Source: an uncultured Geobacter sp. | Lineage (GTDB): Bacteria > Desulfobacterota > Desulfuromonadia > Geobacterales > DSM-12255 | Assembly: GCA_964432205.1 (NCBI GenBank) | Contig: CAYSMK010000032.1 | Location: 1-59,409 of the forward strand | Direction: 5' to 3' | DNA length: 59,409 nt | The notes under the pieces: generated by a model | Database searches by the model: none | What the model saw: the letters and a program-made list of their open reading frames with translations, nothing else | What the model was told of the DNA's origin: nothing | In this document: positions 1-59,409 of the stretch, piece by piece | Layout of the letters: every line of letters starts with the position of its first letter | Position numbering within the stretch: position 1 is the stretch's first letter | Translations under genes and position numbers: made by a program

Positions 1-20
1 TGGGTAGTGGGATGCGGCCA

Positions 21-329
21 TTATACCATTACCCACTCAGATCGTTGCGGAGCCCAGATAGCGGGGTCATCGCCTTTTAGAGGCAAACCGCTGCGTTGCA
101 GGTCTTGGAGATAGGAGGTAGTCACCAACCCATAATATCTCTTGGATGTTTCATCATAAACCGGTGCCTGATCAAAACATTGTCTGTTTAACTCACTGAG
201 AATATAGTCTGAAATTGGACCCGGAACTACGCAAAAACACTCAGAAAGGGGAACGCATACTTCCTCCAAACGTACACACTCCTCAGGTCTAAATTTTCTC
301 AGTACTCGTTCGCTGAATAAGTCATCCAT
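21..329 (-). CDS. hypothetical small protein (possibly CBS-like)
   Basis: Complete 102-aa ORF. Weak resemblance to a CBS pair (hydrophobic-G-hydrophobic-V-T-x-x-D/Y-L pattern near the C-terminus). No confident family. Confidence 0.3.
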   Translation of the reverse strand: MDDLFSERVLRKFRPEECVRLEEVCVPLSECFCVVPGPISDYILSELNRQCFDQAPVYDETSKRYYGLVTTSYLQDLQRSGLPLKGDDPAIWAPQRSEWVMV

Positions 330-753
330 TTATTGTGTCTCTCTTGCCCAGCAGTAGGGTGTCGCTGTCTGGCAACTTTGGAGGCCGGCCCAGCGCCTGT
401 TGTGACTTCGCTTTTCATGACTTTTATTCAAAATAACGAATCGGAGGATGCCTATACTTTCAGTGTCCTTATTGGTTAGGATTAGATTCCCTCACTATTT
501 TTCATTATTCCAGCAAGATAAGTTCTCCGACCAACCCCTGCCAGCTTGCAGACCTCACTTGCCGTCTTGTCGCTGTTCTCATAGAGAATCCAGGCCTGCT
601 CGAGCTTTTCTACGGGAGTTTTTGGCCTCCCTCCGGTTTTGTGGATTCGGTGCGGGGTTGGTGGATATGAATCTGGAGGATCGAAAGCCGTTGATGCTTG
701 AGAATTGTGATCAAGATATCCGATTTCTGCGCAGGAGCTTGTGCACACGTACA

Positions 754-1164
754 TTACCCGGGCTCCCTCTCAGTTGGAGGCTGCCTAGGAGCACGACGTG
801 AATTGAGGTCCTCGCAGAGGGCTGACCGCAGTGCGCTAAATCGTCTTACAACCTCTACATGCCAGTTTTCGATCTCGTTCTTACGCTCTGGAGACTCCAG
901 AGAACTTCTAGCCTCAAAGAACTCGTCCCTCGAGTTTTCTGAAAGGACGATGCCCCCATCGCAATAATACCATTTCAACAATTCCTCCACGAGAGCATCG
1001 GCTTCCTGCGGCGAGAGGAAATGTATTCGGCGTCGAGAGGTCTGTTCGGTAAGTCTCCAGAGCTTCTTGTACTCTACGAGTCTCTGTTCAAGCATTTTCG
1101 TTTCGTATGCGCCCACCCACAACTTAATCTCTTCAAGTACTCGATCTACCTGCTTGCTTTTCAA
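754..1164 (-). CDS. hypothetical protein
   Basis: 136-aa ORF, helical and charged. Its start lies about 70 bp from the IS630 insertion point, so its promoter may be disrupted. Confidence 0.3.
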   Translation of the reverse strand: MKSKQVDRVLEEIKLWVGAYETKMLEQRLVEYKKLWRLTEQTSRRRIHFLSPQEADALVEELLKWYYCDGGIVLSENSRDEFFEARSSLESPERKNEIENWHVEVVRRFSALRSALCEDLNSRRAPRQPPTEREPG

Positions 1165-1236
1165 AGTAGCACGAGCTGCTAGTCCGCCTGAGACGAGACC
1201 AGCTAGAATGCCGCCAAATGCACCGACAATAGCAGC

Positions 1237-2399
1237 TAGTGTCTTGTGCGGTTAGTTGTATCTAAGTATATTTGGATGTGTTATAGTGCCTTTCATGGCA
1301 CGGACAACAGAACTTATTGAATTGACTACCGATGACCGACAAGCGCTTGAAGGGTTGCTTCGGTCACCAAAGACGGCCCAGGGTATGGCATTGCGCGCTC
1401 GTATCGTCCTAATGTGCGGCGCCGGTGAGACTGTTGAAGCAATAGCTGCTACAGTCGGGACTTCAACCAAAGCGGTTTACAAATGGAGGAACCGCTTTAA
1501 AGAATCCGGTCTTGACGGCCTTTCAGACCTGCCTCGCTCTGGTCAGCCCAAGAAGCTCACGGAACAGAAGATCAAGGATGTCTTGACGCTGGCTGTGGAG
1601 CGGATTCCCCATGAGGCAACCCATTGGAGTTTACGTCTCATGGCCAAGTATGCTGGCATCACGACTTGGCAAGTCCGCCAGATTTGGGAGGCCGCCGATC
1701 TGAAGCCTCATCGTATAAAGAGCTTCAAGATCAGCAGTGATCCACAGTTTGCCGACAAGGTTGTCGATGTCGTCGGTCTTTACATGAGCCCTCCCGACAA
1801 TGCGATGGTCCTGTCGGTTGACGAGAAGACCCAGATTCAGGCGCTTGACCGGACGCAGCCGATGCTGCAACTGAAACCTGGCCAGATTGAACGTCGCACC
1901 CACGATTACAAACGTAACGGCACAATGAGCCTATATGCCGCGTTTGACATCCTGACCGGTGAGGTCATAGGACGGGTGACCAAGCGGCACAGAGCCAAGG
2001 AGTTCCTAGACTTCCTGCGTCAGATAGAGCGATCAACGCCAAAAGAGCTTGATCTGCACATCATCCTGGACAACAGCAGCACCCATAAGACCGCAGAGGT
2101 GCTGAAGTGGCTGGCGGGGCATCCCCGGATATCCCTTCATTTCACACCCACCAGCGCCTCATGGCTAAATGCGGTGGAAAGCTGGTTCTCCCAACTGGAG
2201 CGGCGATCGATCTACCGAGGAGTGTTCAGCAGCGTCACTGCATTACGGAAAGAAATTCACCGTTTCATTGAGGCTCACAATGCAACCAGCGCAAAGCCGT
2301 TCAAGTGGACCAAGAGCGCAGCAGCAATTATTGAGTCTGTTCAAAGAGCAAAATCAAGTTCCGGCATTACTGGAAAGAACTAACCAAACGGGACACTAG
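1237..2399 (+). mobile_element. IS630-family insertion sequence (about 1.16 kb) with TA target-site duplication
   Basis: Single DDE transposase ORF. 8-bp terminal inverted repeat CTAGTGTC (1236-1243) / GACACTAG (2392-2399), so the element GTGTC...GACAC is flanked by TA on both sides, as expected for IS630/Tc1-mariner. Confidence 0.7.
1295..2383 (+). CDS. IS630-family DDE transposase
   Basis: N-terminal HTH region (MARTTELIELTTDDRQALEGLL...AIAATVGTSTKAVYKWRNRF), then a DDE region with VLSVDEKTQIQAL ... HIILDNSSTHK ... SWLNAVESWFSQL. Length and order are typical of IS630 Tnp. Start set at the MARTTEL methionine inside the 1256 ORF. Confidence 0.9.
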   Translation: MARTTELIELTTDDRQALEGLLRSPKTAQGMALRARIVLMCGAGETVEAIAATVGTSTKAVYKWRNRFKESGLDGLSDLPRSGQPKKLTEQKIKDVLTLAVERIPHEATHWSLRLMAKYAGITTWQVRQIWEAADLKPHRIKSFKISSDPQFADKVVDVVGLYMSPPDNAMVLSVDEKTQIQALDRTQPMLQLKPGQIERRTHDYKRNGTMSLYAAFDILTGEVIGRVTKRHRAKEFLDFLRQIERSTPKELDLHIILDNSSTHKTAEVLKWLAGHPRISLHFTPTSASWLNAVESWFSQLERRSIYRGVFSSVTALRKEIHRFIEAHNATSAKPFKWTKSAAAIIESVQRAKSSSGITGKN

Positions 2400-2697
2400 G
2401 ACTTCCTTACCAATCTCCATAGCTCACTCCGCACTTATTTAGTCCAACCGTCGGTCTCACGGCTACACCAATCGTTGGGGTCCTTATTTCAGTTCAAAGG
2501 CTCATCCAAGCGATCCGATTCGGCCACCCATTCAATCTCCCCACGTGCGAAAACTTTACCACCGCACAAAATACTTGCACTTAACAAAAGCAACAGTTTT
2601 TGCCCTAATTACGGCATGAAAAGTTCGTTTCAGAGGGATATCGGGAAGAATGCAACAAGTCTACTTCTGGCGAGCCTTTCCTAAGGAAAGTGTACCT

Positions 2698-4305
2698 TCA
2701 ACCCCTAACCGTAGCCTTCCTCACTCCCTCCCAATCCAGACTAAACCTTGCAAGGTACTTTCGTAGGCGGTCTGCGTCGTTGTTGCTTTTTTTCCCCTGC
2801 CGGGAAACGGCAAAAAGCTTTCGACCTGCCTCCGAGAGCGTTGCGGCGCTTCGGCAAATTCGGAGCACTTCGGCTAGCTGGACCCGGTCGAAGCAGTCGA
2901 GTCCGGCTGCCGTTTCCTCGTCCAGAACCGCCTGTAGCAGGGAACTGCCTGGATCGGCCCCCCCGCCTTCCCAAGTAGACCGCAGACGTCCAATCTCTTC
3001 TTCGACGACTTCGACGGTTATTCGCCCCGCCGGCGCCAGCGTCGCCATTCGTCTGACCGCACCGTTCAGATCGCGAAAGTTTGCCGGCCAACGGGCCTCG
3101 GGGCTCGCTGCAAATTCAAGAAAGCGCCTTCTTGCCTGCTGGTTGAAGGTGATGCGGTTGCCACTTCGCTCCGTAAAACGCTCCAGTTCGTAATCAAGGT
3201 TCGGTTCAATGTCCTCAGTTCGCTCTGCAAGCCCTGGAAGGGAGAAGGTCCAGAGGTTGATGCGGGCAAGGAGGTCTCCGCGAAACCGCCCCTTTGCAAC
3301 TTCCTGACCAAGGTCGCGATTGGTGCCACACAGGAGCTGAAAATCACTCTGGGCTTCGGAATCGGAACCAAGTGGGAGGAAGCGATGCTCCTCGATCGCC
3401 CGCAGCAGCATTGCCTGCTCATCGAGGCCGAGCTCGCCGATCTCATCAAGAAACAGCATCCCTTTGTCCGCCGACCGCAACAGCCCGGGGCGATCCTGTA
3501 GTGCTCCGGTGAACGCCCCGCGACGATGGCCGAACAGTGCCGACATGGCGCTGTCTCCACGCAGGGTTGCGCAGTTTACCTCCACAAAGGCCCCGGGGAT
3601 CTGTCGGCGGGCCTTTTTTAGTTCAAAGATTCGACGGGCAAGTTGGGATTTCCCTGCGCCGGTGGGGCCTGTCAAGAGGATCGGATCGATCGAGTTTATG
3701 GCAACACGCTCGACCTGCTCAATCAGGGCATTGAATCGCGGGCTGCGCGTCTCGATGCCGGACTTCAGGAACGAGATGTCGTCCCGTTTCTCCTGGTTAA
3801 AACGGGTGGCGATACGGTCATATTTCGAGAGGTCCAGGTCGATGACGGCGTAGTCGCCGGGCACCTTTTTCTCTGGCCCGTTCGACGGACCGGTCTGGAT
3901 CAACTTGGCCGGGAAATAGTGGGCCTCGGTGAGGAGGAACAGGCAGATTTGGGCAACATGGGTGCCCGTGGTGATGTGCACCAGATACTCTTCCTGTTCC
4001 GTGTCAAAGGTGTACCCTCTGGCGAAGTCGTGCAGTGCGGCAAAGACCTCCTCGAAATCCCATGGATTCCTGAACTCGATGCAGTGGGGAACTACCTCGG
4101 TCTCAGGGGAGACTTGGTGGATGTCGCCGATGATCCGCTTGAGGAGCGATGCGTAGCGGCGCTGGTAGATGAGGTCGAAGCGGTTTACTAGGAGCTCTTC
4201 GTGCTGACAGAGGGATACGGTTGGCCGCCACCGCTCCCACCGTTTGGGTTCCTTGCCGCTGTCCAGGATCGGGCCGAGTAGGCCGATGACTACCGTTCGT
4301 TTCAT
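2698..4305 (-). CDS. rtcR: RtcR, sigma-54-dependent transcriptional activator with N-terminal CARF domain
   Basis: Near-colinear similarity to E. coli RtcR throughout. Shared segments include the N-terminal CARF region (TVVIGLLGPILD...RWRPTVSLCQHE), Walker A LLTGPTGAGKS, the GAFTGA motif (HRRGAFTGALQDR) and the C-terminus SRQGKKSNNDADRLRKYLARFSL. Divergent from the rtcA/rtcB operon. Confidence 0.95.
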   Translation of the reverse strand: MKRTVVIGLLGPILDSGKEPKRWERWRPTVSLCQHEELLVNRFDLIYQRRYASLLKRIIGDIHQVSPETEVVPHCIEFRNPWDFEEVFAALHDFARGYTFDTEQEEYLVHITTGTHVAQICLFLLTEAHYFPAKLIQTGPSNGPEKKVPGDYAVIDLDLSKYDRIATRFNQEKRDDISFLKSGIETRSPRFNALIEQVERVAINSIDPILLTGPTGAGKSQLARRIFELKKARRQIPGAFVEVNCATLRGDSAMSALFGHRRGAFTGALQDRPGLLRSADKGMLFLDEIGELGLDEQAMLLRAIEEHRFLPLGSDSEAQSDFQLLCGTNRDLGQEVAKGRFRGDLLARINLWTFSLPGLAERTEDIEPNLDYELERFTERSGNRITFNQQARRRFLEFAASPEARWPANFRDLNGAVRRMATLAPAGRITVEVVEEEIGRLRSTWEGGGADPGSSLLQAVLDEETAAGLDCFDRVQLAEVLRICRSAATLSEAGRKLFAVSRQGKKSNNDADRLRKYLARFSLDWEGVRKATVRG

Positions 4306-4349
4306 ATAATATCCTATAAATTATTATAAACATGTATAACATTTCTAAC

Positions 4350-4420
4350 CCGCCGATCGCCACAAAAACGTGCCCTAAATCTATGTTGCACCCAAAAACG
4401 TAGTTACTACGAAAAGTTAC
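4350..4420 (+). promoter_or_regulatory. candidate RtcR enhancer (UAS) region
   Basis: AT-rich stretch just upstream of the -24/-12 element. Contains direct repeats AAAAACGT (x2) flanking an imperfect palindrome GTGCCC-N13-TTGCAC. Confidence 0.3.
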
Positions 4421-4445
4421 AGGTAATTGCGGGCGACAATGGTCT

Positions 4446-4463
4446 GCTGGCACGGCAGTTGTA
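4446..4463 (+). promoter_or_regulatory. candidate sigma-54 (-24/-12) promoter for the rtc operon
   Basis: CTGGCACGGCAGTTGTA: the -24 TGGCACG is perfect. The -12 reads TTGT instead of the consensus TTGC, one mismatch in the GC dinucleotide. Correct position and orientation relative to the bEBP gene rtcR. Confidence 0.4.
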
Positions 4464-4590
4464 ATTCCCGATATCAGAAACGCCACTGCGACCGGGCCGG
4501 CGGCGCATGGTCCTCCGACATCTGAACGGCAGTTACCGGGACGATGCGGTCAGGGGCATGTGTTCCTCACCGGGTTCTGACGAAGGTCAT

Positions 4591-4668
4591 GGCGGCGTCT
4601 GGTTAGCTCAATGGTAGAGCACCGTGCACCACACGGGAGTTGCAGGTTCGAGTCCTGCGCCAGAAACG
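4591..4668 (+). ncRNA. tRNA-like element (non-canonical; Y-RNA/YrlA-like tRNA mimic) in the rtc operon leader
   Basis: Perfect D-arm GCTC-AATGGTA-GAGC (4606-4620). Perfect T-arm GCAGG-TTCGAGT-CCTGC (4642-4658). Anticodon-like arm CCGTG-CACCA-CACGG has only a 5-nt loop. The acceptor pairing GTCTGGT/GCCAGAA is imperfect and there is no 3' CCA. Overall the element resembles tRNA-Trp-like sequence. Confidence 0.45.
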
Positions 4669-5004
4669 GGCTTTTAACCCGTTACAGCCGCTTCGGCGGC
4701 AGACCACGCCCGAAGGGGGCGGGGCGCACCGGGGCGAACCGGTTGGGTATCCGCCGGCAATCACCACTGTTCATGCGCCTTGCGGCACGCGGATTCCGCC
4801 GGTGGGGAAGCGACATGAAGGGGGAGCGGATTACCATCGCCCAGCCGGCAGTTGGATAAGCCGGAACAGATGGTGACTTAGACTCCCCGCTTCATGCCAC
4901 CGAGCCACCGGCTCAAGGGTTGTCCCGCGCAGTCAGTGCGGCCCCGGAAACGCCTCGCCCCCTGACGGCACTTGCTATTACCTTGGCAGCAAAGGAGGTT
5001 CACC

Positions 5005-6111
5005 ATGTACGGCATCGGGTATGTAAAGGTTCACTCCCATGAAAAAGGGCTGCTCTTCAGGGATAAAGAGTTCAGGGGAGTACTGGGCACAGGGCGACAT
5101 TGGTTCTTCGACCCGACCAACGCGGTCCGGGTGGACGTGGTTTCCCAGAGGTCGCCCTGGCTGTCTCACGAGGCACTCGATCTCATCGTGAAGTCGGGCG
5201 CCTTGGAGGATGAGGCCATGGTGCTGGACCTGAAGGATCATGAACGGGCACTGGTCTGGATTGACGGCCGCTTCGAACGGGTTCTCGGCCCAGGACTCCA
5301 TGCGCTCTGGACTCGGCTCAAGGAGGTCAGGGCAGAGGTAGAGGACGCCCGTTCTGTTCGTTTCAGCCATAAGGATATGAGCACGATCCTCGCCTCCACC
5401 TCTTCCGGGGAGCAGCTTGACAACGTGATGGTCGAAGAAGGGGTTGCGGCCGTGTATTTCAAGGATGGAGAATACGTGCAGACGCTTGGCCCGGGGCGCT
5501 ATCTTTTCTGGAAGCAGATGGGTAAGGTTCGGGTCCAGCATGTTGACCTTCGGGAAACAGTGCTGGACGTGGGTGGGCAGGAGATAATGACCGGTGACAA
5601 GGTTACGCTGCGGTTGAACGCTCAGGTGACCTACCGGGTGACCGACCCGCACCGGTCGGTAACTGCCGTGGAGAACCTCTCCCAGTCCCTGTACCGGGAA
5701 GCCCAGTTGGACCTGAGGGCCATAATCGGAGGCTATGAGCTGGACAGGCTGCTGGAGGGAAAGGACCAATTGGCCGGAGAGGTGGAGCTGGCGTTGACCC
5801 GACGTGCGCCGGAATTCGGCATCAAGATAATCGGTGTGGGGATTCGCGACCTGATCCTCCCGGGCGAGATGAAGGAGCTGCTGAACAAGGTCATCGAGGC
5901 CCGCAAGGCCGCCGAGGCCAACCTCATCGTACGCCGGGAGGAGACCGCCGCCATGCGCAGCCAGGCCAATACAGCAAAGCTGCTGGAAAACAACCCGACC
6001 CTTATGCGCTTGCGGGAACTGGAGGTGTTGGAAAAGGTGGCCGGCAGCTCGGAGCTGAAGGTGGTTCTGGGAGAGAAGGGTTTAGCCGACAGGGTGGTCA
6101 ATCTGCTGTAA
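5005..6111 (+). CDS. SPFH/band-7 (stomatin/prohibitin/flotillin/HflKC-like) domain protein, first gene of the rtc operon
   Basis: SPFH core (DKVTLRLNAQVTYRVTDP ... LDLRAIIGGYELDRLL ... ILPGEMKELLNKVIEARKAAEANLI) plus a C-terminal coiled coil. AAGGAGG RBS 8 nt upstream of the ATG at 5005. The upstream in-frame ATG at 4972 has no RBS. Confidence 0.8.
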   Translation: MYGIGYVKVHSHEKGLLFRDKEFRGVLGTGRHWFFDPTNAVRVDVVSQRSPWLSHEALDLIVKSGALEDEAMVLDLKDHERALVWIDGRFERVLGPGLHALWTRLKEVRAEVEDARSVRFSHKDMSTILASTSSGEQLDNVMVEEGVAAVYFKDGEYVQTLGPGRYLFWKQMGKVRVQHVDLRETVLDVGGQEIMTGDKVTLRLNAQVTYRVTDPHRSVTAVENLSQSLYREAQLDLRAIIGGYELDRLLEGKDQLAGEVELALTRRAPEFGIKIIGVGIRDLILPGEMKELLNKVIEARKAAEANLIVRREETAAMRSQANTAKLLENNPTLMRLRELEVLEKVAGSSELKVVLGEKGLADRVVNLL

Positions 6112-6182
6112 CATGAAGTAACAATATGGAGTCTGCCGGATGTCTGCGTTCAGTCTTTCAATTCAACAGAAGGAGTATCACA

Positions 6183-7232
6183 ATGATTGCAATCGACGGT
6201 TCACATGGGGAGGGGGGCGGCCAGATCCTGCGGTCGGCATTGGCCCTCTCTCTGGTCACCGGGAAACCGTTCCGCATAGAGAATATCCGTGCCCGCCGGA
6301 AAAAGCCGGGACTGATGCGCCAGCATCTGACGGCGGTGAATGCCGCGGTTGAAATCGGTGCGGCACGTGTCTCGGGGAACACAATCGGATCTCAGGAGCT
6401 AACCTTTGTGCCCGCCGCGCTACGCTCCGGCCAGTACCGGTTTGCCGTCGGCACTGCCGGGAGCTGCACCCTGGTGCTGCAAACGGTTCTGCCGGCACTG
6501 GTTCTGGCCGACGGGCCATCGAAGATACTGCTCGAAGGCGGAACCCACAACCCCGCTGCGCCCCCCTTCGACTTCCTTGCCAACGCGTTTCTGCCGCTGC
6601 TGAACCGGATGGGGCCGTCCGTTACGGCAGTGCTGGAGCGTCCCGGTTTCTACCCGGCCGGCGGTGGCCGTATGCGGGTGAGGGTGACGCCGGCTCGGCG
6701 GTTGGTACCACTCCACGTCCTCGAACGTGGTGCGGTCGTCGGTCGCACTGCCCGGGCAACCGTTGCCCGCCTGCCGCTCTCCATTGCCGAAAGGGAGATC
6801 GCCGTGGTTAGGGAGAAACTGGCGTGGGAAGACGACTGCATGAAGGTCGGGGAAACGCCAGACTCCAGCGGTCCGGGGAATGTCCTCGTTCTCACGGTGT
6901 CGAGCGAACAGGTCACCGAGGTATTCACCGGGTTCGGCGAATAGGGGGTGAGCGCCGAGACCGTGGCTGGCCGCACCATCAAGGAAGTGCGGGAATATCT
7001 GGCCTCTGGGGTTCCAGTGGGGAGGCATCTGGCAGACCAACTATTACTCCCCCTGGCACTTGCGGGCAAAGGGGCATTTTGCACCCTCTCTCCATCTGCG
7101 CACACGACCACCAACATAGAGGTGCTGCGGCTCTTTCTCGATCTGGACGTGCAAGTGCAACAGCAGGATGAACAGGGATGGCTGATCTCGATCGGGGCTG
7201 GAGAATCACTGGTACGCAGCCAAGCCATATAA
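6183..7232 (+). CDS. rtcA: RNA 3'-terminal phosphate cyclase RtcA, interrupted by an in-frame TAG at 6942-6944
   Basis: MIAIDGSHGEGGGQILRSALALS...KPGLMRQHLTAV...YRFAVGTAGSCTLVLQTVLPAL is colinear with E. coli RtcA. The reading frame is unchanged across the stop: upstream ...FTGFGE, TAG, downstream GVSAETVAGRTIKEVREYLAS. E. coli has GEKRVSAEVV here, so the stop replaces a Lys/Arg codon. AGGAG RBS before the ATG at 6183. Confidence 0.85.
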
Positions 7233-7256
7233 CCTTCTGGATAAAGGAATCTTGTC

Positions 7257-8420
7257 ATGAAATACATTGATACTGAACGGGTAGTAATAAAAAGCTGGTG
7301 CAACGAGCCCGAGGGAAACGCCCTCGCCCAAGCCCGGAACCTTGCCAACCTTCCCTTTGTTTTTCGGCAGGTCTGCCTGATGCCCGATACCCATGAAGGT
7401 TACGGCATGCCCATCGGCGGGGTTATTGCGACCGAAGGAGCCGTGATTCCCAATGCCGTCGGCGTCGATATCGGATGCGGCATGCTGGCGATGCAGACAA
7501 GCCTGGCGGAGATCGACCTGCCGGCCCTGAAGAGGATCATCGGGACGATGCGTGAAACAATCCCGGTCGGATTCGAGCACCACAAGGAGCCCCAGGACGA
7601 AAGTCTGATGCCGCCGATGGACGATCCTGCGCTCTACCCAGAGGTAAGTCGACAGTACCGCTCTGCCTGCAAACAAATCGGTACCCTCGGGGGAGGAAAC
7701 CACTTCATTGAGGTGCAGAAGGGCTCCGATGGCCATATTTGGTTCATGATTCATTCCGGCAGCCGTAATTTCGGGCTCAAAGTGGCGAACCGCCACAACC
7801 GGATCGCCGTCGACCTGAATGAGCGATGGCATGTTGCGGTCCCGAAAAAATGGGAGCTGGCCTTCCTGCCGATTGAAACCAAAGAGGCCTCCGTCTATCT
7901 GCGGGAGATGCGCTACTGCCTTGACTTTGCCTTGGCTAACCGGCAGCTCATGGCCAGCCGGGTCCGCGATGCGTTCCGTGACAAAATCCCGGACGTCACC
8001 TTTAGCGATGCGATCAACATCCATCACAACTACGCCGCGTTTGAGAACCATTTCGGGCAAAACGTCCTAGTCCACCGCAAGGGGGCGACCTCGGCCCGGG
8101 AAGGGGAAATGGGGATCATTCCTGGCTCGCAGGGGACGGCCAGCTACATCGTGCGGGGGAAGGGAAATCCGGACAGTTTCACGAGCTGTTCCCACGGCGC
8201 CGGCCGAAGGATGGGACGGCAGGCGGCGATCAGGAATCTCGACCTGGAAACGGAACAGAAGGCCCTGGAGGAAAAAGGGATCCTCCATGCCCTGAGGGGG
8301 AAGAGGGACCTGGAGGAGGCGGCAGGGGCGTACAAGGATATCGACTTGGTGATGGAAGAGCAGCAGGATTTGGTAGATATCGTTGTACGTCTTGAACCAC
8401 TGGCGGTCATCAAGGGGTAG
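7257..8420 (+). CDS. rtcB: RNA-splicing ligase RtcB
   Basis: RtcB hallmarks: metal and GTP site residues (LMPDTHEGYGMPIGG, GGGNHFIEV, HHNYAAFENH, CSHGAGR). Length 387 aa. Confidence 0.95.
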   Translation: MKYIDTERVVIKSWCNEPEGNALAQARNLANLPFVFRQVCLMPDTHEGYGMPIGGVIATEGAVIPNAVGVDIGCGMLAMQTSLAEIDLPALKRIIGTMRETIPVGFEHHKEPQDESLMPPMDDPALYPEVSRQYRSACKQIGTLGGGNHFIEVQKGSDGHIWFMIHSGSRNFGLKVANRHNRIAVDLNERWHVAVPKKWELAFLPIETKEASVYLREMRYCLDFALANRQLMASRVRDAFRDKIPDVTFSDAINIHHNYAAFENHFGQNVLVHRKGATSAREGEMGIIPGSQGTASYIVRGKGNPDSFTSCSHGAGRRMGRQAAIRNLDLETEQKALEEKGILHALRGKRDLEEAAGAYKDIDLVMEEQQDLVDIVVRLEPLAVIKG

Positions 8421-8491
8421 CGAAGCGTGGTTTTCACCCCCCCCCGTAGGAAGCGTAAGTTTCCCAAAATAGACAGTTCAACAGTGGAGTC

Positions 8492-8518
8492 GGGGCCTCA
8501 CAAGAGTCCCCTTTTTTT
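8492..8518 (+). terminator. intrinsic terminator after rtcB
   Basis: GGGGCCTC-ACAA-GAGTCCCC hairpin (one mismatch) followed by TTTTTTT. Confidence 0.55.
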
Positions 8519-8856
8519 CTCCATCTTCCTTGCTCGGAAGCAATCCCCTCTGCGGATTTTCGATGGTCCTGCCCCTTCCCAATCAGAGAGTGCAAAAACT
8601 TCTACTTCTGGCAAAGGACCGACCCATTTCTTCTGCCTGGCTGCAACATCCGCAAGCTTCATCACCGTGGCGGCTGAGCTGTACGAACCTCTTAGTAAAG
8701 TGTCCACTTATTTCTTACCACCTCACTCAAAAACGGCCGCTTTAAGATGCGAGGAGTGCTCAGAAGACTAGGGGCGATTCAGTCATAAGTTTTATGTGTG
8801 TGTGGGCCATCTTGACTCCTAGTGAATACGGGAATATGCGGCTGAAGTAGCTGGAG

Positions 8857-8925
8857 TGAGCCGTTTGAGCCCTTTATGAGCCCTTTGTTTCGCTTGAGCC
8901 GTTTGAGCCCTTTATGAGCCCTTTG
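8857..8925. repeat. 31-bp perfect direct repeat x2 (7-bp spacer) overlapping the 3' end of the DUF4062 gene
   Basis: TGAGCCGTTTGAGCCCTTTATGAGCCCTTTG occurs at 8857-8887 and 8895-8925. Each copy contains three TGAGCC sub-units. On the minus strand both copies encode KGLIKGSNGS, so the C-terminal coding sequence is duplicated. Confidence 0.9.
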
Positions 8926-10364
8926 AGAGCCAGGATATAATGTGTGCCTTTCCCAGTGGTGCCGACTTTTTTGATAATCCCTCTTTTAACCAGATCGTCC
9001 AAGTCACGGGAGGCCGTAGGTTTTGATACCGCGAACCTCTCCTGGTATTCTGAGTTTGTCATCGATATTCCTGATTTAACCAGCATTACAGCCTTTGTTT
9101 GGCGTTCGCTCAGTTCAAATCCAGCCAGCACTTGCGGCGTTAGCCAATCCCTCCAGATCGTAGAGACAAACGACCCACTGCGCATCTCAAATTGGGGTTC
9201 AGGGAGACCCGCTTCTTGGCAAAGCTCTATCATGGTCTGTGTGCCAGACCCTATCCGCTCGATGTAGCGGGCAAGGTAGAGAGGTTCGGCAATGAGGGGA
9301 TTATAGGGGACAGAGGGATGATCGCCCCGAAGGCCCTCAAGCGTCAGGTTGCCCGGCAGCATCCCTGGATTCCAAATCTCCAGACGATCAGAGAAAAGAC
9401 GGACTTCCACGGAAGCGTTACTGTGGTAGTCTCTATGGGCGATTGCGTTGACAATGGCTTCGCCTACGGCGTCCGGAGGAAGTTCGTAGGTGGCAGGCGC
9501 TACGTTGCTTTCGGACCGAACACCGATTGAGCGATTGATTTTGCTCAGAACAAAGTCCCTTGCCTGGTCTGCCTGCTGGAATAGATCTCCGTCGTAAACC
9601 TGCATTGACGCAAATGGCCGGCGGAAGACAGTACCGTGGCAGTGGACGCACTTCGTTACCGCGGTCTGGTGAAATTTTTGAGGGTTCGTCCCGAACAGTA
9701 ACAACGCCGCATTGGTAGGTCTGCCATCGTCAAGAAGGTGAAGATGAGTGAGCAATGCCGTCGTACTGGTGTTTGGCTTGAGGGGAAAGTTCCGCTCGCG
9801 TCGAGCCACGTCGAGGAACCACTCTACTCGTTTGCGTGAGATATCCTTTTGTGACGACTGACCACTGGTCGATGTGTCAAAAGGCGGTACCTGCAACGCT
9901 CCCAATCTGTCCAGATGTTCGACTAGACTGGCATATACCTCGGACATCAAAGCACTGATGCCCTCAACCCTACGCCGAGTCAGCTCACCGCCGATTTTAC
10001 TGACAAGCTGTTGCATCTTCGGGTTCCGGTGCTTGTCATCGGAACCCCAGACATAGACGAGTCTAGTTTTCCCATGGCGTCCGGCATGATCGTATTCGCG
10101 CTCGGTCGGACAAATGCCTTCGGCATCTTCAAACCCGTAATCATATCCGAAAATGCCAAGGTAGACATCGCACCGCTCAACTTCTTCAAGATAAACTTCA
10201 TCGGCACGTCGGCTGTTTGCCGGCATCTCTTCAAAGAGGAATACTTCGGAAATAAACCGGCGCAACACCGCATCCCCAAGCAGAAATGCTTTAAGATCCC
10301 GCCGAGCTTGCGAGAATTCCTTCTGGACACTGCTGATGAATACTTTCAGTCTGATAGGTGGCAT
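8874..10364 (-). CDS. DUF4062-like N-terminal domain + Schlafen-like AlbA_2 domain + HATPase_c_4 (RecG C-terminal-like)/wHTH protein
   Basis: N-terminus KVFISSVQKEF...CDVYLGIFGYDYG matches the DUF4062 pattern. The middle (VEWFLDVARRERNFPLKP...ALLLFG) looks AlbA_2/Schlafen-box-like. Next is APATYELPPDAVGEAIVNAIAHRDY...GSGTQTMIELCQEAGLPEPQF, typical of HATPase_c_4 'RecG-like' regulators. The C-terminus is a wHTH. Lower GC than neighbours. Confidence 0.7.
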   Translation of the reverse strand: MPPIRLKVFISSVQKEFSQARRDLKAFLLGDAVLRRFISEVFLFEEMPANSRRADEVYLEEVERCDVYLGIFGYDYGFEDAEGICPTEREYDHAGRHGKTRLVYVWGSDDKHRNPKMQQLVSKIGGELTRRRVEGISALMSEVYASLVEHLDRLGALQVPPFDTSTSGQSSQKDISRKRVEWFLDVARRERNFPLKPNTSTTALLTHLHLLDDGRPTNAALLLFGTNPQKFHQTAVTKCVHCHGTVFRRPFASMQVYDGDLFQQADQARDFVLSKINRSIGVRSESNVAPATYELPPDAVGEAIVNAIAHRDYHSNASVEVRLFSDRLEIWNPGMLPGNLTLEGLRGDHPSVPYNPLIAEPLYLARYIERIGSGTQTMIELCQEAGLPEPQFEMRSGSFVSTIWRDWLTPQVLAGFELSERQTKAVMLVKSGISMTNSEYQERFAVSKPTASRDLDDLVKRGIIKKVGTTGKGTHYILALKGLIKGSNGSSETKGS

Positions 10365-10786
10365 GAAATCCTGCTTTCAATCACGAAATATGGTTTTACA
10401 ATACCATGCAGCACCCGGCGCGCCAATTCAGTATTTCAATGGCCCAATTTCCGGGGGGAAGGTCAGAGCACCAACCTGACAACAAAGAAGAAACGGCGGC
10501 GAAAGCCGGCCAAAGAATACGGCTCCTACCTGATCGAAATTTTCAGCGCAAAGGTTCGCTACTCCATTACCGAGACCGGAGCAAATAGCTCAGCCCCGGA
10601 CCATATTCGGAATACCCTGCAATCGAATAGATCGGGAGGATCAAACTCTTTGACCGTTGGGATCTTTGGTTTCCGCTGCAAAATGAACCACGGCAGCAAG
10701 GGAACTCAGTATTCATCGATAACAATTTCGACGCCTACCCCGATCAATGGGCGTATCTGGCGGCAGTCAAGCGACTCACGCCCCAG

Positions 10787-12325
10787 TTGGTAAGAGCAGT
10801 AGCCGATAAGGCTGCTCGCCAGGGTCAGGTCATCGGACTGCTCATGCCATCCGAAGACGATGAAGATCAGGCCCCATGGGAGCGAACCCCTTCGGGGAAA
10901 ACGACGGCGCGGGTCAAAGGGAAACTGCCAAAGCAGGTAAAGGCTGTCGTAGCCCAACACATCTTTGTTCCCAAGAAAGGGCTGCCTTCGGCATTTCTTA
11001 TCCGGATCAAACGGCTGGCCGCTTTTCAGAACCCGGAGTTCTACAAGAAGCAGAAGATGCGACTATCCACCAACCTAACCCCACGGGTCATCACTTGCTT
11101 CGAGGAACTGCCGGAATACATTGCCATCCCCCGCGGATGCCTTGATGCCTTGGCGGCTCTGTTCGACGAGCACAATATTCAGCTTTCTCTTGAGGATAAG
11201 CGTCAGGAGGGAGTTCCTGTAGCCTTCAGCTTCCATGGGACCCTCAAAGACAACCAGCAGCAAGCGGTCGACGCACTGCTGGACCATGATATCGGCATCT
11301 TTGTGGCTCCTCCCGGTCATGGCAAGACGGTCGTGGGTTCTTACCTAACTGCTGCGCGAAAGTGCTCCACACTTGTTCTTGTGCACCGCAAGCCTCTTTT
11401 GGACCAATGGGTTGCCCAACTGAGCAGCTTCCTCAACGTGCCAAGAAAAGCTATCGGCACAATTGGCTCAAGTAGAAACAAGCCGAATGGCGTCCTTGAT
11501 GTCGCCATGATTCAGAGCCTGGTCCGAAAGAACGAGGTGAGCGACCTGGTAGCAGGATACGGGCAGATTATCGTGGACGAGTGCCATCATCTTCCTTCGG
11601 TATCGTTTGAGCGGGTTCTGGCTGAGGTGAAAGCCCGATATGTCGTTGGTCTCACCGCCACTCCTTACCGGCGTGATGGGCACCAGGCCATCATTCATTT
11701 CCAGTGTGGTCCGACCCGTTTTAGCCTAAACCGCAGACAACAGATTGAGACAGAGGACTTCACCCGTCGGCTGATCCTTCGAGAAACCGGCTTTGGTCTT
11801 TCTGGCGAGGCAGAACTGAGCATTCAGGAACTCTATGCCCGGCTGGCGGCAAACCGCGAACGTAATTTGCTGCTCCTCGAAGACGTAAGACAAGCACTCA
11901 AACAAAAGCGATCACCCATCCTGCTCACCGAAAGGAAAGACCATCTGGAGTTCTTTGCTGAAAACCTTCGGGACGAGGTACGTCATCTGATAGTCTTACA
12001 AGGGGGGATGGGGATCAAACAACGGCGGGCGGTCATGGCAAAGCTCGAGGCAATTCCCGATGGAGAGGAACGGTTGATTGTTGCCACAGGACGGTACATC
12101 GGCGAAGGCTTTGATGACGCCAGGCTGGACACGCTCTTTCTGACCTTGCCTTTTTCGTGGAAGGGGATGCTTGTGCAGTATGCTGGCCGACTGCACCGAA
12201 CGCACTCCGAGAAAAATGAGGTACAGATCTACGATTATGTGGACAGCGCGGTCCCGATGTTGGCCAAGATGCACGCCAAGCGAATGCGCGGCTTCAGGGC
12301 AATGGGGTATGAGCAGATTCCTTAA
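10787..12325 (+). CDS. SF2 DExH-box helicase (ResIII-like ATPase core + helicase C domain)
   Basis: Motif I VAPPGHGKTV, motif II IIVDECHHLPS, motif III GLTATPYR, motif VI QYAGRLHRT. 512 aa with no other recognisable domain. Divergent from the DUF4062 gene with about 420 bp of shared intergenic DNA. Confidence 0.85.
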   Translation: MVRAVADKAARQGQVIGLLMPSEDDEDQAPWERTPSGKTTARVKGKLPKQVKAVVAQHIFVPKKGLPSAFLIRIKRLAAFQNPEFYKKQKMRLSTNLTPRVITCFEELPEYIAIPRGCLDALAALFDEHNIQLSLEDKRQEGVPVAFSFHGTLKDNQQQAVDALLDHDIGIFVAPPGHGKTVVGSYLTAARKCSTLVLVHRKPLLDQWVAQLSSFLNVPRKAIGTIGSSRNKPNGVLDVAMIQSLVRKNEVSDLVAGYGQIIVDECHHLPSVSFERVLAEVKARYVVGLTATPYRRDGHQAIIHFQCGPTRFSLNRRQQIETEDFTRRLILRETGFGLSGEAELSIQELYARLAANRERNLLLLEDVRQALKQKRSPILLTERKDHLEFFAENLRDEVRHLIVLQGGMGIKQRRAVMAKLEAIPDGEERLIVATGRYIGEGFDDARLDTLFLTLPFSWKGMLVQYAGRLHRTHSEKNEVQIYDYVDSAVPMLAKMHAKRMRGFRAMGYEQIP

Positions 12326-12347
12326 GCAAAAAAGCCCGTTGCGGCCA

Positions 12348-12535
12348 GTATACAACTTTATTTTTCAGCCCATCCGTGGCATGCTGAAAAGCGGTATACA
12401 ACTTTATTTTTCCGCTCTCGAAGACTGAGCAACGTAAGCTCTTGAAATTTCGTGGTCGCCAGTATACGACTTTATTTTACGGGGACATGATTTTGTCCGG
12501 TGAAAATAAAGCCGGAAACTGAAAAATAAAGTTGG
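12348..12535. repeat. iteron-like array: three direct 19-bp repeats and two inverted partial copies
   Basis: GTATACAACTTTATTTTTC at 12348-12366 and 12394-12412. GTATACGACTTTATTTTAC at 12462-12480. Reverse-orientation copies GAAAATAAAGCCGG (12502-12515) and GAAAAATAAAGTTGG (12521-12535). AT-rich non-coding DNA directly after the helicase stop. Confidence 0.85.
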
Positions 12536-12682
12536 AAACTCCGGACAGGCGGGCGGTGCTCACAGATCCACTTATGAAGCGTTGGTTGAACGCGAGACGC
12601 GGTTCACCCTGTCTAAATGCATCATTACCGCAAATTAGCGGACCTCGTCGAGGGAAACACTGATTGATGCGAGGAGTATACC

Positions 12683-13156
12683 TTATTCAACGGGCTTATT
12701 AGCTTTAGAATTAAGGCGATCTTTGCGATTTTGTTTAGCTCTTATTTGCTTATTGGCTTTAATCTCTTTACTTACCAAGTCATAGTACTTTTGTTGCTCA
12801 GGAGTCAAACATCTATCAATCCTGTTTTTTGTATCATTTCGTAGGTCTTCAACCATTTTCTGAATCTTCTTTGGGCTAAGATCTTCGTTATTTCTAATCT
12901 CATTAAACTTGGCATACTCGTTCTCAAGGAGTGGCTTAATCTGTTTCTGTTGCTCTTCTGTCAGTTTGAGCCCCTTGGTCAACCGACTCAGTTGCACCTC
13001 CGGCTGTGGCATCATTCTTTCGTTCATGCTATTGATTCTGACAGTTTCTGAAAGTCTCTTTTCTTTTTCCAACTGATCATCACTCTGGGCAGTGGCAACT
13101 GAGGTCATGCTCGTTGAAATTGCCATTGCCAACAGTACCAACAGAACCCTTTTCAT
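12683..13156 (-). CDS. periplasmic LTXXQ-motif protein (Spy/CpxP-like)
   Basis: Signal peptide MKRVLLVLLAMAISTSMTSVATA. Two LTXXQ-type motifs (LTEEQQKQI, LTPEQQKYY). Helical and lysine-rich. Low GC. Confidence 0.55.
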   Translation of the reverse strand: MKRVLLVLLAMAISTSMTSVATAQSDDQLEKEKRLSETVRINSMNERMMPQPEVQLSRLTKGLKLTEEQQKQIKPLLENEYAKFNEIRNNEDLSPKKIQKMVEDLRNDTKNRIDRCLTPEQQKYYDLVSKEIKANKQIRAKQNRKDRLNSKANKPVE

Positions 13157-13532
13157 GATGTACCTCCTCGAGTCAGTAGTGCTCAAGCGGTATTTATATC
13201 ACCAACTCCCCATTCTTCAACTGAAGAGCCGCGGCAAGTGTTGAGGCCTGCCGTTGAAAAGCGCAAGAAGCTCCTGGCCGATTTGAAGGCAAAAAAGAAG
13301 CGGATCGCAACCCTGAGCAGTGGAGCACTCAATTGAGTACATTACAAACCCACCAAAATCGATAGCTGTGCCACCTCGCTATGCCACAACACCATTGATC
13401 CAACATAACATATCGATTTAACATCAGTTACCGAGACACAAAAATCACTCCAACATATGGCGCGTTCCATGCAAGCCTAACTCAACCTTCCGAGACGGGA
13501 AGATCAACCAAGCGATCAACAACTCACAAAGG

Positions 13533-16500
13533 TTGCACATGAAAACTATTGGCTTACCCCCCAAACAAGGTCTGTATGATCCCCGGTTCGAGCACGACGC
13601 CTGCGGCGTCGGCTTTGTGGCCAACATCAAGGGAAAGAAGTCCCATGAGATCGTACAGCAGGCAATAACCGTACTGGCCAACCTCGATCACCGCGGCGCT
13701 GTCGGCAGTGAACCGAACACCGGCGACGGGGCCGGCATCCTTATCCAGATGCCCGATGCCTTTCTGCGCACGGTCTGTCCACCGCTGGGCATCGAACTCC
13801 CCGACCCGGGATTTTACGGCGTTGCCATGCTCTTCACCTCGCCTGAGTCGACGCAGCGAAGCAGTGCCCGCCATATCTTCCAGCGGATCATAACCGAGGA
13901 GGGACTGGAGGTCATCGGCTGGCGCGAGGTACCGACGGACAACTCCTCTCTCGGGGATACCGCCAAGGCCGGGGAGCCGAAGGTCCGGCAAATTTTCTTC
14001 AGAAGAGACGTGACCTATGCCGACGAGGAGGCGTTCAACCGCAAGCTCTACGTCGTCAACCAGCGTGCCATCCATGAAATCCGCGATACGGGTGTCGATC
14101 CCTACTGGTACGTTTCCAGCTTTTCGACCCGCACCCTGATCTATAAAGGGATGCTGATGCCGACGCAGCTGGACCAGTTCTACCCGGACCTGCGCGACCC
14201 GGCAATGGAGACCGCCCTCGCGATCGTACATTCCCGCTTCTCCACCAACACGTTTCCGAGCTGGGACCGGGCGCACCCGTATCACCTGCTGGCCCATAAC
14301 GGCGAGATCAATACCCTGCGCGGCAACGTGAACTGGATGCATGCCCGCCAGTCGCTCTTTGTCAGCGAACTGTTCGGCGATGACATCAAGAAGGCGCTGC
14401 CGGTCATCAATACCAACGGCTCCGACTCGGCCATGTTCGACAACTGCCTGGAGTTGCTGACGATGTCCGGGTACTCCCTCCCCCACGCGGTCATGATGAT
14501 GGTGCCTGAGCCATGGGAAAGCCATGAGGGGATGAGCAGGGAAAAGCGGGCCTTTTACGAGTACCACTCCTGCCTGATGGAGCCGTGGGACGGCCCGGCG
14601 GCACTGGCCTTCACCGATGGCCGCAGCATCGGCGCCGTCCTGGACAGAAACGGCCTGCGTCCGTGCCGTTACTACCTTACCGACGACGACCTGGTCATCA
14701 TGGCGTCCGAGGCGGGCGTTCTGCAGATACCGGCCGAAAAGGTGCTCCGGAAAGGGCGCCTGCAGCCGGGAAAAATGTTCCTGGTGGATACTGAACAGGG
14801 GCGGATCATCCCCGATGAAGAGATCAAGAAGGAACTGGCCTCGGCCCGACCGTACGGCGACTGGGTGAGGGTGAACCATCTGCTGTTGGAGGACCTGCCC
14901 GATGCGCCCCGGGGGCAGGAGTCCGACCACGTCACCCTGCTGCAGCGGCAGCAGGCCTTCGGCTATACCTATGAGGACCAGCGGGTCATTTTGGGCCCCA
15001 TGGCCAACGATGGAATACAGCCGCTGGGATCAATGGGGACCGATACACCGCTGGCGGTGCTGTCCGAAAAGCCCCAGCTTCTCTACAGCTATTTCAAGCA
15101 GCTCTTTGCCCAGGTGACCAATCCCCCGATCGACCCGATACGCGAGGAGATAATTACCTCGACCACGGTCAGGATCGGTTCGGAGTCCAACCTGCTGAAG
15201 CCGTCAGCCACCAGCGCCCGCGTCATCAGGCTGGAACATCCGATCCTTACCAATGAGCAGTTTGGAAAACTGCGGCACCTCAATCAGCCCGGGTTCAAGA
15301 CCACCACCCTGACCCTGCTCTTCAAGGCTGCCGACGGTGCCGAAGGGATGGAGAAAGCCCTTGAGAGCCTGTTCAGTACCGCGATCAGGTTCATTGAGTC
15401 CGGCACGACCGTCCTGATCCTTTCCGACCGGGGGATAAACGGGGAGTATGCCGCAATTCCCGCCCTGCTTGCGGTTGCCGGCCTGCATCACCACCTGATC
15501 AGAACTGCTACCCGCACCCGCGTCTCCCTGGTGCTGGAGTCGGGGGAGCCCCGCGAAGTGCATCACTTTGCCGTGCTGCTGGGATACGGCATCACTGCCA
15601 TCAATCCGTATCTGGCCTTCGAGTCGATTGACGACATGATCAGGCAGGGGATGCTCCCCGGCATCGATTATCCGAAGGGGGTAAAGAACTTCGTCAAGGC
15701 ATCCATCAAGGGGATCGTCAAGACCATGGCCAAGATGGGTATCTCCACCGTGCAGAGCTACCGAGGTGCTCAGATCTGCGAAGCGGTCGGGCTCCACCAG
15801 TCGGTAATCGACAGGTACTTTACCTGGACACCGTCCCGGATCGGGGGGATCGACCTGAACGGCATTGCCGAGGAGCAGTTGACCCGGCACCGCAAGGCCT
15901 ACCCGCAGCGGATAGCTGCCGAGCCGACCCTGGACCCGGGGGGTCAGTACCAGTGGCGCAAGGAGGGGGAGGAACACCTCTTCAATCCGCTGACCATCCA
16001 GTCGCTGCAGAAGGCAACCCGTACCAATGACTATAACGAGTTCAAGCTGTTCTCTTCGCTGATCGACGATCAGAATGAACGGCTGTACACCCTGCGCGGC
16101 CTGCTTGATTTCAATACCGAAACGTGCGTGCCGGTGCCGATCGAAGAGGTTGAACCGGTTGAAGAGATCATGAAGCGTTTCAAAACCGGTGCCATGTCCT
16201 ACGGCTCCATCAGCCAGGAGGCCCACGAAGCGCTGGCCATCGCCATGAACCGGATCGGCGGCCGCTCCAACACCGGCGAGGGGGGAGAGGACCCGGCCCG
16301 TTTCACCTGGACCAACGAGCATGGCGATTCCAAGAACAGCGCCATCAAGCAGGTCGCCTCCGGTCGTTTCGGCGTTACCAGCAACTACCTCACCAATGCC
16401 ACGGAACTGCAGATCAAGATGGCCCAGGGGGCCAAGCCGGGCGAAGGTGGCGAACTGCCCGGGCACAAGGTCTATCCATGGATTGCCAAGACCCGCCACA

Positions 16501-18119
16501 CCACCCCCGGCGTCGGCCTGGTATCGCCACCGCCGCACCATGACATCTACTCCATCGAAGACCTGGCGGAACTGATCCACGACCTGAAAAATGCCAATCG
16601 CCGTGCCCGGATCAGCGTCAAGCTGGTTTCCGAGGTCGGGGTCGGCACCATTGCCGCCGGGGTTGCCAAGGCCCATGCCGACGTGGTGCTGATCAGCGGC
16701 TATGACGGCGGCACCGGGGCATCGCCACTCTCCAGCATCAAGCATGCAGGCCTCCCGTGGGAGCTTGGCCTGGCTGAAACCCACCAGACCCTCGTTCTCA
16801 ACGACCTGCGCAGCCGGATCATCATCGAGGTTGACGGCCAGCTCAAGACCGGCCGGGATGTAGCCATCGCCGCCCTGCTTGGCGCGGAGGAGTTCGGTTT
16901 CGCCACCGCGCCGCTGGTAACCCTGGGCTGCGTCATGATGCGGGTCTGTCACAGCAACACCTGCCCCACCGGCGTCGCTACGCAGGACCCGGCACTGCGG
17001 GCAAAGTTTGCCGGCAAGCCGGAATACGTGGTCAACTTCATGCGCTTCGTGGCCCGGGAGGTCAGGGAGATCATGGCGGAACTCGGCTTCCGCACCTTCA
17101 ATGACATGGTCGGACGCGCCAACCGGCTGGAGCCGAAGAAGGCCGTTGCCCACTGGAAAGCCCGGGGGCTTGATTTCAGTAACATCCTCTATCAACCGGA
17201 CATGGGGATCAAGGGGAGCCGCTACTGCATCGAAACCCAGGACCATGGCCTGGGGAAATCGATCGACATGACCAGGCTGCTGGAACTATGCAAACCTGCC
17301 ATCGAAAACGGGGAAAAGGTCTCGGCCGAGCTCCCCATAACCAATATCGACCGGGTTGTCGGCACCATTGTCGGCAATGAAATCACCCGCTCCCATGGCC
17401 CGGACGGCCTCCCCGACGACACCGTCAGGCTCCGTTTCAACGGCTCGGCCGGACAGAGTTTCGGTGCCTTCATCCCGAAAGGGATGACTTTGGAGCTTTC
17501 AGGTGACGCCAATGATTACCTGGGGAAAGGTTTGAGCGGAGGCACCATCATCCTCCATCCTCCTGCCGCGTCGAAATTCAAGGCAGAAGAGAATATCATT
17601 GCCGGCAACGTTGCCTTCTATGGTGCAACCAGCGGCACCGCCTATATCAACGGCATTGCCGGAGAACGCTTCTGTGTCCGCAACTCCGGTGTCAATGCGG
17701 TCGTGGAAGGTGTCGGCGACCATGGGTGCGAATATATGACCGGCGGCACCGTGGTTGTTCTGGGCGCGACCGGTCGCAACTTTGCCGCCGGCATGAGTGG
17801 CGGAACCGCCTACGTGCTTGACCTGTTCGAGGAGTTCAAAGACTCCTGCAACCCCGAGATGGTCGCTCTGGAGACCTTGGCTGACAGCGACCTGGAAACA
17901 CTCAAGGCGATGATCGAGAACCATGTCGAACGTACCGGCAGCGCCAGGGGGACGATCATCCTGGTCAACTGGCGAACCTATGCGCGCAAATTCGTCAAGG
18001 TCATGCCGATGGATTACAAACGGGTGCTGCTGGCGCTGGAAAAGGCCACGGCATCGGGTCTCAGCGGTGATGAAGCGATGGCGGCCGCTTTCGAGGAGAA
18101 TGCACAAAGCGGCCATTGA
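13533..18119 (+). CDS. gltB: glutamate synthase large subunit
   Basis: N-terminal amidotransferase Cys ([10 protein letters not shown]). FMN, glutamate synthase central and C-terminal GXGXG domains throughout. 1528 aa. Confidence 0.97.
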
Positions 18120-18213
18120 CGGATGTGGCACGGGAACTCACTGCACGCGGCCGTGCAGAATTAACCGAAAACAAAGGGCGTATGCCGCCCTACAGTGTGA
18201 CAGGAAAACGACT

Positions 18214-19695
18214 ATGGGAAAACCAACCGGATTCATGGAATATGACCGCGAACTCCCTGCAGACCGGGAGCCGCTGGAGCGGATCAACGACTGGAATGAG
18301 TTCCATCTGCATATGCCGGAGGAAAAGCTCCGCACCCAGGGTGCACGCTGCATGGCCTGCGGCGTACCGTTCTGCCACACCGGCATACTGGTGAGCGGCA
18401 TGGCCTGCGGCTGCCCGATAAACAACCTGATCCCGGAATGGAACGACCTGATCTACCGGGGACTCTGGCGTCAGGCCCTGGATCGCCTGCACCGGACCAA
18501 CAACTTCCCGGAGTTCACCGGCAGGGTCTGTCCCGCGCCGTGCGAAGGGTCATGCACCCTTGGCATCAACGAACCGCCGGTAACCATCAAGAATATCGAG
18601 GTCAGCATTGTCGAGCGCGGCTGGCAGGAGGGATGGATAACGCCTGCTCCGCCAAAGATCCGCACCGGCAAGAGCGTGGCGGTTGTCGGATCCGGGCCCG
18701 CCGGACTGTCCGCTGCGGCACAGCTCAACAGGGCCGGGCACCGCGTAACGGTCTTCGAACGAGCCGACCTTCCCGGCGGACTCCTGATGTACGGCATCCC
18801 GAACATGAAGCTGGACAAGCGGGAAGTGTTGCTCCGCCGCATCAAGCTGATGGAGGAGGAAAAGATCGGCTTTGTCTGCAACACGAACATCGGGACTGCC
18901 GATTATCCCGTGGAAAAGCTCCGGAGTGAATTCGACGCCGTGGTCCTTGCAACCGGCGCCACCCTCCCCCGTGATCTGCCGATCGAAGGGCGGTCACTGA
19001 AGGGAGTCCACTTCGCCATGGATTTCCTCACGGCCAACACTAGGGCGATTATGGGTGAAGGCGTTGACTGCATCTCCGCCAGGGACAGGGATGTGGTGAT
19101 CATCGGCGGTGGCGATACCGGCACTGACTGCGTCGGCACCTCGCTGCGCCATGGCTGCAGAACAGCAGTGCAGCTGGAAATCATGCCGCAGTCACCTGAT
19201 ACCCGCGCGGATGACAACCCCTGGCCGGAATGGCCAAAGACCCACAAGACCGATTACGGCCAGGAAGAAGCCGCGGCAAAGTCCGGTGCCGATCCACGCG
19301 TGTTTCTGACCACGGCGACAAGGTTTGCGGGCGATGCCGATGGCAACGTCACCGCTGTTCATACGGTACAGGTTGCCTGGGGCAGGAACGACAAGGGGCA
19401 GTTTGTACCCACGCCGGTACCGGGGACCGAGCAGATTCGGCCGGCAAATCTGGTCCTTTTGGCCATGGGTTTTCTGGGGCCCGAGCAGGAACTTCCCGCA
19501 GCTCTCGGACTTGAGCGTGACCCGCGCAGCAACATCAAGGCTGACGAGGGAAAGTACGCCACCAGCGTTGACGGAGTCTTCGCGGCCGGAGACTGCCGTA
19601 GGGGCCAGAGCCTTGTGGTATGGGCACTCAACGAGGGGCGCGGCGCAGCACGGGAGTGCGACCGTTACCTGATGGGGACAAGCGAGCTCCCTTGA
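18214..19695 (+). CDS. gltD: glutamate synthase small subunit (NADPH-dependent)
   Basis: [13 protein letters not shown] start. Fe-S cysteines. FAD/NAD Rossmann motifs [11 protein letters not shown] and [13 protein letters not shown]. Start placed at the ATG at 18214 inside the longer 17923 ORF. Confidence 0.95.
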
Positions 19696-20082
19696 GAGAA
19701 GTCTAAGAATAATTTCGGCAGCAGGTGAGAAGGGACTTCGTCTTATGGACCAAGTCCTTTTTTCTGCCTGGAAGGCTCTCCCCAATCGCTCCAGCCTGTC
19801 CATTGAGAGGATGGTCACCGTCAAGTTATCGTCGTTTCTCGTGGGCCTTCCTGCCGTGGACCCGCTCATAGGCCTTGCAGAAGGGACAAATGTCTCTCTC
19901 CACATTCCGCACAAAGTTATACACGACTCCCTGCTGGTGGTAACGTGCATGGAGACAAACCGGGCACAGGACACAGTTCGCACACCTTTGCCAGTGCCCG
20001 ATCCAGGGATGTGCTGTCAGTCTTGCTCATGCTTGGCTCCTTTACCCGATGGGAAATGCCCTGTCAGGGGATGTACGGCCAC

Positions 20083-20688
20083 TTATTCGAACCCCGCTAC
20101 CTGCGACTGATAGATAGTGACCTGCACGAAGCGAACGGCAAAGTCATTCCTGCATTTGTTGCAGGTCTGGAAGAACGGTTTACCGTTTCGCCCCTTTTCG
20201 ACGGGGATTTCGTGCGTCTGGTTGCAGTAGGGGCATTCGGCGACGACAAGCGTTTGTGCTGCCGGTTTCCCGGCAGGCTTCCTGATGACTTTCGACTTTA
20301 CAGGAGGTATTGCTCTCGGCTCAACGCCGGGCACTGTCTGTGTAGCCTCGACGGGGGTTCTTTCCGGCATGTCAGGTACCTTTTTCTCTTTCCTCACCTG
20401 TTTTTTTCCATTGACTGCGGAGGTGGCCGAAGTTCCGGCTTCAACCGGAGCGGGAGCATCAACCGGAGGCGTATCACCCCGCAGCATCTTCTTCCAGATA
20501 GCCGGCAACGATGACCGGGAGTAGCGGAGGGGCTTGCCCGCCTTCGTCAGGGCAGCACCGCTCTCCACTATGTAAAACCTTTCCCGGTAGTTAACCAGGA
20601 TTTGATTGCCAAACCGGGCGACTTTGGTGCCGGCAGAACTCTTGTTGTCCAGCCAGAAGGTGACGATTTCAGCCATGGGTTCTCTCAT
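20083..20688 (-). CDS. hypothetical protein with Pro-rich linker and C-terminal MJ0042-type zinc ribbon
   Basis: CPYCNQTHEIP...CNKCRNDF (CxxC...CxxC). Low-complexity Pro/Ala/Val linker. No defined family. Confidence 0.45.
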   Translation of the reverse strand: MREPMAEIVTFWLDNKSSAGTKVARFGNQILVNYRERFYIVESGAALTKAGKPLRYSRSSLPAIWKKMLRGDTPPVDAPAPVEAGTSATSAVNGKKQVRKEKKVPDMPERTPVEATQTVPGVEPRAIPPVKSKVIRKPAGKPAAQTLVVAECPYCNQTHEIPVEKGRNGKPFFQTCNKCRNDFAVRFVQVTIYQSQVAGFE

Positions 20689-20722
20689 TCACACGAGGGG
20701 TATGCTCGAAGATTGCGCTGTA

Positions 20723-20995
20723 CTACCGCTTAGTTGAACGTCCTTCTGTCCGTAACGGCTCAAATAGATATTCCAGCCCGTTGACCTTGATCTCATAGAC
20801 CGTCTGCAACATCCTCCCCAGCTTCCCCTCCGGGAATCCATTCCTGGCAAACCAGACAACGTACGGTTCCGGCAGATCGATCAACAACTGTCCCTGATAC
20901 CTGCCGAACGGCATCCGCATTGCTGCCAGCTCCAGGAATTCGTCAGGATCAGCAGTCGCCTCACTGCATGGTTTCAACAGATCTTGATTCATCAT
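20723..20995 (-). CDS. DUF3820-family small protein
   Basis: MPFGRYQGQLLIDLPEPYVVWFARNGFPEGKLGRMLQTVYEIKVNGL matches the DUF3820 pattern (MPFGKYKG..LIDLPE.YL.WF...GFP.G.LG). Confidence 0.55.
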   Translation of the reverse strand: MMNQDLLKPCSEATADPDEFLELAAMRMPFGRYQGQLLIDLPEPYVVWFARNGFPEGKLGRMLQTVYEIKVNGLEYLFEPLRTEGRSTKR

Positions 20996-21118
20996 GGTGG
21001 GATTTTATACCATGTGCGGCCGATTTACCCTATAGCTTTCGCCTGACATCTCCCTCCTTCGACTTGTTCCGGATATCAGGCGACGAGGAGAACAGGTTCT
21101 CCGGTTAGACAGCCGGTT

Positions 21119-21364
21119 TTGAAGCGGTTGGACGCCTGCCTTCTCGGCCTGACAGACGGCTTGCCGTCAGGAGTAAAAAAGCTCAAGAACAGCGACGGGC
21201 TGTACCGGGTCCGAGTGAGCGATTTTCGCATTATCTCCCGCATCGAGCAGGAATTCTATGGCCTTATCTCAACGACCGTACCATTCGGCGCTATCTTGGC
21301 AATTTCCTCTATTTCTTCGTCTGTTACGGCAATACACCCTTTCGTCCAGTCAGCCTCTGTGTGA
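21119..21364 (+). pseudogene. RelE/ParE-family toxin remnant
   Basis: KKLKNSDGLYRVRVSDFRIISRIEQE matches the RelE/ParE core (K.L..g...lyRvRvGdyRiiY.i.de). The expected C-terminal HR(K/R)xxY is absent. No antitoxin ORF upstream. The 3' part overlaps the L,D-transpeptidase gene. Confidence 0.3.
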
Positions 21365-22206
21365 AAGTCACCAACCCACGAGAAACCATTCTTGATTCCG
21401 TGGATCATGATGTTTCCGCCCGGAGAAACACCCAGTTCTTTTGCCCGCCTCTTGTCTCTCTCGTTTGGATAGGAAATATGAAGTGACAGGTGATACTGGC
21501 TGTCCTTGTTTCTTGAATCGATGAAGTAGGTTCCCTCCGGGGTTTTGTTATCGCCTTGCCTTTCCTTGGGACCATCAGGGTTTCCCCCCAAGGCTATCTT
21601 GTAGGTCTTGAGCACCTCACCCTTTGAGATCAACATCAAGCGTCGTGCATTTTTTTCTATCAGAATCTTATCTATTGATCCTATCTGGATTGCATAGGCA
21701 AAAACCTTTTTATCGAGCGCTTCAATCTGTTTTTGCAGTGTAGTGATTTCATTCTCCTTGCCTTTAACATCTTGCCGGAGAGCCTCAATTTGTGCTTGCT
21801 GCGTAGTAATCAACTTATCCTTGATGGTGACGTTATTGATGTAAAATATCATCATCTCACTGTTCTGCCGGTACCCGCTATCTGGATAATCCTTTACGAG
21901 TTTTTGAAAACATTCCAGTGATTTCTGATAATCTTTTTGCTCGTTCTTCGGATACGCATAAATAATACCCATCTCAAAAAGAACCCTGTCCGTGGTCGTG
22001 GGATATTTTTCTATAATCTGCTCATACATGTTCAAAGAGGCCTTATAGCTTCCCTGACTAAAAAGAGCATTCGCTTCTTCGAAGGTGGACTTGGCCTGAT
22101 ATACTTCATTGAAGTGGCTGCATCCACATAGTAACATTGGTGTTATCATGATGCAGATACAGAAAAAGTACCGGTGCACACCCATCCTGCTTCGTTTCTT
22201 ACCCAT
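21256..22206 (-). CDS. L,D-transpeptidase (YkuD domain) lipoprotein with TPR-like and coiled-coil N-terminal region
   Basis: Lipobox LLCGC. YkuD catalytic region ...HISYPNERD...GNIMIHG...TKGCIAV (His/Cys dyad). Low GC. Confidence 0.8.
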   Translation of the reverse strand: MGKKRSRMGVHRYFFCICIMITPMLLCGCSHFNEVYQAKSTFEEANALFSQGSYKASLNMYEQIIEKYPTTTDRVLFEMGIIYAYPKNEQKDYQKSLECFQKLVKDYPDSGYRQNSEMMIFYINNVTIKDKLITTQQAQIEALRQDVKGKENEITTLQKQIEALDKKVFAYAIQIGSIDKILIEKNARRLMLISKGEVLKTYKIALGGNPDGPKERQGDNKTPEGTYFIDSRNKDSQYHLSLHISYPNERDKRRAKELGVSPGGNIMIHGIKNGFSWVGDFHTEADWTKGCIAVTDEEIEEIAKIAPNGTVVEIRP

Positions 22207-22446
22207 ATATGCCGAAAACGGTCTGAATCTGTTAGACCGTACCATTTGAAAGATTTTCAGTTCCCTCATCCTCACTCCTTGGCAGAAGCATCAGGAATAC
22301 AGCCTGATATCCTGGCTTAACAGGTCAATTGCGTGCATGGTCCTGACAGAGTCAACTGATGCATAATGAAATGGCAGGGTTCTGAGACCCTGCCATTTCA
22401 TTATCCGGAACACTAAAGGTAAAGTTGACAGCTCCCTGAAATCGAC

Positions 22447-22746
22447 TTACTTCTTCATCGATTTCTGGAAAACGGCCTCGGCCTTCTTCGCCTTTTCATC
22501 TGCGATCCTTTCCCTCTCCTCTGCCAGCTTTACAGCATTTTCGGCGCGGGCTGATGTTTCATCTGCCTTTACCTTTGCCGCATCGGCCGAAGCCTTGGCG
22601 GCTTGCGCATCCTGCAGTGCCTGCTCAGCTTTCGCATTAATCAGATTTTGCTGCGCCTGCACTTTCTCGAGGTCACCGGATGTTGCACAACCAATCATAG
22701 TAGCGAGGACAAGCATCATTGAGATCACCAAAAGACTTTTCTTCAT
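22447..22746 (-). CDS. Lpp-like alanine-zipper lipoprotein with C-terminal Lys-Lys
   Basis: Signal plus lipobox (ATMIGC). Mature part is an Ala/Gln/Lys heptad coiled coil (AQQNLINAKAEQALQDAQAAKASADAAKVKADE...). Ends ...QKSMKK. About 75 mature residues. Confidence 0.65.
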   Translation of the reverse strand: MKKSLLVISMMLVLATMIGCATSGDLEKVQAQQNLINAKAEQALQDAQAAKASADAAKVKADETSARAENAVKLAEERERIADEKAKKAEAVFQKSMKK

Positions 22747-22827
22747 CTCACATCACCTCCTTTCTGTTCAATTTGCCTTCGTAACGTTCACCACATCTCC
22801 CCAAAACATGGGAAAAAGCAGGATCGA

Positions 22828-24096
22828 CTATCCCTTCTTCACAGGTTCAATCAATATACCGTCTATTTCCAAATCAATTTTCAAGCGTTTGGCTGCATCT
22901 TTGGCCTCACTGATATCATTGAACGGGCCAGCAATAACACGGTGGTTATCGCTCTTTGACAATACCCTTGCCGGGATTTGTGGGCCCTGATGGTTGATAA
23001 TGGCGGCAATCCTCAGAGCCTCAATTTTGTCTCGCAGATCAGCAGCCAAAACATACCATGCCTCCAGTTTCAGTTCCGGTAGTTCCGGTCTGCCATACAA
23101 TGTGTCCGGGTGCTCTACTTCTATGGTTTTCGCAGCCTCTTTTTCACTTCCTTGACTCATCTCGAAGATGGGAACAGGAATGCCTCGGCCCTCGGCCTGT
23201 ACTTCCTTGACTTTTTTCCAGTCAAGCGTGCGTACCAACTTCTTCTCAAAATTTCTCAATTTCGCATATATCTTCTCCAGTTCAATGGCGCCAGAGTCCT
23301 CCAGAGGCGTATGGGCTTCCATGTAAAGTACTCCATCACGTTGGCCTATGAGATATGGCTGATTGACAATGAGTACAGAGGTATTAACCGGAGTGTCGTT
23401 GAAGAGCATCTCCACGTTTTCCGGATAGAGTCTCAAGCAGCCATTGGATGCATTAAGACCAATGCTGGCCGGTTTATTGGTGCCGTGGATCAAATAACCC
23501 GATTTGCTTAAATAGAGCGCATATTCTCCCAAGGGATTTTGAGGTCCCGGCGGGACTTCTGCAGGCAAGAGATCTCCTTTTTTTCGATGGTCCTCAGCAA
23601 TTGAAGCAGGCACATGCCAGGTCGGCCGGGTTGCCTTGCGCGCCACACGCATTTGGCCCGTGGGGGTGGGCCGTTCTTTGGTCCCGACGCCGACCGGGTA
23701 GGTCGACACCACCAGTGACTTCTTATCCTCCTTGAATTGAAAGAGCCTCTTGGTTGCCAGGTTGACCACAATGCCTTTCCGAGGAGCGTCCGGCAGGATA
23801 AAATTCAGAGGCAGTATGATGCGCTCTCCGGCCTCAGGCACCCATACATCTGTCCCTGGATTGGCTGTACTGATCTCATTGATCCCCAACCCGAAGTGTC
23901 GTGCGATGTCCGGTAGCGTATCCCCCTTTTCCAGCCTGATGACTGCCAACTTGCCAATGACGTCATCTCCTTTTGCAACTGAAAACGTAGTTCGTTCGAT
24001 ATCCTTTTCAAGATGGCTCGGAAGAAGCCATGCGTTCTCCTGAGCCCTCTTCATGGCACATCCATTGAGAGCTACGATGAATACACATAGAGCCAT
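22828..24096 (-). CDS. LysM + L,D-transpeptidase (YkuD) + C-terminal SPOR-like domain lipoprotein
   Basis: Lipobox ALNGC. LysM (GDTLPDIARHFGLGINEI). YkuD (LIHGTN...SNGCLRL). C-terminal SPOR-like (RVIAGPFNDISEAKDAAKRLK). Confidence 0.8.
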   Translation of the reverse strand: MALCVFIVALNGCAMKRAQENAWLLPSHLEKDIERTTFSVAKGDDVIGKLAVIRLEKGDTLPDIARHFGLGINEISTANPGTDVWVPEAGERIILPLNFILPDAPRKGIVVNLATKRLFQFKEDKKSLVVSTYPVGVGTKERPTPTGQMRVARKATRPTWHVPASIAEDHRKKGDLLPAEVPPGPQNPLGEYALYLSKSGYLIHGTNKPASIGLNASNGCLRLYPENVEMLFNDTPVNTSVLIVNQPYLIGQRDGVLYMEAHTPLEDSGAIELEKIYAKLRNFEKKLVRTLDWKKVKEVQAEGRGIPVPIFEMSQGSEKEAAKTIEVEHPDTLYGRPELPELKLEAWYVLAADLRDKIEALRIAAIINHQGPQIPARVLSKSDNHRVIAGPFNDISEAKDAAKRLKIDLEIDGILIEPVKKG

Positions 24097-24302
24097 AAGA
24101 CGAAGCCAATTGGATAACAGTGACAGTTCAACGATTCGGCACATGGGTTTAATAGGTACCTTTCTCAACTATGAAATACCCCGGGCATCAGTTTCTCTAC
24201 GTCATCAAGACAACCAACTTGCTGTCAAACAATGTTCACCCTTGCGACGCTTTGTTGACTGCAACTTCTCCTTGAGATGGTTCCCCGCAATTGGTGTCCG
24301 GA

Positions 24303-24414
24303 CACAAAAAAGCCGGGGCCGAAGATAAGGTGACATTTCGGCAACCCGGCTGTCTCAGTGAGACCCTATAGGCTTTCCGCCCCACCCTCGCGGATGGTTG
24401 AGTATTATCGTTTA
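24303..24414 (-). ncRNA. structured RNA element copy 1 (ends in an intrinsic terminator). Candidate sRNA or cis-leader upstream of the LysM-LDT gene.
   Basis: Minus-strand reading: GNRA-capped hairpin CCAUCC-GCGA-GGGUGG, hairpin GUCUC-ACU-GAGAC, then GC-rich two-tier hairpin AGCCGGG...CCCGGCU followed by UUUUUUG at the 3' end (about 24303). Confidence 0.45.
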
Positions 24415-24520
24415 CCACCAACCGTTTTAATGCCGTTTCCCGTCACCGACGCGAACCGACATACTACGGCGCCCCGTAAAGGCGCACCTCTTGCTGACTC
24501 GAGCTCCTCTTATGTTTTGA

Positions 24521-24632
24521 CAACAAAAAAGCCGGGGCCTAATATCGCGTGATATTTCGGCAACCCGGCTGTCTCAGTAAGACCCGTAGGCTTTCCGCCC
24601 CATTCTCGCGAATGGTTAAGTATTATCGTCTA
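24521..24632 (-). ncRNA. structured RNA element copy 2 (about 85% identical to copy 1) with candidate sigma-70 promoter
   Basis: Same three hairpins with compensatory changes (CCAUUC-GCGA-GAAUGG versus CCAUCC-GCGA-GGGUGG in copy 1). Terminator hairpin plus U6. On the minus strand just upstream, TTGACA-N16-TAGGAT (about 24652-24680). Confidence 0.5.
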
Positions 24633-25258
24633 TCTCTCAAAAATTTTTTCGCATCCTACAATTCTATAAGGATTTGTCAACATATTTCTAACGTCGAGTT
24701 AAGGAACCAGCGGATTCGGGCAATGCCCTGCACACTGCAACCACAACGTTTTCGCGATGTTGGCAAGACCGCTCATTGCCATGACTGAAGACTACATGGG
24801 GCAGCAAGGGGGCGTTGTTCCCTTGATCCGGAGCTGTTACCGAGCATGACAATGTATCTCCCGCCAACGCCGGGAACCTGGCCGGCAGGTTGACAACATG
24901 GCAGGATAAGGCGTATAGTAAAAATGTGGAAAGAGTAAAGGCTTTCCATCCTGAGGCTCTGGAAAAACGGATTAAAACCCGAAAAATCTAGAGCCTTTCG
25001 TTTTGCCCGCAGATGGAGAAGAGGGTCGAATCTCAGTCCCGTGAGGCATCAACAACGAGGGTAACTGCCTCTCATGTTCGATCCGGACTCACGTTGATAA
25101 TTCCCACCATATTCCGCGGCAGCCGCAAGGATAGCCACTGTTCGGTTGCCCGCCTGCCCCCCCCGGCTGAGAAGCCGGCCACGGGATTTTTTGTTGTCCG
25201 GGTGCCGTATTGCTGTTACCTTACACCCAAGAAAGCAGGTTGAAGCTCGAGAGAGGAT

Positions 25259-25720
25259 GTGCCGGTGAGCAATTCCTTACATCTCGTCATATTCTCGCTG
25301 GACGAACAGAGCTATGCGCTGCATCTGTCCGCAGTTGAGCGCACAGTTCGCATGGTGGCGATCACCCCGCTGCCGAAAGCACCCGAGGTGGTCTTAGGAG
25401 TAATAACCGTGCAGGGGCGGATCGTGCCCGTCCTGAACATGCGCCAGCGGTTCCGCCTGCCATCCCGCGAAGGACGGCTCTCCGACCATATCCTCATCGC
25501 CCGCACCAAGCACCGCACCGTTGCCTTTATTGCAGATGCCGTCAACGAAGTGACCGAGATTGCGGAGCAGGAAATCGTCGAGCCATCGACGATTCACCCT
25601 GGCCTGGAACATGTGACCGGGGTGACGAGGCTCAATGACGGTATAATCTTCATCCACGATCTGGACGGTTTCCTCTCCCGGGACGAGGAAATTGCCCTCG
25701 ATGCAGCCGTCGCCCCATGA
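25259..25720 (+). CDS. cheW: CheW-like coupling protein
   Basis: Single CheW domain (LVIFSLDEQSYALHLSAVERTVRMV...VLGVITVQGRIVPVLNM). Confidence 0.85.
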   Translation: MPVSNSLHLVIFSLDEQSYALHLSAVERTVRMVAITPLPKAPEVVLGVITVQGRIVPVLNMRQRFRLPSREGRLSDHILIARTKHRTVAFIADAVNEVTEIAEQEIVEPSTIHPGLEHVTGVTRLNDGIIFIHDLDGFLSRDEEIALDAAVAP

Positions 25721-27228
25721 GATCTCACCTGTCGGAACAGTTGCTGGCAGGGCTCAGCGAGTTCGTAACCTCTCGTTTCGGCCTCCATTTCCCGCCCAAG
25801 CGCTGGCGGGATCTGGAGCGGCGCATCGGGCCGGCAGCCCGCGACTTCGGCTTCAAGGACGTGGCAGACTGTGTCGCGTGGCTCATCACGACAACACCCA
25901 CGCCGGAACAGACCGAAATACTGGCGCGTCAGTTAACGATCGGCGAAACATACTTCTTCCGCGAGCAGAAGAGCTTCGAGGCCCTGGAAAGAACCATACT
26001 CCCCGAATTGATCGGGGCACGACGAGGTAAGGACCAGCGGCTGCGGATCTGGAGCGCCGGCTGCTCAACCGGTGAAGAGCCGTATTCACTGGCCATCCTC
26101 CTCAGCCGGCTCATCCCCGACCTGAACGGGTGGAACGTTACGATCCTGGCCACGGACCTCAATGCCCAGGCCGTTGCCAGGGCGAGGCGGGGGATATACA
26201 GGGACTGGTCCTTCCGTGGCACCGCTGCCTGGCTGAAGGAGAAGTACTTCTCCCGAACCGGGGACGGCGGCTTCGAGATACACGCCGCCATCAGGAACAT
26301 GGTCACCTTTGCCTGCCTCAATCTGGCGGAAGATAGCTATCCGTCATTGTCAAACAACACCAACGCCATAGATGTCATCTTCTGCCGCAACGTCCTGATG
26401 TATTTCGAAGCCGAGCAGGCCCGGCAGGTCATCGGCAGCTTCCGCCGGGCACTCCTGGCCGGCGGCTGGCTGGTGGTGAGCCCCTGTGAAACGTCAGCCG
26501 ATTTTACGGGGTTCGCGACGGTTCCCTTTCCGGAAGCACTGTTGTACCGGAAAGTCGGCGATGGGTGGACTGTGCCGGCTATGCCGTTTCCTGAGGCGGC
26601 CGGCGAGGCGGTGATCATTCCGCCCCACCTGCCGGAGCAGGTTTGGGCACCACCGTCAGGTCTCTCCCCGTTGCCGTCGCCGCCACCGGCAGAGGAAACG
26701 GCATCGACTTCGGACCTGGACGAGGCCGAGGCGCTCTACCGTGAGGGGCGTTACGCGGAGACGGCAGATACGCTGGCAGCGTTCGTGGCGATGGGGTTGC
26801 CGGAAGGCAGACTGTTATGTTCATACGGCAAAGCGGCCGCCCTGCTGGCCCGCACCTTTGCCAATCTGGGGAGGCTCAGTGATGCGCTTCTCTGGTCGGA
26901 AAAGGCGATTGCCGCGGCCAAGCTCGACCCGGGGCTCCATTATCTGCGGGCCACGATCTTCCAGGAGTTGGGGGAGCCTGAAAAGTCAATTGTCTCCCTG
27001 AGGCGTGCCATCTACCTGGACCATGGTTTTGCGCTTGCCCATTTCGCTCTGGGGAACCTTACGCTCAAACTGGGGAAGAGCCGGGAGGCGGACCGGCACT
27101 TCGGCAACGCCCTGGAACTGCTTCGGACACATCCGGCCGGGGAGCCCCTGGACGGTGCAGAGGGGATCACGGTCGCACGGCTGACCGAGATTGTCACCAC
27201 CTTGCGGGAGAGCACCGGCGTACGGTGA
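25717..27228 (+). CDS. cheR: CheR methyltransferase fused to C-terminal TPR repeats
   Basis: CheR N-terminal helical domain plus SAM-MTase (RIWSAGCSTGEEPYSLAILL, VIFCRNVLMYF). C-terminal TPR-like repeats. Confidence 0.9.
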   Translation: MRSHLSEQLLAGLSEFVTSRFGLHFPPKRWRDLERRIGPAARDFGFKDVADCVAWLITTTPTPEQTEILARQLTIGETYFFREQKSFEALERTILPELIGARRGKDQRLRIWSAGCSTGEEPYSLAILLSRLIPDLNGWNVTILATDLNAQAVARARRGIYRDWSFRGTAAWLKEKYFSRTGDGGFEIHAAIRNMVTFACLNLAEDSYPSLSNNTNAIDVIFCRNVLMYFEAEQARQVIGSFRRALLAGGWLVVSPCETSADFTGFATVPFPEALLYRKVGDGWTVPAMPFPEAAGEAVIIPPHLPEQVWAPPSGLSPLPSPPPAEETASTSDLDEAEALYREGRYAETADTLAAFVAMGLPEGRLLCSYGKAAALLARTFANLGRLSDALLWSEKAIAAAKLDPGLHYLRATIFQELGEPEKSIVSLRRAIYLDHGFALAHFALGNLTLKLGKSREADRHFGNALELLRTHPAGEPLDGAEGITVARLTEIVTTLRESTGVR

Positions 27229-27239
27229 CCGTTTAAACC

Positions 27240-27430
27240 CAAAAACGGCAGTTGAACGGGTCCAAAGAGAGCGACTTTCCCCGAAGCGTTGTGGCTCTAG
27301 GCGAAATGGAGCGTAAAGCAGCCGGATTGTCTGAACCCGCAGGGTGAGTTTCCGGCTGTAGCGAAATGAACCGTAGAGCCACAGCTGAAGGGGAATCGGA
27401 GCGATCGTGGGCTCCTTCAACTGCCGCATA
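27240..27430 (+). promoter_or_regulatory. structured intergenic leader with two homologous sub-motifs, enclosed by a 10-bp inverted repeat (candidate riboswitch-like or processing element)
   Basis: GGCAGTTGAA (27248-27257) pairs with TTCAACTGCC (27417-27426). Inside are two related modules: TAGGCGAAATGGAGCGTAAAGCAGCC and TAGCGAAATGAACCGTAGAGCCACAGC. The segment GCGUAAAGC-AGCCGG...CCGGCU loosely resembles the ACGCAAAGC-CUCCGG junction of GEMM-I. Confidence 0.3.
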
Positions 27431-27453
27431 TAGGTAAAAGGAGCTGCTGAGCC

Positions 27454-28080
27454 ATGGAAGCACACCCAAAGGATCGCGCTGCAGGAGAGAAAAAAGGGAT
27501 CGACTGGGACGATCTGCACCGTCGCCTCGCAGCAGCCCGCCAGAACATCAATCGGGAGATGACCCCGGCGGAGCGAAAAGAGACCCTGAAGGCGCGGGCC
27601 AAAACACTGGCCGGCGAGTCGGTCGAAGGGGAGTCGGTTACGGAGCAGTTGGAGGTGCTGGAGTTCCGCCTTGCCTACGAGACCTACGGCATCGAGATGA
27701 CCCACGTTCAAGAAACCGCTCCATTGAAGGAATTGACGCCGGTCCCCGGCACCCCGGCCTTCGTGCTCGGCCTGATCAACCTCCGCGGCCGGATTCTGTC
27801 CGTCATCGACATAAAGAAGTTCTTCGACCTGCCGGAAAAGGGACTTACCGACCTGAACAAGATCATCGTCCTTCATGGTGAAGGCATGGAGTTCGGCCTC
27901 CTGGCGGACGAGATCCTCGGGGTGCGGTCGATTTCCAGGGATGAGATGTACCCCTCCCTCCCCACCCTGACCGGAGTCCGGGAGGAGTACCTGCTGGGGG
28001 TCACCGGCGAGCGGACAGTGCTCCTGGACGGGCACAAGCTTTTGAACGACGAACACCTTGTCGTTAACAACGAAGAGTAA
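27454..28080 (+). CDS. cheW: CheW-like coupling protein
   Basis: CheW domain (FRLAYETYGIEMTHVQE...VLGLINLRGRILSVIDI). Confidence 0.9.
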   Translation: MEAHPKDRAAGEKKGIDWDDLHRRLAAARQNINREMTPAERKETLKARAKTLAGESVEGESVTEQLEVLEFRLAYETYGIEMTHVQETAPLKELTPVPGTPAFVLGLINLRGRILSVIDIKKFFDLPEKGLTDLNKIIVLHGEGMEFGLLADEILGVRSISRDEMYPSLPTLTGVREEYLLGVTGERTVLLDGHKLLNDEHLVVNNEE

Positions 28081-28173
28081 CCCACCTGCGTTCCTCCCCT
28101 TATGACAAGAGGGGGTCAGGGGAATTATGAATGACCTATAGCGGCACATCAGGTGCCGACGAGCTGTTAGTCC

Positions 28174-29814
28174 ATGAAGAAAGGAAGCCCCGGAATGATC
28201 ACTAACATGCGGATAGGAGCGCGCCTGTTCCTCAGCTTTGCGATTGTCATCGTGCTGCTGCTGGGAGTCGGGGGGTATTCGCTGAACCGGATGGAGCTCC
28301 TGGCGGGATTCACAACGGAGCTCTACGAGCACCCGTTCACGGTCAGGAAGTCGATGCGCGATGCCTACCTCAATCTGTTGAAGATGAACTTTACCCTGAC
28401 CCAACTGGTTTCATCCCCAAACGCTGCCACCGTTGCCGGCCAGCTGCAGGTGGTCAACGAATCGGAGAAGGAGTTCATGAGGAACATGGCCCTCGTCAAG
28501 GAGCGCTTTCTCGGCAAACAGACCGAGGTGGACGAGGTCGTCAGGTCTTACGACGAGTGGAAGCCGTTACGCGACCAGGTGATCGCACTCGTCCTCGCCA
28601 AACAGCAGGCGAAGGCAAAGGCGCTCATGAACGGCGCCGAGGCGAAACTCTTTGCCAAGATGGACAAGGAGGCCGCGGATGTCCTCACCTTTGCCGACAA
28701 CAAGGCGACCTCCTTCATGAAGCATGCCCAGGACACGGCAAAGAGTTCGCTGATCCTGGTCGCCCTGACCATAGCTACCGCCCTGGTCATGGTCATTGTG
28801 GTGGCAGTCACCCTTACCCGCAGCATTACCGCCCCGCTGCGTGCGGCCGTAGGTATGGCCGCCCGGGTTGCCGACAACGACCTGACCGTGACACTCCCTG
28901 CTGCCAGCGGCCGCGACGAATTCAGCCTGCTCCTTCAGACCTTCGGCCGGATGGTGGGTAACCTTCGCCAGCAGACGCAGGAGATTCAGGAGGGGGTGAA
29001 CGTGCTTGCCGCCTCGGCCGGTGAGATCCTGGCCTCGACGAGCCAGGTCGCATCCAGCGCGGCGGAGACTGCGAGCGCAGTGAACGAGACGACCGCCACC
29101 GTCGAAGAGGTGAAGCAGACCACCCAGATGGCAAGCCAGAAGGCCCGGCTCGTGGCAGACACCGCCCAGCGCTCCCTTCAGGTCTCCCAGAGCGGCATGA
29201 AATCGGTTGAGGACTCCATAGAGGGGATGAACAGGATCAGGGAGCAGATGGCGACCATTGCCGAAAGCATCGTGAGCCTGAGCGAGCAGAGTCAGGCCAT
29301 CGGCGAAATTATTGCCTCGGTGAACGACCTGGCCGAACAGTCGAACCTCCTCGCCGTCAACGCCTCCATCGAGGCGGCCAAGGCGGGGGAACACGGCAAG
29401 GGGTTTGCCGTGGTTGCCCAGGAGGTGAAGAGCCTTGCCAACCAGTCCAAGCAGGCCACGGCCCAGGTGCGGGGGCTGCTGAACGATATCCAGAAGGCGA
29501 CCAATGCGGCGGTGATGGCGACGGAGCAGGGGAGCAAGGCTGTCGAGGCCGGCGAGAAACAGGCCTTGGAGGCCGGGGAGTCCATCCGGCTGCTGGCGGG
29601 AAGCATTTCCGAGTCGGCCAACGCGTCGTCACAGATCACGGCTACCAATCAGCAGCAGTTGGTCGGCATGGACCAGGTGGCCCTGGCCATGGAGAACATC
29701 AGCGAGGCGAGTACCCTGAGCGTCACCAGTACCAGGCAGTCGGAGATCTCGGCGCAGAACCTCAACGAACTGGGGCAAAAGTTGAAGCGGCTGGTGGACC
29801 AGTTCAAATTGTAG
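28174..29814 (+). CDS. methyl-accepting chemotaxis protein (two TM segments, HAMP, MCP signalling domain)
   Basis: Periplasmic helical sensor between TM segments. HAMP. Conserved MCP hairpin ([57 protein letters not shown]). Confidence 0.9.
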   Translation: MKKGSPGMITNMRIGARLFLSFAIVIVLLLGVGGYSLNRMELLAGFTTELYEHPFTVRKSMRDAYLNLLKMNFTLTQLVSSPNAATVAGQLQVVNESEKEFMRNMALVKERFLGKQTEVDEVVRSYDEWKPLRDQVIALVLAKQQAKAKALMNGAEAKLFAKMDKEAADVLTFADNKATSFMKHAQDTAKSSLILVALTIATALVMVIVVAVTLTRSITAPLRAAVGMAARVADNDLTVTLPAASGRDEFSLLLQTFGRMVGNLRQQTQEIQEGVNVLAASAGEILASTSQVASSAAETASAVNETTATVEEVKQTTQMASQKARLVADTAQRSLQVSQSGMKSVEDSIEGMNRIREQMATIAESIVSLSEQSQAIGEIIASVNDLAEQSNLLAVNASIEAAKAGEHGKGFAVVAQEVKSLANQSKQATAQVRGLLNDIQKATNAAVMATEQGSKAVEAGEKQALEAGESIRLLAGSISESANASSQITATNQQQLVGMDQVALAMENISEASTLSVTSTRQSEISAQNLNELGQKLKRLVDQFKL

Positions 29815-29830
29815 GAACACCAGATTTGAC

Positions 29831-32107
29831 ATGACCATGGACAAAGAGTTTCATACCAGGCTGCTGGAAACGTTCCGCATCGAGACGCGGGAACGTCTCG
29901 ATGCCGTTGCCGCAGCACTTATCACATTGGAGAAGAGTGCGGCAGACGAGCAGGTGCAGGAGATCGTCGAGGCGCTCTTCAGAGAGACCCACAGCCTGAA
30001 GGGTGCTGCCCGCTCGGTGGGGATCGAGCCGGTGGAATCGGTCAGCCACGGGCTGGAGAGTGTATTCTCGGCCCTGAAGCGCGGAGAAATCGCCCCATCG
30101 CCAGCCCTGTTCGATCTCTTTCACGCAGCGGTCGATCTGATCGGCCAGCTTCTCCGCTCTCTCGGCGCGGAACCGCTGCCCGGAATCAATGAGCGCCTGC
30201 GGCAACTCAACCGCCGACTGCAGCTCGCCGTCCAGGGCCACCTTCCCTCTGGCCCACCCAAGACCCCGCCAAGGGTGGACGCACCTGAAACGACCGGCGA
30301 CAGACATGATGCTCCGAAGACCGTGCGGATTGCCGCAGAGAAGCTGGAAGCCGTACTGCGGCAGACCGAAGGGATGCTGGCGGCAAAACTGGCGGCAGGC
30401 CAGCGTGCCGAGGATCTGCGCGGGCTTGGAATGATGCTCGTCCAGTGGGAGAAGGAGTGGAAGGGTATCCTGCCGGTTCTGCGGCGCGTTCGCCGCGGCC
30501 GGCAGCCGGCTGCCCGGAGTCGTACTGACCTGCCTGCAGGAGCGGGAGAAGAGACCTTCGCCCCTGTTCTTGATTTCCTCGATTCGAACCACGCCACATT
30601 CAAGACGCTGGCCCACCATCTGGACCTGGTGACGCAGGCGACAGAGCGCGACCACCTGCATCTGGGCGACATGGTGCAGGCAGTCCTGGAAGACGTGCGC
30701 GAGGCGATGATGCTGCCGTTCTCGTCCCTGCTGGCTATTCTTCCGAAGAGTGTCCGCGACCTGGCCAGGGACCGGGGGAAAGAGGTAGATCTGGTCGTGG
30801 CGGGTGAGTCGATCGAGATCGACCGCCGCATTCTGGAGGAGATGAAGGACCCGTTTGTCCATCTGGTGCGCAACTGCGTTGATCACGGAATCGAACGCCC
30901 ATCCGAACGGGAGCGACAGGGCAAGCCCCCCCGCGGCACCATTTCCGTCTCCCTGACGCTACTCCCCGGCGATCGTGTCGAGATCATTGTCGCCGACGAT
31001 GGCGCCGGCATAGACAGTGCCCGCCTGCGGCGGGCCGCGGCACAGCTGGGACTCTCCTCCCCCGGGGAGGCGGAGCGGCTCTCCGAGGCAGAACTGCTCC
31101 CGCTCGTCTTCACGTCCGGCTTGAGCACCAGCCCGATCATCGACGACATCTCCGGCCGGGGGCTGGGCCTGGCCATTGTCCGGGAAAAGGTGGAGGGGCT
31201 CGGCGGGACCATAGCCGTGGAGAACACCCCTGGACGGGGAACAATCTTCCGCATCACCATCCCTCTTACCCTTTCCACCTTCCGGGGAATCCTGGTGGAG
31301 ACGGCCGGGCAGATGTTCGTGGTGCCGACCGCAGACGTGGAACGAGTGACCAGGCGGGATAAGAGGGAGATCGTCACCGTGGAGAACCGGGAAACCATCG
31401 AACTGGACGGCGAACCCCTCTCGTTTGTCCTTCTGGGGGATGTCCTGGAACTGCCGCGGCGGGAGCGACAAGCGGACGAAACCGAGCAGGTCTCACTGTT
31501 CGTGCTCACCGCGGACCGGGGGAGGATCGCTTTCGGCGTGGACAGGGTGCTCGGCGAACAGGAGGTGGTGGTCAAGGGGCTCGGCAGACAGCTCAGGCGT
31601 GTGCGGAACGTTGCCGGCGCCTCGGTGCTGGGGACCGGGAAGGTGGTGCCTATCCTGAACAGCCGCGATCTGGCCGGGTCGGCGGTCAGGGTTGCCGCTG
31701 CCGGAGCCGGTATCCCCCGCGGAGCAGCTGACGAGGCGACAACTCCCGGCACACTCCTGGTGGTGGAGGACTCCATCACCGCCCGGACCCTGCTGAAGAA
31801 CATCCTGGAGGGGGCCGGCTATCTGGTCAGGACCGCGGTTGACGGAATCGATGCCCTGACCGTGCTGAAGACAGAGCCGGTCGATCTGGTGGTTTCGGAC
31901 GTTGACATGCCGCGGCTGAACGGCTTCGAACTCACCGGCAGGATCCGCGGTTTACGGGAGTTTGCCGACCTGCCGGTGGTGCTCGTTACCTCACTCGACT
32001 CCCGCGAGGACCGGGAGCGGGGAATCGACGTCGGGGCCAATGCATACATCGTGAAGAGCAGCTTTGACCAGAGCAATCTCCTGACCGTGATCCGGCAGCT
32101 GCTATAG
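29831..32107 (+). CDS. cheA: CheA histidine kinase with C-terminal receiver domain (CheA-REC hybrid)
   Basis: Hpt (ETHSLKGAARSVG). HATPase_c (G-boxes GRGLGLAIV). CheW-like domain. C-terminal REC (LLVVEDSITAR...VVSDVDMPRLNGFEL). Confidence 0.9.
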   Translation: MTMDKEFHTRLLETFRIETRERLDAVAAALITLEKSAADEQVQEIVEALFRETHSLKGAARSVGIEPVESVSHGLESVFSALKRGEIAPSPALFDLFHAAVDLIGQLLRSLGAEPLPGINERLRQLNRRLQLAVQGHLPSGPPKTPPRVDAPETTGDRHDAPKTVRIAAEKLEAVLRQTEGMLAAKLAAGQRAEDLRGLGMMLVQWEKEWKGILPVLRRVRRGRQPAARSRTDLPAGAGEETFAPVLDFLDSNHATFKTLAHHLDLVTQATERDHLHLGDMVQAVLEDVREAMMLPFSSLLAILPKSVRDLARDRGKEVDLVVAGESIEIDRRILEEMKDPFVHLVRNCVDHGIERPSERERQGKPPRGTISVSLTLLPGDRVEIIVADDGAGIDSARLRRAAAQLGLSSPGEAERLSEAELLPLVFTSGLSTSPIIDDISGRGLGLAIVREKVEGLGGTIAVENTPGRGTIFRITIPLTLSTFRGILVETAGQMFVVPTADVERVTRRDKREIVTVENRETIELDGEPLSFVLLGDVLELPRRERQADETEQVSLFVLTADRGRIAFGVDRVLGEQEVVVKGLGRQLRRVRNVAGASVLGTGKVVPILNSRDLAGSAVRVAAAGAGIPRGAADEATTPGTLLVVEDSITARTLLKNILEGAGYLVRTAVDGIDALTVLKTEPVDLVVSDVDMPRLNGFELTGRIRGLREFADLPVVLVTSLDSREDRERGIDVGANAYIVKSSFDQSNLLTVIRQLL

Positions 32108-32144
32108 TTTTCCTACCCCTCCTGACCACCGGAAAGAACAGATA

Positions 32145-33191
32145 ATGATCAACGTACTGATAGCGGATGATTCGGCCAGCGTGAGGCTCTTTCTCAGTCA
32201 GCTCCTCTCCGCTGATCCCGACATAGAGGTGGTTGGCACCGCGGGTGATGGGGAGGAGGTCCTGGAAGCCGTTGCCCGGTTGCGGCCGGATGTCATCACC
32301 ATGGATGTCCACATGCCGCGGATGAACGGGCTCGTCGCCACCCGCCGGATCATGGAGACAGTTCCGACTCCCATTGTCATCGTCAGCGGCAACCTCGATG
32401 CGGAAGAGGTGGCAACCACGTTCCACGCCCTGGATGCGGGAGCCGTGGCCGCCCTGCCTCGTCCCCATGGCGCCGGGCATCCGGATCACGAGTGGGAAGC
32501 GAAGGCTTTTGTGCAGACCGTCAAGCTGATGGCGGAAGTCAAGGTGGTCCGCCGTTGGGCCAGGCCTGCCGAAGGGCCGCCCCCCAAATCCGTTCCCCGC
32601 CCCTCTATCGCTGAAGCGCAGGCGGAGATCGGAGTGGTGGCTATCGGTGCTTCCACCGGCGGACCGCAGGTGATACACACCATCCTGGACGGCCTCCCTC
32701 GGGATTTCCCGGTGCCGATTCTTATCGTTCAGCATATGGCGGCCGGCTTCCTGGAAGGGTTCGTGACGTGGCTCAGCGGCACGTCAGGGGTAGTGCCCTG
32801 CCTGCCGGTAGATGGTGAACGACTTCTCCCCGGTCGCGCCTATATCGCTCCTGACGGCTGCCATATGGAAGTGACCGTCGACCGGACCATTGCCCTGCAA
32901 CGGACCCCCCCGGAAAACGGCCTTCGCCCATCTGTTGCCGCCCTTTTCCGTTCAGTTGCCGGGGTTTATGGGGAGAAGACGATAGGAGTCCTTCTTACCG
33001 GGATGGGAACTGACGGCGCGCAGGAACTGCGCCTGATGAAAGAACGGGGAGCGATCACGATTGTGCAGGACCCGGAGAGTTCGGTCGTTCACGGAATGCC
33101 CGGTGAGGCACTGAAACTCGGGGCCGCGATGTATACCATTGCGCCGGAGACAATAGTGTCTGTATTGAAAAGACTGACAATGGGGAAATGA
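32145..33191 (+). CDS. cheB: CheB methylesterase/response regulator
   Basis: REC (VLIADDSASVR...DVITMDVHMPRMNG) plus CheB esterase (VVAIGASTGGPQ...GMGTDGAQEL). Confidence 0.9.
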   Translation: MINVLIADDSASVRLFLSQLLSADPDIEVVGTAGDGEEVLEAVARLRPDVITMDVHMPRMNGLVATRRIMETVPTPIVIVSGNLDAEEVATTFHALDAGAVAALPRPHGAGHPDHEWEAKAFVQTVKLMAEVKVVRRWARPAEGPPPKSVPRPSIAEAQAEIGVVAIGASTGGPQVIHTILDGLPRDFPVPILIVQHMAAGFLEGFVTWLSGTSGVVPCLPVDGERLLPGRAYIAPDGCHMEVTVDRTIALQRTPPENGLRPSVAALFRSVAGVYGEKTIGVLLTGMGTDGAQELRLMKERGAITIVQDPESSVVHGMPGEALKLGAAMYTIAPETIVSVLKRLTMGK

Positions 33192-34450
33192 CCAGGCAAG
33201 GGGATACCATGGCAGCGAGATCATCCGGGGCAGCAATCCTCATCATTGAAGACAGCCCTACCCAGGCCGAGCAACTGCGGTATATGCTGGAGAAAAACGG
33301 CTACCGCACGTCCGTATCCGGCAACGGCCGCGAGGCCCTCACCCTGTTTCCCGAGATGAGGCCGTCGCTCGTCATCAGCGATATCATCATGCCGGAGATG
33401 GACGGTTACGAGTTGTGCCGGCAGATAAAAGAAACGTGTGGTGATCTGAAGACCCCGGTCATGCTTCTCACCTCCCTCGCCGACCCTCACGATGTCATCA
33501 GGGGACTGGAGTGCGGTGCTGACGCGTTCATAACAAAACCGTATGAGGAAGAGTACCTGCTTTCCCGCATTGACTACATGTTGACCAACCGTTCACCATG
33601 TCGCCGGGGAACGTCTGATGATGGGCTGGCCATCGAGTTCGGCGGCCAGGAATACTGCATAACAGCCGACCGACGACAGGTTCTCGATCTTCTGCTCTCC
33701 ACATACGAAACCGCCATGCAGAAAAACACCGAACTGATCAAGGCCCGTGACGAGATGACTCGGCTCAATGAGCAGTTGGAAACGGCCAACCGCGATCTGG
33801 AGGCCTTCAACTACACCGTCTCCCACGACCTGCGCGGCCCGCTTACCAATATCAGCGGATATTCTCAGGCTCTCCGCGACATATACGCCGACACACTCGA
33901 TGAACAGGCCAAAGACTTCATCAAGGAGATCTATCAGGCGACTCTGCGGATGGATAAAATGATAGGGGCGCTGTTGAACTTTGCCAAGATGAACCACCGG
34001 GTCTTGAACGTGGAAACGGTCAACTTGAGCATGCTGGCTCTTGCGGTGGCAACCGACCTGCGCTACCGGGATAGGCAACGGACTGTCAATTTCACCATTG
34101 CCGAGGGAGTCATGGCCAAAGGTGACTCAATGTTGCTCCAGGTGGTACTGCAAAACCTCATCGGCAATGCATGGAAATACACCGGGAAAAGGGAAAGGGC
34201 CGAGATCATTTTCGGGGTAACTGAAACATGCGGAGAACGCACCTACTTCGTCCGGGACAATGGCGCCGGGTTTGACATGGACCAGGCCGATCGGCTGTTC
34301 GATGCATTCGAACGTCTCCACAGCAGGGAGGAATTCGAAGGGAGCGGCATTGGCCTGGCTACGGTACAGCGGATCATCCAGCGCCACGGCGGGACGATCT
34401 GGGCGGAAGGGGAAGTGGATCGGGGAGCAACGTTCTATTTCACCCTTTGA
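33188..34450 (+). CDS. hybrid response regulator-histidine kinase (REC + HisKA + HATPase_c)
   Basis: REC (ILIIEDSPTQAE...VISDIIMPEMDG). H-box VSHDLRGPLTNISGY. N/G boxes (NLIGNAWKYT, GSGIGLATV). Confidence 0.85.
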   Translation: MTRQGDTMAARSSGAAILIIEDSPTQAEQLRYMLEKNGYRTSVSGNGREALTLFPEMRPSLVISDIIMPEMDGYELCRQIKETCGDLKTPVMLLTSLADPHDVIRGLECGADAFITKPYEEEYLLSRIDYMLTNRSPCRRGTSDDGLAIEFGGQEYCITADRRQVLDLLLSTYETAMQKNTELIKARDEMTRLNEQLETANRDLEAFNYTVSHDLRGPLTNISGYSQALRDIYADTLDEQAKDFIKEIYQATLRMDKMIGALLNFAKMNHRVLNVETVNLSMLALAVATDLRYRDRQRTVNFTIAEGVMAKGDSMLLQVVLQNLIGNAWKYTGKRERAEIIFGVTETCGERTYFVRDNGAGFDMDQADRLFDAFERLHSREEFEGSGIGLATVQRIIQRHGGTIWAEGEVDRGATFYFTL

Positions 34451-34641
34451 CGCAGCATTCAGCACGAGACCGTAACGGGGCGTATGGTAATGACCTACGC
34501 CCCGTCATGTTTTTTTCGGACGGCAATCCGGTCAGACAGCACCACGCTGCAGGCAGAATATGCGCCATGGAAGCGAGCGGCGCCGACCAGTGGCCGGTCT
34601 ATATGCTTTTCCGTTCGGCAGGGGTAAAATGATATAAGGAG

Positions 34642-35142
34642 GTGAAGACAATGGCATTGTTACTGAGAATCGTATCATTGGTCATGCTCTGCATGCTGTC
34701 GGCACTCCCTGATCTCCATGCCGCCGGCACGAGTCCCGTGTCCGACCTGCCGTACCGGCACAGCGCGTTCGACTTCAAATACGCCTGGAAAGCAGCTCCT
34801 CTCGGACAAGGGATGGCCATCGAAGGCCTGGTGAAAAACATCCGCTACTTCAATGTTGAAGGGGCAGTGCTGACCGTATCCCTGCTGAACGGAGAGAGGA
34901 AAGTGCTCGCCGAAGCAACCACCTTCCCCATCCCGCAGCAGATAAGGATGGATGAAGTGCGGCCGTTTGACATGGTCCTGAAGGGTGCCGCCCCGAACCC
35001 GGGCGACCGGCTGCGGTTCCTGATCAGCTATCGAGCTTTCGATGGGCGTGATGGCGTTGGCTTCTGGATGAGCAGTTTCACGGTGGATGCAACAACCGGT
35101 GCGGTGCTGGCCGAGAAGGTCAAACCGGCCACCGGGTGGTAA
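34642..35142 (+). CDS. hypothetical secreted protein
   Basis: N-terminal signal peptide. No recognisable family. Confidence 0.45.
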   Translation: MKTMALLLRIVSLVMLCMLSALPDLHAAGTSPVSDLPYRHSAFDFKYAWKAAPLGQGMAIEGLVKNIRYFNVEGAVLTVSLLNGERKVLAEATTFPIPQQIRMDEVRPFDMVLKGAAPNPGDRLRFLISYRAFDGRDGVGFWMSSFTVDATTGAVLAEKVKPATGW

Positions 35143-35210
35143 CGGGTCAAAGGGTGCCTCGCTGCACCTATGAGCGGGCACCTATCGCCCCGGAGGAGGA
35201 ACGTGTGGCA

Positions 35211-35987
35211 ATGGATTTCCTGATTGTTCAATCGCGGCGCATTGAATACGTCCGGCTGCAACCAAAGACCGCGAAACCGCACACACCGTCCATTGTCATG
35301 CTTCACGAGGGGTTGGGATCGATAGCCATGTGGCGGGATTTCCCGCAGCAGGTTGCCGACGCGACCGGCTGCGAAGTAATGGTGTATTCGCGCTACGGCT
35401 ACGGCAGTTCAGACCCCACTGAACAGAGCCGTGACGTCAACTTCATGCATACGGAAGCGTTGGAGTCGCTTCCCGATCTGCTGGATCAGCTGCATATCAG
35501 GAAGCCGATCCTGTTCGGCCATAGCGATGGCGGCTCCATCGCCTTGATTCATGCCGGAGGAGCGCGGCGCGCGCTTACCGGCGTGGTTGCAATGGCCCCG
35601 CATGTCAAGGTGGAACAGCTTACCGTCACCAGCATCGCGGCTGCGAGAGAGGCTTACCTGAGCGGCAACCTGAGTGAAAAGCTGGCCAGATACCACGCCA
35701 ACGTGGATTTGGCATTCCGGCACTGGGCCGATATCTGGCTGCACCCGGAATTCCTGCACTGGAACATCGAGGACTATCTCCCCCCGATCGCCTGCCCGGT
35801 CCTGGCGATCCAGGGCGTTGACGACGAATACGGCACGATGGAGCAGATCGACATCATCGGCCGCGCCGTAAAGGATGTGGAACTGCTGAAACTTCCCCAG
35901 TGCGGGCACTCGCCGCACCGCGACCAGCCGCAGGCCGTACTGAAGGCGGTAGCCGCTTTTGTGGAAAAGATAGCGGGACGACACTGA
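35211..35987 (+). CDS. alpha/beta-hydrolase fold protein
   Basis: HEGLGS oxyanion region and GHSDGG nucleophile elbow. C-terminal His (CGHSPHRD). Confidence 0.7.
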   Translation: MDFLIVQSRRIEYVRLQPKTAKPHTPSIVMLHEGLGSIAMWRDFPQQVADATGCEVMVYSRYGYGSSDPTEQSRDVNFMHTEALESLPDLLDQLHIRKPILFGHSDGGSIALIHAGGARRALTGVVAMAPHVKVEQLTVTSIAAAREAYLSGNLSEKLARYHANVDLAFRHWADIWLHPEFLHWNIEDYLPPIACPVLAIQGVDDEYGTMEQIDIIGRAVKDVELLKLPQCGHSPHRDQPQAVLKAVAAFVEKIAGRH

Positions 35988-36042
35988 GAACCTGCCGAAA
36001 ACAACTTTGATCAGGTAGTGCGCCCGCCTCCCCCATCCCGGG

Positions 36043-37620
36043 TCAGACCTCTATCCGGAATGCCGCGCCATCCCCGACGTTGCGCACGGTGAGCGCACCC
36101 CCCATGTTTTTTTCGACGATGGTTTTCGACATGAAGAGGCCGACACCTGTCCCCTTGTCCGGCCCTCGGGTGGTAAAATACGGGTCGAAGATCTTGTCCA
36201 TGATCTCTTCCGGAATGCCACCACCGTTATCGGCAATAATCACGACGGAGGTGTCGCCCTGCTGTTCCATGGTGATGGTTACCCGCGGGTTGGCAATGTT
36301 GCGCTCCGCCAGAACATCCCTGGCGTTCAGCAGGATATTGATCAGCACCTGGGAGAATTCGTTCGGGTAGCCATGGATCACGGGATCACCCGTCGCCAGC
36401 GTTTCGACCTTGATCCTGAGGCTGGAAAAGCTCCCTTCGATAAGGGATACGGTCTTCAACACAACATCACCGACCTTGAAGGTCACCTTCTCCTTGTCCG
36501 GCCTGAAGAAATTCCTGAAGTCATCGATGGTTTGCGACATGTGGAAGATCACCTGCATTGCCTTTTCCGTACTGGCTTTAAGCTCCTCTTCGCTTAGGTC
36601 GCCCTGCGCGCGCAGTGCCGGCAGGCTCTGGACAATAAGACCAAGCAGGTTGAGCGGCTGCCGCCACTGGTGGGCGATGTTGCCGATCATCTCTCCCAAG
36701 GCTGCCTGTCGGCTCTGCAGGATGAGGAGTCGTTCCTTCTCGCGGAGCTCTTCTCCTGTCCGCATCCGTTCGATGAACTCCTCCTGCAGCGTCTCCACCG
36801 TTCGTGCCAGCTCATAGTTCAGACTACGTACTCCCTCCTCGGCACGGTTGCGTTCCCCGACCTCCTGATGCAGCGCGGCAACGGAGTTTCGCAGATCGGC
36901 ATCGCTCGTCTGCAGCCTTTCCGTCATCTCGTTGAATGCGGCCGCCAACCGTCCCAGTTCATCGTCAGCCAACGGCCCGACCCGGTAACTCAGGTTCCCG
37001 GCAGCCACAATTGCCATTCCGCTGCGCAGTCTGGTGATGGCGGCGATGATCCTTCGGCCACTCAGCGCGGAAATAATGCTGGTCACAACCGCCAGGGAAA
37101 AGAACAGGATGACGACCGTGGAGTTGAACCCGTCGCGCATGGCGGCAAGCTGGCTCTGGTTCTGTGTGGCAAGGCGCGTGGCGGCGGTGAACATTTCGCG
37201 GGCCTTGATGAGCAGGGCACCTGAAAGGCGCTCTTTCCGCTCGGTAAGCTGTCCACCGTTACGGGTATCCAGATCGTTGCTCAACTGGGTGAAGACATGC
37301 CCCATCTCCCTGTGGAGCAGGCGCATCTTGTTCCGCAGCTTTTCGCATTCCGTGTCAGCAAACTGTTTGCCTTCCAGGCGGTTCCCGATGGCACCGTGCG
37401 TTGCGAGCCACTGGGACTTGATCTGTGCCTCCCGATAGATGAGGTAACGGTCAGACAGGAAGTTCAGATCGAACACATCCTGGGCAAGGGTATTGGCGAA
37501 GAGAAAATCCTGCCTGTGCTCCTGAAGATGCCTGTTCGTCGTGTTGACATACAGGCCAACCAGCAGGGCAACGACGAGGGGGAGGATGGATAGGGTCGCG
37601 AACTGTTTCTTGATCGTCAT
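36043..37620 (-). CDS. sensor histidine kinase (TM-sensor-TM, HAMP, coiled coil, HisKA-like H-box, HATPase_c)
   Basis: H-box IAHQWRQPLN. N box LLNARDVL. G boxes DNGGGI and GTGVGL. Confidence 0.85.
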   Translation of the reverse strand: MTIKKQFATLSILPLVVALLVGLYVNTTNRHLQEHRQDFLFANTLAQDVFDLNFLSDRYLIYREAQIKSQWLATHGAIGNRLEGKQFADTECEKLRNKMRLLHREMGHVFTQLSNDLDTRNGGQLTERKERLSGALLIKAREMFTAATRLATQNQSQLAAMRDGFNSTVVILFFSLAVVTSIISALSGRRIIAAITRLRSGMAIVAAGNLSYRVGPLADDELGRLAAAFNEMTERLQTSDADLRNSVAALHQEVGERNRAEEGVRSLNYELARTVETLQEEFIERMRTGEELREKERLLILQSRQAALGEMIGNIAHQWRQPLNLLGLIVQSLPALRAQGDLSEEELKASTEKAMQVIFHMSQTIDDFRNFFRPDKEKVTFKVGDVVLKTVSLIEGSFSSLRIKVETLATGDPVIHGYPNEFSQVLINILLNARDVLAERNIANPRVTITMEQQGDTSVVIIADNGGGIPEEIMDKIFDPYFTTRGPDKGTGVGLFMSKTIVEKNMGGALTVRNVGDGAAFRIEV

Positions 37621-37626
37621 CGGTGG

Positions 37627-38640
37627 CTACCTGATCACCGTAACCGCAGAGGGGGTAACGCTCAGGAGAGCGTCCAGGTAAAAGAAGTCCCGGAAATCGG
37701 GCACCGCCCGAGCCGGGCTCTTTTTCTGTTTCATGGCCCAGCGCGCCTGGCTTTCCAGTGTCATGAGCAGTGTCTGATCAAGGGAAAGGGCGAATTCATA
37801 GTCGGTCCATAGCTCTTTCAGCTGCGCCGAGTCGAGCCCGAACGACTCCATGGCCACCCGCTGCGCCGCATCATCATTGTTCGTCATGTAGCTGTTGGCA
37901 CGGTCGAGCGCCTTGACGACCCTACGGATTGCGTCGTTGTGGCCGGCAACGAAATCCCTGGTGGCGACGACATTCCAATACATCCGGTATGTTTCCTCGC
38001 CGTAAAACCTGACGCCATTATCCCCCAGGGTCTTCAGCAGGTTGGCGGTGTAATGCCCCCAAGAGGAAACCGCATCGACCCGGGCGGTAACCAGCGCATC
38101 CACGGTCTCGTCCGGTTTCAGATCGACAACGGTGATCGCTGGGCGCGGGATGCCGTGCATGATGAGGAATTCGTCCAGCAGGAATTCGCTGGTAGTGCCG
38201 GGGATGACACCGACAACTTTTCCCCGCATCTGGGCGGGAGTGGTGATACCCCTGTCCTTTCTGGCCACGATGCTGTTTTCCCTGCCGGTCCTGCAGATCG
38301 TGGCCAGTATCCGTATCTCCGCCCCCTCCAAGGCGGTCAGAACAATAGGCAGGTCCGCCACCGTCGCCAGATCCGCCTCTCCGCGCAGTACGGCCGCCAG
38401 GGCCTCTTTGCCGCTGGCATAGAATTTGATTTCAACGTCCAACCCTTCCGTATCGAAGAAGGCATTTCGCTGGGCTATCAATGCCGGCGTGGAACCAAGC
38501 ACCGAGGCAACGGCAAAGGTCAGTCGTTCGGGTGGTCGGGCGTCCTGTGCGGGCTTTCTTGTCTTCACGCCGATAAGAACGATGAGCACGGCAATGACGA
38601 TGGCAACTACGCTGAAAATGGCGGCCCTTTTCATTACCAT
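37627..38640 (-). CDS. periplasmic substrate-binding-like protein (NMT1/SsuA/TauA-type fold), likely sensor partner of the adjacent kinase
   Basis: Signal/TM then a type-2 SBP-like sequence (LTFAVASVLGSTPALIAQ...DLATVADLPIV...). Translationally adjacent to the HK (7-bp gap). Confidence 0.7.
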   Translation of the reverse strand: MVMKRAAIFSVVAIVIAVLIVLIGVKTRKPAQDARPPERLTFAVASVLGSTPALIAQRNAFFDTEGLDVEIKFYASGKEALAAVLRGEADLATVADLPIVLTALEGAEIRILATICRTGRENSIVARKDRGITTPAQMRGKVVGVIPGTTSEFLLDEFLIMHGIPRPAITVVDLKPDETVDALVTARVDAVSSWGHYTANLLKTLGDNGVRFYGEETYRMYWNVVATRDFVAGHNDAIRRVVKALDRANSYMTNNDDAAQRVAMESFGLDSAQLKELWTDYEFALSLDQTLLMTLESQARWAMKQKKSPARAVPDFRDFFYLDALLSVTPSAVTVIR

Positions 38641-38809
38641 GGTTGTGGATGCCTCCCGCCGGCCACTCCTGCCATCACTGAAACAGTCATTCTCCCGGGA
38701 ATGCCTGTGACGCGGGGGGCAATGAGCCGTGATGAACTGACCGCAGCGAAACATGCCAAGCGGCTACGTACAGTACTACCATAGATTCCCCCGGGCGCAA
38801 TGAACCGAC

Positions 38810-38850
38810 GTCAAAGGCCGCATCCTCAGTCGGATGCGGCCTTTGTTGTG
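38810..38850 (-). terminator. hairpin terminator-like element downstream of yajQ
   Basis: AAAGGCCGCATCC-TCAGTC-GGATGCGGCCTTT, perfect 13-bp stem. Weak U-tract on the minus strand. Confidence 0.4.
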
Positions 38851-38912
38851 CTATCATGCGCAGGGAAGAGCGCCATGACGGAGATTTTCGCCGGCTGGGC
38901 AGCTGTCGCCGG

Positions 38913-39401
38913 TCAGGAACGGAAGTTCACGAACTGCATCTCCACCCCCAGGTCCTTGCCCTTGAGGAGCTGAATGACCTCCTGCAGGTCGTCGATGTTC
39001 TTGCCGGTAACCCGCACCTGGTCGTCCTGAATCTGCGGCTGCACCTTGAGCTTGGTCTCCTTGATGACCGCGATGATCTCTTTCCCCTTCTCCTTGGAGA
39101 TACCCTGCTGGATGGCGATGTTCTGCCTGACCATGCCACCGGAGGCCGACTCGGTCTTGCCGTACTGCAGCGCCTTGGGAGAAATCCCCCGCTTGATGAA
39201 CTTTGACTGGAGCACCTCGATGACCGCCTTCAGCTTATAGTCGTCATCGGCCAGCACCTTGATGCTCTCGTTTTCCAGACTCACTTCGCTCTTGGACCCC
39301 TTGAAGTCGTAACGCTGGCCGATCTCCTTGATCGCCTGGTTGACCGCGTTGTCCACCTCCTGCATTTCCACCTTCGAGACGATATCAAACGATGGCATCA
39401 A
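38913..39401 (-). CDS. yajQ: YajQ-family (UPF0234) nucleotide/c-di-GMP-binding protein
   Basis: [35 protein letters not shown]...162 aa, strongly YajQ-like throughout. Confidence 0.9.
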
Positions 39402-39420
39402 AAACCTCCTGAAAAAAATC

Positions 39421-39505
39421 AGGTAAAGGTAGAGGCAAAGGTAAAGAACTGCAGGGTAACAGAAGTTCTTTACCTCTACCTTTACCTCTGCCTTTACCTC
39501 TGCCT
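39421..39505. repeat. heptad-repeat (GGTAAAG/CTTTACC) palindrome forming a long hairpin; probable terminator of the upstream LolA-like genes
   Basis: Left arm of GGTAAAG-type heptads and right arm of CTTTACC heptads around the loop GCAGGGTAACAGA. Central 11-bp perfect stem AGTTCTTTACC. Confidence 0.5.
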
Positions 39506-40219
39506 ATTGTCTATGACCTGCACCCCTTGCGGGACCTTGAAGTTGAACCGTTCGCTCCCCATCCCCCGGTTCACCTTAACGTTATGGTACTCGATGACGG
39601 TCCGGTTCCCCATCTGGTCGTAGAGGATTGATGAGATGATCGGAAAGAGGACCTGCGGCTTGCCGCTGGCCCGAAACTGCTCCACCGCGTCCCCCGCCAC
39701 GGTCAGCTGAAGTCTGGCGACGGCCGGTGTCGGCTTCTTGGGGAGCAGTTCCAGCGTGTAATCACCCTTCCGGTCCGGCACCTGGCCGGCAAAACGGATG
39801 GTGAAGTCCTGGGAGAGGCGGCCGAGGCCGGTCAGGTAACTCATGGCGATGGCATTGCCGCCGGCAAAGAGGGCAGCGGCATCGCTCACCATGACCTGGC
39901 TATTCTCCTGCTGGTAAAACCAGACCGTTTTCCCGTCACAGACGATCTGCTGCTTCGGCTTGGCATAATTGAAGCGAAACAGCGGGTGCGCCCCCTTGCC
40001 CTTTTTCAGCAGGAGTTCGCCGCTTCCCTTCTCTTCGCGCTTGATGGCACTGATGGTGGTCCGCTGGCTGAAGCCGGCCTGCAGGTCGTGCAGTGCGCCA
40101 TAGCCTGTTTCCAGGGTGGCGACGACCTCCCGGAGCGTAGCAACGGGTGCGGCCGCAGCCGGTATGGCCAGAGCGGCGACAAGCGCCGCGGTCAACATAA
40201 AGCTGAAAAACCTGAACAT
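39494..40219 (-). CDS. LolA-like outer-membrane lipoprotein carrier family protein (paralogue 1)
   Basis: Signal peptide then LolA-like beta-barrel pattern ([10 protein letters not shown]...[27 protein letters not shown]...[10 protein letters not shown]). Confidence 0.7.
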
Positions 40220-40290
40220 TATGAAATCCTTGTATGAAGGGAAGATAAACCCTCCCCTCCGCCGGTCACACCCATGTACGGTCGGCCCGC

Positions 40291-41100
40291 TCACCGGCCG
40301 GTCGGCGGCCGCACCACCTGAACGTCTGCCGGGGGCATGAAGCTGAAGAGGAGGTCGGAGAGAAAGACGTTGGTCTTTATGTTGCTGAACTCCATGGTGG
40401 TGGTGTTGCCGTCGGGGTCGATCACCGTGGTGGAGAGAAGGGGAAACTCCAGCTCCGGGCGGTTCAGGGCATAATCGTTGCGCCCCTGGCGGTTGTAGGC
40501 GTGGCGCAGGACCGCATCCTTGTGCACCACCAGCAACAGCTTGGCAATGGATACGCTGGCACGGCGCGGGGTGAGCTCCAGCACGTAATTCCCGGCCACG
40601 TCCCTTACACCGCTGGCAAAGGTGATCTCGAAATCCTTGGAGATGCGGCCAAGCCCCTGGAGAAAGTTGGTGGCCCGGTCCCGCTCCGGATTGAAGCGGG
40701 TATCGGGATCAAAGGTGTCCCGCACATCGCTCAGGATTACCCGACGGTTGTCGGGCTGGTACATCCAGAGGCTCCGGCCGTCACAGATGATCTCCTGGCG
40801 GAGGGGGCGGAAGTAGTCGAAGCGGAACATGAGGGGCTCGGAACCGGTGGCAAGCATCAGGAACATCTGGCCATCGGCCCGCAGTTCCCGATTCTGTGCC
40901 GCAACGGTGGAGCGCTGAAAGAAGTCCGCAGTTACCGTGGTCAGCGGGGGCAGACCGCTCCTGCCGACCCTGAACTGCTGCTCCACCGAGTCGATCACAT
41001 CATTGAGGCCGACCCTGGCCGGCTCAACGGCAAGGGCCTCCAGGGGGATGATCACCCCCAGAAGCAGCACCAGTGCGGAGAACATCCTGAATGACTTCAT
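40291..41100 (-). CDS. LolA-like outer-membrane lipoprotein carrier family protein (paralogue 2)
   Basis: Signal peptide. Same pattern (ADFFQRSTV...MFRFDYFRPLRQEIICDGRSLWMYQPDN...NYVLELTPRR). Confidence 0.7.
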   Translation of the reverse strand: MKSFRMFSALVLLLGVIIPLEALAVEPARVGLNDVIDSVEQQFRVGRSGLPPLTTVTADFFQRSTVAAQNRELRADGQMFLMLATGSEPLMFRFDYFRPLRQEIICDGRSLWMYQPDNRRVILSDVRDTFDPDTRFNPERDRATNFLQGLGRISKDFEITFASGVRDVAGNYVLELTPRRASVSIAKLLLVVHKDAVLRHAYNRQGRNDYALNRPELEFPLLSTTVIDPDGNTTTMEFSNIKTNVFLSDLLFSFMPPADVQVVRPPTGR

Positions 41101-41217
41101 GCAATCCTCCTCTGTTCAGCGACAGATTCTGCCATAACCGATCCTGAGGCGCAACCCGAATATGGCACGCGGGAATCGCGAGCGCCTCGCTCCATCGGGC
41201 CTCCATGCCTCACGGAT

Positions 41218-42816
41218 TCAGGGGACGGGTAGCGTTGCCGGGTCGAGAATCAGCACCACGCTCCCGTCCCCCTGAACTGCACCGCCGGAAAAGCCGCGCA
41301 GGGCCTCCAACGGGCGGCCGAGCGGTTTGCTGTAGACTTCCCGATGGCCAATGATCTCGTCAACGGCAAACCCTACCGTCGCCCCCCGTACTTCACAGTG
41401 AAGCACCGGCAGATGGTCCTGACCTGTCGATGTCGGGGCGGTCCCGAGGATGCTGCCGAGGATCTCCAACCGGAGTTCCGAACCGTCGCAGGTGAAGTAA
41501 AGCCCCCCATCACGCCGGACGATAACGCTCCGATCGAGGTCGCTCGTCCGGCGGATCGCGGTCAGCGGCACTGCCAGCGTCAGGTGTGCTACCCGCACCA
41601 GCAGGACATTGATGATGGCGACCGTTGCCGGTATCCGCAAGGTGATGGTCGTACCGCCCCCCGGTTCCGCATCGATGGCAAGAGCCCCCCCCAGTTGCTG
41701 GACAGCAGTCAACACCGCATCCATGCCGACGCCGCGGCCGGAGACCTCCGTAACCTCACTGGCCGTGGAAAAGCCGGGGAGACAGGTCAGCAGAAACGCC
41801 TGGTGCCGCGGCATCTCCGCGGCCTCGTCGCTCCCGATCACCCCTTTTGCCAGGGCCGATGCCACGATCCTGTCCGGGTCCATCCCCCGGCCATCGTCGC
41901 GCACCGTCACCACGACCCGGTCCAGCTCCCGTTCTACCCGGAGCTGGACGGTCCCGACCGGCGGCTTGCCAACGGCAGTCCGTTCGTCTGCCCGCTCCAG
42001 CCCGTGGTCGACGGCGTTCCTGACAATGTGCAGCAGGGGATCGGCCAGGGCGTCCAGGATGGCCCGGTCCAGTTCGACATCGGTTCCGGAGGCGACCCAC
42101 GACGCCTCTTTGTCCTCTTTGCGGGCCAGGTCCCGCACAACCCTGGGGAGACGGTCGCTGATCGTGGCAAAGGGGAGCAGGCGGGCGGTGGTCACATCGT
42201 CACGCAGGCCGCGAACCAACCGGGTCAGGTCGTTCACCGTCTCCTTCAGCCCCGGCACACCACCATCCGCGGCCAGGAGCTCCAGCCGGTGCCGGATCGT
42301 CAGGAGTTCACCGGCACAGTTCACCAGCCTGTCCAGCAGCATTGTCCTGATCCGCACCGTCTGGAGTTCGTCGCCGGACAGCGCTTCCTTCCGGCCGCTG
42401 GCTCCCTTGCCGCGCTCCGCTGGCAAAGCGGGCTCACCCACTAGCGCGGGATCGTACCCCCTGATCCGGCCGATCAGTTCTTCTGCCGACAAGGCCGACG
42501 TTCCCCCGTCAACCCCATCCACCATGAGATGAAGGAGATCGATCCCCTCCAGAAACAGGTCGGCCACCCCCTTGGCAAACGGCAGCCCCTTCCTGACCCG
42601 GTCCATGAGATCTTCCAGGGCATGGGCCAGTTCGGTGATTGCCTCCAGTTCAAGCGAGGCAGCCATCCCCTTCACCGAGTGGGCGGCGCGAAACAGTGCG
42701 GCAATGCCGTCCGGATCGGCTGTTCCCTGCTCAAGGGCCACGACCAGTTGGGACATGGTCTGAAGATGCTCGCGGGTCTCGCTCACGAAGAGATCGCGGT
42801 ACTGCGACATGTCCAT
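41218..42816 (-). CDS. cheA: CheA histidine kinase
   Basis: Hpt (AAHSVKGMAASL). Dimerisation domain. HATPase_c. C-terminal CheW-like domain. Confidence 0.9.
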   Translation of the reverse strand: MDMSQYRDLFVSETREHLQTMSQLVVALEQGTADPDGIAALFRAAHSVKGMAASLELEAITELAHALEDLMDRVRKGLPFAKGVADLFLEGIDLLHLMVDGVDGGTSALSAEELIGRIRGYDPALVGEPALPAERGKGASGRKEALSGDELQTVRIRTMLLDRLVNCAGELLTIRHRLELLAADGGVPGLKETVNDLTRLVRGLRDDVTTARLLPFATISDRLPRVVRDLARKEDKEASWVASGTDVELDRAILDALADPLLHIVRNAVDHGLERADERTAVGKPPVGTVQLRVERELDRVVVTVRDDGRGMDPDRIVASALAKGVIGSDEAAEMPRHQAFLLTCLPGFSTASEVTEVSGRGVGMDAVLTAVQQLGGALAIDAEPGGGTTITLRIPATVAIINVLLVRVAHLTLAVPLTAIRRTSDLDRSVIVRRDGGLYFTCDGSELRLEILGSILGTAPTSTGQDHLPVLHCEVRGATVGFAVDEIIGHREVYSKPLGRPLEALRGFSGGAVQGDGSVVLILDPATLPVP

Positions 42817-42819
42817 GGG

Positions 42820-43215
42820 CTACCCCCTGCCTTTTTCGGCAACCGGCTGAAACAGGGCGGCAATGGCGGCTTCCAGGCGGGAAAGGAGCGTCTGCGGATC
42901 GATCGGGGTGGCAGCGGGATCGCCCGTCACCACCAACTGCTCCACACCGGTCACCAGCAGGGCGAGCGCTGCGACTTTCCGATCGAACAACAGGCAGTGG
43001 GAAGGGGGATCTGCAGCGGGAATCTCCAGGAAACGGGCAAGATCCACGGCAGCGGTAAGTTCACCGTGCAGCGAGCAGACGCCGACGAGCCAGTCCGGCG
43101 CCCGGGGAACCGGGGAACAGGCCGGCACCGGCAGGAGTTCAACCACCGCGGCCACCGGCAGAAGGTAGCGTGCCTCGCCGATACGCACCAGGAGGCAGTG
43201 TTCGCCAGCAGTCAT
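42820..43215 (-). CDS. cheW: CheW-like coupling protein
   Basis: Single CheW domain. Start overlaps the upstream MCP stop. Confidence 0.8.
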
Positions 43216-44495
43216 TGTCCGCCCGTCTCGGCCTCGGCAGGGATGCTGAAGCGTTCAACGGCCTGGAGCAGGGTAGCCGCCAGCTGCGCCAGTTCCTGGC
43301 TCGCACCGGCCATCTCCTGCATGGCAGCCGACTGCTCCTCGGTAGCAGCCGAGACCTCCTCGGTTGAAGCAGCATTGTCCTCGGCTACCCGGGCAATATC
43401 GTCGATGGCCTGCACCATTTTTCCGGCACCCTGAGTCTGCATCTGGGAAAGATCGGCGATGCTGTTCGCCTTTCGTTCCGTTTCCAGAACCGTTTTCAGG
43501 ATCTCGGCAAATACCGTTGCCGTGGTAGCGACATGTTTCTTGCCTTCGCCGATCTGCCGGGAGCTGTCGGCAAATGCGGCATGCACGGTCTGGCTCTGCC
43601 CTTTGATCTGCTCGACCAGGTCGATGATGTCGGCAGCGGACCTCCCGGTCCCGTCGGCCAGTTTACGGACCTCCTCGGCGACCACGGCAAACCCCTTGCC
43701 GTATTCGCCGGCCCGGACCGCCTCAATGGAGGCATTGAGAGCCAGCATGTTGGTCTGGCGAGCAATCTCGCTGATCACGTCGGCAATCTTCCCCACCTGC
43801 TGCAGCTTGGCATTCAGGTCGGCAAACTGTCGCCCGGACGTCTCTACCCCGTCGAGAAACGACTTCATCCGGTCGAGCGCACCGTTGGCCAGCTCTCCGC
43901 CCCGCTGGGCCGTCAGGCTGGTCTCCCGGGCAGCAACGGCTGACTCCTTCGCCCGTTTCGCCACCAGTTCGATCGAGATGGCCATCTCGTGGATGGTCTT
44001 TGAACTCCGGCCCACCATCTCCGACTGGTTCTCGGCACCGTGGGAAATCTGTTCGATCGCCTGGGCGACCTCTTCCGTGGAGGCATTGATCTCCAGGGCA
44101 GATGCCGACAAGGTACGGGCCGAGTCGGAGACATGGCCCGAGACCTCCCGGATCTGCCGGACCAGGGACTGCAGGTTCGACACCATCGTGGCGAGCGCCC
44201 TGGCCATGGCCTCGGTTTCATCGGGGAAACGGCTCGCCGGCACGTCGACTGCACAGGTCAGGTCTCCCCGGCTGATCCCCTCGGTTGCGGCGGTCAGGGC
44301 ACCGATCCGCCGGTTGAAGCTCCGGGTGAAGAACCACCCGAGGATCAGGCCGATGGTCAGTGCCACCAGATAGGAAAGGATACTGGTCAGCTCGGGTGGG
44401 TAGCCGAGCAGGCGGACAGCGGCCGGAACAAAGGCAACGGTCGCCACCACGACCACGAAACCGAGGATGAACTTGTAGCCTATGGGAACATGCAT
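43212..44495 (-). CDS. methyl-accepting chemotaxis protein (short periplasmic loop, HAMP, MCP domain)
   Basis: Conserved MCP hairpin ([44 protein letters not shown]). Confidence 0.9.
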
Positions 44496-44514
44496 GGAAG
44501 GCCCTCCGGGGGAG

Positions 44515-44613
44515 TGCTGCGTTCAGCGTGCTGCGTGAAGTCTAGCGTGCGCGACGGGATATGCAATTCTCATCGCACGTTTAACCCTGAACGCAGCACG
44601 CTGAACGCTGAAC
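44515..44613. repeat. 19-bp inverted repeat (18/19 match) in the cheR-MCP intergenic region
   Basis: TGCGTTCAGCGTGCTGCGT ... ACGCAGCACGCTGAACGCT separated by about 55 nt. Potential long hairpin in the operon mRNA. Confidence 0.7.
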
Positions 44614-45471
44614 TCATTTATTGACCCGGTAGATCCGCTCCACCGGGCAGATGGTCTGGAAGAGCCGGCGGTTTTCGCCGAAGAGGGTCTCGGACTTGCC
44701 GAGTACCAGAATGCCACCGGGACGAAGGACACGGGCGAAGTTACGGATGATCCGTTCCTGCTGGACCCGCTCGAAATAGATCAGGACATTTCGGCAGAGA
44801 ATCAGGTCGCAGTCCTCATAGGCATCGGTGTCGAACATGTCGGCCTGGTGGAAAGAGACCATCTGCAGGATTTCGGGTTTCAACTGATACCGGTCCGCCT
44901 GCGGGGTGAAGTAAGCGTTACGGAAAGGAGGGGGAAGTTCTGCCAGCCGTTCTTCGACATAACTCCCCTGACGGGCAGCGGCAAGGACCTGGGCCTCGAT
45001 GTCCGTTGCAACAATCTCTATATCGGTCCCCGGGAAGAATGGCATCAGATCGCGCAGCACCATGGCCAGGGTATAGGGCTCTTCCCCCCCTGCACAGCCC
45101 ACGCTCCAGACCCTGAGTGGCGACCTCTCCTGGCGGCAACGCCTCATCAGGGAGGGGAGCACCTCGTTTTTCAGCTTCTCGAACGTCGGAGGATTGCGAT
45201 AGAACTGGCTGACATGGATGGTCAGCACCTTCAGGAGCCGGTCCAGTTCGACCTCGTTCTCCTGAAGCAGGGTGCAGTACTCACGTGCCGTTGCACAGTG
45301 GTTGGCACGTATCCGGATGGATATCCGCCGCCGGACGCACTTGTCCTTATAACAGTCGAGCCTGAACCCCCGTTGCTCCAGGAGCAGCCGCTGAATGACG
45401 AGGAGTTCCTCCTCGCCGATCTCGGCAACGGGTGGCACAGACTGAATCGTGTGCGGCGCTGATGCGGGCAT
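44614..45471 (-). CDS. cheR: CheR chemotaxis methyltransferase
   Basis: CheR N-terminal domain plus SAM-MTase (RVWSVGCAGGEEPYTLAMVL, LILCRNVLIYF). Confidence 0.9.
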   Translation of the reverse strand: MPASAPHTIQSVPPVAEIGEEELLVIQRLLLEQRGFRLDCYKDKCVRRRISIRIRANHCATAREYCTLLQENEVELDRLLKVLTIHVSQFYRNPPTFEKLKNEVLPSLMRRCRQERSPLRVWSVGCAGGEEPYTLAMVLRDLMPFFPGTDIEIVATDIEAQVLAAARQGSYVEERLAELPPPFRNAYFTPQADRYQLKPEILQMVSFHQADMFDTDAYEDCDLILCRNVLIYFERVQQERIIRNFARVLRPGGILVLGKSETLFGENRRLFQTICPVERIYRVNK

Positions 45472-45478
45472 GGTAACC

Positions 45479-46462
45479 TTAACGAAAATGATCGAATCCG
45501 CCCGGGCCGGGCTCCCAGGGCAGACCGTCGGGACCGGTTACGGTTATCCCCGGTTCGGGACGTATCCCGCCGATGATCGTAACCTCTGTTCCGGCAGCCG
45601 CGAAGAGCTCCTGTGCCATCGGCCATCGGTCTTTGGCAAGAGTGAACAGTAGTTCGTAATCTTCGCCCCCGGTAAGGGCGGGACCGAACGTAGCCACGGA
45701 AAGCCGGTCAACCGCCTCCCGGTATGCTTCCGAAAGGGGAAGGCGGGCCAGTTCGATGCTGGCGCCATATCCCGACTGGTCGAGGATATGTCCCAGGTCG
45801 GCCATAATCCCGTCGCTCACGTCGATCATGGCGCCAGGCAGCCCGGCCGCTGCCAGCCGCTCCCCTTCGCGCAGCCGCGGCGTAGGATCCAGATGCCGCA
45901 GGACACACCACCCTTCCCTCTCGCCACGCCGCAGGAGCTCCAGCCCCACAGCCGCGTCCCCCACACTGCCGCTGACGCAGATCAGCTCACCCGGCTGCGC
46001 CCCGGCCCGGGTAACGACCTTTGCAGGCTCCTGCTCCCCCATGACGGTAACGGAGATGACCAGACCGGACTTTGAACTGCAGGTGTCGCCGCCGACCAGC
46101 GACACGCCGTGCTCCTCGGCCATGGCCAGGAACCCGGCGGTAAAGATGTCGAGAAATTCAACGGAAATGGTTGGCGGGATGGCCAGGGCCAGGAGCACGA
46201 AGCGGGGACGTCCCCCCATGGCGGCGATGTCGGAGAGGTTGACAGCAAGGGACTTGCGCCCCAGGCAGTAGGGGTCGCTGTAGGAGAGGTCGAAATGCAC
46301 CCCCTCCACCAGCATGTCGGTCGAGGTGAGGGTTACCTTACCGGGAACAGGTTCGGTGACTGCGGCATCGTCGCCGATGCCGAGCCGCACGCCGTCCCGA
46401 AGGGTTACGGTCCGGGAGAGCCGGTCGATAAAACCGAACTCCCCCAGTTCCCTAAGCTTCAC
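45479..46462 (-). CDS. thiL: thiamine-monophosphate kinase
   Basis: [15 protein letters not shown]...GIGDDAAV...AIR-synthase-related fold with ThiL-type N-terminus. Confidence 0.85.
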
Positions 46463-48920
46463 CCGTTCCTCTGACCCTCACCCCTTTGCGCGGGGTGACC
46501 AGGACCTTGCGGGGGGTGGCCTTCACCTTTGCCGGCGGCTTGCCGGCCGTCGGCGGCGGATACGTCTCCAGGGCAACCTTCAGCACATCGTCGATCTCCC
46601 GTGCGGAGACTACCGTTACCTTCTTGAGGATCTGCTTCGGCACGTCCACCAGGTCCTTCCTGTTCTGTTCGGGAATGATGATGGTGCTGATCCCGGCCCG
46701 GATGGCCGCCAGCATCTTCTCCTTGAGCCCGCCGATGGGGAGCACCTTGCCGCGCAGGGTGATCTCGCCGGTCATGGCCACGTCCTTTCTGACCTTCACC
46801 CTGGTCAGTGCCGAAACCAGGGCCGTTGCCATGGTGATGCCGGCCGACGGACCATCCTTGGGTATCGCTCCGGCCGGCACATGGACGTGGATATCCTGAC
46901 CGGCAAAGAAATCTTCCTCCAGGTTCAGCTCCCTGGCCCGGGTCCGGATGTAGGATAAGGCCGCCTGCACCGACTCCTTCATGACGTCCCCCAGGTGCCC
47001 GGTCAGGGTGAGGGCACCCTTCCCCTTCATCACCGTCGCCTCGATGTAGAGGATCTCTCCTCCCACCGGCGTCCAGGCCAGACCGGTGACCACCCCCACC
47101 TCGTTGCGATCCATCTCCTCTTCCCGGAGAAACTTGGGCGGACCGAGGTAGCGATGGACGGCAGAGGCGTTGATGGTGAACCGCCGCTTCTCTCCCTCGG
47201 CCACCCGGCGGGCCACTTTCCGGCAGACCGAGCCGATCTCCCGCTCCAGATTGCGCAGCCCCGCCTCGCGGGTGTATTTGCCGATGATGGTCTTGATCGA
47301 CTCGTCGGAGAAGGCGATATGCTTGTCCGTGATCCCGTTCTCCGTGGTCTGGCGCGGCACCAGATAGCGCTTGGCGATCTCCAGCTTTTCCTCCTCGGTA
47401 TAGCCCGAGAGGTTGATCACCTCCATCCGGTCCTGGAGCGGACCGGGCACCGTGTCGATCTGGTTGGCCGTGGCGATGAACATCACGTTGGACAGGTTGA
47501 ACGGCAGGTTGATGTAGTGGTCCGAGAACGTGTGGTTCTGCTCCGGGTCCAGGACCTCCAGCAGGGCCGACGAGGGATCGCCGCGGAAATCGTTGCCGAG
47601 CTTGTCCAGTTCGTCCAGCATGAACACCGGGTTATTGGTTCCGGCCTGCTTCAGCCCCTGGATGATCCTGCCCGGCAGCGCGCCGACGTAGGTGCGCCGG
47701 TGGCCGCGGATCTCCGCCTCGTCCCGCACGCCCCCCAGGGATATCCGGACGAACTTGCGCCCCATGGCCCTGGCAATCGATTTCCCCAGTGAGGTCTTGC
47801 CGACACCGGGCGGGCCGACAAAGCAGAGGATCGGCCCCTTCATCTTCTTTTTCAGCTTGCGCACCGCCAGGAACTCCAGGATCCGCTCCTTGATCTTGTC
47901 CAGATAGTAGTGGTCCTCGTCCAGGATCTCCTTGGCCCGGATGATCTCCAGAGAGTCCTTGGTCGCCTTGCTCCAGGGGATGTCCACCATCCAGTCCAGA
48001 TAGGTCCGGAGCATCCCCGACTCTGCTGCATCGGGATGCATCTGCTCCAGCCTTCCCAACTGTTTGAGCGCCTCTTTCTCGATTGCGGCGGGCATTTTGG
48101 CCTGCTCGATCGCCTTGCGGAGTTCGGAGATCTCCTCGGAACGGGCGTCGGTCTCCCCCAGTTCCTGCTGGATCGCCCTGAGCTGCTCCCGGAGGTAGTA
48201 CTCCCGCTGGCTCTTCCCCATCTCCTCCTTGGCCGCGGTCTGGATGCGGGCCTGCATGCTGAGGAGCTCGTGCTCCTTGATCAGCAGCTCGTTCACCTTG
48301 GTGAGCCGCTCCACCGGATCGAAGATCTCCAGGAGCCCCTGGGCCTCCTCCACCTTGAGCCCGATGTTGCTCGCCACCAGATCGGCAAAGCTGCCCGGTT
48401 CCTGCATGTTTTCCACGATGACCATCACCTCGGGAGAGATCACCTTGCCCAGGGCGATGATCTTGGCGAGCTGATCCTTCACCGCCCGCATCAACGCCTC
48501 GACCTCCAGGGACCCTTCCGGCGGCTGCGTCTCGTGTATCCGCTCGATATGCACCGAGTAATAGGGCTTTTCACTCTCGTAGGAGAGGATGCGCCCCTTG
48601 ACCAGCCCCTGGACCAGGATCTTCACCCGCCCGTCCGGAAGCTTCAGCATCCGCATGATCATGGCCACCGTGCCAACGGTGTAGATGGCGTCCGGCGCCG
48701 GGTCCTCGTCGCTCACCTCCTTCTGGGTGGCGAGGAAGATGAGGCGGTCTCCCGAGAGGGCCTGGTCGACGGCATTGATGGATATCTCCCTCCCCACGAA
48801 CAGGGGGAGGATCATGTAGGGATAGACCACCACGTCCCGCACCGGCAGCAGGGGGAGGATATCGGGAATCTTCAGCTCTTCGTTGTCCTGCTTGGACTCT
48901 ATTTCCATTTCCATTTCCAT
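46452..48920 (-). CDS. lon: ATP-dependent Lon protease
   Basis: Lon N-terminal domain. AAA+ ([15 protein letters not shown]). C-terminal S16 protease with catalytic [15 protein letters not shown]. Start at [10 protein letters not shown] within the longer ORF. Confidence 0.95.
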
Positions 48921-48925
48921 TGACG

Positions 48926-49381
48926 TCAGTCTCCTTGCTGGATCGGAATGGTCCTGACGATTGCAGTCCGCTCTCTCTTGAGCGGAAAGGTCACCAGGAG
49001 CACCCCCTTGTCGTACCGGGCTTCCGCCCCTTCCCGATCGCATGCCGGCGGGATTTCCAAGGCCCGGCAGAAACGGCCGAAATGCCTTTCCAGACAGATA
49101 TACGTCTGGGAGCCCTGTCCCCCGCACTCCTTCCCCTTCTGCCCCTCGATGACCAGCGTATTGCAGCAGATGGTGAGGCGCAGCTCACTGAGCGGGAAGC
49201 CCGGCAGTTCTATTTCGATGCAGTAATTATCCGCTGTTTCGTAAATATCCAGGAGCGGCGTAAACTCCCGCTCGCCCAATTGGTCGGGGCGTTCCAGTCC
49301 TGAAAGAAAGGTGAATATTTCATTCATTTGCTGACGGAACAGCATCAGCCAGCCGAGCGGATCCTTCGGAATAACGGACAT
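48926..49381 (-). CDS. Hsp20/alpha-crystallin small heat-shock protein
   Basis: Alpha-crystallin domain ([21 protein letters not shown]...GVLLVTFP). 6 bp upstream of lon. Confidence 0.85.
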
Positions 49382-49640
49382 GGCACTCCCCTGAAGCAGG
49401 GCTTGAAATATGCATTCATGTAATCATTTTTCAGCTGAAAGTCAAGGGAAGGCGCCGGCCAGGGGACTCCCGGAGCCGCACCAATCGGCGGATACATGAG
49501 AACTCGTTGAAATATGGCCCTATGCTGTGTATACTTCGCATTTTTCCGGAACCGGCGATCAGCCATGGGTAACGGTTCGCCCCCCTTGCATACGGCTTTT
49601 GCCAGATCACCACACGTACGCAGCACTGGAGAGAACCTAC

Positions 49641-51551
49641 ATGAAATTTCTGATTAAAGGCATAACTCTGCTTCTGCCGGTCCTGCTCTTCTGCGGCTTC
49701 ACCTGGGGCAAGGCGCCGGCTGAGAAATGCGATGAGGCCAAGAAACTGGCCACGACACTGACGAACGTCGATGTCAAGAAACGACTGGAAACCGAAGCGC
49801 GCATCCAGGAGCTCTGCAGCGACGGGGCAGCCGGTCACTATGCCAGGGGGTTCGGTTTCGAGCAGGCCGGTAACAGTGAACGGGCCATTGCCGAGTATCG
49901 TGAGGCGTTGCGTCTCGACCCCGAATTTTTCCCCGCCAACGGCCGCATAGGCCTGTTGCTCCTCCAACAGTCCAATCAGGATGAAGCTGCCACCGAGCTC
50001 ACCAGGGGACTGAGGGGGAGAAGCAACCCGGAGTATCACAGAGGATTGGCCCGGATCTTCAGCGACAAGAAGCTGTACTCCCTTGCCCTGCACCATTACC
50101 AGGAAGCAAGCGTCGCCTATCCTGCAGATCCCCTTCTTCTGATCGGCATGGCCGAAACATACCGCGCAAGCGGCATGCTCTCCAAGGCAGCCGACGCATA
50201 CCGCAAAGCACTGACCGTGGCACCGGGAAATGAACAGGCCCTCCTGGGCCTTGCCGACACCTACCGGGACCAGGAGCAGTACGACCTGGCCCTGGCCGAA
50301 CTGAAAAAGGCGGAGACCGCCAACCCGCACAGCAAGGAGATTCATCGGCGCCTGGCCGAGGTCCTGGTTCACAAGGGGGACAAGAAAGGGGCCGAGTACG
50401 AATTCCTCCTGGCGGGCGTGCCGGTAACGCCACCTGCTTCGAACCAGCCCGATGATCTGCTGAAGAGCGGCAATGAGTACATGAAGGCCCGCGACTTCGA
50501 AAAGGCGGCTCAATCGTTCAAGTCCGTCGTCACCGCACGCCCCGACTCGGCCGAGGCCCACCAGCTGCTCGGCGCGGCGCTGGCTGCCGCAGGACGCGAC
50601 GATGAGGCCATCGCCGCTTACAAGGATGCGGTCCGGCTCAAGGACCAGAGCGCCGAACTCCACCTCGGGCTGGGAAAGCTCTATGAAAAAAAGGCGTTTC
50701 TCGACGAGGCCGTGGTCGAATACCGGCGGGTCATCGGTATCACCCCCCTGAATGCGGACGCCCGCCGCCGGCTGGCGGATATCTATACGCTGCGCGGCAC
50801 CCATGTCCAGGCAATTGACCAGTACAAGGAACTGCTCAAGACCCGGGCCGACAATCCGGTCGTCCACTTCAAGCTGGCCCAGGCTTACGTGAACAACAAA
50901 CAGTACCGGGAGGCCCAGGAGGCATACAGAGAGTCACTCAAACTCGACCCCGACAATATCGAGGCCCATCGGGAACTGGCAGGCCTGCTGCGGCGCAGCA
51001 ACACGCTGGACGAGGCCGCGAAGCAGTACAAAGAGGTGCTGCGCCTGAAGAAGGATGACCAGGACGCCCGTACGGCTCTCACCTCGATCTACGTAAAGAC
51101 CAAGAACTATGAACCGCTGATCGCCCTCTTGAAGGAATCGGCAGAACTATCTCCCGCCGATCCCAACAACCAGTACAAACTGGGCCTGGTGTATGAATTC
51201 AACAAGGATTACGACAACGCGGCAACAAGCTACCAAGAGGCGGTGAAGCTCAAGGATGATCACGCCAAGGCCCTGAACGCCCTCGGCCGGGTGTACATGA
51301 AAACCGGCCGCATCCAGGAAGCGAAGGTAGCCCTGGAAAAGGCCAAGCAGGCCGATCCGAACCTGGAGGAAACTACCCTGCTCCTGAGCAACATCAAGGA
51401 TGAACTTTCACCCGAGCCCAGGAAGTACACGAAGTCCAAAAAGGGGAAGAAGGGGAAAAAGGCGAAGGTCTCGAAAAAGGGGAGCAAGAAGGGTTCGAAG
51501 AAAAGCTCAGCAGGCAAGAAACAGAAGAAGGGGAAGAAGTCGAATCAGTAG
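49641..51551 (+). CDS. TPR-repeat lipoprotein with C-terminal poly-lysine tail
   Basis: Signal peptide plus Cys. About 14 TPR units (AxxxxxA/YxxAL patterns). C-terminal tail KSKKGKKGKKAKVSKKGSKKGSKKSSAGKKQKKGKKSNQ. Confidence 0.8.
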   Translation: MKFLIKGITLLLPVLLFCGFTWGKAPAEKCDEAKKLATTLTNVDVKKRLETEARIQELCSDGAAGHYARGFGFEQAGNSERAIAEYREALRLDPEFFPANGRIGLLLLQQSNQDEAATELTRGLRGRSNPEYHRGLARIFSDKKLYSLALHHYQEASVAYPADPLLLIGMAETYRASGMLSKAADAYRKALTVAPGNEQALLGLADTYRDQEQYDLALAELKKAETANPHSKEIHRRLAEVLVHKGDKKGAEYEFLLAGVPVTPPASNQPDDLLKSGNEYMKARDFEKAAQSFKSVVTARPDSAEAHQLLGAALAAAGRDDEAIAAYKDAVRLKDQSAELHLGLGKLYEKKAFLDEAVVEYRRVIGITPLNADARRRLADIYTLRGTHVQAIDQYKELLKTRADNPVVHFKLAQAYVNNKQYREAQEAYRESLKLDPDNIEAHRELAGLLRRSNTLDEAAKQYKEVLRLKKDDQDARTALTSIYVKTKNYEPLIALLKESAELSPADPNNQYKLGLVYEFNKDYDNAATSYQEAVKLKDDHAKALNALGRVYMKTGRIQEAKVALEKAKQADPNLEETTLLLSNIKDELSPEPRKYTKSKKGKKGKKAKVSKKGSKKGSKKSSAGKKQKKGKKSNQ

Positions 51552-51788
51552 GTGCGCGGCGCACTAAGGGGTGCGAGCCATTCATCGCCCCGACCGATGT
51601 GGCATGACCTCACCTCGCCATCTTCCCGGAACTGGAACTGCCGCTCAGGGAAATTTTCGGCCGGGAGTTGTCGGAAGGGAAGGAACTGCCGCCCGGCCTG
51701 TGACGTAGTTGACAGCGGAATGTCAAATCGCCTTCGTAGTGTCGGGACGTAAAAGAGCGGGTATTGGGAGATTGTTACTGCTTGAATT

Positions 51789-52264
51789 TTGTCTCGTGTC
51801 AGAGGCTGCCCCTTTGGGCTGATCGTAATTGATGTTATCGAAGTATTGACCGGAAGTGACAGTCCACGCAAGTACTGGAACGACCTGAAGAAAAAGCTTG
51901 ATTCGGAAGGCTATGTTGAAGTGTCCGATAAAATCGGACAGTTGAAAATGCTCGCCCCCGACGGCAAGATGCGTCTCACCGATTGCGCCAATATCGAGGC
52001 CATGTTCCGTATCATCCAGTCCATCCCTTCACACAAAGTGGAACCCCTGAAACGCTGGCTGGCCAAGATGGGCAAGGAGCGGATCGACGAGATCGACTAC
52101 AAGGGCGCCAGCAAGGGGGTCCCTACCTCCTTTGCCGTTCTCCGCGCCCTCCGCGTCTCCTCGTGACCCATGTTTTGGCCTCCAGGGATATTGAGAGACG
52201 GTCGGGCAAGCCGGTGGTGACGGGTGAGAATTTCAAAAGGCTGACGGCGGAGGGGCTTGGATAA
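51789..52264 (+). pseudogene. truncated copy of the downstream DinD/Bro-N gene (N-terminal piece plus out-of-frame C-terminal tail)
   Basis: 51789-52166 encodes a Bro-N-like piece about 75% identical to residues about 30-140 of the 52340 gene. The last about 70 nt reproduce that gene's C-terminal tail (DIERRSGKPVVTGENFK) in a different frame. The middle about 650 nt and the 5' end are missing. Confidence 0.55.
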
Positions 52265-52339
52265 TTGCAACAGAACAAGCCTGATGGTGCGGCGCGAGTT
52301 GCTAATCACGTTTTGGGTCGTTACAGGGAGCATGAAGTC

Positions 52340-53185
52340 ATGACGAAAAATGAGATCATCCGGGTGGCAGTTTTTGAGGGAAAACATATTCGTAAAATCT
52401 TACACGAAGGCGAATGGTGGTTTTCCGTCATCGATATTATCGAAGTATTGACCGGCAGCAGTATTCCGAAACGTTATTGGAGCGATCTCAAGAAAAAGCT
52501 TGTAGCTGAAGGGTTTACTGAAACGTACGAAAAAATCGTACGGTTGAAAATGCTTGCCCCCGACGGCAAGATGCGTCTTACCGATTGCGCCAATACCGAG
52601 ACCATGTTCCGTATCATCCAGTCCATCCCTTCCCCCAAAGTGGAACCCCTGAAACGCTGGCTGGCCAAGGTGGGCAAGGAGCGGATCGACGAGATCGAAA
52701 ACCCGGAACTCTCCATGGAACGGATGAAGTCCCTCTACGAGAAGAAGGGCTATCCAAAGGATTGGATCGACAAGCGGATGCGGGGGATTGCCGTCCGGCA
52801 GGACCTGACCGACGAATGGCAGAACCGTGGCGCCAGGACCAGCCTGGAGTATGCGATACTGACCAATGAGATCATGCAGGGGGCGTTTGACCTGAAGGTG
52901 GAGGATTACAAGCAGGTCAAGGGATTGGAGCGGGAAAACCTGCGCGATCATATGACCGACATCGAGTTGATCCTGACCATGCTGGCTGAGGCCACGACTA
53001 CCAAACTCCACCGGGATCGGGATTCGCAGGGGTTTGAGCCGCTGAAGAAGGATGCCCAGGAGGGGGGAGCCGTGGCCGGCAGTACGCGCAAGGATATTGA
53101 GAGGCGGTCGGGTAAGCCGGTGGTGACGGGTGAGAATTTTAAGGTGTTGACGGGGAAAGAGCGGAAGAAGCCGGAAATTGGGTAA
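52340..53185 (+). CDS. DinD-like (DNA-damage-inducible protein D family) protein with N-terminal Bro-N domain
   Basis: N-terminus MTKNEIIRVAVFEGKHIRKILHEGEWWFSVIDIIEVLTGS is Bro-N-like. The middle and C-terminus (VRQDLTDEWQNRGARTSLEYAILTNEIMQGAF...HMTDIELILTMLAEATT) parallel E. coli DinD (AAQQAGVATATDFAIFQNRGYQGLYGG...HMGSTELAANLFRATQT). AGGGAG RBS before the ATG at 52340. Confidence 0.7.
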   Translation: MTKNEIIRVAVFEGKHIRKILHEGEWWFSVIDIIEVLTGSSIPKRYWSDLKKKLVAEGFTETYEKIVRLKMLAPDGKMRLTDCANTETMFRIIQSIPSPKVEPLKRWLAKVGKERIDEIENPELSMERMKSLYEKKGYPKDWIDKRMRGIAVRQDLTDEWQNRGARTSLEYAILTNEIMQGAFDLKVEDYKQVKGLERENLRDHMTDIELILTMLAEATTTKLHRDRDSQGFEPLKKDAQEGGAVAGSTRKDIERRSGKPVVTGENFKVLTGKERKKPEIG

Positions 53186-53259
53186 GGTTTGGAGAAGTGC
53201 AAAGGATCTTTTGATACTCCGCCAACTCATCAATAGAAAATAGATAACAGCGTCCCGCC
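53173..53259. repeat. 87-bp direct repeat, copy A (overlaps the DinD-like stop codon)
   Basis: GGAAATTGGGTAAGGTTTGGAGAAGTGCAAAGGATCTTTTGATACTCCGCCAACTCATCAATAGAAAATAGATAACAGCGTCCCGCC. About 93% identical to copy B. Confidence 0.85.
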
Positions 53260-53379
53260 AGCCCCCCAATTTCTGCCACAGCTCACCTGGGTGAACTGGA
53301 TGACCATCGAAGGCAAAACATTTCATTTGGACGCATGCAAAACTTTCAATCATCCGCAATTTAATTTACAATTGGACGC

Positions 53380-53652
53380 ATGACTGACAGATCATTATAT
53401 ACTCGTTTCGTACAAACTCGACTGATTGAGGCGCTGGCGGATACACCGGTTGTGCTGGTGCATGGCCCCCGTCAGTGCGGCAAGACTACCCTGGCTCGGA
53501 TAATTGGTGACGCGGCCGGCTATGCCTATGTCACCTTCGATGACGATGTCCTTCGAGCGGCGGCCAAGGCCGATCCGGTCGGATTCGTGGGCGATCTGCG
53601 GGAAAAGGCAGGAAATTGGGTAAGGTTTGGAGAAGTGGAAAGGATGTTTTGA
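53380..53652 (+). pseudogene. 5' fragment of an AAA ATPase (AAA_14/DUF4143-type) gene, truncated inside repeat copy B
   Basis: P-loop VLVHGPRQCGKTTLARI. Only 90 aa. The reading frame terminates inside the 87-bp repeat. Upstream direct repeats TTGGACGCATG (x2, about 53 bp apart) look operator-like. Confidence 0.55.
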
Positions 53653-53698
53653 TACACCGCCAACTCATCAATAGAAAAATAGATAACAGCATCCCGCC
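53611..53698. repeat. 87-bp direct repeat, copy B
   Basis: See copy A. Lies between the truncated AAA gene (plus strand) and a truncated XRE-HTH fragment (minus strand). Confidence 0.85.
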
Positions 53699-53804
53699 GT
53701 GGCTTCCCCTTCCGGCACTGAGAAGAATATCCAGGGGGCACCGTCGCCAGCTCCCCCTGGGTCCATCCCCGTTCCGTGCGGAGCCGTCTCAGGTTCTGTC
53801 CCAT
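53699..53804 (-). pseudogene. XRE-family HTH gene fragment
   Basis: MGQNLRRLRTERGWTQGELA is a canonical XRE HTH start. The frame then runs into the repeat copy and loses all domain character. Confidence 0.35.
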
Positions 53805-54021
53805 GCATACCCCGCGTCACGCGCATGATCCTGGAACAGCTGGAAACCATGCCGGAATATTAGCAACTGCGGTTGCTGGCCGAGATAGTGGAGAGAAGAA
53901 TGAAGATGTTGGAGGCCCTACTGGAAGAGAAGTCCCTGAAAGAAGAGACGGGACATGCCGTTCGATGAAAAACAACGCCAACGCATGGAACCCACGGGTG
54001 TGAGGGACAACGGCTGGAAGG

Positions 54022-54723
54022 TCAGAACCAGGCCCTACCCTCAACGACGGCCAAAACTTCGCCGCGAGCCCTTTCAACCCTTACGGTCATGGACACAGGA
54101 TCAAAAGCGTAGGTCAGGTAGTACGCAAGGCGGGGGTTGCTCAAGACGGCAGGATTGAAAATGGCCACCGTGGTACCGTGGCACCTGGCTGAGCGGGCAA
54201 GCAGGCCGGGGTGCCCTTCTGTCTTCATTCTACGGCCCACCTGTTGCGTGAAGTGGTATTCCGGGGCCACCAGTAGCGGAAACGCGTTGCATTTGCCGGT
54301 CAGATCGAAAAGGACCGCATTACAACATACCCAGTATACCGCCCTTTCCCGGACAACGATTTCGTCGAGACCGGCCACGCCGAGCTCCGCCTTCATCATG
54401 TGGTAGGCAGTCTCATGGATCGTTGTTTCTCCCTCCAACGCCCCGTACCAAACCCCAAACGTCCCGTCGCTGAACCGCGAAAGCATGAAAGGTTGCGTCT
54501 CGAAAGGATAGCCGATGGCGGTGGAATAGGCGTACCCCCGGTTGATAAGGCCGGCCGGCAGGTTTCTCTTGACGTGGGCTTCAAGCTCAACGGCAGTTCT
54601 CGAAAGCTCTTCGTCCCCGGCGGTCAGATCGTCAAACAGGTCCTGGGCGGTGCGAAGAGAAACGATATTCCGATAGACATCCTCGGAAACGTCGCGCGCA
54701 ACATCGTATAATGCCGGCATCAC
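54022..54723 (-). CDS. RES-domain toxin (MbcT/ParT/Res-type NAD+-targeting toxin)
   Basis: SRFSDGTFGVWYGALEGETTIHETAYH fits the RES core (R...G.fGvlY.a...etAl.E). 233 aa. Overlaps the upstream antitoxin gene by 4 nt. Confidence 0.75.
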   Translation of the reverse strand: MMPALYDVARDVSEDVYRNIVSLRTAQDLFDDLTAGDEELSRTAVELEAHVKRNLPAGLINRGYAYSTAIGYPFETQPFMLSRFSDGTFGVWYGALEGETTIHETAYHMMKAELGVAGLDEIVVRERAVYWVCCNAVLFDLTGKCNAFPLLVAPEYHFTQQVGRRMKTEGHPGLLARSARCHGTTVAIFNPAVLSNPRLAYYLTYAFDPVSMTVRVERARGEVLAVVEGRAWF

Positions 54724-55127
54724 AGGCCCCGCTGGAGATCGAGGTAGCGTGAAACCTTGGCTATACCTATGATCCCCTGGTCCAGCATCAGATCGAGCGG
54801 TCTCAGATTATCCAGGGCCTGGTTTCGCCGGCTGACCCAGGAGTAACGAAGGGCCTCATTCTGGGGGTAGAGAAGCCGCAGGGCCTTATGGATGGACAAG
54901 AGCCACCCCACCCGGTCCTGAACATCCCTCGACAGAGGTAACGGCTCACCCTTGCGATACTTCGTCAGGAGTGCCCTGCTGGTTTCGCTGAGACCCAAAA
55001 GGTTCAGCTGTTCGGCGGTCGGCAGCTGCCAGAGCTCGAACAGCCGGGTAACCAACCTGGCCATCTTCCCTCGTTCTACAGGAGTGGATAGGTCAATATC
55101 GAGCGGCTTTGCCAGAACGTGCGCCAT
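54720..55127 (-). CDS. Xre-like/DUF2384 antitoxin (MbcA/ParS/PrsA-type) partner of the RES toxin
   Basis: 135 aa. C-terminal toxin-binding module pattern (WLLSIHKALRLLYPQNEALRYSWVSRRNQALDNLRPLDLM...GI). Genetic organisation antitoxin then toxin. Confidence 0.75.
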   Translation of the reverse strand: MAHVLAKPLDIDLSTPVERGKMARLVTRLFELWQLPTAEQLNLLGLSETSRALLTKYRKGEPLPLSRDVQDRVGWLLSIHKALRLLYPQNEALRYSWVSRRNQALDNLRPLDLMLDQGIIGIAKVSRYLDLQRGL

Positions 55128-55284
55128 GACAGATCTCCTCTCAGCCCTGGATCAAATATAAACACAAAATGTTTATATGTCAACACATGTGACCTGGAGG
55201 GGGAATACTGGCACGTCAGGTACAACAAGAAAAGAGGCCGGGTTTCCCCGGCCTCTTTTCTTGTTTTCGCCCAGATGATTTTTG

Positions 55285-55743
55285 TTAGGAAGCTTCTTCT
55301 TCGGTCTCCGTCAGGGAAATGATCCGCACCTTCGTCATCCCCTTGCCGAGAAAACGGAGCTCCCTGGCCGCTGCTTGCGATAGGTCGATATGACTCGACT
55401 TTCTCTTGCGGCAACGGTCATTGATGGTAACAACAACCTCCCGATCATTGGTCAGGTTGACCACCTTGACCTTGCTTCCCATCGGCAGGGTTGCATGGGC
55501 CGCCGTCAGCTTCTGCGGATTGTAGCGCGCCCCGGAATATGTCCGCCGTCCATTGTACTTCCTGGCGTAGTAAGTGGCGGTCCCTGCCACGCCTTTGGCC
55601 GCTTCCCTTGATTCTACGGCCGGTCCTTCTTGCAACGTCTTAGCCGGTTCTTCTGCCTGCAGGGGAAGTGTGTGGAACGCAAGGAACAGCTGGCAAATCA
55701 CCAACATGAGCGCCAGTCTGCCCCCCAAGTTCTGTTGCGCCAT
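55285..55743 (-). CDS. RlpA-like double-psi beta-barrel (DPBB) lipoprotein
   Basis: GTATYYARKYNGRRTYSGARYNPQKLTAAHATLPMGSKVKVVNLTNDREVVVTINDR matches RlpA DPBB (GxASWYG..fHGr.TAsGE.y....lTAAH.tLPlgT.vrVtNl.NgrsvvVrINDRGP). Confidence 0.75.
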   Translation of the reverse strand: MAQQNLGGRLALMLVICQLFLAFHTLPLQAEEPAKTLQEGPAVESREAAKGVAGTATYYARKYNGRRTYSGARYNPQKLTAAHATLPMGSKVKVVNLTNDREVVVTINDRCRKRKSSHIDLSQAAARELRFLGKGMTKVRIISLTETEEEAS

Positions 55744-55845
55744 GCGCACCTCCTTCTTGGGCGAGGCGTTCTTATAGCACAGGCGTCATGCAGGGGTCAA
55801 GAAAAAGGCGAGAAGCCAGGAGGGTTTACCTTGTGTTTCAATAAG

Positions 55846-57438
55846 TTACCCATCGCTGCCGGTCATCCGCTGCAACTGCTCGGTCAACTGTTTCAGCTCG
55901 GTCATGTCATGAATGGTGACCACCGTACCGGCAACCTCGCCTCCCTGGTCCCTGAACTGATACGGGTTCAGGACAAACCAGCGACCGGTCGGCTCATGGT
56001 ACAATTCCATGCTCTGGAGAAAAATCGTGCCGGTCGTCAATTCTTTACTGTACAGTAGCTCGGTCCAGTCGGCACCGATGATCTGGTCGTAGGGAATCTC
56101 CATGAACTCCTGAAAGGCCTTGTTGCAGCGTACGATCCTGCCCTGCCGGTCCCCCAGAATCACCATGTCGCCAATACAGTCCAGGGTGCGTTCCCATTCC
56201 TTCTTGGCCTGCTCCACCTGGGCGAAATAGCGCTTCAGCTCTTCATGATTCTGGTACAGCTTGACCTGGCTCCGGAGCAGTTCCTCCTCCAGCTGGCGCT
56301 TCTCGGTTATATCGTGGGCAACGACGATGAGACAGGCCTCCCCGCCGTATTCGATCACCTCCGCAGACCAGAGCATGGTCCTGATATCCCCGGACTTGAC
56401 CCGGAAGTGAACCTCCAGATTCCGCACCCGGCCGTACTCGTCCAGGAGCTTCAGCATGTTGGCCCGGTCCTTCGCGTCCTGCCAGATGCCGAGTTCGACC
56501 GATGTCCGGCCGATCACTTCGTCACGACTGTAACCGGTGATCTGCAGATACGATTCGTTCACCTCGATGTACCGTCCATCGGCGACCCGCGTGACCACGA
56601 TCCAGTCGGGGCTGTTGCGAAACGCCATGGAAAACTTTTCCTCCATCAGGCGCAGTGACGCCTCGGCCTTCCGGCGCGTGGTGATGTCCTGGATGGTACC
56701 GACCATGCGGGTCGGATACCCCACCCGGTCATACGTCACTTCCGCCTGACAGTCCACATAGCGCTCTTCGCCGTTCGCCAGGGTAACCCGGTACTCGACC
56801 TGGTAAGGCTTTCGCTCGTAGAGCGCCTCATTGATCGCTCGATTGACCTGAAGCTTGTCGTCCTGGTGCACGAAGCCGAGAAACGCCTCGTAGGTGGGTG
56901 AAAAGTCGCCCGGGCGCAGACCAAAGATCCTGAAAACCTCATCAGACCAGTGGAGTTCACCGGTGGCGACATTCCAGTCCCAGTTGCCCAGGTGGGCAAT
57001 TCGCTGGGCCTTGACCAACCCCTCTTCGCTGCGCCGCAGTGCCTCTCCCTGGCGCCGCCGTTCCATGGCATAGCGGATCATGCGCTGCAAACCGGCCGGC
57101 GTGATATCGGCCAGGATCAGGTAGTCGGCAGCTCCGGCCTTCAGGGCATCCAGATCGTGCCCGCTCTCCTCCCTGCTCGCCACAATGATGACCGGGACCA
57201 GCCCCCCCTGCTGCTGAATCTGTCGCATGAACTCGACGCCGTTCGTCCCTTTCAGGCGGTAGGCGATCAGGTACACGTCATGGGCAGCGCTGAGGAGCTT
57301 CTCCGGTGCCGAGGACAAATCATTGCACCAATCAAGGTCGTAGGCAAACCAGGTCACTCTGTCCAGCAACTGGACCAGGCAGTGGTGGTTGTCGGCGGAA
57401 TCGTCGATCAGCAGTATGTGAATCTTTTCGTTGTACAT
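55846..57438 (-). CDS. response regulator with three PAS domains and no enzymatic output domain
   Basis: REC (ILLIDDSADNHH...DVYLIAYRLKG) followed by three PAS/PAC-like modules. Confidence 0.8.
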   Translation of the reverse strand: MYNEKIHILLIDDSADNHHCLVQLLDRVTWFAYDLDWCNDLSSAPEKLLSAAHDVYLIAYRLKGTNGVEFMRQIQQQGGLVPVIIVASREESGHDLDALKAGAADYLILADITPAGLQRMIRYAMERRRQGEALRRSEEGLVKAQRIAHLGNWDWNVATGELHWSDEVFRIFGLRPGDFSPTYEAFLGFVHQDDKLQVNRAINEALYERKPYQVEYRVTLANGEERYVDCQAEVTYDRVGYPTRMVGTIQDITTRRKAEASLRLMEEKFSMAFRNSPDWIVVTRVADGRYIEVNESYLQITGYSRDEVIGRTSVELGIWQDAKDRANMLKLLDEYGRVRNLEVHFRVKSGDIRTMLWSAEVIEYGGEACLIVVAHDITEKRQLEEELLRSQVKLYQNHEELKRYFAQVEQAKKEWERTLDCIGDMVILGDRQGRIVRCNKAFQEFMEIPYDQIIGADWTELLYSKELTTGTIFLQSMELYHEPTGRWFVLNPYQFRDQGGEVAGTVVTIHDMTELKQLTEQLQRMTGSDG

Positions 57439-57445
57439 TTAAGTA

Positions 57446-57470
57446 GCTCGGGGCTCAGGGCTCGGGGTTA
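57446..57470. repeat. tandem heptamer repeat (GCTCGGG/GCTCAGG) x3
   Basis: GCTCGGGGCTCAGGGCTCGGGG between the RR gene start and the mqnD stop. Confidence 0.8.
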
Positions 57471-57486
57471 GGGGCAAGACTCTTCG

Positions 57487-58347
57487 TCACGGCTCGAACA
57501 GGTTGCCATCGAAGCGCGGCATCACCCCACGCTCCTCGGCCAGCCGGAGCAGTGTGGTTACGGCGGTTCGCCCCTCGTCGGCCAGATCGAGGGAGAACTC
57601 GTTCACATAGAGGCCGATGTGGGCCGCGCAGACCTCATCGGCCATCTCCTGGGCGTGGTCGCGGATATACGGCAACGCCGCCCGGGGATTGTCCCGGGCA
57701 TGGAGCAGGCTCGCCCGGATGGCAGCCTCGATGGTCCTGATCGTTTCGCCGCCCAGGGAACGCCGCGCCACGATCCCCCCCAGCGGGATCGGACAGCCGG
57801 AGGTCTCCTCCCACCAGGCACCGAGGTCCAGGAGCTGCACGAGACCCTGCTCCCGGTAGGTGAAGCGGGATTCGTGTATGATCACACCGGCCGCCACCGC
57901 TCCGCGCTCGACCATCCCCATGATCTCGTGAAACGGCACGAACAGGAGGTTGGCCAGGGATGGATCGAAGAGCCGCAGCAGCAGGCAGGCCGTGGTATAC
58001 CGCCCCGGCACGGCAATTGGCTTCCCCGCCAGCTCCGCCAGGGTCGTGCCCGGGCGTGCCACAATGAGCGGTCCGCAGCCGCGCCCCAACGCCCCCCCAG
58101 CCGACAGCAGGCAGTACCGGTCCCGCACATGACCGAGCAGATGGTAGGAGATCTTGCTCACATCCAGCTCCCCGGCCAGAATCAGCGCGTTCAGGGTCTC
58201 CACGTCCTCCAGCCGCTCATGGAAGGCAATGCCGGGACATGGCACCAACCCGTGCACCAGGGCATGGAAGATATAGGTATCGTTGGGACAGGGGGAGAAG
58301 CCTAACGTCAGGTTCCGGGCTCGGGGCTCGGGGCTCGGGGCGAGCAT
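57487..58347 (-). CDS. mqnD: 1,4-dihydroxy-6-naphthoate synthase (futalosine pathway)
   Basis: LTLGFSPCPNDTYIFHALVHG N-terminal signature of MqnD (MqnA/MqnD periplasmic-binding-like fold). Adjacent to mqnB. The N-terminal residues APSPEPRAR are encoded by the heptamer repeat, so the true start is uncertain. Confidence 0.75.
   Translation of the reverse strand: MLAPSPEPRARNLTLGFSPCPNDTYIFHALVHGLVPCPGIAFHERLEDVETLNALILAGELDVSKISYHLLGHVRDRYCLLSAGGALGRGCGPLIVARPGTTLAELAGKPIAVPGRYTTACLLLRLFDPSLANLLFVPFHEIMGMVERGAVAAGVIIHESRFTYREQGLVQLLDLGAWWEETSGCPIPLGGIVARRSLGGETIRTIEAAIRASLLHARDNPRAALPYIRDHAQEMADEVCAAHIGLYVNEFSLDLADEGRTAVTTLLRLAEERGVMPRFDGNLFEP
58311..58340. repeat. tandem heptamer repeat (GGGCTCG) x4
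   Basis: CCGGGCTCGGGGCTCGGGGCTCGGGGCGAGC. Same unit and orientation as the 57446 repeat, about 860 bp away, bracketing mqnD. Confidence 0.8.
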
Positions 58348-58545
58348 CAACATTTCCTCCTTCCTTAATCCGAGAGGCATGGGGGCTCGGTGGAGCGAAA
58401 CGCACGCGATTCCCGCGGCCGGTGGGCAACACCGCTCCTCTGGAGTGTGAGGTCAGCCACCGACCGTACATTCCGGCAAGAGGCCAAATCGCGGAAGTAT
58501 GAGCGGAAACGGGCCTCCGTGCCTCGCGCAGCCACGTCCTTGTCG

Positions 58546-59295
58546 TCAGTAGTTTTCCAGGTACTTCAGCAGGAACCGCTGCGCCATCTCCGCGGCCAGC
58601 GGAATGTCCCAGCGGGACAGGTCCCGGTCCTCAACCATGTTGCTGATCCCCCGCACCTCCAGGGCATCCACTCCGTAAAGCAGTGCCACATGAGCCACGG
58701 CAGCCCCTTCCATGTTTTCGCAGATGCCGCCGAACAGCCGGTAAAGTTCTGCGCCCCGGACCGCCGTGCCGCTGCAGGTGGAAACGGTCACAAACTTCCC
58801 CCGCCGGATCGGCAGGTTCAAGGACATCCCCAGTTGGAACGCCTTTTCCGCCGCCTCCAGGGACAGGGGAAACTCGTTGGCATAGCGGTTCCCCTGCCGC
58901 TCGACGGAAGGGATGCCGATCAGTTCCAGGGAATGCCAGCCGGCAGCGGTCAAGACCCCCTCGTCGCCGTAAATCTCTGCCGTGGCGATCGCCAGTTCAC
59001 CCACCCGCATGCCGGTCTCGGGATAGGCCCCGCCGCAGCCGGTATTGATGATGAGGCTCGGCTGGCAGCTGGCCACGAGGGCGGTCACGGACGATGCGGC
59101 ATTTACCTTGCCGATCCCGGTAACGGCCAGGACCAGACGCCGCCCCGCAAACTCGCATTCCCAAACAGGGCGGGGGTCTGTGGCGGGTGCCAGTACCCCG
59201 CCGGTCTCCCGCACCAGTTGGGCAATCTCCCGATCGGTTGCAGCAGTGATCAGGAGAGGACCACCCTTTCGCCCTTTTTCTGTGGCTATAGCCAT
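58546..59295 (-). CDS. mqnB: futalosine hydrolase (MTA/SAH-nucleosidase family)
   Basis: PNP_UDP_1 fold. PLLITAATDREI...GIGKVNAASS...ENMEGAAVA is typical of MqnB/MTAN. Confidence 0.8.
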   Translation of the reverse strand: MAIATEKGRKGGPLLITAATDREIAQLVRETGGVLAPATDPRPVWECEFAGRRLVLAVTGIGKVNAASSVTALVASCQPSLIINTGCGGAYPETGMRVGELAIATAEIYGDEGVLTAAGWHSLELIGIPSVERQGNRYANEFPLSLEAAEKAFQLGMSLNLPIRRGKFVTVSTCSGTAVRGAELYRLFGGICENMEGAAVAHVALLYGVDALEVRGISNMVEDRDLSRWDIPLAAEMAQRFLLKYLENY

Positions 59296-59409
59296 CACAG
59301 GCTCCCGTTTGGTATCAATCATGAAATTCCGCACACTATACCTTTATTCCCGGCTGGGTACAAGAGCTGAACAGTCTAAACAGTGCATCCCCCCGCTACC
59401 CCCTAGCCC

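Follow-up and report, generated by a model that had tools for sequence, protein, structure and literature searches.

The Rtc repair operons are well studied in bacteria, but the RNAs and proteins that accompany them are still unexplained. One such RNA is YrlA, a tRNA mimic of about 100 nt that adjoins rsr; it is circularly permuted, its acceptor stem-loop is closed, and its ends form the Ro-binding stem (PMC4201824; 10.1101/312249). Another arrangement was predicted by Burroughs & Aravind in 2016 (NAR 44:8525), where RtcB adjoins a Band-7 protein and a tRNA-like ncRNA (b7a-tRNA) with no rsr, and this Band-7/b7a-tRNA module is considered analogous in function to Rsr plus YrlA (10.1101/312249). 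Since 2016 the pair has been no more than a prediction. Rfam holds no b7a-tRNA family, and in the literature searched the name occurs only in the Wang/Wolin preprint.

The window analyzed here, the whole stretch of 59,409 nt from an uncultured Geobacter sp. (GCA_964432205.1, contig CAYSMK010000032.1), contains an identical arrangement. The rtcR gene (2698-4305, minus strand) is divergent from the operon and encodes a sigma-54 activator with an N-terminal RtcR/CARF domain, scoring 813 bits against NCBIfam NF038308 RNA_repair_RtcR (cut-off 650) and matching Pfam RtcR and Sigma54_activat. An IS630 transposase lies on the far side of rtcR. On the plus strand, the first ORF of the operon encodes an SPFH/Band-7 protein of 368 aa, hereafter slipin (5005-6111; Pfam Band_7, E = 1.4e-32), with the Shine-Dalgarno sequence AGGAGG at 4993-4998. 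It is followed by rtcA, the RNA 3'-phosphate cyclase gene (6126-7232; Pfam RTC and RTC_insert, NCBIfam NF003246), with a reading frame broken by an in-frame TAG at 6942-6944, and by rtcB, the RNA ligase gene (7257-8420; Pfam RtcB, E = 6.4e-115), both on the plus strand. A further operon ORF of 114 aa gave no match in the family search. The initial annotation had noted that rsr is absent, and indeed no TROVE (rsr/Ro60) match was found among the operon ORFs (slipin, rtcA, rtcB and the 114-aa ORF). The order rtcR, divergent leader, slipin, rtcA, rtcB is shared by the window and 13 close relatives with no TROVE called, so that in all of them a Band-7 gene accompanies the RtcB repair operon in place of Rsr/YrlA.

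Between the divergent genes, a tRNA-like element at 4597-4667 (plus strand) ends 338 nt before the slipin ATG at 5005, on the same strand. Since the first ORF is an SPFH/Band-7 gene, the conserved partner of the b7a-tRNA, the element matches the family predicted earlier, the band-7-associated tRNA-like RNAs. It is not there by chance, as about 90 further loci of several phyla have the same element, with compensatory changes, in front of the orthologous gene.

A sigma-54 (-24/-12) promoter is found at 4448-4462 (plus strand), being the sole such match in the window, and ends 135 nt upstream of the tRNA-like element. The initial annotation had already placed a promoter of this type here; it is present and conserved, but its spacing is TGGCAC-N5-TTGT and not TGGCACG-N4-TTGT as first read. 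The TGGCA and TTG blocks are invariant across 16 aligned related leaders, and a conserved sigma-54 promoter lies 7-20 nt upstream of the 5' domain described below. From the promoter sequence, transcription would start near 4474. A terminator scan found no terminator-like site between the RNA and the slipin ORF in the window. We suggest that the RtcR-dependent promoter would produce the RNA as the 5' part of a slipin-rtcA-rtcB transcript, and the earlier proposal of a long structured leader under RtcR/sigma-54 control is supported.

The tRNA-like domain folds as a cloverleaf, all on the plus strand, with a D arm GCTC-AATGGTA-GAGC (4606-4620), an anticodon-like arm CCGTG-CACCA-CACGG with a 5-bp stem and a 5-nt loop (4622-4636), a variable loop of 5 nt and a T arm GCAGG-TTCGAGT-CCTGC (4642-4658). 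The acceptor GTCTGGT/GCCAGAA forms six pairs, one of them G-U, plus a G1·A72 mismatch, and is followed by ACGGG with no CCA. Every feature of this domain that had been pointed out initially was found in place. Rfam tRNA (RF00005) matches at 41.8 bits (gathering score 29; E = 1.6e-5 for the whole window), and ARAGORN makes its only tRNA call in the 59 kb here, an aberrant "tRNA-Gly (acc)" with the anticodon at position 32. Across 90 aligned homologues, pairing is kept at 99-100% in the D, anticodon and T stems, where compensatory changes are numerous. The 15:48 pair covaries, and U8, A14, G18, A21, T54, T55, C56, A58 and C61 show little or no variation. The nucleotides that hold a canonical tRNA in its tertiary fold, including G18G19 and T54-Psi55-C56, are kept. 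The comparative alignment and the Rfam scan, both suggested at the outset, thus gave a conserved, covarying element in orthologous leaders and a match to the tRNA model with none to a Y RNA.

The anticodon loop behaves differently across the family, with 32 different triplets and lengths of 5-8 nt. A 7-nt loop is found in 72 of the 90 members, keeping the tRNA-like flanks Y32, R37 and A38 around highly variable triplets, with U33 in just 41 of the 72, while the collapsed 5-nt loop occurs in 8 of 90, the clade of the window. Decoding is excluded in the window by the 5-nt loop and the missing CCA. Judging from these sequences, the element mimics a tRNA but does not decode, in agreement with the initial view that it is no canonical functional tRNA.

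It could be asked whether this is simply an ordinary or decaying tRNA gene near rtcR by chance, left over from a tRNA array or an integration site and functionless in itself. The ARAGORN and Rfam tRNA calls and the IS630 transposase beyond rtcR would fit, as would the annotation of the intergenic gene beside rtcR in Pseudomonas aeruginosa as tRNA-Arg. Invariant tertiary nucleotides and compensatory stems at a fixed position across phyla contradict such decay, in addition to the loop and the missing CCA, and we give this explanation hardly any credence. The P. aeruginosa gene is PA4581.1, a CCA-less "tRNA-Arg4" located in PAO1 between rtcR (PA4581) and the PA4582-PA4585 rtc cluster; its RNA was detected by qRT-PCR, and it is treated there as an unusual tRNA-Arg whose 7-nt loop carries CGU, without being related to Band-7 or b7a-tRNA (PMC13637947). 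In strain PA14, the rtc locus contains the Band-7 gene PaFlo8 (PA14_60630) (PMC13086221). PA4582 would be the PAO1 counterpart of PaFlo8, and PA4581.1 is probably, from its position, the P. aeruginosa counterpart of the window element.

The initial annotation described the element as Y-RNA-like, which holds for the tRNA mimicry and the functional analogy to YrlA but not for the architecture. [quoted passage not shown] YrlA, too, has been proposed to partner a ring or cage protein. However, the window element has the normal D-anticodon-T order, is not circularly permuted, lies inside a larger RNA and has slipin as its neighbor. The Y RNA covariance models gave no match at E <= 10 in 4250-5100, a YrlA-specific model not necessarily being among those of Rfam 15. 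For these reasons of order and model match, the element is not YrlA-like in architecture, and the relation would be one of functional analogy, as in the literature (10.1101/312249). The 5' motif of YrlA has been defined as GNCGAAN0-1G (PMC4201824), and the sequence GACGAAGG at 4579-4586 (plus strand) fits it, by resemblance only. An exact match occurs in only 20 of 95 distinct family 5' domains (4.3 expected), and as a possible Ro-binding motif of the family it is retained here as a weak resemblance.

According to the covariation, the tRNA-like domain is the central part of a structured RNA of about 490 nt (about 4481-4962), in the order 5' domain, tRNA-like domain, two hairpins and 3' domain. 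Profiles were built with nhmmer and alignments with MAFFT, and covariation was compared with slide and shuffle controls. The 5' domain (4481-4597, plus strand) was recovered by RNAalifold on two alignments (A2 and A3). Its outer helix pairs 4481-4493 with 4586-4597, and its inner helices pair 4497-4499 with 4571-4573 and 4502-4517 with 4547-4566; the conserved motifs are GGGCC..CGGCGCA, GTGTTCC and GGGTTCTGACGAAGG. Over 35 sequences of several phyla, paired cells make up 83%, compared with 31-43% with the partners slid, and the covariation score is 0.42 against about 0.1, a value reached by none of 500 shuffles. With an iterated nhmmer profile, 91 of the 124 eligible loci have this domain in front of slipin, and a simple D-arm/T-arm pattern is present in 94 of the 99 loci with a 5'-domain match.

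Directly 3' of the tRNA-like domain is the hairpin H1, ACGGG-CTTTTAA-CCCGT (4666-4682, plus strand), conserved with compensatory changes among the relatives in alignment A2, and planctomycete loci have an equivalent hairpin at this place. The second hairpin, H2, GCCGC-TTCG-GCGGC (4687-4700, plus strand), closes with a GC pair in 6 of 14 sequences and with AU in another 5. Both hairpins had been noticed initially, and both covary in relatives.

The 3' domain (4715-4962, plus strand) is held by a long-range helix L1 (4715-4723/4954-4962) and by the helices L2 (4765-4768/4935-4938), L3 (4774-4778/4927-4931) and L4 (4782-4790/4917-4925), which surround a variable interior (4791-4916). Over 58 sequences of several phyla, the proportion of paired cells is 91%, compared with 38-49% after sliding, with 269 double-change cells against 41-67 in the slid controls; the covariation score of 0.536 (about 0.13 in controls) was reached by 0 of 500 shuffles. 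RNAalifold on 14 sequences instead gave a local hairpin CCGCGCA/TGCGG at about 4925-4941, in which changes are mostly one-sided, with 1 double change in 6 pairs. The broader alignment favors the long-range L2-L4, and the two may be alternatives. Of the 124 eligible loci, 85 have the 3' domain in front of slipin by its nhmmer profile, and the 5'- and 3'-domain profiles match almost nowhere else in 1.53 Mb. A permissive Rfam scan of 4250-5100 gave nothing credible besides RF00005, all other hits being far below gathering scores, and both domains are absent from Rfam 15. No description of the 490-nt RNA was found in the literature searched. Compared with the b7a-tRNA prediction, the tRNA-like element is here the core of a larger RNA with covarying flanks, and most loci are without Rtc genes; the overlap with the original 2016 account is uncertain. 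Two other readings of the leader were rejected. T-box-like pairing of the anticodon loop in cis was discarded since 4- to 6-mers complementary to the loop are no commoner than with permuted loops, and a protein-coding leader since gene calls are inconsistent between relatives and the helices covary.

A structured RNA at this place could also be a cis-regulatory leader, a 5' UTR acting as an operator on the slipin (and rtcAB) mRNA, whose translation or stability would depend on it, for example if the slipin protein bound its own leader or a tRNA-binding factor did. The RNA would then require no function apart from this. The RNA is immediately upstream of the ORF and on the same strand, with a median distance of 59 nt from L1 to the ATG, and with no terminator between them in the window the position fits a 5' UTR equally well. 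The minimum-free-energy fold can even pair 4506-4516 with the SD/AUG region, but this pairing competes with a 5'-domain helix supported by covariation. About 490 nt with an invariant tRNA core across phyla far exceeds what known autoregulatory operators need. In addition, the RNA precedes rtcB instead of slipin at two loci (L011 and L043), and a T-run follows L1 in 12 of 77 loci, where the RNA may be a separate transcript. We regard a purely regulatory leader as unlikely.

In over 170 related loci, the tRNA-like element tracks the slipin gene and not Rtc. ARAGORN makes a same-strand tRNA or tRNA-like call within 800 nt upstream of slipin in 71 of 109 loci. By tblastn, rtcR is absent from 74 of 80 genome loci (the 80 analyzed from roughly 600 genome hits), most of which retain the element upstream of slipin, and at most Planctomycetota and Acidobacteriota loci rtcR, rtcA and rtcB are all missing. 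Downstream of slipin, no gene is conserved except rtcA (20 loci). The unit was seen in Desulfobacterota, Planctomycetota and Acidobacteriota, and in single loci labelled Verrucomicrobiota and Omnitrophota; one of the loci (L172) is that of Syntrophotalea carbinolica DSM 2380. From this gene content, the link with RtcR, RtcA and RtcB is secondary. No close slipin was found in 50,697 phage records, PLSDB records gave slipin matches of at most 37% identity, and IMG/VR gave three loci, one with a 36-tRNA array, too little to consider the module mobile.

This distribution bears on the role proposed in the initial annotation, a sensor feeding back on RtcR or a dedicated substrate of RtcB/RtcA. As 74 of the 80 loci have no rtcR and most of them keep the element, this is not the core function of the family. 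A broader version is that the mimic is cut by anticodon nucleases or binds them and acts as a decoy or sensor, soaking them up, serving as RtcA/RtcB substrate or yielding fragments with 2',3'-cyclic phosphate that activate RtcR. The 7-nt loops with tRNA-like flanks and variable triplets (72 of 90) are as expected of a diversifying mimic, and the family is linked to tRNA repair genes and tRNA arrays. RtcR responds to damaged tRNA, and a role as competitive inhibitor has been proposed for YrlA (PMC7790460). On the other hand, most loci have none of rtcR, rtcA and rtcB, and the collapsed 5-nt loop of the window clade imitates an anticodon loop poorly. In the window, the RNA would be made only after RtcR fires, as its promoter position indicates, and so would be a product of induction, not an upstream sensor. 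The conserved 5' and 3' domains and the obligatory slipin partner are also left unexplained, and we consider a decoy or sensor improbable.

At some Planctomycetota and Acidobacteriota loci, arrays of 10-40 tRNA genes are directly upstream, and planctomycete modules directly follow long arrays on the same strand, at their 3' end. The L-arrays of cyanobacteria, tRNA arrays co-regulated with rtcB, are a comparable case, although the L-array paper makes no mention of a slipin link and the window has a single non-decoding tRNA-like domain with no array. Transcripts punctuated by tRNA structures are known from mascRNA and from mitochondria. The fold could be such a signal, recruiting RNase P or RNase Z to the primary transcript and so freeing the slipin mRNA from the tRNAs upstream or from the 5' domain. 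Its place after the planctomycete arrays agrees with this, as do the 18 of 90 members that retain N73-CCA, 11 of them also with an acceptor of at least 6 bp, and RNase P cleaves the M. smegmatis YrlA, whose stem has 7 bp (PMC4201824). However, the acceptor is mostly a 4-bp stub across the family, with only the four inner pairs conserved and the outer three formed in 27-46% of sequences, and the window has G1·A72 and no CCA. A processing signal would need neither the conserved flanking domains nor the anticodon arm, and this reading appears highly improbable to us. Given the 18 members with CCA, the tRNA-like part may nevertheless be excised as a separate small RNA in some lineages, instead of working within a large one.

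The conserved partner of the RNA is the slipin, whose 368-aa homologues share 63-90% identity across phyla. Its AF2 model (pLDDT 81) has two extra N-terminal beta repeats, an SPFH domain and a long helix, with no membrane segment or anchor. The best Foldseek E-values are with the membrane SPFH proteins stomatin and HflK/C, over the part comprising the SPFH domain and helix, while the major vault protein is the only full-length structural match (chains aligned over 410-469 columns, E = 8e-11 to 2e-8, TM about 0.4). As modelled, the slipin resembles a miniature major vault protein. In its domain order the model would follow that protein, from beta repeats through an SPFH "shoulder" to a long helix, and a structured RNA is associated in both cases, the eukaryotic vault comprising major vault protein, vault RNA and TEP1. 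The slipin differs in its length (368 aa against about 860), in grouping with stomatin and HflK/C by sequence and best E-values, and in having no TROVE protein in its operon. To our knowledge, all solved SPFH proteins and the vault protein form oligomeric rings or cages, and by analogy the slipin probably forms a soluble ring or cage.

The sequence data show what the RNA is, how it is conserved and folded, which gene it accompanies and where its promoter lies; protein binding, a cage, any processing and the biological role are conclusions drawn from them. We favor, with moderate confidence, a reading in which the RNA is the RNA partner in a Band-7 particle that would act when tRNAs are damaged, a function that we infer from structure and gene linkage. 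The RNA would be bound by the SPFH/Band-7 protein encoded just downstream. Its invariant tRNA elbow and L-shape would be held by the slipin, or would serve as a tRNA-like handle for tRNA-handling enzymes, with the particle as a whole serving as scaffold or cofactor when the cell responds to tRNA damage. The particle would be coupled to RtcA/RtcB repair in the window lineage and to tRNA replacement, through the large tRNA arrays, in Planctomycetota. The fuller picture, with the b7a-tRNA as the core of an ornate RNA of about 0.5 kb that is a subunit of a soluble vault-like SPFH cage in tRNA repair or, with stress-type tRNA arrays, in tRNA replacement, is put forward tentatively, as a possibility we rate below even.

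What is added to the 2016 prediction is that the conserved unit consists of the slipin gene and a large structured RNA, with a covariation-backed secondary structure whose coordinates can be used for probes, deletions and constructs. The unit is combined either with RNA-repair genes or with large tRNA arrays, two ways of restoring a pool of damaged tRNAs. Should the particle model be true, it would account for the oddly annotated P. aeruginosa "tRNA", and the unit would be a bacterial counterpart of the vault and Ro-Y ribonucleoproteins dedicated to tRNA damage, offering a tractable bacterial relative for vault and Ro-Y biology.

The interval 4306-5004 is intergenic and divergent, with rtcR (2698-4305, minus strand; NCBIfam RNA_repair_RtcR, 813 bits) on one side and the gene that opens the operon on the other. 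The sigma-54-like promoter of the initial annotation is present as a -24/-12 site at 4448-4462 (TGGCAC-N5-TTGT), the N5 spacing being the sole correction; the window has no second match of this kind, and the site is kept in 16 aligned related leaders. Three genes are recognisable in the operon: a 368-aa slipin of the SPFH/Band-7 type (5005-6111), rtcA (6126-7232) and rtcB (7257-8420). The slipin is the first ORF, which had been left unnamed and proved to be the key. As previously stated for rsr, no TROVE/Ro60 gene was found by family searches of the operon ORFs. The RNA lies between the conserved RtcR-type promoter and the Shine-Dalgarno (SD) of the slipin, and a scan of the window found no terminator-like site between promoter or RNA and this SD.

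An in-frame TAG at 6942-6944 breaks rtcA (…TGFGE*GVSAE…). At this position six relatives encode F, L, M or W (TTT, TTG, ATG or TGG), so the TAG is one substitution from a sense codon, and beyond it the frame stays open as far as 7232. A recent nonsense mutation, a sequencing error or a read-through site could each account for it. Just past the 3' end of rtcR there is an IS630-family transposase (1256-2383, plus strand; NCBIfam, 283 bits). Right after rtcB we found a protein with DUF4062, HATPase_c_4 and a weak MarR match (8874-10364, minus strand), followed by a ResIII/DEAD helicase (10787-12325, plus strand), and this neighbourhood looks defence-like or repair-like. Two tandem c-di-GMP-I riboswitch aptamers are found on the minus strand at 24337-24413 and 24556-24631, about 140 nt apart, with Rfam scores of 42.6 and 49.4 bits against a gathering score of 35.

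The single tRNA that ARAGORN calls across the 59 kb covers 4597-4667 and is labelled 'Gly (acc), anticodon at position 32'; the Rfam tRNA model matches 4597-4666 with 41.8 bits. A textbook D arm (4606-4620) and a T arm (4642-4658) are read directly from the sequence. The anticodon-like stem of 5 bp closes a 5-nt loop (CACCA), the last base of the 5-nt variable loop is able to pair with A15, and the acceptor consists of six pairs and a G1·A72 mismatch, with CCA absent. The arms, short loop, imperfect acceptor and missing CCA had all been described in the initial annotation and hold in every detail, as do the two downstream hairpins (4666-4682 and 4687-4700). It had also proposed Rfam comparison with Y RNAs, whose models gave no match in the scan of 4250-5100, the tRNA model being the part that stood. 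The YrlA motif GNCGAAN0-1G occurs at 4579-4586 of the window, yet just 20 of 95 relatives carry it, which makes it a weak resemblance more than a family feature.

The window fits exactly the description of b7a-tRNA (band-7-associated tRNA) in the discussion of Wang et al. (bioRxiv 10.1101/312249), where the class is presented as a computational prediction of 2016, apparently interchangeable with Rsr/YrlA, for which experimental validation was never reported; the account of the 2016 prediction in that discussion mentions the tRNA-like RNA alone. The element is a genuine, conserved feature that looks functional, and it belongs to this class as described there. We are highly confident of its identity and architecture as a b7a-tRNA within a larger RNA. 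In Pseudomonas aeruginosa PAO1, a gene annotated as tRNA-Arg4 (PA4581.1), without CCA, with an odd D loop and detectable by qRT-PCR, lies between rtcR and the PA4582-PA4585 rtc cluster (PMC13637947, 2026). In strain PA14, the SPFH protein PaFlo8 (PA14_60630) is found within the rtc locus (PMC13086221), and we infer that PA4582 is its PAO1 counterpart. Neither paper ties its observation to b7a-tRNA, and the class carries a wrong tRNA annotation in one model organism or more.

In an alignment of 90 distinct homologues, the D, anticodon and T stems are paired in 100%, 98.9% and 99.6% of cells, with 355 double-change cells versus 45-95 in slid controls. This covariation contradicts the reading of the element as a meaningless tRNA remnant, which we consider highly improbable. 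U8, A14, G18, T54, T55, C56, A58 and C61 are invariant, A21 is present in 89 of the 90, and the 15:48 pair is G:C in 45 and A:U in 25. The anticodon loop ranges from 5 to 8 nt, with 7 nt in 72 homologues and 5 nt in the 8 that form the clade of the window; the 7-nt loops contain 32 different anticodon triplets, and U33 in 41 of 72. The four inner acceptor pairs are formed in 77-96% and the three outer ones in 27-46%. N73-CCA is found in 18 homologues, where chance would give about 1.4; of these 18, 11 also have at least 6 acceptor pairs. The family thus keeps the tRNA L-shape and elbow; what it does not keep is decoding or, in most lineages, an end that could be charged. The tRNA-like part may be excisable in a minority of the family; a role as a processing signal is improbable. 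T-box-like pairing in cis was rejected, since the anticodon loop has no excess complementarity to any part of the RNA.

Two loci have an extra tRNA-like element between the 5' domain and the b7a domain, resulting in a tandem pair (L062, 7495-7651; L035, 7450-7606). In loci L102 and L139, identical in this stretch, the tRNA-like domain apparently lacks the D arm: only anticodon-like and T arms are recognisable after a preserved 5' domain.

The initial annotation had suggested aligning related rtc leaders, and in those of 14 relatives conserved blocks run from the promoter to the SD, RNAalifold predicting 88 pairs, 46 with compensatory changes. The 5' domain (4481-4597) comprises the helices P1 (4481-4493/4586-4597), 4497-4499/4571-4573 and 4502-4517/4547-4566. 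In 35 sequences from several phyla, 83% of its cells are paired versus 31-43% with slid partners, and its covariation score of 0.42 (control about 0.1) was reached by none of 500 shuffles. The 3' domain (4715-4962) is closed by helix L1 (4715-4723/4954-4962), with L2 (4765-4768/4935-4938), L3 (4774-4778/4927-4931) and L4 (4782-4790/4917-4925) around a variable interior. Here 91% of cells are paired versus 38-49% when slid (58 sequences), with 269 double-change cells versus 41-67 and a covariation score of 0.536 versus about 0.13. Shuffled versions of 4470-5010 fold less stably than the single native sequence (z = -3.5). Strong selection acts on the structure of the RNA. Neither domain has a model in Rfam 15.

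Loci L165 and L166 carry about 145 extra nt in the variable interior of the 3' domain, with all conserved helices intact; the relative with this insertion is a close one, its slipin being 84% identical. Twelve of 77 loci (L007, L009, L012, L013, L023, L039, L044, L050, L065, L096, L099 and L120) have a T run between the 3' strand of L1 and the ATG of the slipin, directly after L1 in about half of them. In these lineages the RNA might stop at that point and be a transcript of its own.

Of 124 eligible slipin loci, iterated nhmmer profiles run on both strands of 1.53 Mb detected the 5' domain in 91, the 3' domain in 85 and both in 73. Practically all matches sit upstream of a slipin and on its strand: the RNA is genetically tied to slipin. 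That it acts only as a cis-acting leader, or as an autoregulatory operator, is a possible but unlikely explanation.

The related loci came from genomes (80), metagenomes (80), close relatives (13) and a viral collection (3), and the homologues of the 368-aa slipin share 63-90% identity across phyla. Close relatives (L081, L161-L173) all have the layout of the window: rtcR, a divergent leader of about 700 nt, slipin, rtcA and rtcB. The genome loci are mostly from Planctomycetota and Acidobacteriota, and in most of them tblastn found no rtcR, rtcA or rtcB near the slipin. Among 109 loci with enough upstream sequence, 71 have a same-strand tRNA or tRNA-like call up to 800 nt upstream of the slipin, and 17 genome loci have 10-40 same-strand tRNA genes, the last of them just a few bases upstream of the conserved RNA. 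Downstream of the slipin no gene is conserved, save rtcA in 20 loci. Hence the tRNA-like RNA and slipin together form the stable unit, with Rtc genes or tRNA arrays as alternative add-ons.

In planctomycetes, arrays of 17-40 tRNA genes stop a few bases before the 5' domain, the tRNA-like element and the slipin (L002, L003, L005-L007, L009, L010, L017, L022, L024, L029, L031 and L035). L002 and L003 are on one contig (CAWDRV010000004.1), about 50 kb apart, being two array-plus-slipin copies in one genome. Many arrays have a gap of about 0.7-1.2 kb between tRNA-His and a 71-nt tRNA-Trp. No close slipin was found in 50,697 phage records. A 94-kb sequence classed as viral (L174; IMG/VR UViG_3300007072_000340) has 36 tRNA genes followed by a slipin; it may come from a prophage, or be part of a chromosome that was misclassified.

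In the AlphaFold model of the slipin (mean pLDDT 81), two additional five-stranded beta repeats at the N-terminus accompany the SPFH domain and a helix of about 60 residues, and there is no hydrophobic anchor. The best Foldseek E-values are with stomatin, HflK/C, prohibitin, erlin and flotillin, all of which build large rings or cages. Alignments along the entire model are confined to chains of major vault protein (410-469 columns, E 8e-11 to 2e-8). The predicted fold is compatible with a soluble oligomeric shell.

We suggest that RtcR activation would produce a transcript whose first ~490 nt fold into the 5', tRNA-like and 3' domains, and that this RNA, attached or processed, would join the slipin oligomer. 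The tRNA-shaped module, exposed or enclosed, would connect the particle to tRNA-handling enzymes or damaged tRNAs, helping RtcA/RtcB in the window and accompanying spare-tRNA arrays elsewhere. We give such an RNA-slipin particle an even chance. The initial annotation had suggested, as examples, a substrate or decoy for RtcB/RtcA or a sensor feeding back on RtcR. A nuclease decoy or such a sensor is doubtful, the sensor idea being weakened because most family loci lack RtcR and the RNA here would itself be a product of RtcR activation. In spirit the Ro-independent reading of the initial annotation was correct, but the Band-7 partner was overlooked and too much weight was put on the link to Rtc.

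The larger story beyond class membership is plausible and still unproven. Compared with the 2016 class as known from a secondary description, the present analysis adds a covariation-supported architecture of a ~490-nt RNA around the tRNA mimic, shows that slipin, not Rtc, is the constant partner, and connects the RNA with tRNA arrays and with a predicted vault-like fold of the protein.

What the first reader, a model, noticed from the sequence alone, without database searches (positions are those of the whole stretch)
8857..12541. Lower-GC two-gene islet: DUF4062/Schlafen-like/HATPase_c_4-wHTH protein divergent from a stand-alone SF2 DExH helicase, bounded by unusual repeats. Candidate undescribed defence system.
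Sequence shows: a 496-aa protein with an N-terminal DUF4062-type motif (KVFISS...CDVYLGIFGYDYG). I recall this domain as a small Rossmann/TIR-like module recurrent at the N-termini of anti-phage proteins. It is followed by an AlbA_2 (Schlafen-box-like) region and a HATPase_c_4/wHTH region. The gene is divergently transcribed from a 512-aa helicase with canonical motifs I, II (DECH), III and VI and no other domain. The pair sits in DNA that is visibly more AT-rich than the flanking rtcB and gltB genes. A 31-bp tandem duplication covers the 3' end of the first gene, and an iteron-like repeat array follows the helicase. No integrase or transposase is present. Established knowledge: the union of a Schlafen-like core and a helicase is reminiscent of eukaryotic group-III Schlafens (SLFN5/11, tRNA- and replication-targeting restriction factors), but here it is split into two genes and uses an SF2 rather than SF1 motor. 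Inference: a nucleic-acid-sensing defence or abortive-infection pair. It sits next to the Rtc RNA-repair locus, which responds to tRNA and rRNA damage. I do not recognise this combination as any named system (Hachiman, Gabija, Zorya, DISARM, Druantia, Mokosh or AbiE do not fit).
Basis: partly seen in the sequence, partly recalled or inferred. Interest (0 to 1): 0.8.

Follow-up and report, generated by a model that had tools for sequence, protein, structure and literature searches.

The report
Orphan NADase defence gene beside broken helicase
The proposed two-gene defence system is really one intact, probably anti-phage NAD-destroying enzyme of a widespread but untested type, sitting by chance next to the broken remnant of an unrelated primase-helicase gene.

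Summary
Two claims fail. Protein A (8874-10364, minus strand) has no AlbA_2/Schlafen domain. The "stand-alone" helicase is the 3' two-thirds of an ~800-aa AEP-TOTE primase-helicase. Homology to intact relatives starts abruptly at 10671 (their residue ~248), in-frame stops lie just upstream, and there is no native start codon.

The pairing is not conserved. Only 1 of 80 genomic loci holding a protein A relative has an AEP-helicase, and only 1 of 80 AEP-helicase loci has a (frameshifted) protein A relative. The closest relatives of each gene (~90% identity) lack the partner.

Protein A is DUF4062 (a TIR-like NADase shown in 2026 to be an anti-phage effector), then a GHKL ATPase (PF13749), then a wHTH. 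The NADase sits where the widespread Schlafen-GHKL-HTH ("Schlatpase") proteins carry their nuclease. The catalytic Glu (E90) and the ATP-binding residues are conserved across 71 relatives. The family occurs in at least 530 species and sits inside R-M operons in at least 42 of 80 loci (typically Type III Res-A-Mod).

Best reading: a decayed ~5-kb acquired islet holding an orphan single-gene NAD+-depleting abortive-infection module. It is a new variant of a known kind, of moderate interest.

The parts
8874..10364 (-). Gene A: intact 496-aa DUF4062(NIR NADase)-GHKL ATPase-wHTH protein
   Evidence: ORF. Pfam DUF4062 E 7.9e-19, HATPase_c_4 E 1.2e-22, wHTH. 90% identical homologue P0001 and more than 5000 relatives. 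dN/dS 0.079 against L004.
9990..10346 (-). DUF4062 / TIR-like NADase domain (residues ~7-125); catalytic Glu E90 is the codon at 10095-10097
   Evidence: The profile aligns residues 5-157 to the solved KpSwz DUF4062 structure 10wc_A. The TEREY motif aligns to TEK[E97A]F. E90 is conserved in 70 of 71 relatives. Foldseek hits to nucleoside 2-deoxyribosyltransferases, a CMP N-glycosidase and TIR domains.
9159..9491 (-). GHKL (Bergerat-fold) ATPase core, PF13749 (residues ~292-402), N-box E302/N306 and G1 box E369-G372-G374
   Evidence: Aligns to DIP2311 (3lmm) 293-403. These residues are conserved in 71 of 71 relatives. The role of the equivalent E314/N318 in RzAgo is described in 10.64898/2026.05.29.728809.
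8931..9113 (-). C-terminal winged helix-turn-helix (residues ~418-478)
   Evidence: Weak MarR/DeoR/DIP2311-like_C Pfam hits. Aligns to the wHTH of Fic protein 8cil and of 3lmm. PADLOC SoFic C-terminal match.
8857..8925 (.). Two exact 31-bp direct repeats (8857-8887, 8895-8925) built from TGAGCC(C/G)TTT sub-repeats, spanning the stop codon of gene A
   Evidence: They encode the KGLIKGSNGS...KGS tail, which is a family feature. The independent assembly contig L172 ends inside the repeat.
10365..10670 (.). 305-bp spacer of unknown origin; presumed promoter region of gene A; 10371-10407 is shared with the upstream region of the L004 homologue
   Evidence: No similarity to the AEP-helicase gene or other loci apart from a 37-bp match to L004 9592-9628.
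10671..12325 (+). 5'-truncated remnant of an AEP-TOTE primase-SF2 helicase gene (equivalent to residues ~248-799; the primase catalytic domain is missing)
   Evidence: tblastn aligns P0121 residues 248-796 only. Full-length homologues carry PF22548 at 59-288. There is a sharp DNA junction with 98% identity from 10671, in-frame stops upstream, and the first start codon, TTG 10787, is an internal Leu codon. No SD-like sequence before candidate starts.
12347..12540 (.). Array of five ~18-bp sites (AAATAAAG-N4-AWACT): three on the minus strand (12347, 12393, 12461) and two on the plus strand (12504, 12524), facing each other across 12488-12493; possible remnant of multi-site transposon ends
   Evidence: Absent from all fetched loci and from plasmids. 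The transposon-end reading rests on memory of Tn7-R only.
12683..13186 (-). Low-GC 167-aa Spy/CpxP-like periplasmic protein gene (part of the islet, unrelated to defence)
   Evidence: NCBIfam Spy E 6e-7, CpxP E 2e-4. GC 0.42.
13231..13316 (+). Displaced 3' fragment of the small gene that lies upstream of NTP_transf_8 and the AEP-helicase in L001-L003
   Evidence: blastn 85% over 86 bp to L001 9088-9172.

Best explanation
The region between rtcB and gltB (about 8430-13530) is a small, horizontally acquired and partly decayed islet, not a two-gene system.

Its one intact defence-type gene, gene A, encodes a single-polypeptide module with three parts:
- an N-terminal DUF4062/NIR TIR-like NADase (effector);
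- a helical stalk and a GHKL ATPase (switch);
- a C-terminal winged HTH (ligand or nucleic-acid binding).

It has the chassis of the abundant Schlafen-GHKL-HTH ('Schlatpase') proteins, with the Schlafen RNase exchanged for an NADase.

Inferred mechanism: the protein is kept auto-inhibited. A phage cue sensed through the wHTH/GHKL part promotes ATP-dependent oligomerisation, which brings the NADase domains into an active assembly. NAD+ is hydrolysed and the infected cell stops growing (abortive infection).

In most genomes this module rides co-directionally inside restriction-modification operons. Here it is an orphan.

The neighbouring 'helicase' is the 3' 1.65 kb of an AEP-TOTE primase-helicase gene. 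Its primase domain, start codon and upstream partner genes were lost in a rearrangement. It is most likely a recent pseudogene that sat in the same variable spot.

Shown: domain content, conserved catalytic residues, the truncation, lack of conserved linkage, and R-M embedding of relatives. Inferred: NADase activity of this protein, ATP-driven activation, the trigger, and the phage-defence phenotype.
For: Truncation:
- homologues are ~800 aa with PF22548, and only residues 248-796 align to the window.
- sharp junction at 10671, upstream stops, no native start.
- even the 505-aa variant P0173 has a separate AEP ORF directly upstream.
- a displaced fragment of the operon's first gene lies at 13231-13316.

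No conserved pair:
- 1 of 80 protein A loci has an AEP-helicase.
- 1 of 80 AEP-helicase loci has a frameshifted protein A-like gene.
- the nearest relatives are unlinked.
- the slot upstream of AEP-helicases is filled by varied TA/Abi genes.
- each gene occurs singly on conjugative plasmids.

Protein A architecture:
- DUF4062 replaces SLFN_AlbA_2 on a shared GHKL-wHTH body; the top fold match is DIP2311 (3lmm); the N-terminal domain matches NDT/TIR folds and KpSwz.
- E90, E302, N306, E369, G372 and G374 are conserved in 70-71 of 71 relatives at 47-76% identity.

Function of the domains in relatives:
- DUF4062 proteins deplete NAD+ and abort infection, and this needs the catalytic Glu (10.64898/2026.05.01.722283, 10.64898/2026.09.04.749371, 10.64898/2026.06.25.731849).
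- ATP binding by the PF13749 GHKL domain drives the oligomerisation that activates the fused effector (10.64898/2026.05.29.728809).

Defence context of the family:
- at least 42 of 80 loci are inside Type III, Type I or HKD-Snf2/Type IIG operons.
- at least 530 species across many phyla.
Against: - No experiment exists on this architecture. The three DUF4062 papers do not mention a GHKL/HATPase partner in their text, so activity and trigger are extrapolated.
- The structure model is only moderately confident (mean pLDDT 69.7).
- The window copy has no R-M partner, so if the family depends on one it may be inactive here.
- The helicase remnant keeps an open 549-codon frame and all helicase motifs. 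Its dN/dS against an intact relative is 0.075, so a residual function expressed from an internal start cannot be excluded.
- Protein A-like genes do sit immediately upstream of full-length AEP-helicases in two unrelated loci (L047, L156). With the window, that makes three juxtapositions, more than pure chance outside defence islands would give.
Confidence: 0.7

Rival explanations
1. One reading: gene A and the helicase form a divergently transcribed two-gene nucleic-acid-sensing defence system, a split analogue of group-III Schlafens.
For: The two genes are adjacent in the window. Both families live in defence/TA-rich neighbourhoods. A protein A-like gene lies directly upstream of a full-length AEP-helicase in L047 and L156.
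Against: - The helicase lacks its primase domain, start codon and RBS.
- There is no Schlafen domain.
- Linkage is 1 of 80 in each direction, and the orientation differs there.
- The ~90%-identical relatives are unlinked.
- Protein A's usual partners are R-M genes.
Confidence: 0.04
2. Protein A-type GHKL-wHTH proteins are one of several interchangeable accessory or effector genes of AEP-TOTE systems. On this view the window is a decayed copy of a once-functional protein A + AEP-helicase system.
For: - There are three independent juxtapositions (window, L047, L156), and a Schlafen-GHKL protein lies divergent from the AEP-helicase in L133.
- The slot upstream of AEP-helicases is variable and holds toxin-like genes (Fic, NTP_transf_8, AbiEii).
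- Protein A's wHTH resembles that of Fic/SoFic proteins.
Against: - Only 2-3 of ~50 AEP-helicase loci with enough upstream sequence carry such a gene. That is no more than AbiE pairs (6), as expected for co-residents of defence islands.
- 79 of 80 protein A loci lack the helicase.
- Gene A's homology to L004 ends exactly at the ORF, so it moved as a single gene.
Confidence: 0.1
3. Protein A is a ligand-responsive transcription factor or housekeeping ATP-binding regulator (as annotated: 'predicted HTH transcriptional regulator', 'ATP-binding protein'), not an immune effector.
For: It has a C-terminal wHTH. Database names say so. It sits next to par genes on Legionella plasmids.
Against: - The NADase catalytic Glu and ATPase residues are strictly conserved.
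- Distribution is patchy across phyla and includes an archaeon.
- Relatives are embedded between res and mod genes with overlapping or near-overlapping reading frames.
- All tested DUF4062 proteins are NADases used in defence.
Confidence: 0.08
4. The truncated helicase is still a working stand-alone SF2 helicase, expressed from an internal start and co-opted for a new role.
For: It keeps an uninterrupted 1.65-kb frame with motifs I, II (DECH), III and VI intact. dN/dS is 0.075 against the intact relative.
Against: - All 120 listed homologues keep the AEP domain or are contig-edge fragments, and the one short variant examined has a separate AEP ORF directly upstream.
- No SD-like sequence precedes TTG 10787 or ATG 10844.
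- The low dN/dS mostly reflects divergence that predates the truncation.
Confidence: 0.08

Closest known systems
Single-gene DUF4062/NIR NADase defence proteins: Swarozyc (KpSwz), Evangelion (Eva01), Vulcan
   Same: All have an N-terminal DUF4062 TIR-like domain with the catalytic Glu in a T-E-x-E-[FY] motif, followed by a helical stalk and a C-terminal auxiliary sensor region. All are single genes, horizontally mobile and found among defence genes. The profile of protein A's family aligns to the solved KpSwz domain (10wc_A) over residues 5-157.
   Different: The auxiliary region here is a GHKL ATPase plus wHTH of ~340 aa. It has no detectable similarity to the KpSwz AUX, to HEAT repeats (Vulcan) or to the Eva01 AUX. 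An ATP-dependent switch is not described for those systems. Protein A's relatives are typically embedded inside R-M operons. This architecture has not been tested experimentally.
'Schlatpase' proteins (SLFN_AlbA_2 + GHKL PF13749, usually + C-terminal HTH; COG2865; structure DIP2311/3lmm; SLFN-pAgo RzAgo)
   Same: Protein A shares a homologous GHKL-wHTH body: 27% identity and E 5e-22 over residues 202-482 with the L023 Schlatpase, with 3lmm as the top fold hit. It also shares the conserved ATP-binding E/N and G1-box residues, similar length, and frequent defence or R-M neighbourhoods.
   Different: The Schlafen tRNase domain is absent and is replaced by a DUF4062 NADase. The predicted output is therefore NAD+ depletion, not tRNA cleavage.
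AEP-TOTE primase-helicases (Pfam PF22548 'TOTE conflict system, Archaeo-Eukaryotic Primase domain'; NCBI 'TOTE conflict system archaeo-eukaryotic primase domain-containing protein')
   Same: Window 10671-12325 is 87% (DNA) and 91% (protein) identical to the C-terminal 550 residues of P0121, including the SF2 helicase core.
   Different: The defining AEP domain (residues ~59-288, including the invariant D-x-D and SGNGAH motifs of alignment A2) is missing, as are the start codon and the upstream operon genes. I found no paper describing TOTE in the searchable library.
PrrC / RloC-type abortive-infection effectors embedded in R-M operons (established knowledge, from memory)
   Same: Relatives of protein A sit co-directionally between R-M subunits: Res-A-Mod and HsdM-HsdS-A-HsdR. 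PrrC sits the same way within the EcoprrI locus. This suggests a back-up effector coupled to an R-M system.
   Different: The effector chemistry is an NADase, not an anticodon nuclease, and the sensor is different. No interaction with R-M proteins has been shown. The window copy has no R-M neighbour.

Membership tests
DUF4062 / NIR NADase defence proteins | DUF4062 (PF13271) domain above the Pfam gathering score | tested here: met
   68.1 bits against a cutoff of 24.7, E 7.9e-19, residues 7-94.
DUF4062 / NIR NADase defence proteins | Catalytic glutamate equivalent to KpSwz E97 / Vulcan E98 | tested here: met
   In the alignment to the KpSwz E97A structure sequence, TEK[A]F aligns to TEREY, which maps to E90. 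E90 is conserved in 70 of 71 relatives.
DUF4062 / NIR NADase defence proteins | TIR / nucleoside-2-deoxyribosyltransferase-like fold | tested here: met
   Foldseek hits of the N-terminal domain to NDTs, CMP N-glycosidase BcmB and the RPS4/RRS1 TIR, probability 0.99-1.0. The model's pLDDT is ~70-88 in this domain.
DUF4062 / NIR NADase defence proteins | NAD+ hydrolysis and phage-triggered NAD+ depletion / abortive infection | not testable with these tools
   Needs biochemistry and phage assays.
Swarozyc (KpSwz-type) | C-terminal AUX domain homologous to the KpSwz portal-binding HTH/winged module | tested here: not met
   The family profile matches KpSwz only over residues 5-157, with no match of the C-terminal 340 residues. 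The C-terminal part instead matches DIP2311 and the GHKL domain.
Schlatpase (Schlafen-GHKL supradomain) | SLFN_AlbA_2 (PF04326) nuclease domain | tested here: not met
   No hit in residues 96-332 at E<=10, nor in the full protein. The control Schlatpase from L023 gives PF04326 at E 1.3e-19.
Schlatpase (Schlafen-GHKL supradomain) | GHKL ATPase PF13749 with conserved Mg/ATP-binding Glu and Asn | tested here: met
   PF13749 E 1.2e-22. E302/N306 are conserved in 71 of 71 relatives.
AEP-TOTE primase-helicase | AEP-TOTE primase domain (PF22548) | tested here: not met
   Absent from the window ORF. P0121 has it at residues 59-288 (E 4.7e-97). The window aligns only from residue 248.
AEP-TOTE primase-helicase | C-terminal SF2 helicase core homologous to the family | tested here: met
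   91% identity to P0121 over 549 residues; ResIII + Helicase_C.
AEP-TOTE primase-helicase | Complete reading frame with its own start codon | tested here: not met
   Stops lie upstream of 10671. The first start codon, TTG 10787, corresponds to an internal Leu.
Group-III Schlafen-like (SLFN core + helicase) | Schlafen core domain and a linked, conserved helicase partner | tested here: not met
   There is no Schlafen domain. The helicase is SF2, truncated, and not a conserved neighbour.
R-M-embedded abortive-infection module (PrrC-like arrangement) | Gene located inside an R-M operon | tested here: not met
   Met for at least 42 of 80 relatives, but the window has no R-M gene or remnant near gene A.

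The most novel reading that the evidence does not exclude
The DUF4062-GHKL-wHTH family (at least 530 species, bacteria plus an archaeon) may be an uncharacterised class of immune effector. In it, a NAD+-hydrolysing NIR domain has replaced the Schlafen tRNase on the ATP-switched 'Schlatpase' chassis. It would act as a built-in second line of defence for Type III and Type I restriction-modification systems (Res-A-Mod, HsdMS-A-HsdR), firing when the R-M complex is inhibited or overwhelmed, much as PrrC does for EcoprrI. The window would then hold an orphan copy that has escaped its R-M host.
Probability: 0.3. Interest if true: 0.65.

Novelty: new variant of a known kind. Interest (0 to 1): 0.42.

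Why it matters
If protein A works as inferred, two things follow. First, the GHKL-wHTH body of the very abundant Schlafen-ATPase proteins would be a general, portable ATP-dependent switch that can drive different suicide effectors, an RNase or an NADase. Second, the newly recognised DUF4062/NIR NADases would gain a nucleotide-regulated, R-M-embedded branch.

The frequent Res-A-Mod arrangement offers a tractable test of whether R-M systems carry NAD+-depleting back-up effectors.

For this window specifically, the practical lesson is about annotation. The 'helicase' should be treated as a gene fragment, not as a partner.

Tried and rejected
- **AlbA_2/Schlafen in the middle of protein A.** Rejected after a lax Pfam scan and a comparison with a true Schlatpase.
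- **R-M remnants around gene A in the window.** None found by tblastn of 641 neighbour proteins.
- **The missing AEP domain elsewhere in the window.** There is only one HSP.
- **An 'empty site' or the source genome via exact look-ups.** RtcB gave only L172, a 100% identical contig that ends in the 31-bp repeat. Protein A itself is not on record.
- **Literature on 'TOTE'.** Four searches and one candidate paper yielded nothing.
- **The repeat array as known RNA or known DNA.** No Rfam hit, no copy in 170+ fetched loci, and no plasmid match. The idea that it is two abutting Tn7/IS21-like multi-site transposon ends rests only on my memory of the Tn7-R sequence and is left open.
- **PADLOC.** No model covers the DUF4062 part. 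The hits are to pAgo-associated Schlafen/GHKL proteins and SoFic wHTH, so the 2023 database does not recognise the protein as a system.
- **Phage genomes.** Only GHKL-wHTH partial matches, with no full-length relative.
- **A functional link to the Rtc locus.** Only one of 80 homologue loci has an RtcB-like neighbour.

Full report
**1. What is there**

The two ORFs exist as described: gene A at 8874-10364 on the minus strand (496 aa), and an ORF at 10787-12325 on the plus strand (512 aa). Upstream lie rtcR, a band-7 gene, a frameshifted rtcA and rtcB. Downstream lies gltB.

GC content is 0.49-0.54 across the two genes and 0.42-0.47 in the next kilobase, against 0.58-0.65 in the flanks.

Both repeat sets are real:
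- The 31-bp exact direct repeat at 8857-8887 / 8895-8925.
- The five-site array at 12347-12540. No shuffle of the window produced five matches.

The rest of the 59-kb window is chromosomal housekeeping: chemotaxis clusters, Lon, glutamate synthase and menaquinone synthesis. This is an isolated ~5-kb islet, not part of a large defence island.

**2. The helicase is a gene fragment**

Almost all of the 120 best homologues of the 512-aa ORF are ~800 aa and carry an extra N-terminal Pfam domain, PF22548 ('TOTE conflict system, Archaeo-Eukaryotic Primase domain'). One is named that way by NCBI.

The evidence for truncation is as follows:
- In the 91%-identical P0121, the primase domain spans residues 59-288 (E 4.7e-97).
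- tblastn of four full-length homologues against the window gives a single alignment that begins at their residue 246-256 and at window position 10670.
- At the DNA level, identity to the intact gene in L001 is 98% from 10671 onward and nil before it.
- In the helicase frame there are stop codons just upstream of the junction.
- The first possible start, TTG 10787, is an internal leucine codon in P0121.
- No Shine-Dalgarno-like sequence precedes the candidate internal starts.
- Even the ~505-aa variant P0173 has a separate 261-aa AEP-TOTE ORF directly upstream, so that short variant still keeps the primase next to the helicase.

The window therefore holds only the 3' two-thirds of the gene.

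In L001-L003 the intact gene follows a small gene and an NTP_transf_8 gene. In the window, an 86-bp piece of that small gene lies at 13231-13316, on the far side of the helicase remnant. More than one rearrangement must have occurred.

dN/dS of the remnant against L001 is 0.075. The truncation is therefore recent relative to the divergence of the two copies, or, less likely, the fragment is still under selection.

**3. The pairing is not conserved**

- The closest relative of each gene lacks the other. P0121 sits in a defence island with Type I R-M, CAP12-TIR, GmrSD, HEPN and SoFic genes. P0001 sits beside an ISL3 transposase in an integrase/ParA region.
- Of 80 species-representative genomic loci holding a protein A relative (47-76% identity), only L047 has an AEP-TOTE helicase within 10 kb.
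- Of 80 metagenomic loci holding a full-length AEP-helicase, only L156 has a protein A-like gene, and it is frameshifted.
- In both of those cases the protein A-like gene is directly upstream and co-directional, not divergent as in the window.
- The position upstream of AEP-helicases is highly variable. It is filled mainly by toxin-antitoxin and Abi genes: AbiEii/AbiEi in six members, then PIN, HigB, PemK, Fic and NTP_transf_8.
- Both genes also occur singly on conjugative plasmids.
- DNA homology between the window and the L004 copy of gene A ends exactly at the start codon and 42 bp past the stop, so gene A moves as a single gene.

**4. What protein A is**

Pfam gives DUF4062 (residues 7-94), HATPase_c_4/PF13749 (317-401) and a weak wHTH (418-470). 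There is no AlbA_2, even when residues 96-332 are scanned at E<=10.

The AlphaFold model has a mean pLDDT of 69.7. Its best PDB match is DIP2311 (3lmm), the solved representative of the AlbA_2-GHKL-wHTH family. The N-terminal domain matches nucleoside 2-deoxyribosyltransferases, a CMP N-glycosidase and TIR domains.

A profile of the family gives three alignments:
- residues 292-402 align to 3lmm 293-403;
- the wHTH aligns to 3lmm and to a Fic protein;
- residues 5-157 align to the solved KpSwz DUF4062 domain (10wc_A).

A genuine Schlafen-GHKL-wHTH protein found next to a protein A relative in L023 has SLFN_AlbA_2 at residues 54-167. It aligns with protein A only from residue 202 to 482 (27% identity, E 5e-22).

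The conclusion is that protein A has the GHKL-wHTH body of the 'Schlatpase' supradomain proteins (10.64898/2026.05.29.728809), with a DUF4062 domain in place of the Schlafen nuclease.

**5. Functional inference**

Three 2026 preprints show that DUF4062 (also called NIR) is a TIR-like NADase and an anti-phage effector. [quoted passage not shown]
- Swarozyc, with KpSwz E97, activated by the phage portal;
- Avs2, Vulcan (E98) and Vesta (E103);
- Evangelion.

In the alignment to the KpSwz E97A structure sequence, that position corresponds to E90 in protein A's TEREY motif. E90 is conserved in 70 of 71 relatives.

In the Schlafen-Argonaute RzAgo, the PF13749 GHKL domain binds ATP through E314/N318, and ATP binding drives the tetramerisation that activates the fused effector. 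The equivalent E302/N306 and the G1-box E369/G372/G374 of protein A are invariant in 71 of 71 relatives.

I therefore infer an ATP-switched, oligomerisation-activated NADase that causes abortive infection, with the wHTH and adjacent region acting as the sensor. None of this has been tested for this architecture. The three DUF4062 papers do not mention a GHKL/HATPase, Schlafen or helicase partner in their text, and I could not see their figures.

**6. An unexpected family trait**

Clustering of neighbour ORFs shows that protein A relatives are embedded, co-directionally and often with overlapping or near-overlapping reading frames, in restriction-modification operons in at least 42 of 80 loci. 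The arrangements are:
- A ~1020-aa ResIII + RE_endonuc protein immediately upstream (21 loci) and a ~940-aa Type III methyltransferase immediately downstream (18 loci; full-length PADLOC MTase_III match). Fourteen loci have both, and a NERD/UvrD-type helicase often follows.
- HKD-Snf2 upstream and a Type IIG enzyme downstream (about 6 loci).
- HsdM-HsdS upstream and HsdR downstream (about 6 loci).

This resembles the way PrrC is embedded in EcoprrI (from my own knowledge), and it suggests a back-up effector coupled to R-M. The window copy has no R-M gene or remnant nearby, so it is an orphan.

**7. The repeats**

The 31-bp repeat encodes the KGLIKGSNGS...KGS tail. A similar KG-x-x-KGS-x-GS tail is present in P0001, P0009, P0010 and P0012, and DNA homology to L004 runs through the repeat. 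It is a property of the gene's repetitive 3' end, not an insertion scar. The independent contig L172, which is 100% identical to window 2417-8886, ends inside it. That suggests the repeat breaks short-read assembly.

The array after the helicase has three sites on one strand and two on the other. TGTCC-type sequences face each other across 6 bp. From my memory of the Tn7 right end, it looks like two abutting multi-site transposon ends. However, I found no second copy in the window, no transposase in the islet and no database match. It remains unexplained.

**8. Verdict**

Gene A is a new variant of a known kind: a DUF4062/NIR NADase effector on a GHKL-wHTH switch, widespread and usually R-M-embedded. 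The helicase ORF is a pseudogene-like remnant of a known family.

Interest is moderate. The domain swap and the R-M embedding are worth a specialist's experiment, but the specific claim that prompted the finding does not hold.

Noticed in passing
window 6126-7232 (+): rtcA is split by a frameshift into a 272-aa ORF (RTC + RTC_insert) and a 94-aa ORF (RTC C-terminus). The same split is called in the independent Logan contig L172, so it may be a real pseudogene or programmed shift rather than a sequencing error.
   Followed up: partly
window 4597-4667 (+): A 'tRNA-Gly' with the unusual anticodon ACC (ARAGORN; Rfam tRNA only 41.8 bits) lies between the divergent rtcR gene and the band-7/rtcA/rtcB operon. 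It could be a tRNA-like element belonging to the Rtc operon leader rather than an ordinary tRNA gene.
   Followed up: no
window 24337-24413 and 24556-24631 (-): Two tandem c-di-GMP-I riboswitch aptamers lie upstream of the 446-aa ORF at 22828-24168 (-), in a second lower-GC stretch (0.42-0.50 at 21.5-25 kb).
   Followed up: no
L017, L019, L027, L028, L044, L066 and others (protein A homologue at ~10001-11480): Relatives of protein A sit between the res and mod genes of Type III-like R-M operons (Res-A-Mod, often followed by a NERD/UvrD helicase), with reading frames overlapping or a few bp apart. Other relatives sit in HKD-Snf2/Type IIG and Type I operons. In total, at least 42 of 80 loci show such embedding.
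   Followed up: yes
L047 10001-13893; L156 6700-10394; L133 2972-7331: GHKL-wHTH proteins lie directly next to full-length AEP-TOTE helicases in three unrelated loci. They are DUF4062-type in L047 and L156 (the latter frameshifted) and Schlafen-type and divergent in L133. This is rare but recurrent.
   Followed up: partly
L173 (Legionella pneumophila plasmid NZ_CP021275.1) 7992-9563: A 523-aa homologue, 52% identical over residues 6-405 and annotated 'ATP-binding protein', sits alone beside parA/parB on conjugative Legionella plasmids. In other Legionella plasmids (e.g. pLPP of strain Paris) the match spans two annotated CDSs, so the gene may be split there.
   Followed up: partly
L097, L098, L102, L105, L116, L119, L134 and others, 50-200 bp downstream of the AEP-helicase: A small (~115-170 aa) co-directional gene with a weak CcbP-like Pfam hit recurs downstream of AEP-TOTE helicases in 11 of 83 loci. 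It is the only semi-conserved neighbour found and is absent from the window.
   Followed up: partly
window 12347-12540: A five-site array (AAATAAAG-N4-AWACT) has three sites on one strand and two on the other, with TGTCC-type sequences facing each other across 6 bp (12488-12493). It resembles abutting multi-site transposon ends, but there is no transposase, no second copy and no database match.
   Followed up: partly
window 12683-13186 (-): A Spy/CpxP-like periplasmic chaperone gene with the lowest GC of the region (0.42) lies in the same islet, convergent with the helicase remnant.
   Followed up: no
L172 (= window 2417-8886): A public short-read assembly of the same organism breaks exactly inside the 31-bp repeat at the 3' end of gene A. 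This gene may therefore often be missing or truncated in metagenome assemblies.
   Followed up: partly

Follow-up and report, generated by a model that had tools for sequence, protein, structure and literature searches.

The window, which is the whole stretch of DNA that was analysed (59,409 nucleotides of contig CAYSMK010000032.1 from an uncultured Geobacter sp.), contains on its minus strand, between positions 24303 and 24700, two RNA units of approximately 110 nt each, both of them closing with a hairpin that is followed by U6. They precede three genes on the same strand (Table 1), in which an L,D-transpeptidase (LDT) with a SPOR domain, a Braun-lipoprotein-like (Lpp-like) protein and a TPR-containing LDT follow one another, a composition that suggests a role of the operon in cross-linking outer-membrane lipoproteins to peptidoglycan. 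The product of the first gene has a signal peptide with the lipobox ALNGC; its homologues of 439 aa are 77–87% identical to it, and the LDT of Geobacter sp. OR-1 is 86% identical. A preliminary description of this locus had labelled this protein a LysM-L,D-transpeptidase-SPOR protein; the YkuD and SPOR domains hold, and LysM is borderline, with 20.6 bits against the Pfam cut-off of 20.9. The translation of the second gene ends in KSMKK, i.e., with a C-terminal Lys. Translation of the third gene probably begins internally, at the Met near 22185, for a protein of 309 aa. No GGDEF-type (Hypr) cGAMP synthase was found among the larger open reading frames of the window that were scanned.

Table 1. 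Features of the tandem riboswitch locus and of the operon that follows it (positions in the window)
Feature	Position	Strand	Evidence or content
Sigma-70-like promoter	24653..24680	-	Consensus scan, 10/12 matches; TTGACA 24680-24675, N16, TAGGAT 24658-24653
Aptamer 1 (upstream), GEMM-I/GEMM-Ib type	24556..24631	-	RF01051, full length
Expression platform 1, intrinsic terminator	24525..24570	-	Folding; two-tier stem 24570-24531, U6 24530-24525
Spacer between riboswitch units	24414..24524	-	Poorly conserved, unit vs unit and genome vs genome
Aptamer 2 (downstream), GEMM-I/GEMM-Ib type	24337..24413	-	RF01051
Expression platform 2, intrinsic terminator	24306..24351	-	Folding; stem 24351-24312, U6 24311-24306
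Remaining 5' UTR	24148..24305	-	Ribosome-binding region GAGAAAGGTACC before ATG at 24147
Gene 1, lipoprotein L,D-transpeptidase (weak LysM, YkuD, SPOR)	22828..24147	-	Pfam YkuD 1.1e-22, SPOR 4.5e-09
Gene 2, Braun-lipoprotein-like protein	22447..22746	-	Pfam Alanine_zipper 8.2e-13; lipobox MIGC
Gene 3, TPR-containing lipoprotein L,D-transpeptidase	21256..22275	-	Pfam YkuD 6.9e-19 and TPR domains; lipobox LLCGC

The start codon of the first gene is likely the ATG at 24147, which is preferred because the 439-aa homologues and the lipoprotein signal peptide start there. The distances of 135 and 350 nt from the terminators to the start codon given previously are right when counted from the TTG at 24168; from the likely ATG they become 159 and 378 nt. 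Orthologous loci, even ones that lack a riboswitch, also have a GAAAGGTACCTTAT motif ahead of the start codon. At the other end of the leader, the putative promoter precedes aptamer 1 by about 22 nt. The TTGACA-N16-TAGGAT element noticed earlier ahead of one copy is indeed present, before the upstream unit. The only other match of the promoter scan on the minus strand (9/12) overlaps this same element, and the scan returned no promoter-like site before unit 2. The two units constitute a tandem riboswitch arrangement: two sets of aptamer and terminator on one strand and in one UTR, behind one conserved promoter.

The two units are very similar to each other. Their identity is 87% over a 143-column alignment that includes the flanks, 85.7% for the aptamer plus 35 nt, and 95% for the 77-column aptamer alone, in good agreement with the two tandem copies of about 110 nt and about 85% identity described before (86–87% by our count). 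The two aptamers differ at 4 of the 77 columns, the P2 internal loop among them, and none of the differences falls on a ligand-contact position. AAUACU and GGAAAGCC are motifs of these aptamers. The first hairpin reads CCAUUC-GCGA-GAAUGG in the upstream unit and CCAUCC-GCGA-GGGUGG in the downstream one, exactly the base changes that had been reported, of which one is two-sided (U-A to C-G) and the other one-sided (U-A to U-G). The second hairpin had been given as GUCUC-ACU-GAGAC for both copies, which is true of the downstream unit; the upstream unit has GUCUU-ACU-GAGAC with a U.G closing pair. Thus, the window by itself offers one true double compensatory change. The earlier proposal of selection on RNA structure is nevertheless correct, its strongest basis being the match to a covariance model and the conservation across genomes that are discussed below.

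The class of the RNA, which had been left unmatched in the preliminary description together with the suggestion of an Rfam scan, is provided by a search of the entire window (59 kb) with the 4227 families of Rfam. Both units match RF01051 (c-di-GMP-I / GEMM-I) above its gathering score of 35, with 49.4 bits (E = 1.1e-06) for unit 1 and 42.6 bits (E = 5.1e-05) for unit 2, and in both cases the match covers model positions 1–87 of 87. Hence, both units have the GEMM-I riboswitch fold. The c-di-GMP-I-GGC variant (RF03167) was rejected, as its scores of 50.9 and 42.3 bits lie below the gathering score of 59 and the window units have A/A/C where its consensus is G/G/C. In E-value mode, RF03167 slightly outscores RF01051. 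The units share with the canonical c-di-GMP-I riboswitch (Vc2, RF01051) the helix P1, the P1b hairpin with its GNRA loop, P2 with an AG bulge and the junction ACG..AAAGCC..GCCGAA. They differ from it by having A at the position equivalent to G20 of Vc2, by the pairs that close beside this position (C-G and U.G, against G-C and C-G in the consensus), and by a short P2, in which the variable stretch takes 3–4 nt instead of the 15–16 of the RF01051 model. The ligands of GEMM-I RNAs were assigned in 2008 for c-di-GMP and in 2015 for cGAMP.

The residues in contact with the ligand can be followed one by one. The equivalents in aptamer 1 are A24624 (Gs1761 A11), A24621 (A14, i.e., Vc2 G20), A24594 (A41, i.e., A47) and C24560 (C75, i.e., C92), and in aptamer 2 they are A24406, A24403, A24376 and C24341. 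Both A24621 and A24403 align with position 11 of the Rfam model, where the consensus is G, with high posterior probability. Unit 1 reproduces exactly the spacing published for Gs1761, with 27 nt from A14 to A41 and 61 nt from A14 to C75. The column equivalent to G20 is A in every aptamer that covers it (29 collected, 28 aligned; the aptamer of locus L017 is without the first 13 alignment columns). Alignment positions A8, A38 and C73 are likewise invariant in every collected aptamer with those columns, and their spacing fits that of A11, A14, A41 and C75 of Gs1761; the equivalents of the intercalating A (Vc2 A47) and of the ligand-pairing C (Vc2 C92) are present in both units and do not vary across the collection. 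The same GEMM-I fold, the A at the G20-equivalent and the equally spaced A11/A14/A41/C75 contacts are found in Gs1761 (pgcA, PDB 4YAZ) and in pilM of G. metallireducens. Those two have been analysed as single riboswitch units controlling cytochrome or pilus assembly genes, whereas at the window locus two units in tandem precede genes for peptidoglycan-lipoprotein cross-linking.

In the cases tested so far, c-di-GMP is associated with G at the discriminating position and cGAMP with A; selectivity for cGAMP requires A at position 20, although this A does not suffice for it. An A here marks the Geobacter subclass GEMM-Ib, which senses 3',3'-cGAMP, and we think that cGAMP would be the ligand of the window pair because of this signature and of the published data on a G. 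sulfurreducens locus with the same architecture. In addition, the host belongs to the Geobacteraceae and its operon has the composition of GSU0183-0181, which is in line with the occurrence of GEMM-Ib.

Each aptamer is followed by an expression platform that competes with it within the 5' UTR. Folding confirms that a GC-rich two-tier hairpin plus U6 ends each copy, as had been proposed, at -24.0 kcal/mol for terminator 1 (z = -4.9 against shuffles) and -23.7 kcal/mol for terminator 2 (z = -4.0). Neither was reported by a simple terminator scanner, since their long two-tier stems and loops exceed its limits. In both units, the 5' arm of the terminator, formed by the P2 3' strand plus GCCGAA, reuses the 3' strands of P2 and P1 of the aptamer and the ligand-pairing C, an overlap that is kept in 28 of 28 orthologous units; among these, columns 10 and 37 of the terminator covary between U-A and C-G. 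The ligand-bound fold pairs AGCC..CGGG with CCGGGUU (P2) and CG with CG (P1), and it excludes the terminator. Because of the shared strands, each unit appears to be a complete transcriptional ON switch, with the topology of the studied pilM cGAMP ON switch and of the original GEMM description; in Gs1761 and pilM as well, the ligand-pairing C and the 3' strand of the aptamer are taken up by the terminator. The three hairpins drawn for each copy in the preliminary description are present, but they represent the ligand-free, terminated (OFF) conformer and not the ligand-bound aptamer.

According to this scheme, transcription would begin at the sigma-70-like promoter just 5' of aptamer 1, and in the nascent RNA of each unit a bound cyclic dinucleotide would lock P1 and P2. 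When ligand is lacking, the strand GCCGGGUUGCCGAA would leave the aptamer and become the 5' arm of the intrinsic terminator, so that the polymerase would stop at the U6 tract. Since two units are passed in series, read-through would be approximately the product of two occupancies, and the tandem may thereby keep basal expression lower and respond to the ligand more steeply, in a more digital way. Such sharpening is suggested by what is known of other tandem riboswitches. Descriptions of GEMM-I riboswitches in tandem go back to 2007, and 347 doublets of the c-di-GMP-I class have been counted and read as giving a more digital response (Sherlock et al. 2022). The catalogued doublets and the c-di-GMP-I triplet of Bacillus thuringiensis consist, as in the window, of separate aptamer plus terminator units in one 5' UTR. 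The tandem TPP riboswitches of Bacillus anthracis seem to have a comparable arrangement (Welz and Breaker 2007, as cited in Weinberg 2007, the species being that of the reference title). In comparison with these known same-ligand tandems we see no difference in principle, and a pseudo-cooperative response of the window pair is to be expected.

The arrangement is conserved. The tandem pair with its promoter is also present before this three-gene operon in 10 further genomes among those sampled (11 with the window), and TTGACA-N16-18-TAnnAT stands at the matching position in 11 of 11 tandem loci. Full-length RF01051 matches above the gathering score amount to 24 aptamers in 13 related loci. In the loci sampled, the units are always directly upstream of the operon and on its strand, with a start-to-start spacing that goes from 129 to 220 nt. 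Of the 558 pair cells from 28 distinct sequences, 96.8% hold a standard pair, and sliding the partners lowers this share to 35–50%; 2 of 20 pairs, both in the GNRA-capped hairpin, show double changes, the support from covariation being thin because the aptamers are so highly conserved. Unit 1 shares 96% identity with the upstream copy of Geobacter sp. AOG1, and unit 2 is 95% identical to the downstream copy of that genome but only 86% to its own partner. In the window and its closest relative, each copy resembles its ortholog more than its partner, which makes the duplication an old one that was kept. The pair before the LDT-Lpp-LDT operon is conserved in the sampled genomes of Geobacter/Geotalea/Pelotalea/Desulfuromonadaceae type, and in the other lineages sampled the same operon is without it. 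In those riboswitch-less genomes, the operon has a conserved leader in common, in which RNAalifold detects no structure beyond a weak hairpin or palindrome of -4.7 kcal/mol and Rfam no alternative regulatory RNA. A megablast of window positions 22000–26000 against a plasmid collection gave no matches.

A counterpart has been studied in G. sulfurreducens PCA, where GSUR3002 and GSUR3001 ('GSU0183a/b') lie in tandem upstream of GSU0183-GSU0182-GSU0181 (Hallberg et al. 2019, eLife, PMC6456294). GSU0183 is a YkuD-SPOR protein, GSU0182 a lipoprotein, which has been termed 'murein lipoprotein' (PMC11934962), and GSU0181 a YkuD-TPR protein of 309 aa by the coordinates in eLife supplementary file 6 (PMC6456294). 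As in the window, two units, each about 115 nt long, follow one another directly upstream of LDT-lipoprotein-LDT genes and share their strand. The gene lengths are about 435/100/309 aa against 439/99/309 in the window (309 from the internal Met), the start-to-start spacing of the units is 199 nt against 218 nt, and about 30 nt separate the second unit from the start codon, against 159 nt in the window. The genome contig scan covered the best 80 loci, and G. sulfurreducens is absent among them; the correspondence of the window pair to GSUR3001/3002 is thus proposed from gene order, domain architecture, gene lengths and taxonomy rather than from an RNA alignment. In the absence of the cGAMP synthase GacA, GSU0183-0181 go down about 16-fold (log2 changes of -4.1 to -4.6), with expression values in wild type, esnD deletion and gacA deletion of 53/96/3 for GSU0183, 175/286/7 for GSU0182 and 128/219/6 for GSU0181 (PMC6456294). 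GSU0183 is one of the 13 GEMM-Ib transcripts listed for G. sulfurreducens, and the two operons under tandem control in this organism have the largest fold changes that the paper names (16-fold against 2–10-fold), an indirect sign that tandem pairs may respond more steeply.

Taking all this together, we consider it very probable that the locus holds two complete, independently acting GEMM-Ib (3',3'-cGAMP) riboswitches in series in the 5' UTR of the LDT-SPOR/Lpp-like/TPR-LDT operon. One of the alternatives raised at the outset, tandem cis-regulatory riboswitch-like leaders of a peptidoglycan-remodelling gene, was therefore the correct one, as judged from RF01051 and from the position before the operon. 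The same tandem ON architecture could serve c-di-GMP instead, or the aptamers could be bispecific or differ in selectivity and integrate c-di-GMP and cGAMP. In Rfam and in the genome annotation of G. sulfurreducens, such elements do go under the name of c-di-GMP riboswitches, Vc2 G20A and some natural GEMM-Ib aptamers (e.g., Cbe 1-2) bind both ligands via a protonated adenine, and the window aptamers are unlike at the few columns mentioned above, the P2 internal loop included. However, A and not G stands at the discriminating position in both aptamers and in the relatives that cover the column, the corresponding G. sulfurreducens operon drops 16-fold without GacA, and the esnD deletion, which lowers c-di-GMP according to the paper, raises this operon about 2-fold, the opposite of what a c-di-GMP ON switch would do. 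Differing selectivity, moreover, does not sit well with inter-copy differences that touch no ligand-contact position. We regard this possibility as unlikely. Doubtful to much the same degree is a non-redundant pair, i.e., a two-threshold or two-input gate that would couple outer membrane-peptidoglycan tethering to the cGAMP/c-di-GMP balance, with terminated leaders that might also buffer cGAMP. Affinity, folding kinetics or cross-reactivity with c-di-GMP could vary with the small differences that the two show in hairpin stability and in the P2 internal loop, and the two aptamers have been kept distinct since before the split between the window species and Geobacter sp. AOG1.

That the units act above all in trans, as two small RNAs of about 110–130 nt with terminators of their own, as had also been contemplated, is without support and seems to us very improbable. 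A precedent exists in Listeria, where terminated forms of SAM riboswitches have a trans-acting role. Furthermore, each unit has a strong terminator, and therefore short terminated RNAs must accumulate at low ligand; the riboswitch regions have in fact been detected as RNA in G. sulfurreducens. Yet the sole TTGACA promoter that is conserved across genomes precedes unit 1, with none scanned before unit 2, and the position and strand directly upstream of the same operon are constant. The units match a riboswitch aptamer model over its full length, downstream expression of the G. sulfurreducens counterpart follows the ligand synthase, and a trans target is neither known nor needed. It is harder still to believe in units devoid of a regulatory function that arose by chance duplication or as a dispersed repeat of the REP/MITE kind. 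Similar copies close together could look like one, and GEMM-I elements do number about 17 per Geobacter genome. Nevertheless, the 59-kb window has just these two copies, both in one UTR, that UTR being syntenic and its units fixed in strand in 16 genomes; neither terminal inverted repeats nor target-site duplications were seen in the sequence. With the preserved pairing described above and, for the window and Geobacter sp. AOG1, orthologous copies closer to each other than the copies within a genome, the dispersed-repeat explanation is refuted by copy number, synteny and ortholog similarity, and the earlier worry about a multi-copy repeat does not apply.

The pair of GEMM-Ib riboswitches in the window is, then, an ordinary, previously described element that is already known. 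Its value as a discovery is small, given that the class was described in 2007 and that the counterpart locus of G. sulfurreducens has been annotated and validated by RNA-seq. For the source genome, the gain is one of annotation: two riboswitches, a promoter and a corrected start codon for the LDT. In our opinion, the question that it raises for the biology of these bacteria is why a cGAMP signal that is tied to extracellular electron transfer would induce a Braun-lipoprotein-like protein together with two L,D-transpeptidases.

Both minus-strand units upstream of the L,D-transpeptidase (LDT) operon are c-di-GMP-I (GEMM-I, RF01051) aptamers. The Rfam scan that the preliminary description had called for, made over the whole window at curated thresholds (RF01051 gathering score 35), gave three matches only: these two and one tRNA. 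The earlier suggestion of riboswitch-like leaders was thus essentially correct, the class being the already known GEMM-I riboswitch. The variant model c-di-GMP-I-GGC scored marginally above RF01051 when compared in E-value mode (50.9 and 42.3 bits), and membership was rejected: both scores lie under its gathering score of 59, and the G/G/C signature failed because the window has A/A/C.

Coordinates of the features (window positions unless a locus encoding an LDT relative, L004 etc., is named)
Feature	Position	Strand	Details
c-di-GMP-I aptamer, upstream	24631-24556	minus	RF01051 49.4 bits, full length
c-di-GMP-I aptamer, downstream	24413-24337	minus	RF01051 42.6 bits, full length
GCGA-capped 6-bp helix		minus	CCAUUC/GAAUGG (upstream unit); CCAUCC/GGGUGG (downstream unit)
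Terminators, U6	24530-24525; 24311-24306	minus	two-tier GC-rich hairpin, then U6
A at G20-equivalent position	24621; 24403	minus	Rfam alignment
Alignment columns 34/71	24598/24562; 24380/24343	minus	upstream; downstream unit
Promoter-like TTGACA-N17-TAATAT	24517-24545	plus	10/12, antisense to terminator 1
Promoter-like site, strong	24890-24919	plus	chemosensory cluster 1
Third aptamer	L030:8517-8593	plus	81 bits (window covariance model), 41.4 bits (Rfam)
Alternative leader	L004:3869-4000; L012:2558-2690; L013:3871-4003; L014:3869-4003; L015:3911-; L018:3872-4003; L058:~3875-4006
rtcR	2698-4305	minus	flank of tRNA-like element
Sigma-54 promoter, near-consensus	4448-4463		TGGCACGGCAGTTGTA
tRNA-like element	4448-4667 (region that includes the promoter)	plus	Rfam 41.8 bits
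Band7-rtcA-rtcB	4972-8420	plus	flank of tRNA-like element
Chemosensory cluster 1	25259-34450	plus	CheW, CheR-TPR, MCP, CheA-CheW-REC, CheB, REC-HK
Chemosensory cluster 2	41218-45471	minus	CheA, MCP, CheR
Two adjacent LolA-like paralogues	39494-41100
DDE_3/HTH (IS630-like) transposase ORF	1256-2383	plus	near window left end

Re-reading of the sequence, alignment and folding bore out the two ~110-nt minus-strand units found by inspection at 24303-24700, with their helices, hairpins, terminators and promoter-like site. Besides the GCGA-capped helix, both contain the hairpin GUCU(U/C)-ACU-GAGAC and a terminator hairpin of about -24 kcal/mol (z = -4.9 and -4.0 against dinucleotide shuffles), and a promoter scan gave TTGACA-N16-TAGGAT 5' of the upstream unit. 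The units are 87% identical over 143 columns with flanks, 85.7% over the aptamer plus 35 nt, and 95% across the 77-column aptamer core. The differences in the capped helix had been described as compensatory, which holds for one position (U-A to C-G), whereas the other (U-A to U-G) is single-sided. The three-hairpin fold proposed previously is also the minimum free energy result, but it represents the ligand-free conformer and not the aptamer fold. The plus-strand match antisense to terminator 1 probably arose by chance, since the complement of the U-tract is A-rich.

In the aptamer fold, P2 is formed by AGCC..CGGGUC paired with GAC..CCGGGUU, and P1 by the 5'-proximal CG paired with the CG of GCCGAA. 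The terminator 5' arm, GCCGGGUUGCCGAA(AUAUC), therefore takes up the 3' strands of both P2 and P1 as well as the ligand-pairing cytosine. The two structures exclude each other, so ligand binding should block termination, and each unit is a complete riboswitch whose predicted direction is ON. The paper that first described GEMM (Weinberg et al. 2007) proposed such a competing layout, and the Geobacter pilM cGAMP riboswitch, with a like layout, has been analysed in detail; there, the terminator sequesters C75.

Many Geobacter GEMM-I riboswitches sense 3',3'-cGAMP (GEMM-Ib subclass), the discriminating change being an A (A14 of Gs1761) where Vc2 has G20. Both window aptamers carry this A. Moreover, positions 8, 11, 38 and 72 of the upstream aptamer are A, A, A and C, with spacing identical to the published ligand contacts of Gs1761 (A11, A14, A41, C75). 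The closest named relatives of the window LDT are from Geobacter sp. OR-1 (86%) and Geobacteraceae MAGs. From the A20-type signature and the Geobacteraceae host, we infer that the aptamers are of the cGAMP-sensing GEMM-Ib type.

The best 80 genomic loci encoding LDT relatives were searched with a covariance model built from both window aptamers, with Rfam confirmation. The three genes LDT, Lpp-like and TPR-LDT occur together in ~55 of them. A tandem pair lies directly 5' of LDT in 10 other genomes, including Geobacter sp. AOG1, Pelotalea chapellei and MAGs labelled Desulfuromonadaceae or Pelobacter; five further loci, including Geotalea toluenoxydans, have a single copy (one is cut by a contig end), and in the remaining lineages this search found no GEMM-I aptamer 5' of LDT. 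All 29 aptamers collected share the A20-type signature (L017 without its first 13 columns). Standard pairs fill 96.8% of pair cells, and the near-invariance of the aptamers leaves little covariation. The overlapping terminator is present in every unit with downstream sequence; at the sole free positions of its 5' arm, the nucleotides either bulge out or covary with those of the 3' arm (U-A to C-G). Every tandem locus keeps TTGACA-N16-18-TAnnAT 5' of its first aptamer. The window upstream copy is 96% identical to that of Geobacter sp. AOG1 but 86% to its own partner, and the downstream copies of both genomes are 95% identical; the duplication is thus old, with both copies maintained.

In the cross-genome alignment, column 34 (G/A in GGG[G/A]CGG) correlates almost perfectly with column 71 (U/C in GGGU[U/C]GCC), with one exception, the L032 downstream copy; column 71 also covaries with the terminator 3' arm. 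The link may be either a tertiary contact or merely shared ancestry. One MAG (L030) has a third, more divergent aptamer with the A20 signature ~1.7 kb 3' of the operon, followed by a stem-loop and UUUUAUAUUU, which is not a clean U-tract. In riboswitch-free lineages, another conserved leader, of ~130 nt, lies 5' of the operon, TTGGTATATATCAT...GATGGAATTGAGCCCTGCACATCAATTCGATCCAG...AAGAAAGGTACC; a scan of the set's loci other than L058 returned no Rfam match for it at gathering scores. RNAalifold gave a weak hairpin or palindrome only, so that this leader may be a promoter plus protein operator.

Elsewhere in the window, the leader of an rtc RNA-repair operon, ~500 nt long, contains the tRNA-like element. 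ARAGORN assigns it to tRNA-Gly, with an anticodon, ACC, that is unusual, and Rfam flags a non-standard pair in its acceptor stem. The sigma-54 promoter 5' of it adjoins rtcR, which encodes the sigma-54 activator RtcR. The arrangement is reminiscent of rsr-yrlA-rtcBA operons with their tRNA-like Y-RNA modules; the search gave no Y-RNA family match at E <= 1. Of the two separate chemosensory clusters, cluster 1 is divergent from the riboswitch operon.

The class is known, and the G. sulfurreducens counterpart locus, with the same tandem arrangement, is already characterised. That species has 17 GEMM-I riboswitches, several in tandem (Hallberg et al. 2019, PMC6456294). GSUR3002 (198075-197961) and GSUR3001 (197876-197761), labelled GSU0183a/b, are immediately 5' of GSU0183-0181 (PMC6456294 supplementary table), which encode a YkuD, SPOR lipoprotein (GSU0183), a lipoprotein (GSU0182) and a YkuD, TPR lipoprotein (GSU0181); the window operon matches their gene order, domains and lengths. 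Expression in wild type, esnD deletion and gacA deletion was 53/96/3, 175/286/7 and 128/219/6 for GSU0183, GSU0182 and GSU0181, respectively (PMC6456294), and GSU0183 is among 13 tabulated GEMM-Ib transcripts (Tan et al. 2022). Among the GEMM elements of deltaproteobacteria, one third are in tandem (Weinberg et al. 2007), and 347 c-di-GMP-I doublets have been catalogued and read as giving a more digital response (Sherlock et al. 2022).

Transcription from the conserved promoter would run into two ON switches in series, and read-through would need ligand at both. A lower basal level and a steeper response would be expected from this, consistent with the 16-fold change at two tandem-controlled G. 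sulfurreducens operons (PMC6456294).

Regarding the gene starts, the identical (100%) database entry for LDT (24054-24168 region, minus) has 408 aa, implying a start at ATG 24054, just past the lipobox Cys, as computed from the 446-aa ORF. The signal peptide MCRIVELSLLSNWLRLMALCVFIVALNG/C and 439-aa homologues indicate ATG 24147 instead, and thus the 408-aa call looks N-terminally truncated. In the region of the other two genes (21256-22746, minus), the TPR-LDT ORF that begins at GTG 22275 probably extends too far 5'; from an internal Met (MGVHRYFF...) it has 309 aa, the same length as GSU0181. Of the three operon products, two are lipoprotein L,D-transpeptidases and the third, of 99 aa, is Braun-lipoprotein-like, with lipobox MIGC, an alanine zipper and, as it ends in ...KSMKK, a C-terminal Lys like that of E. 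coli Lpp. Given what is established for Lpp and ErfK/YbiS/YcfS in E. coli, the composition of the operon points to a putative function in covalent outer membrane-peptidoglycan tethering.
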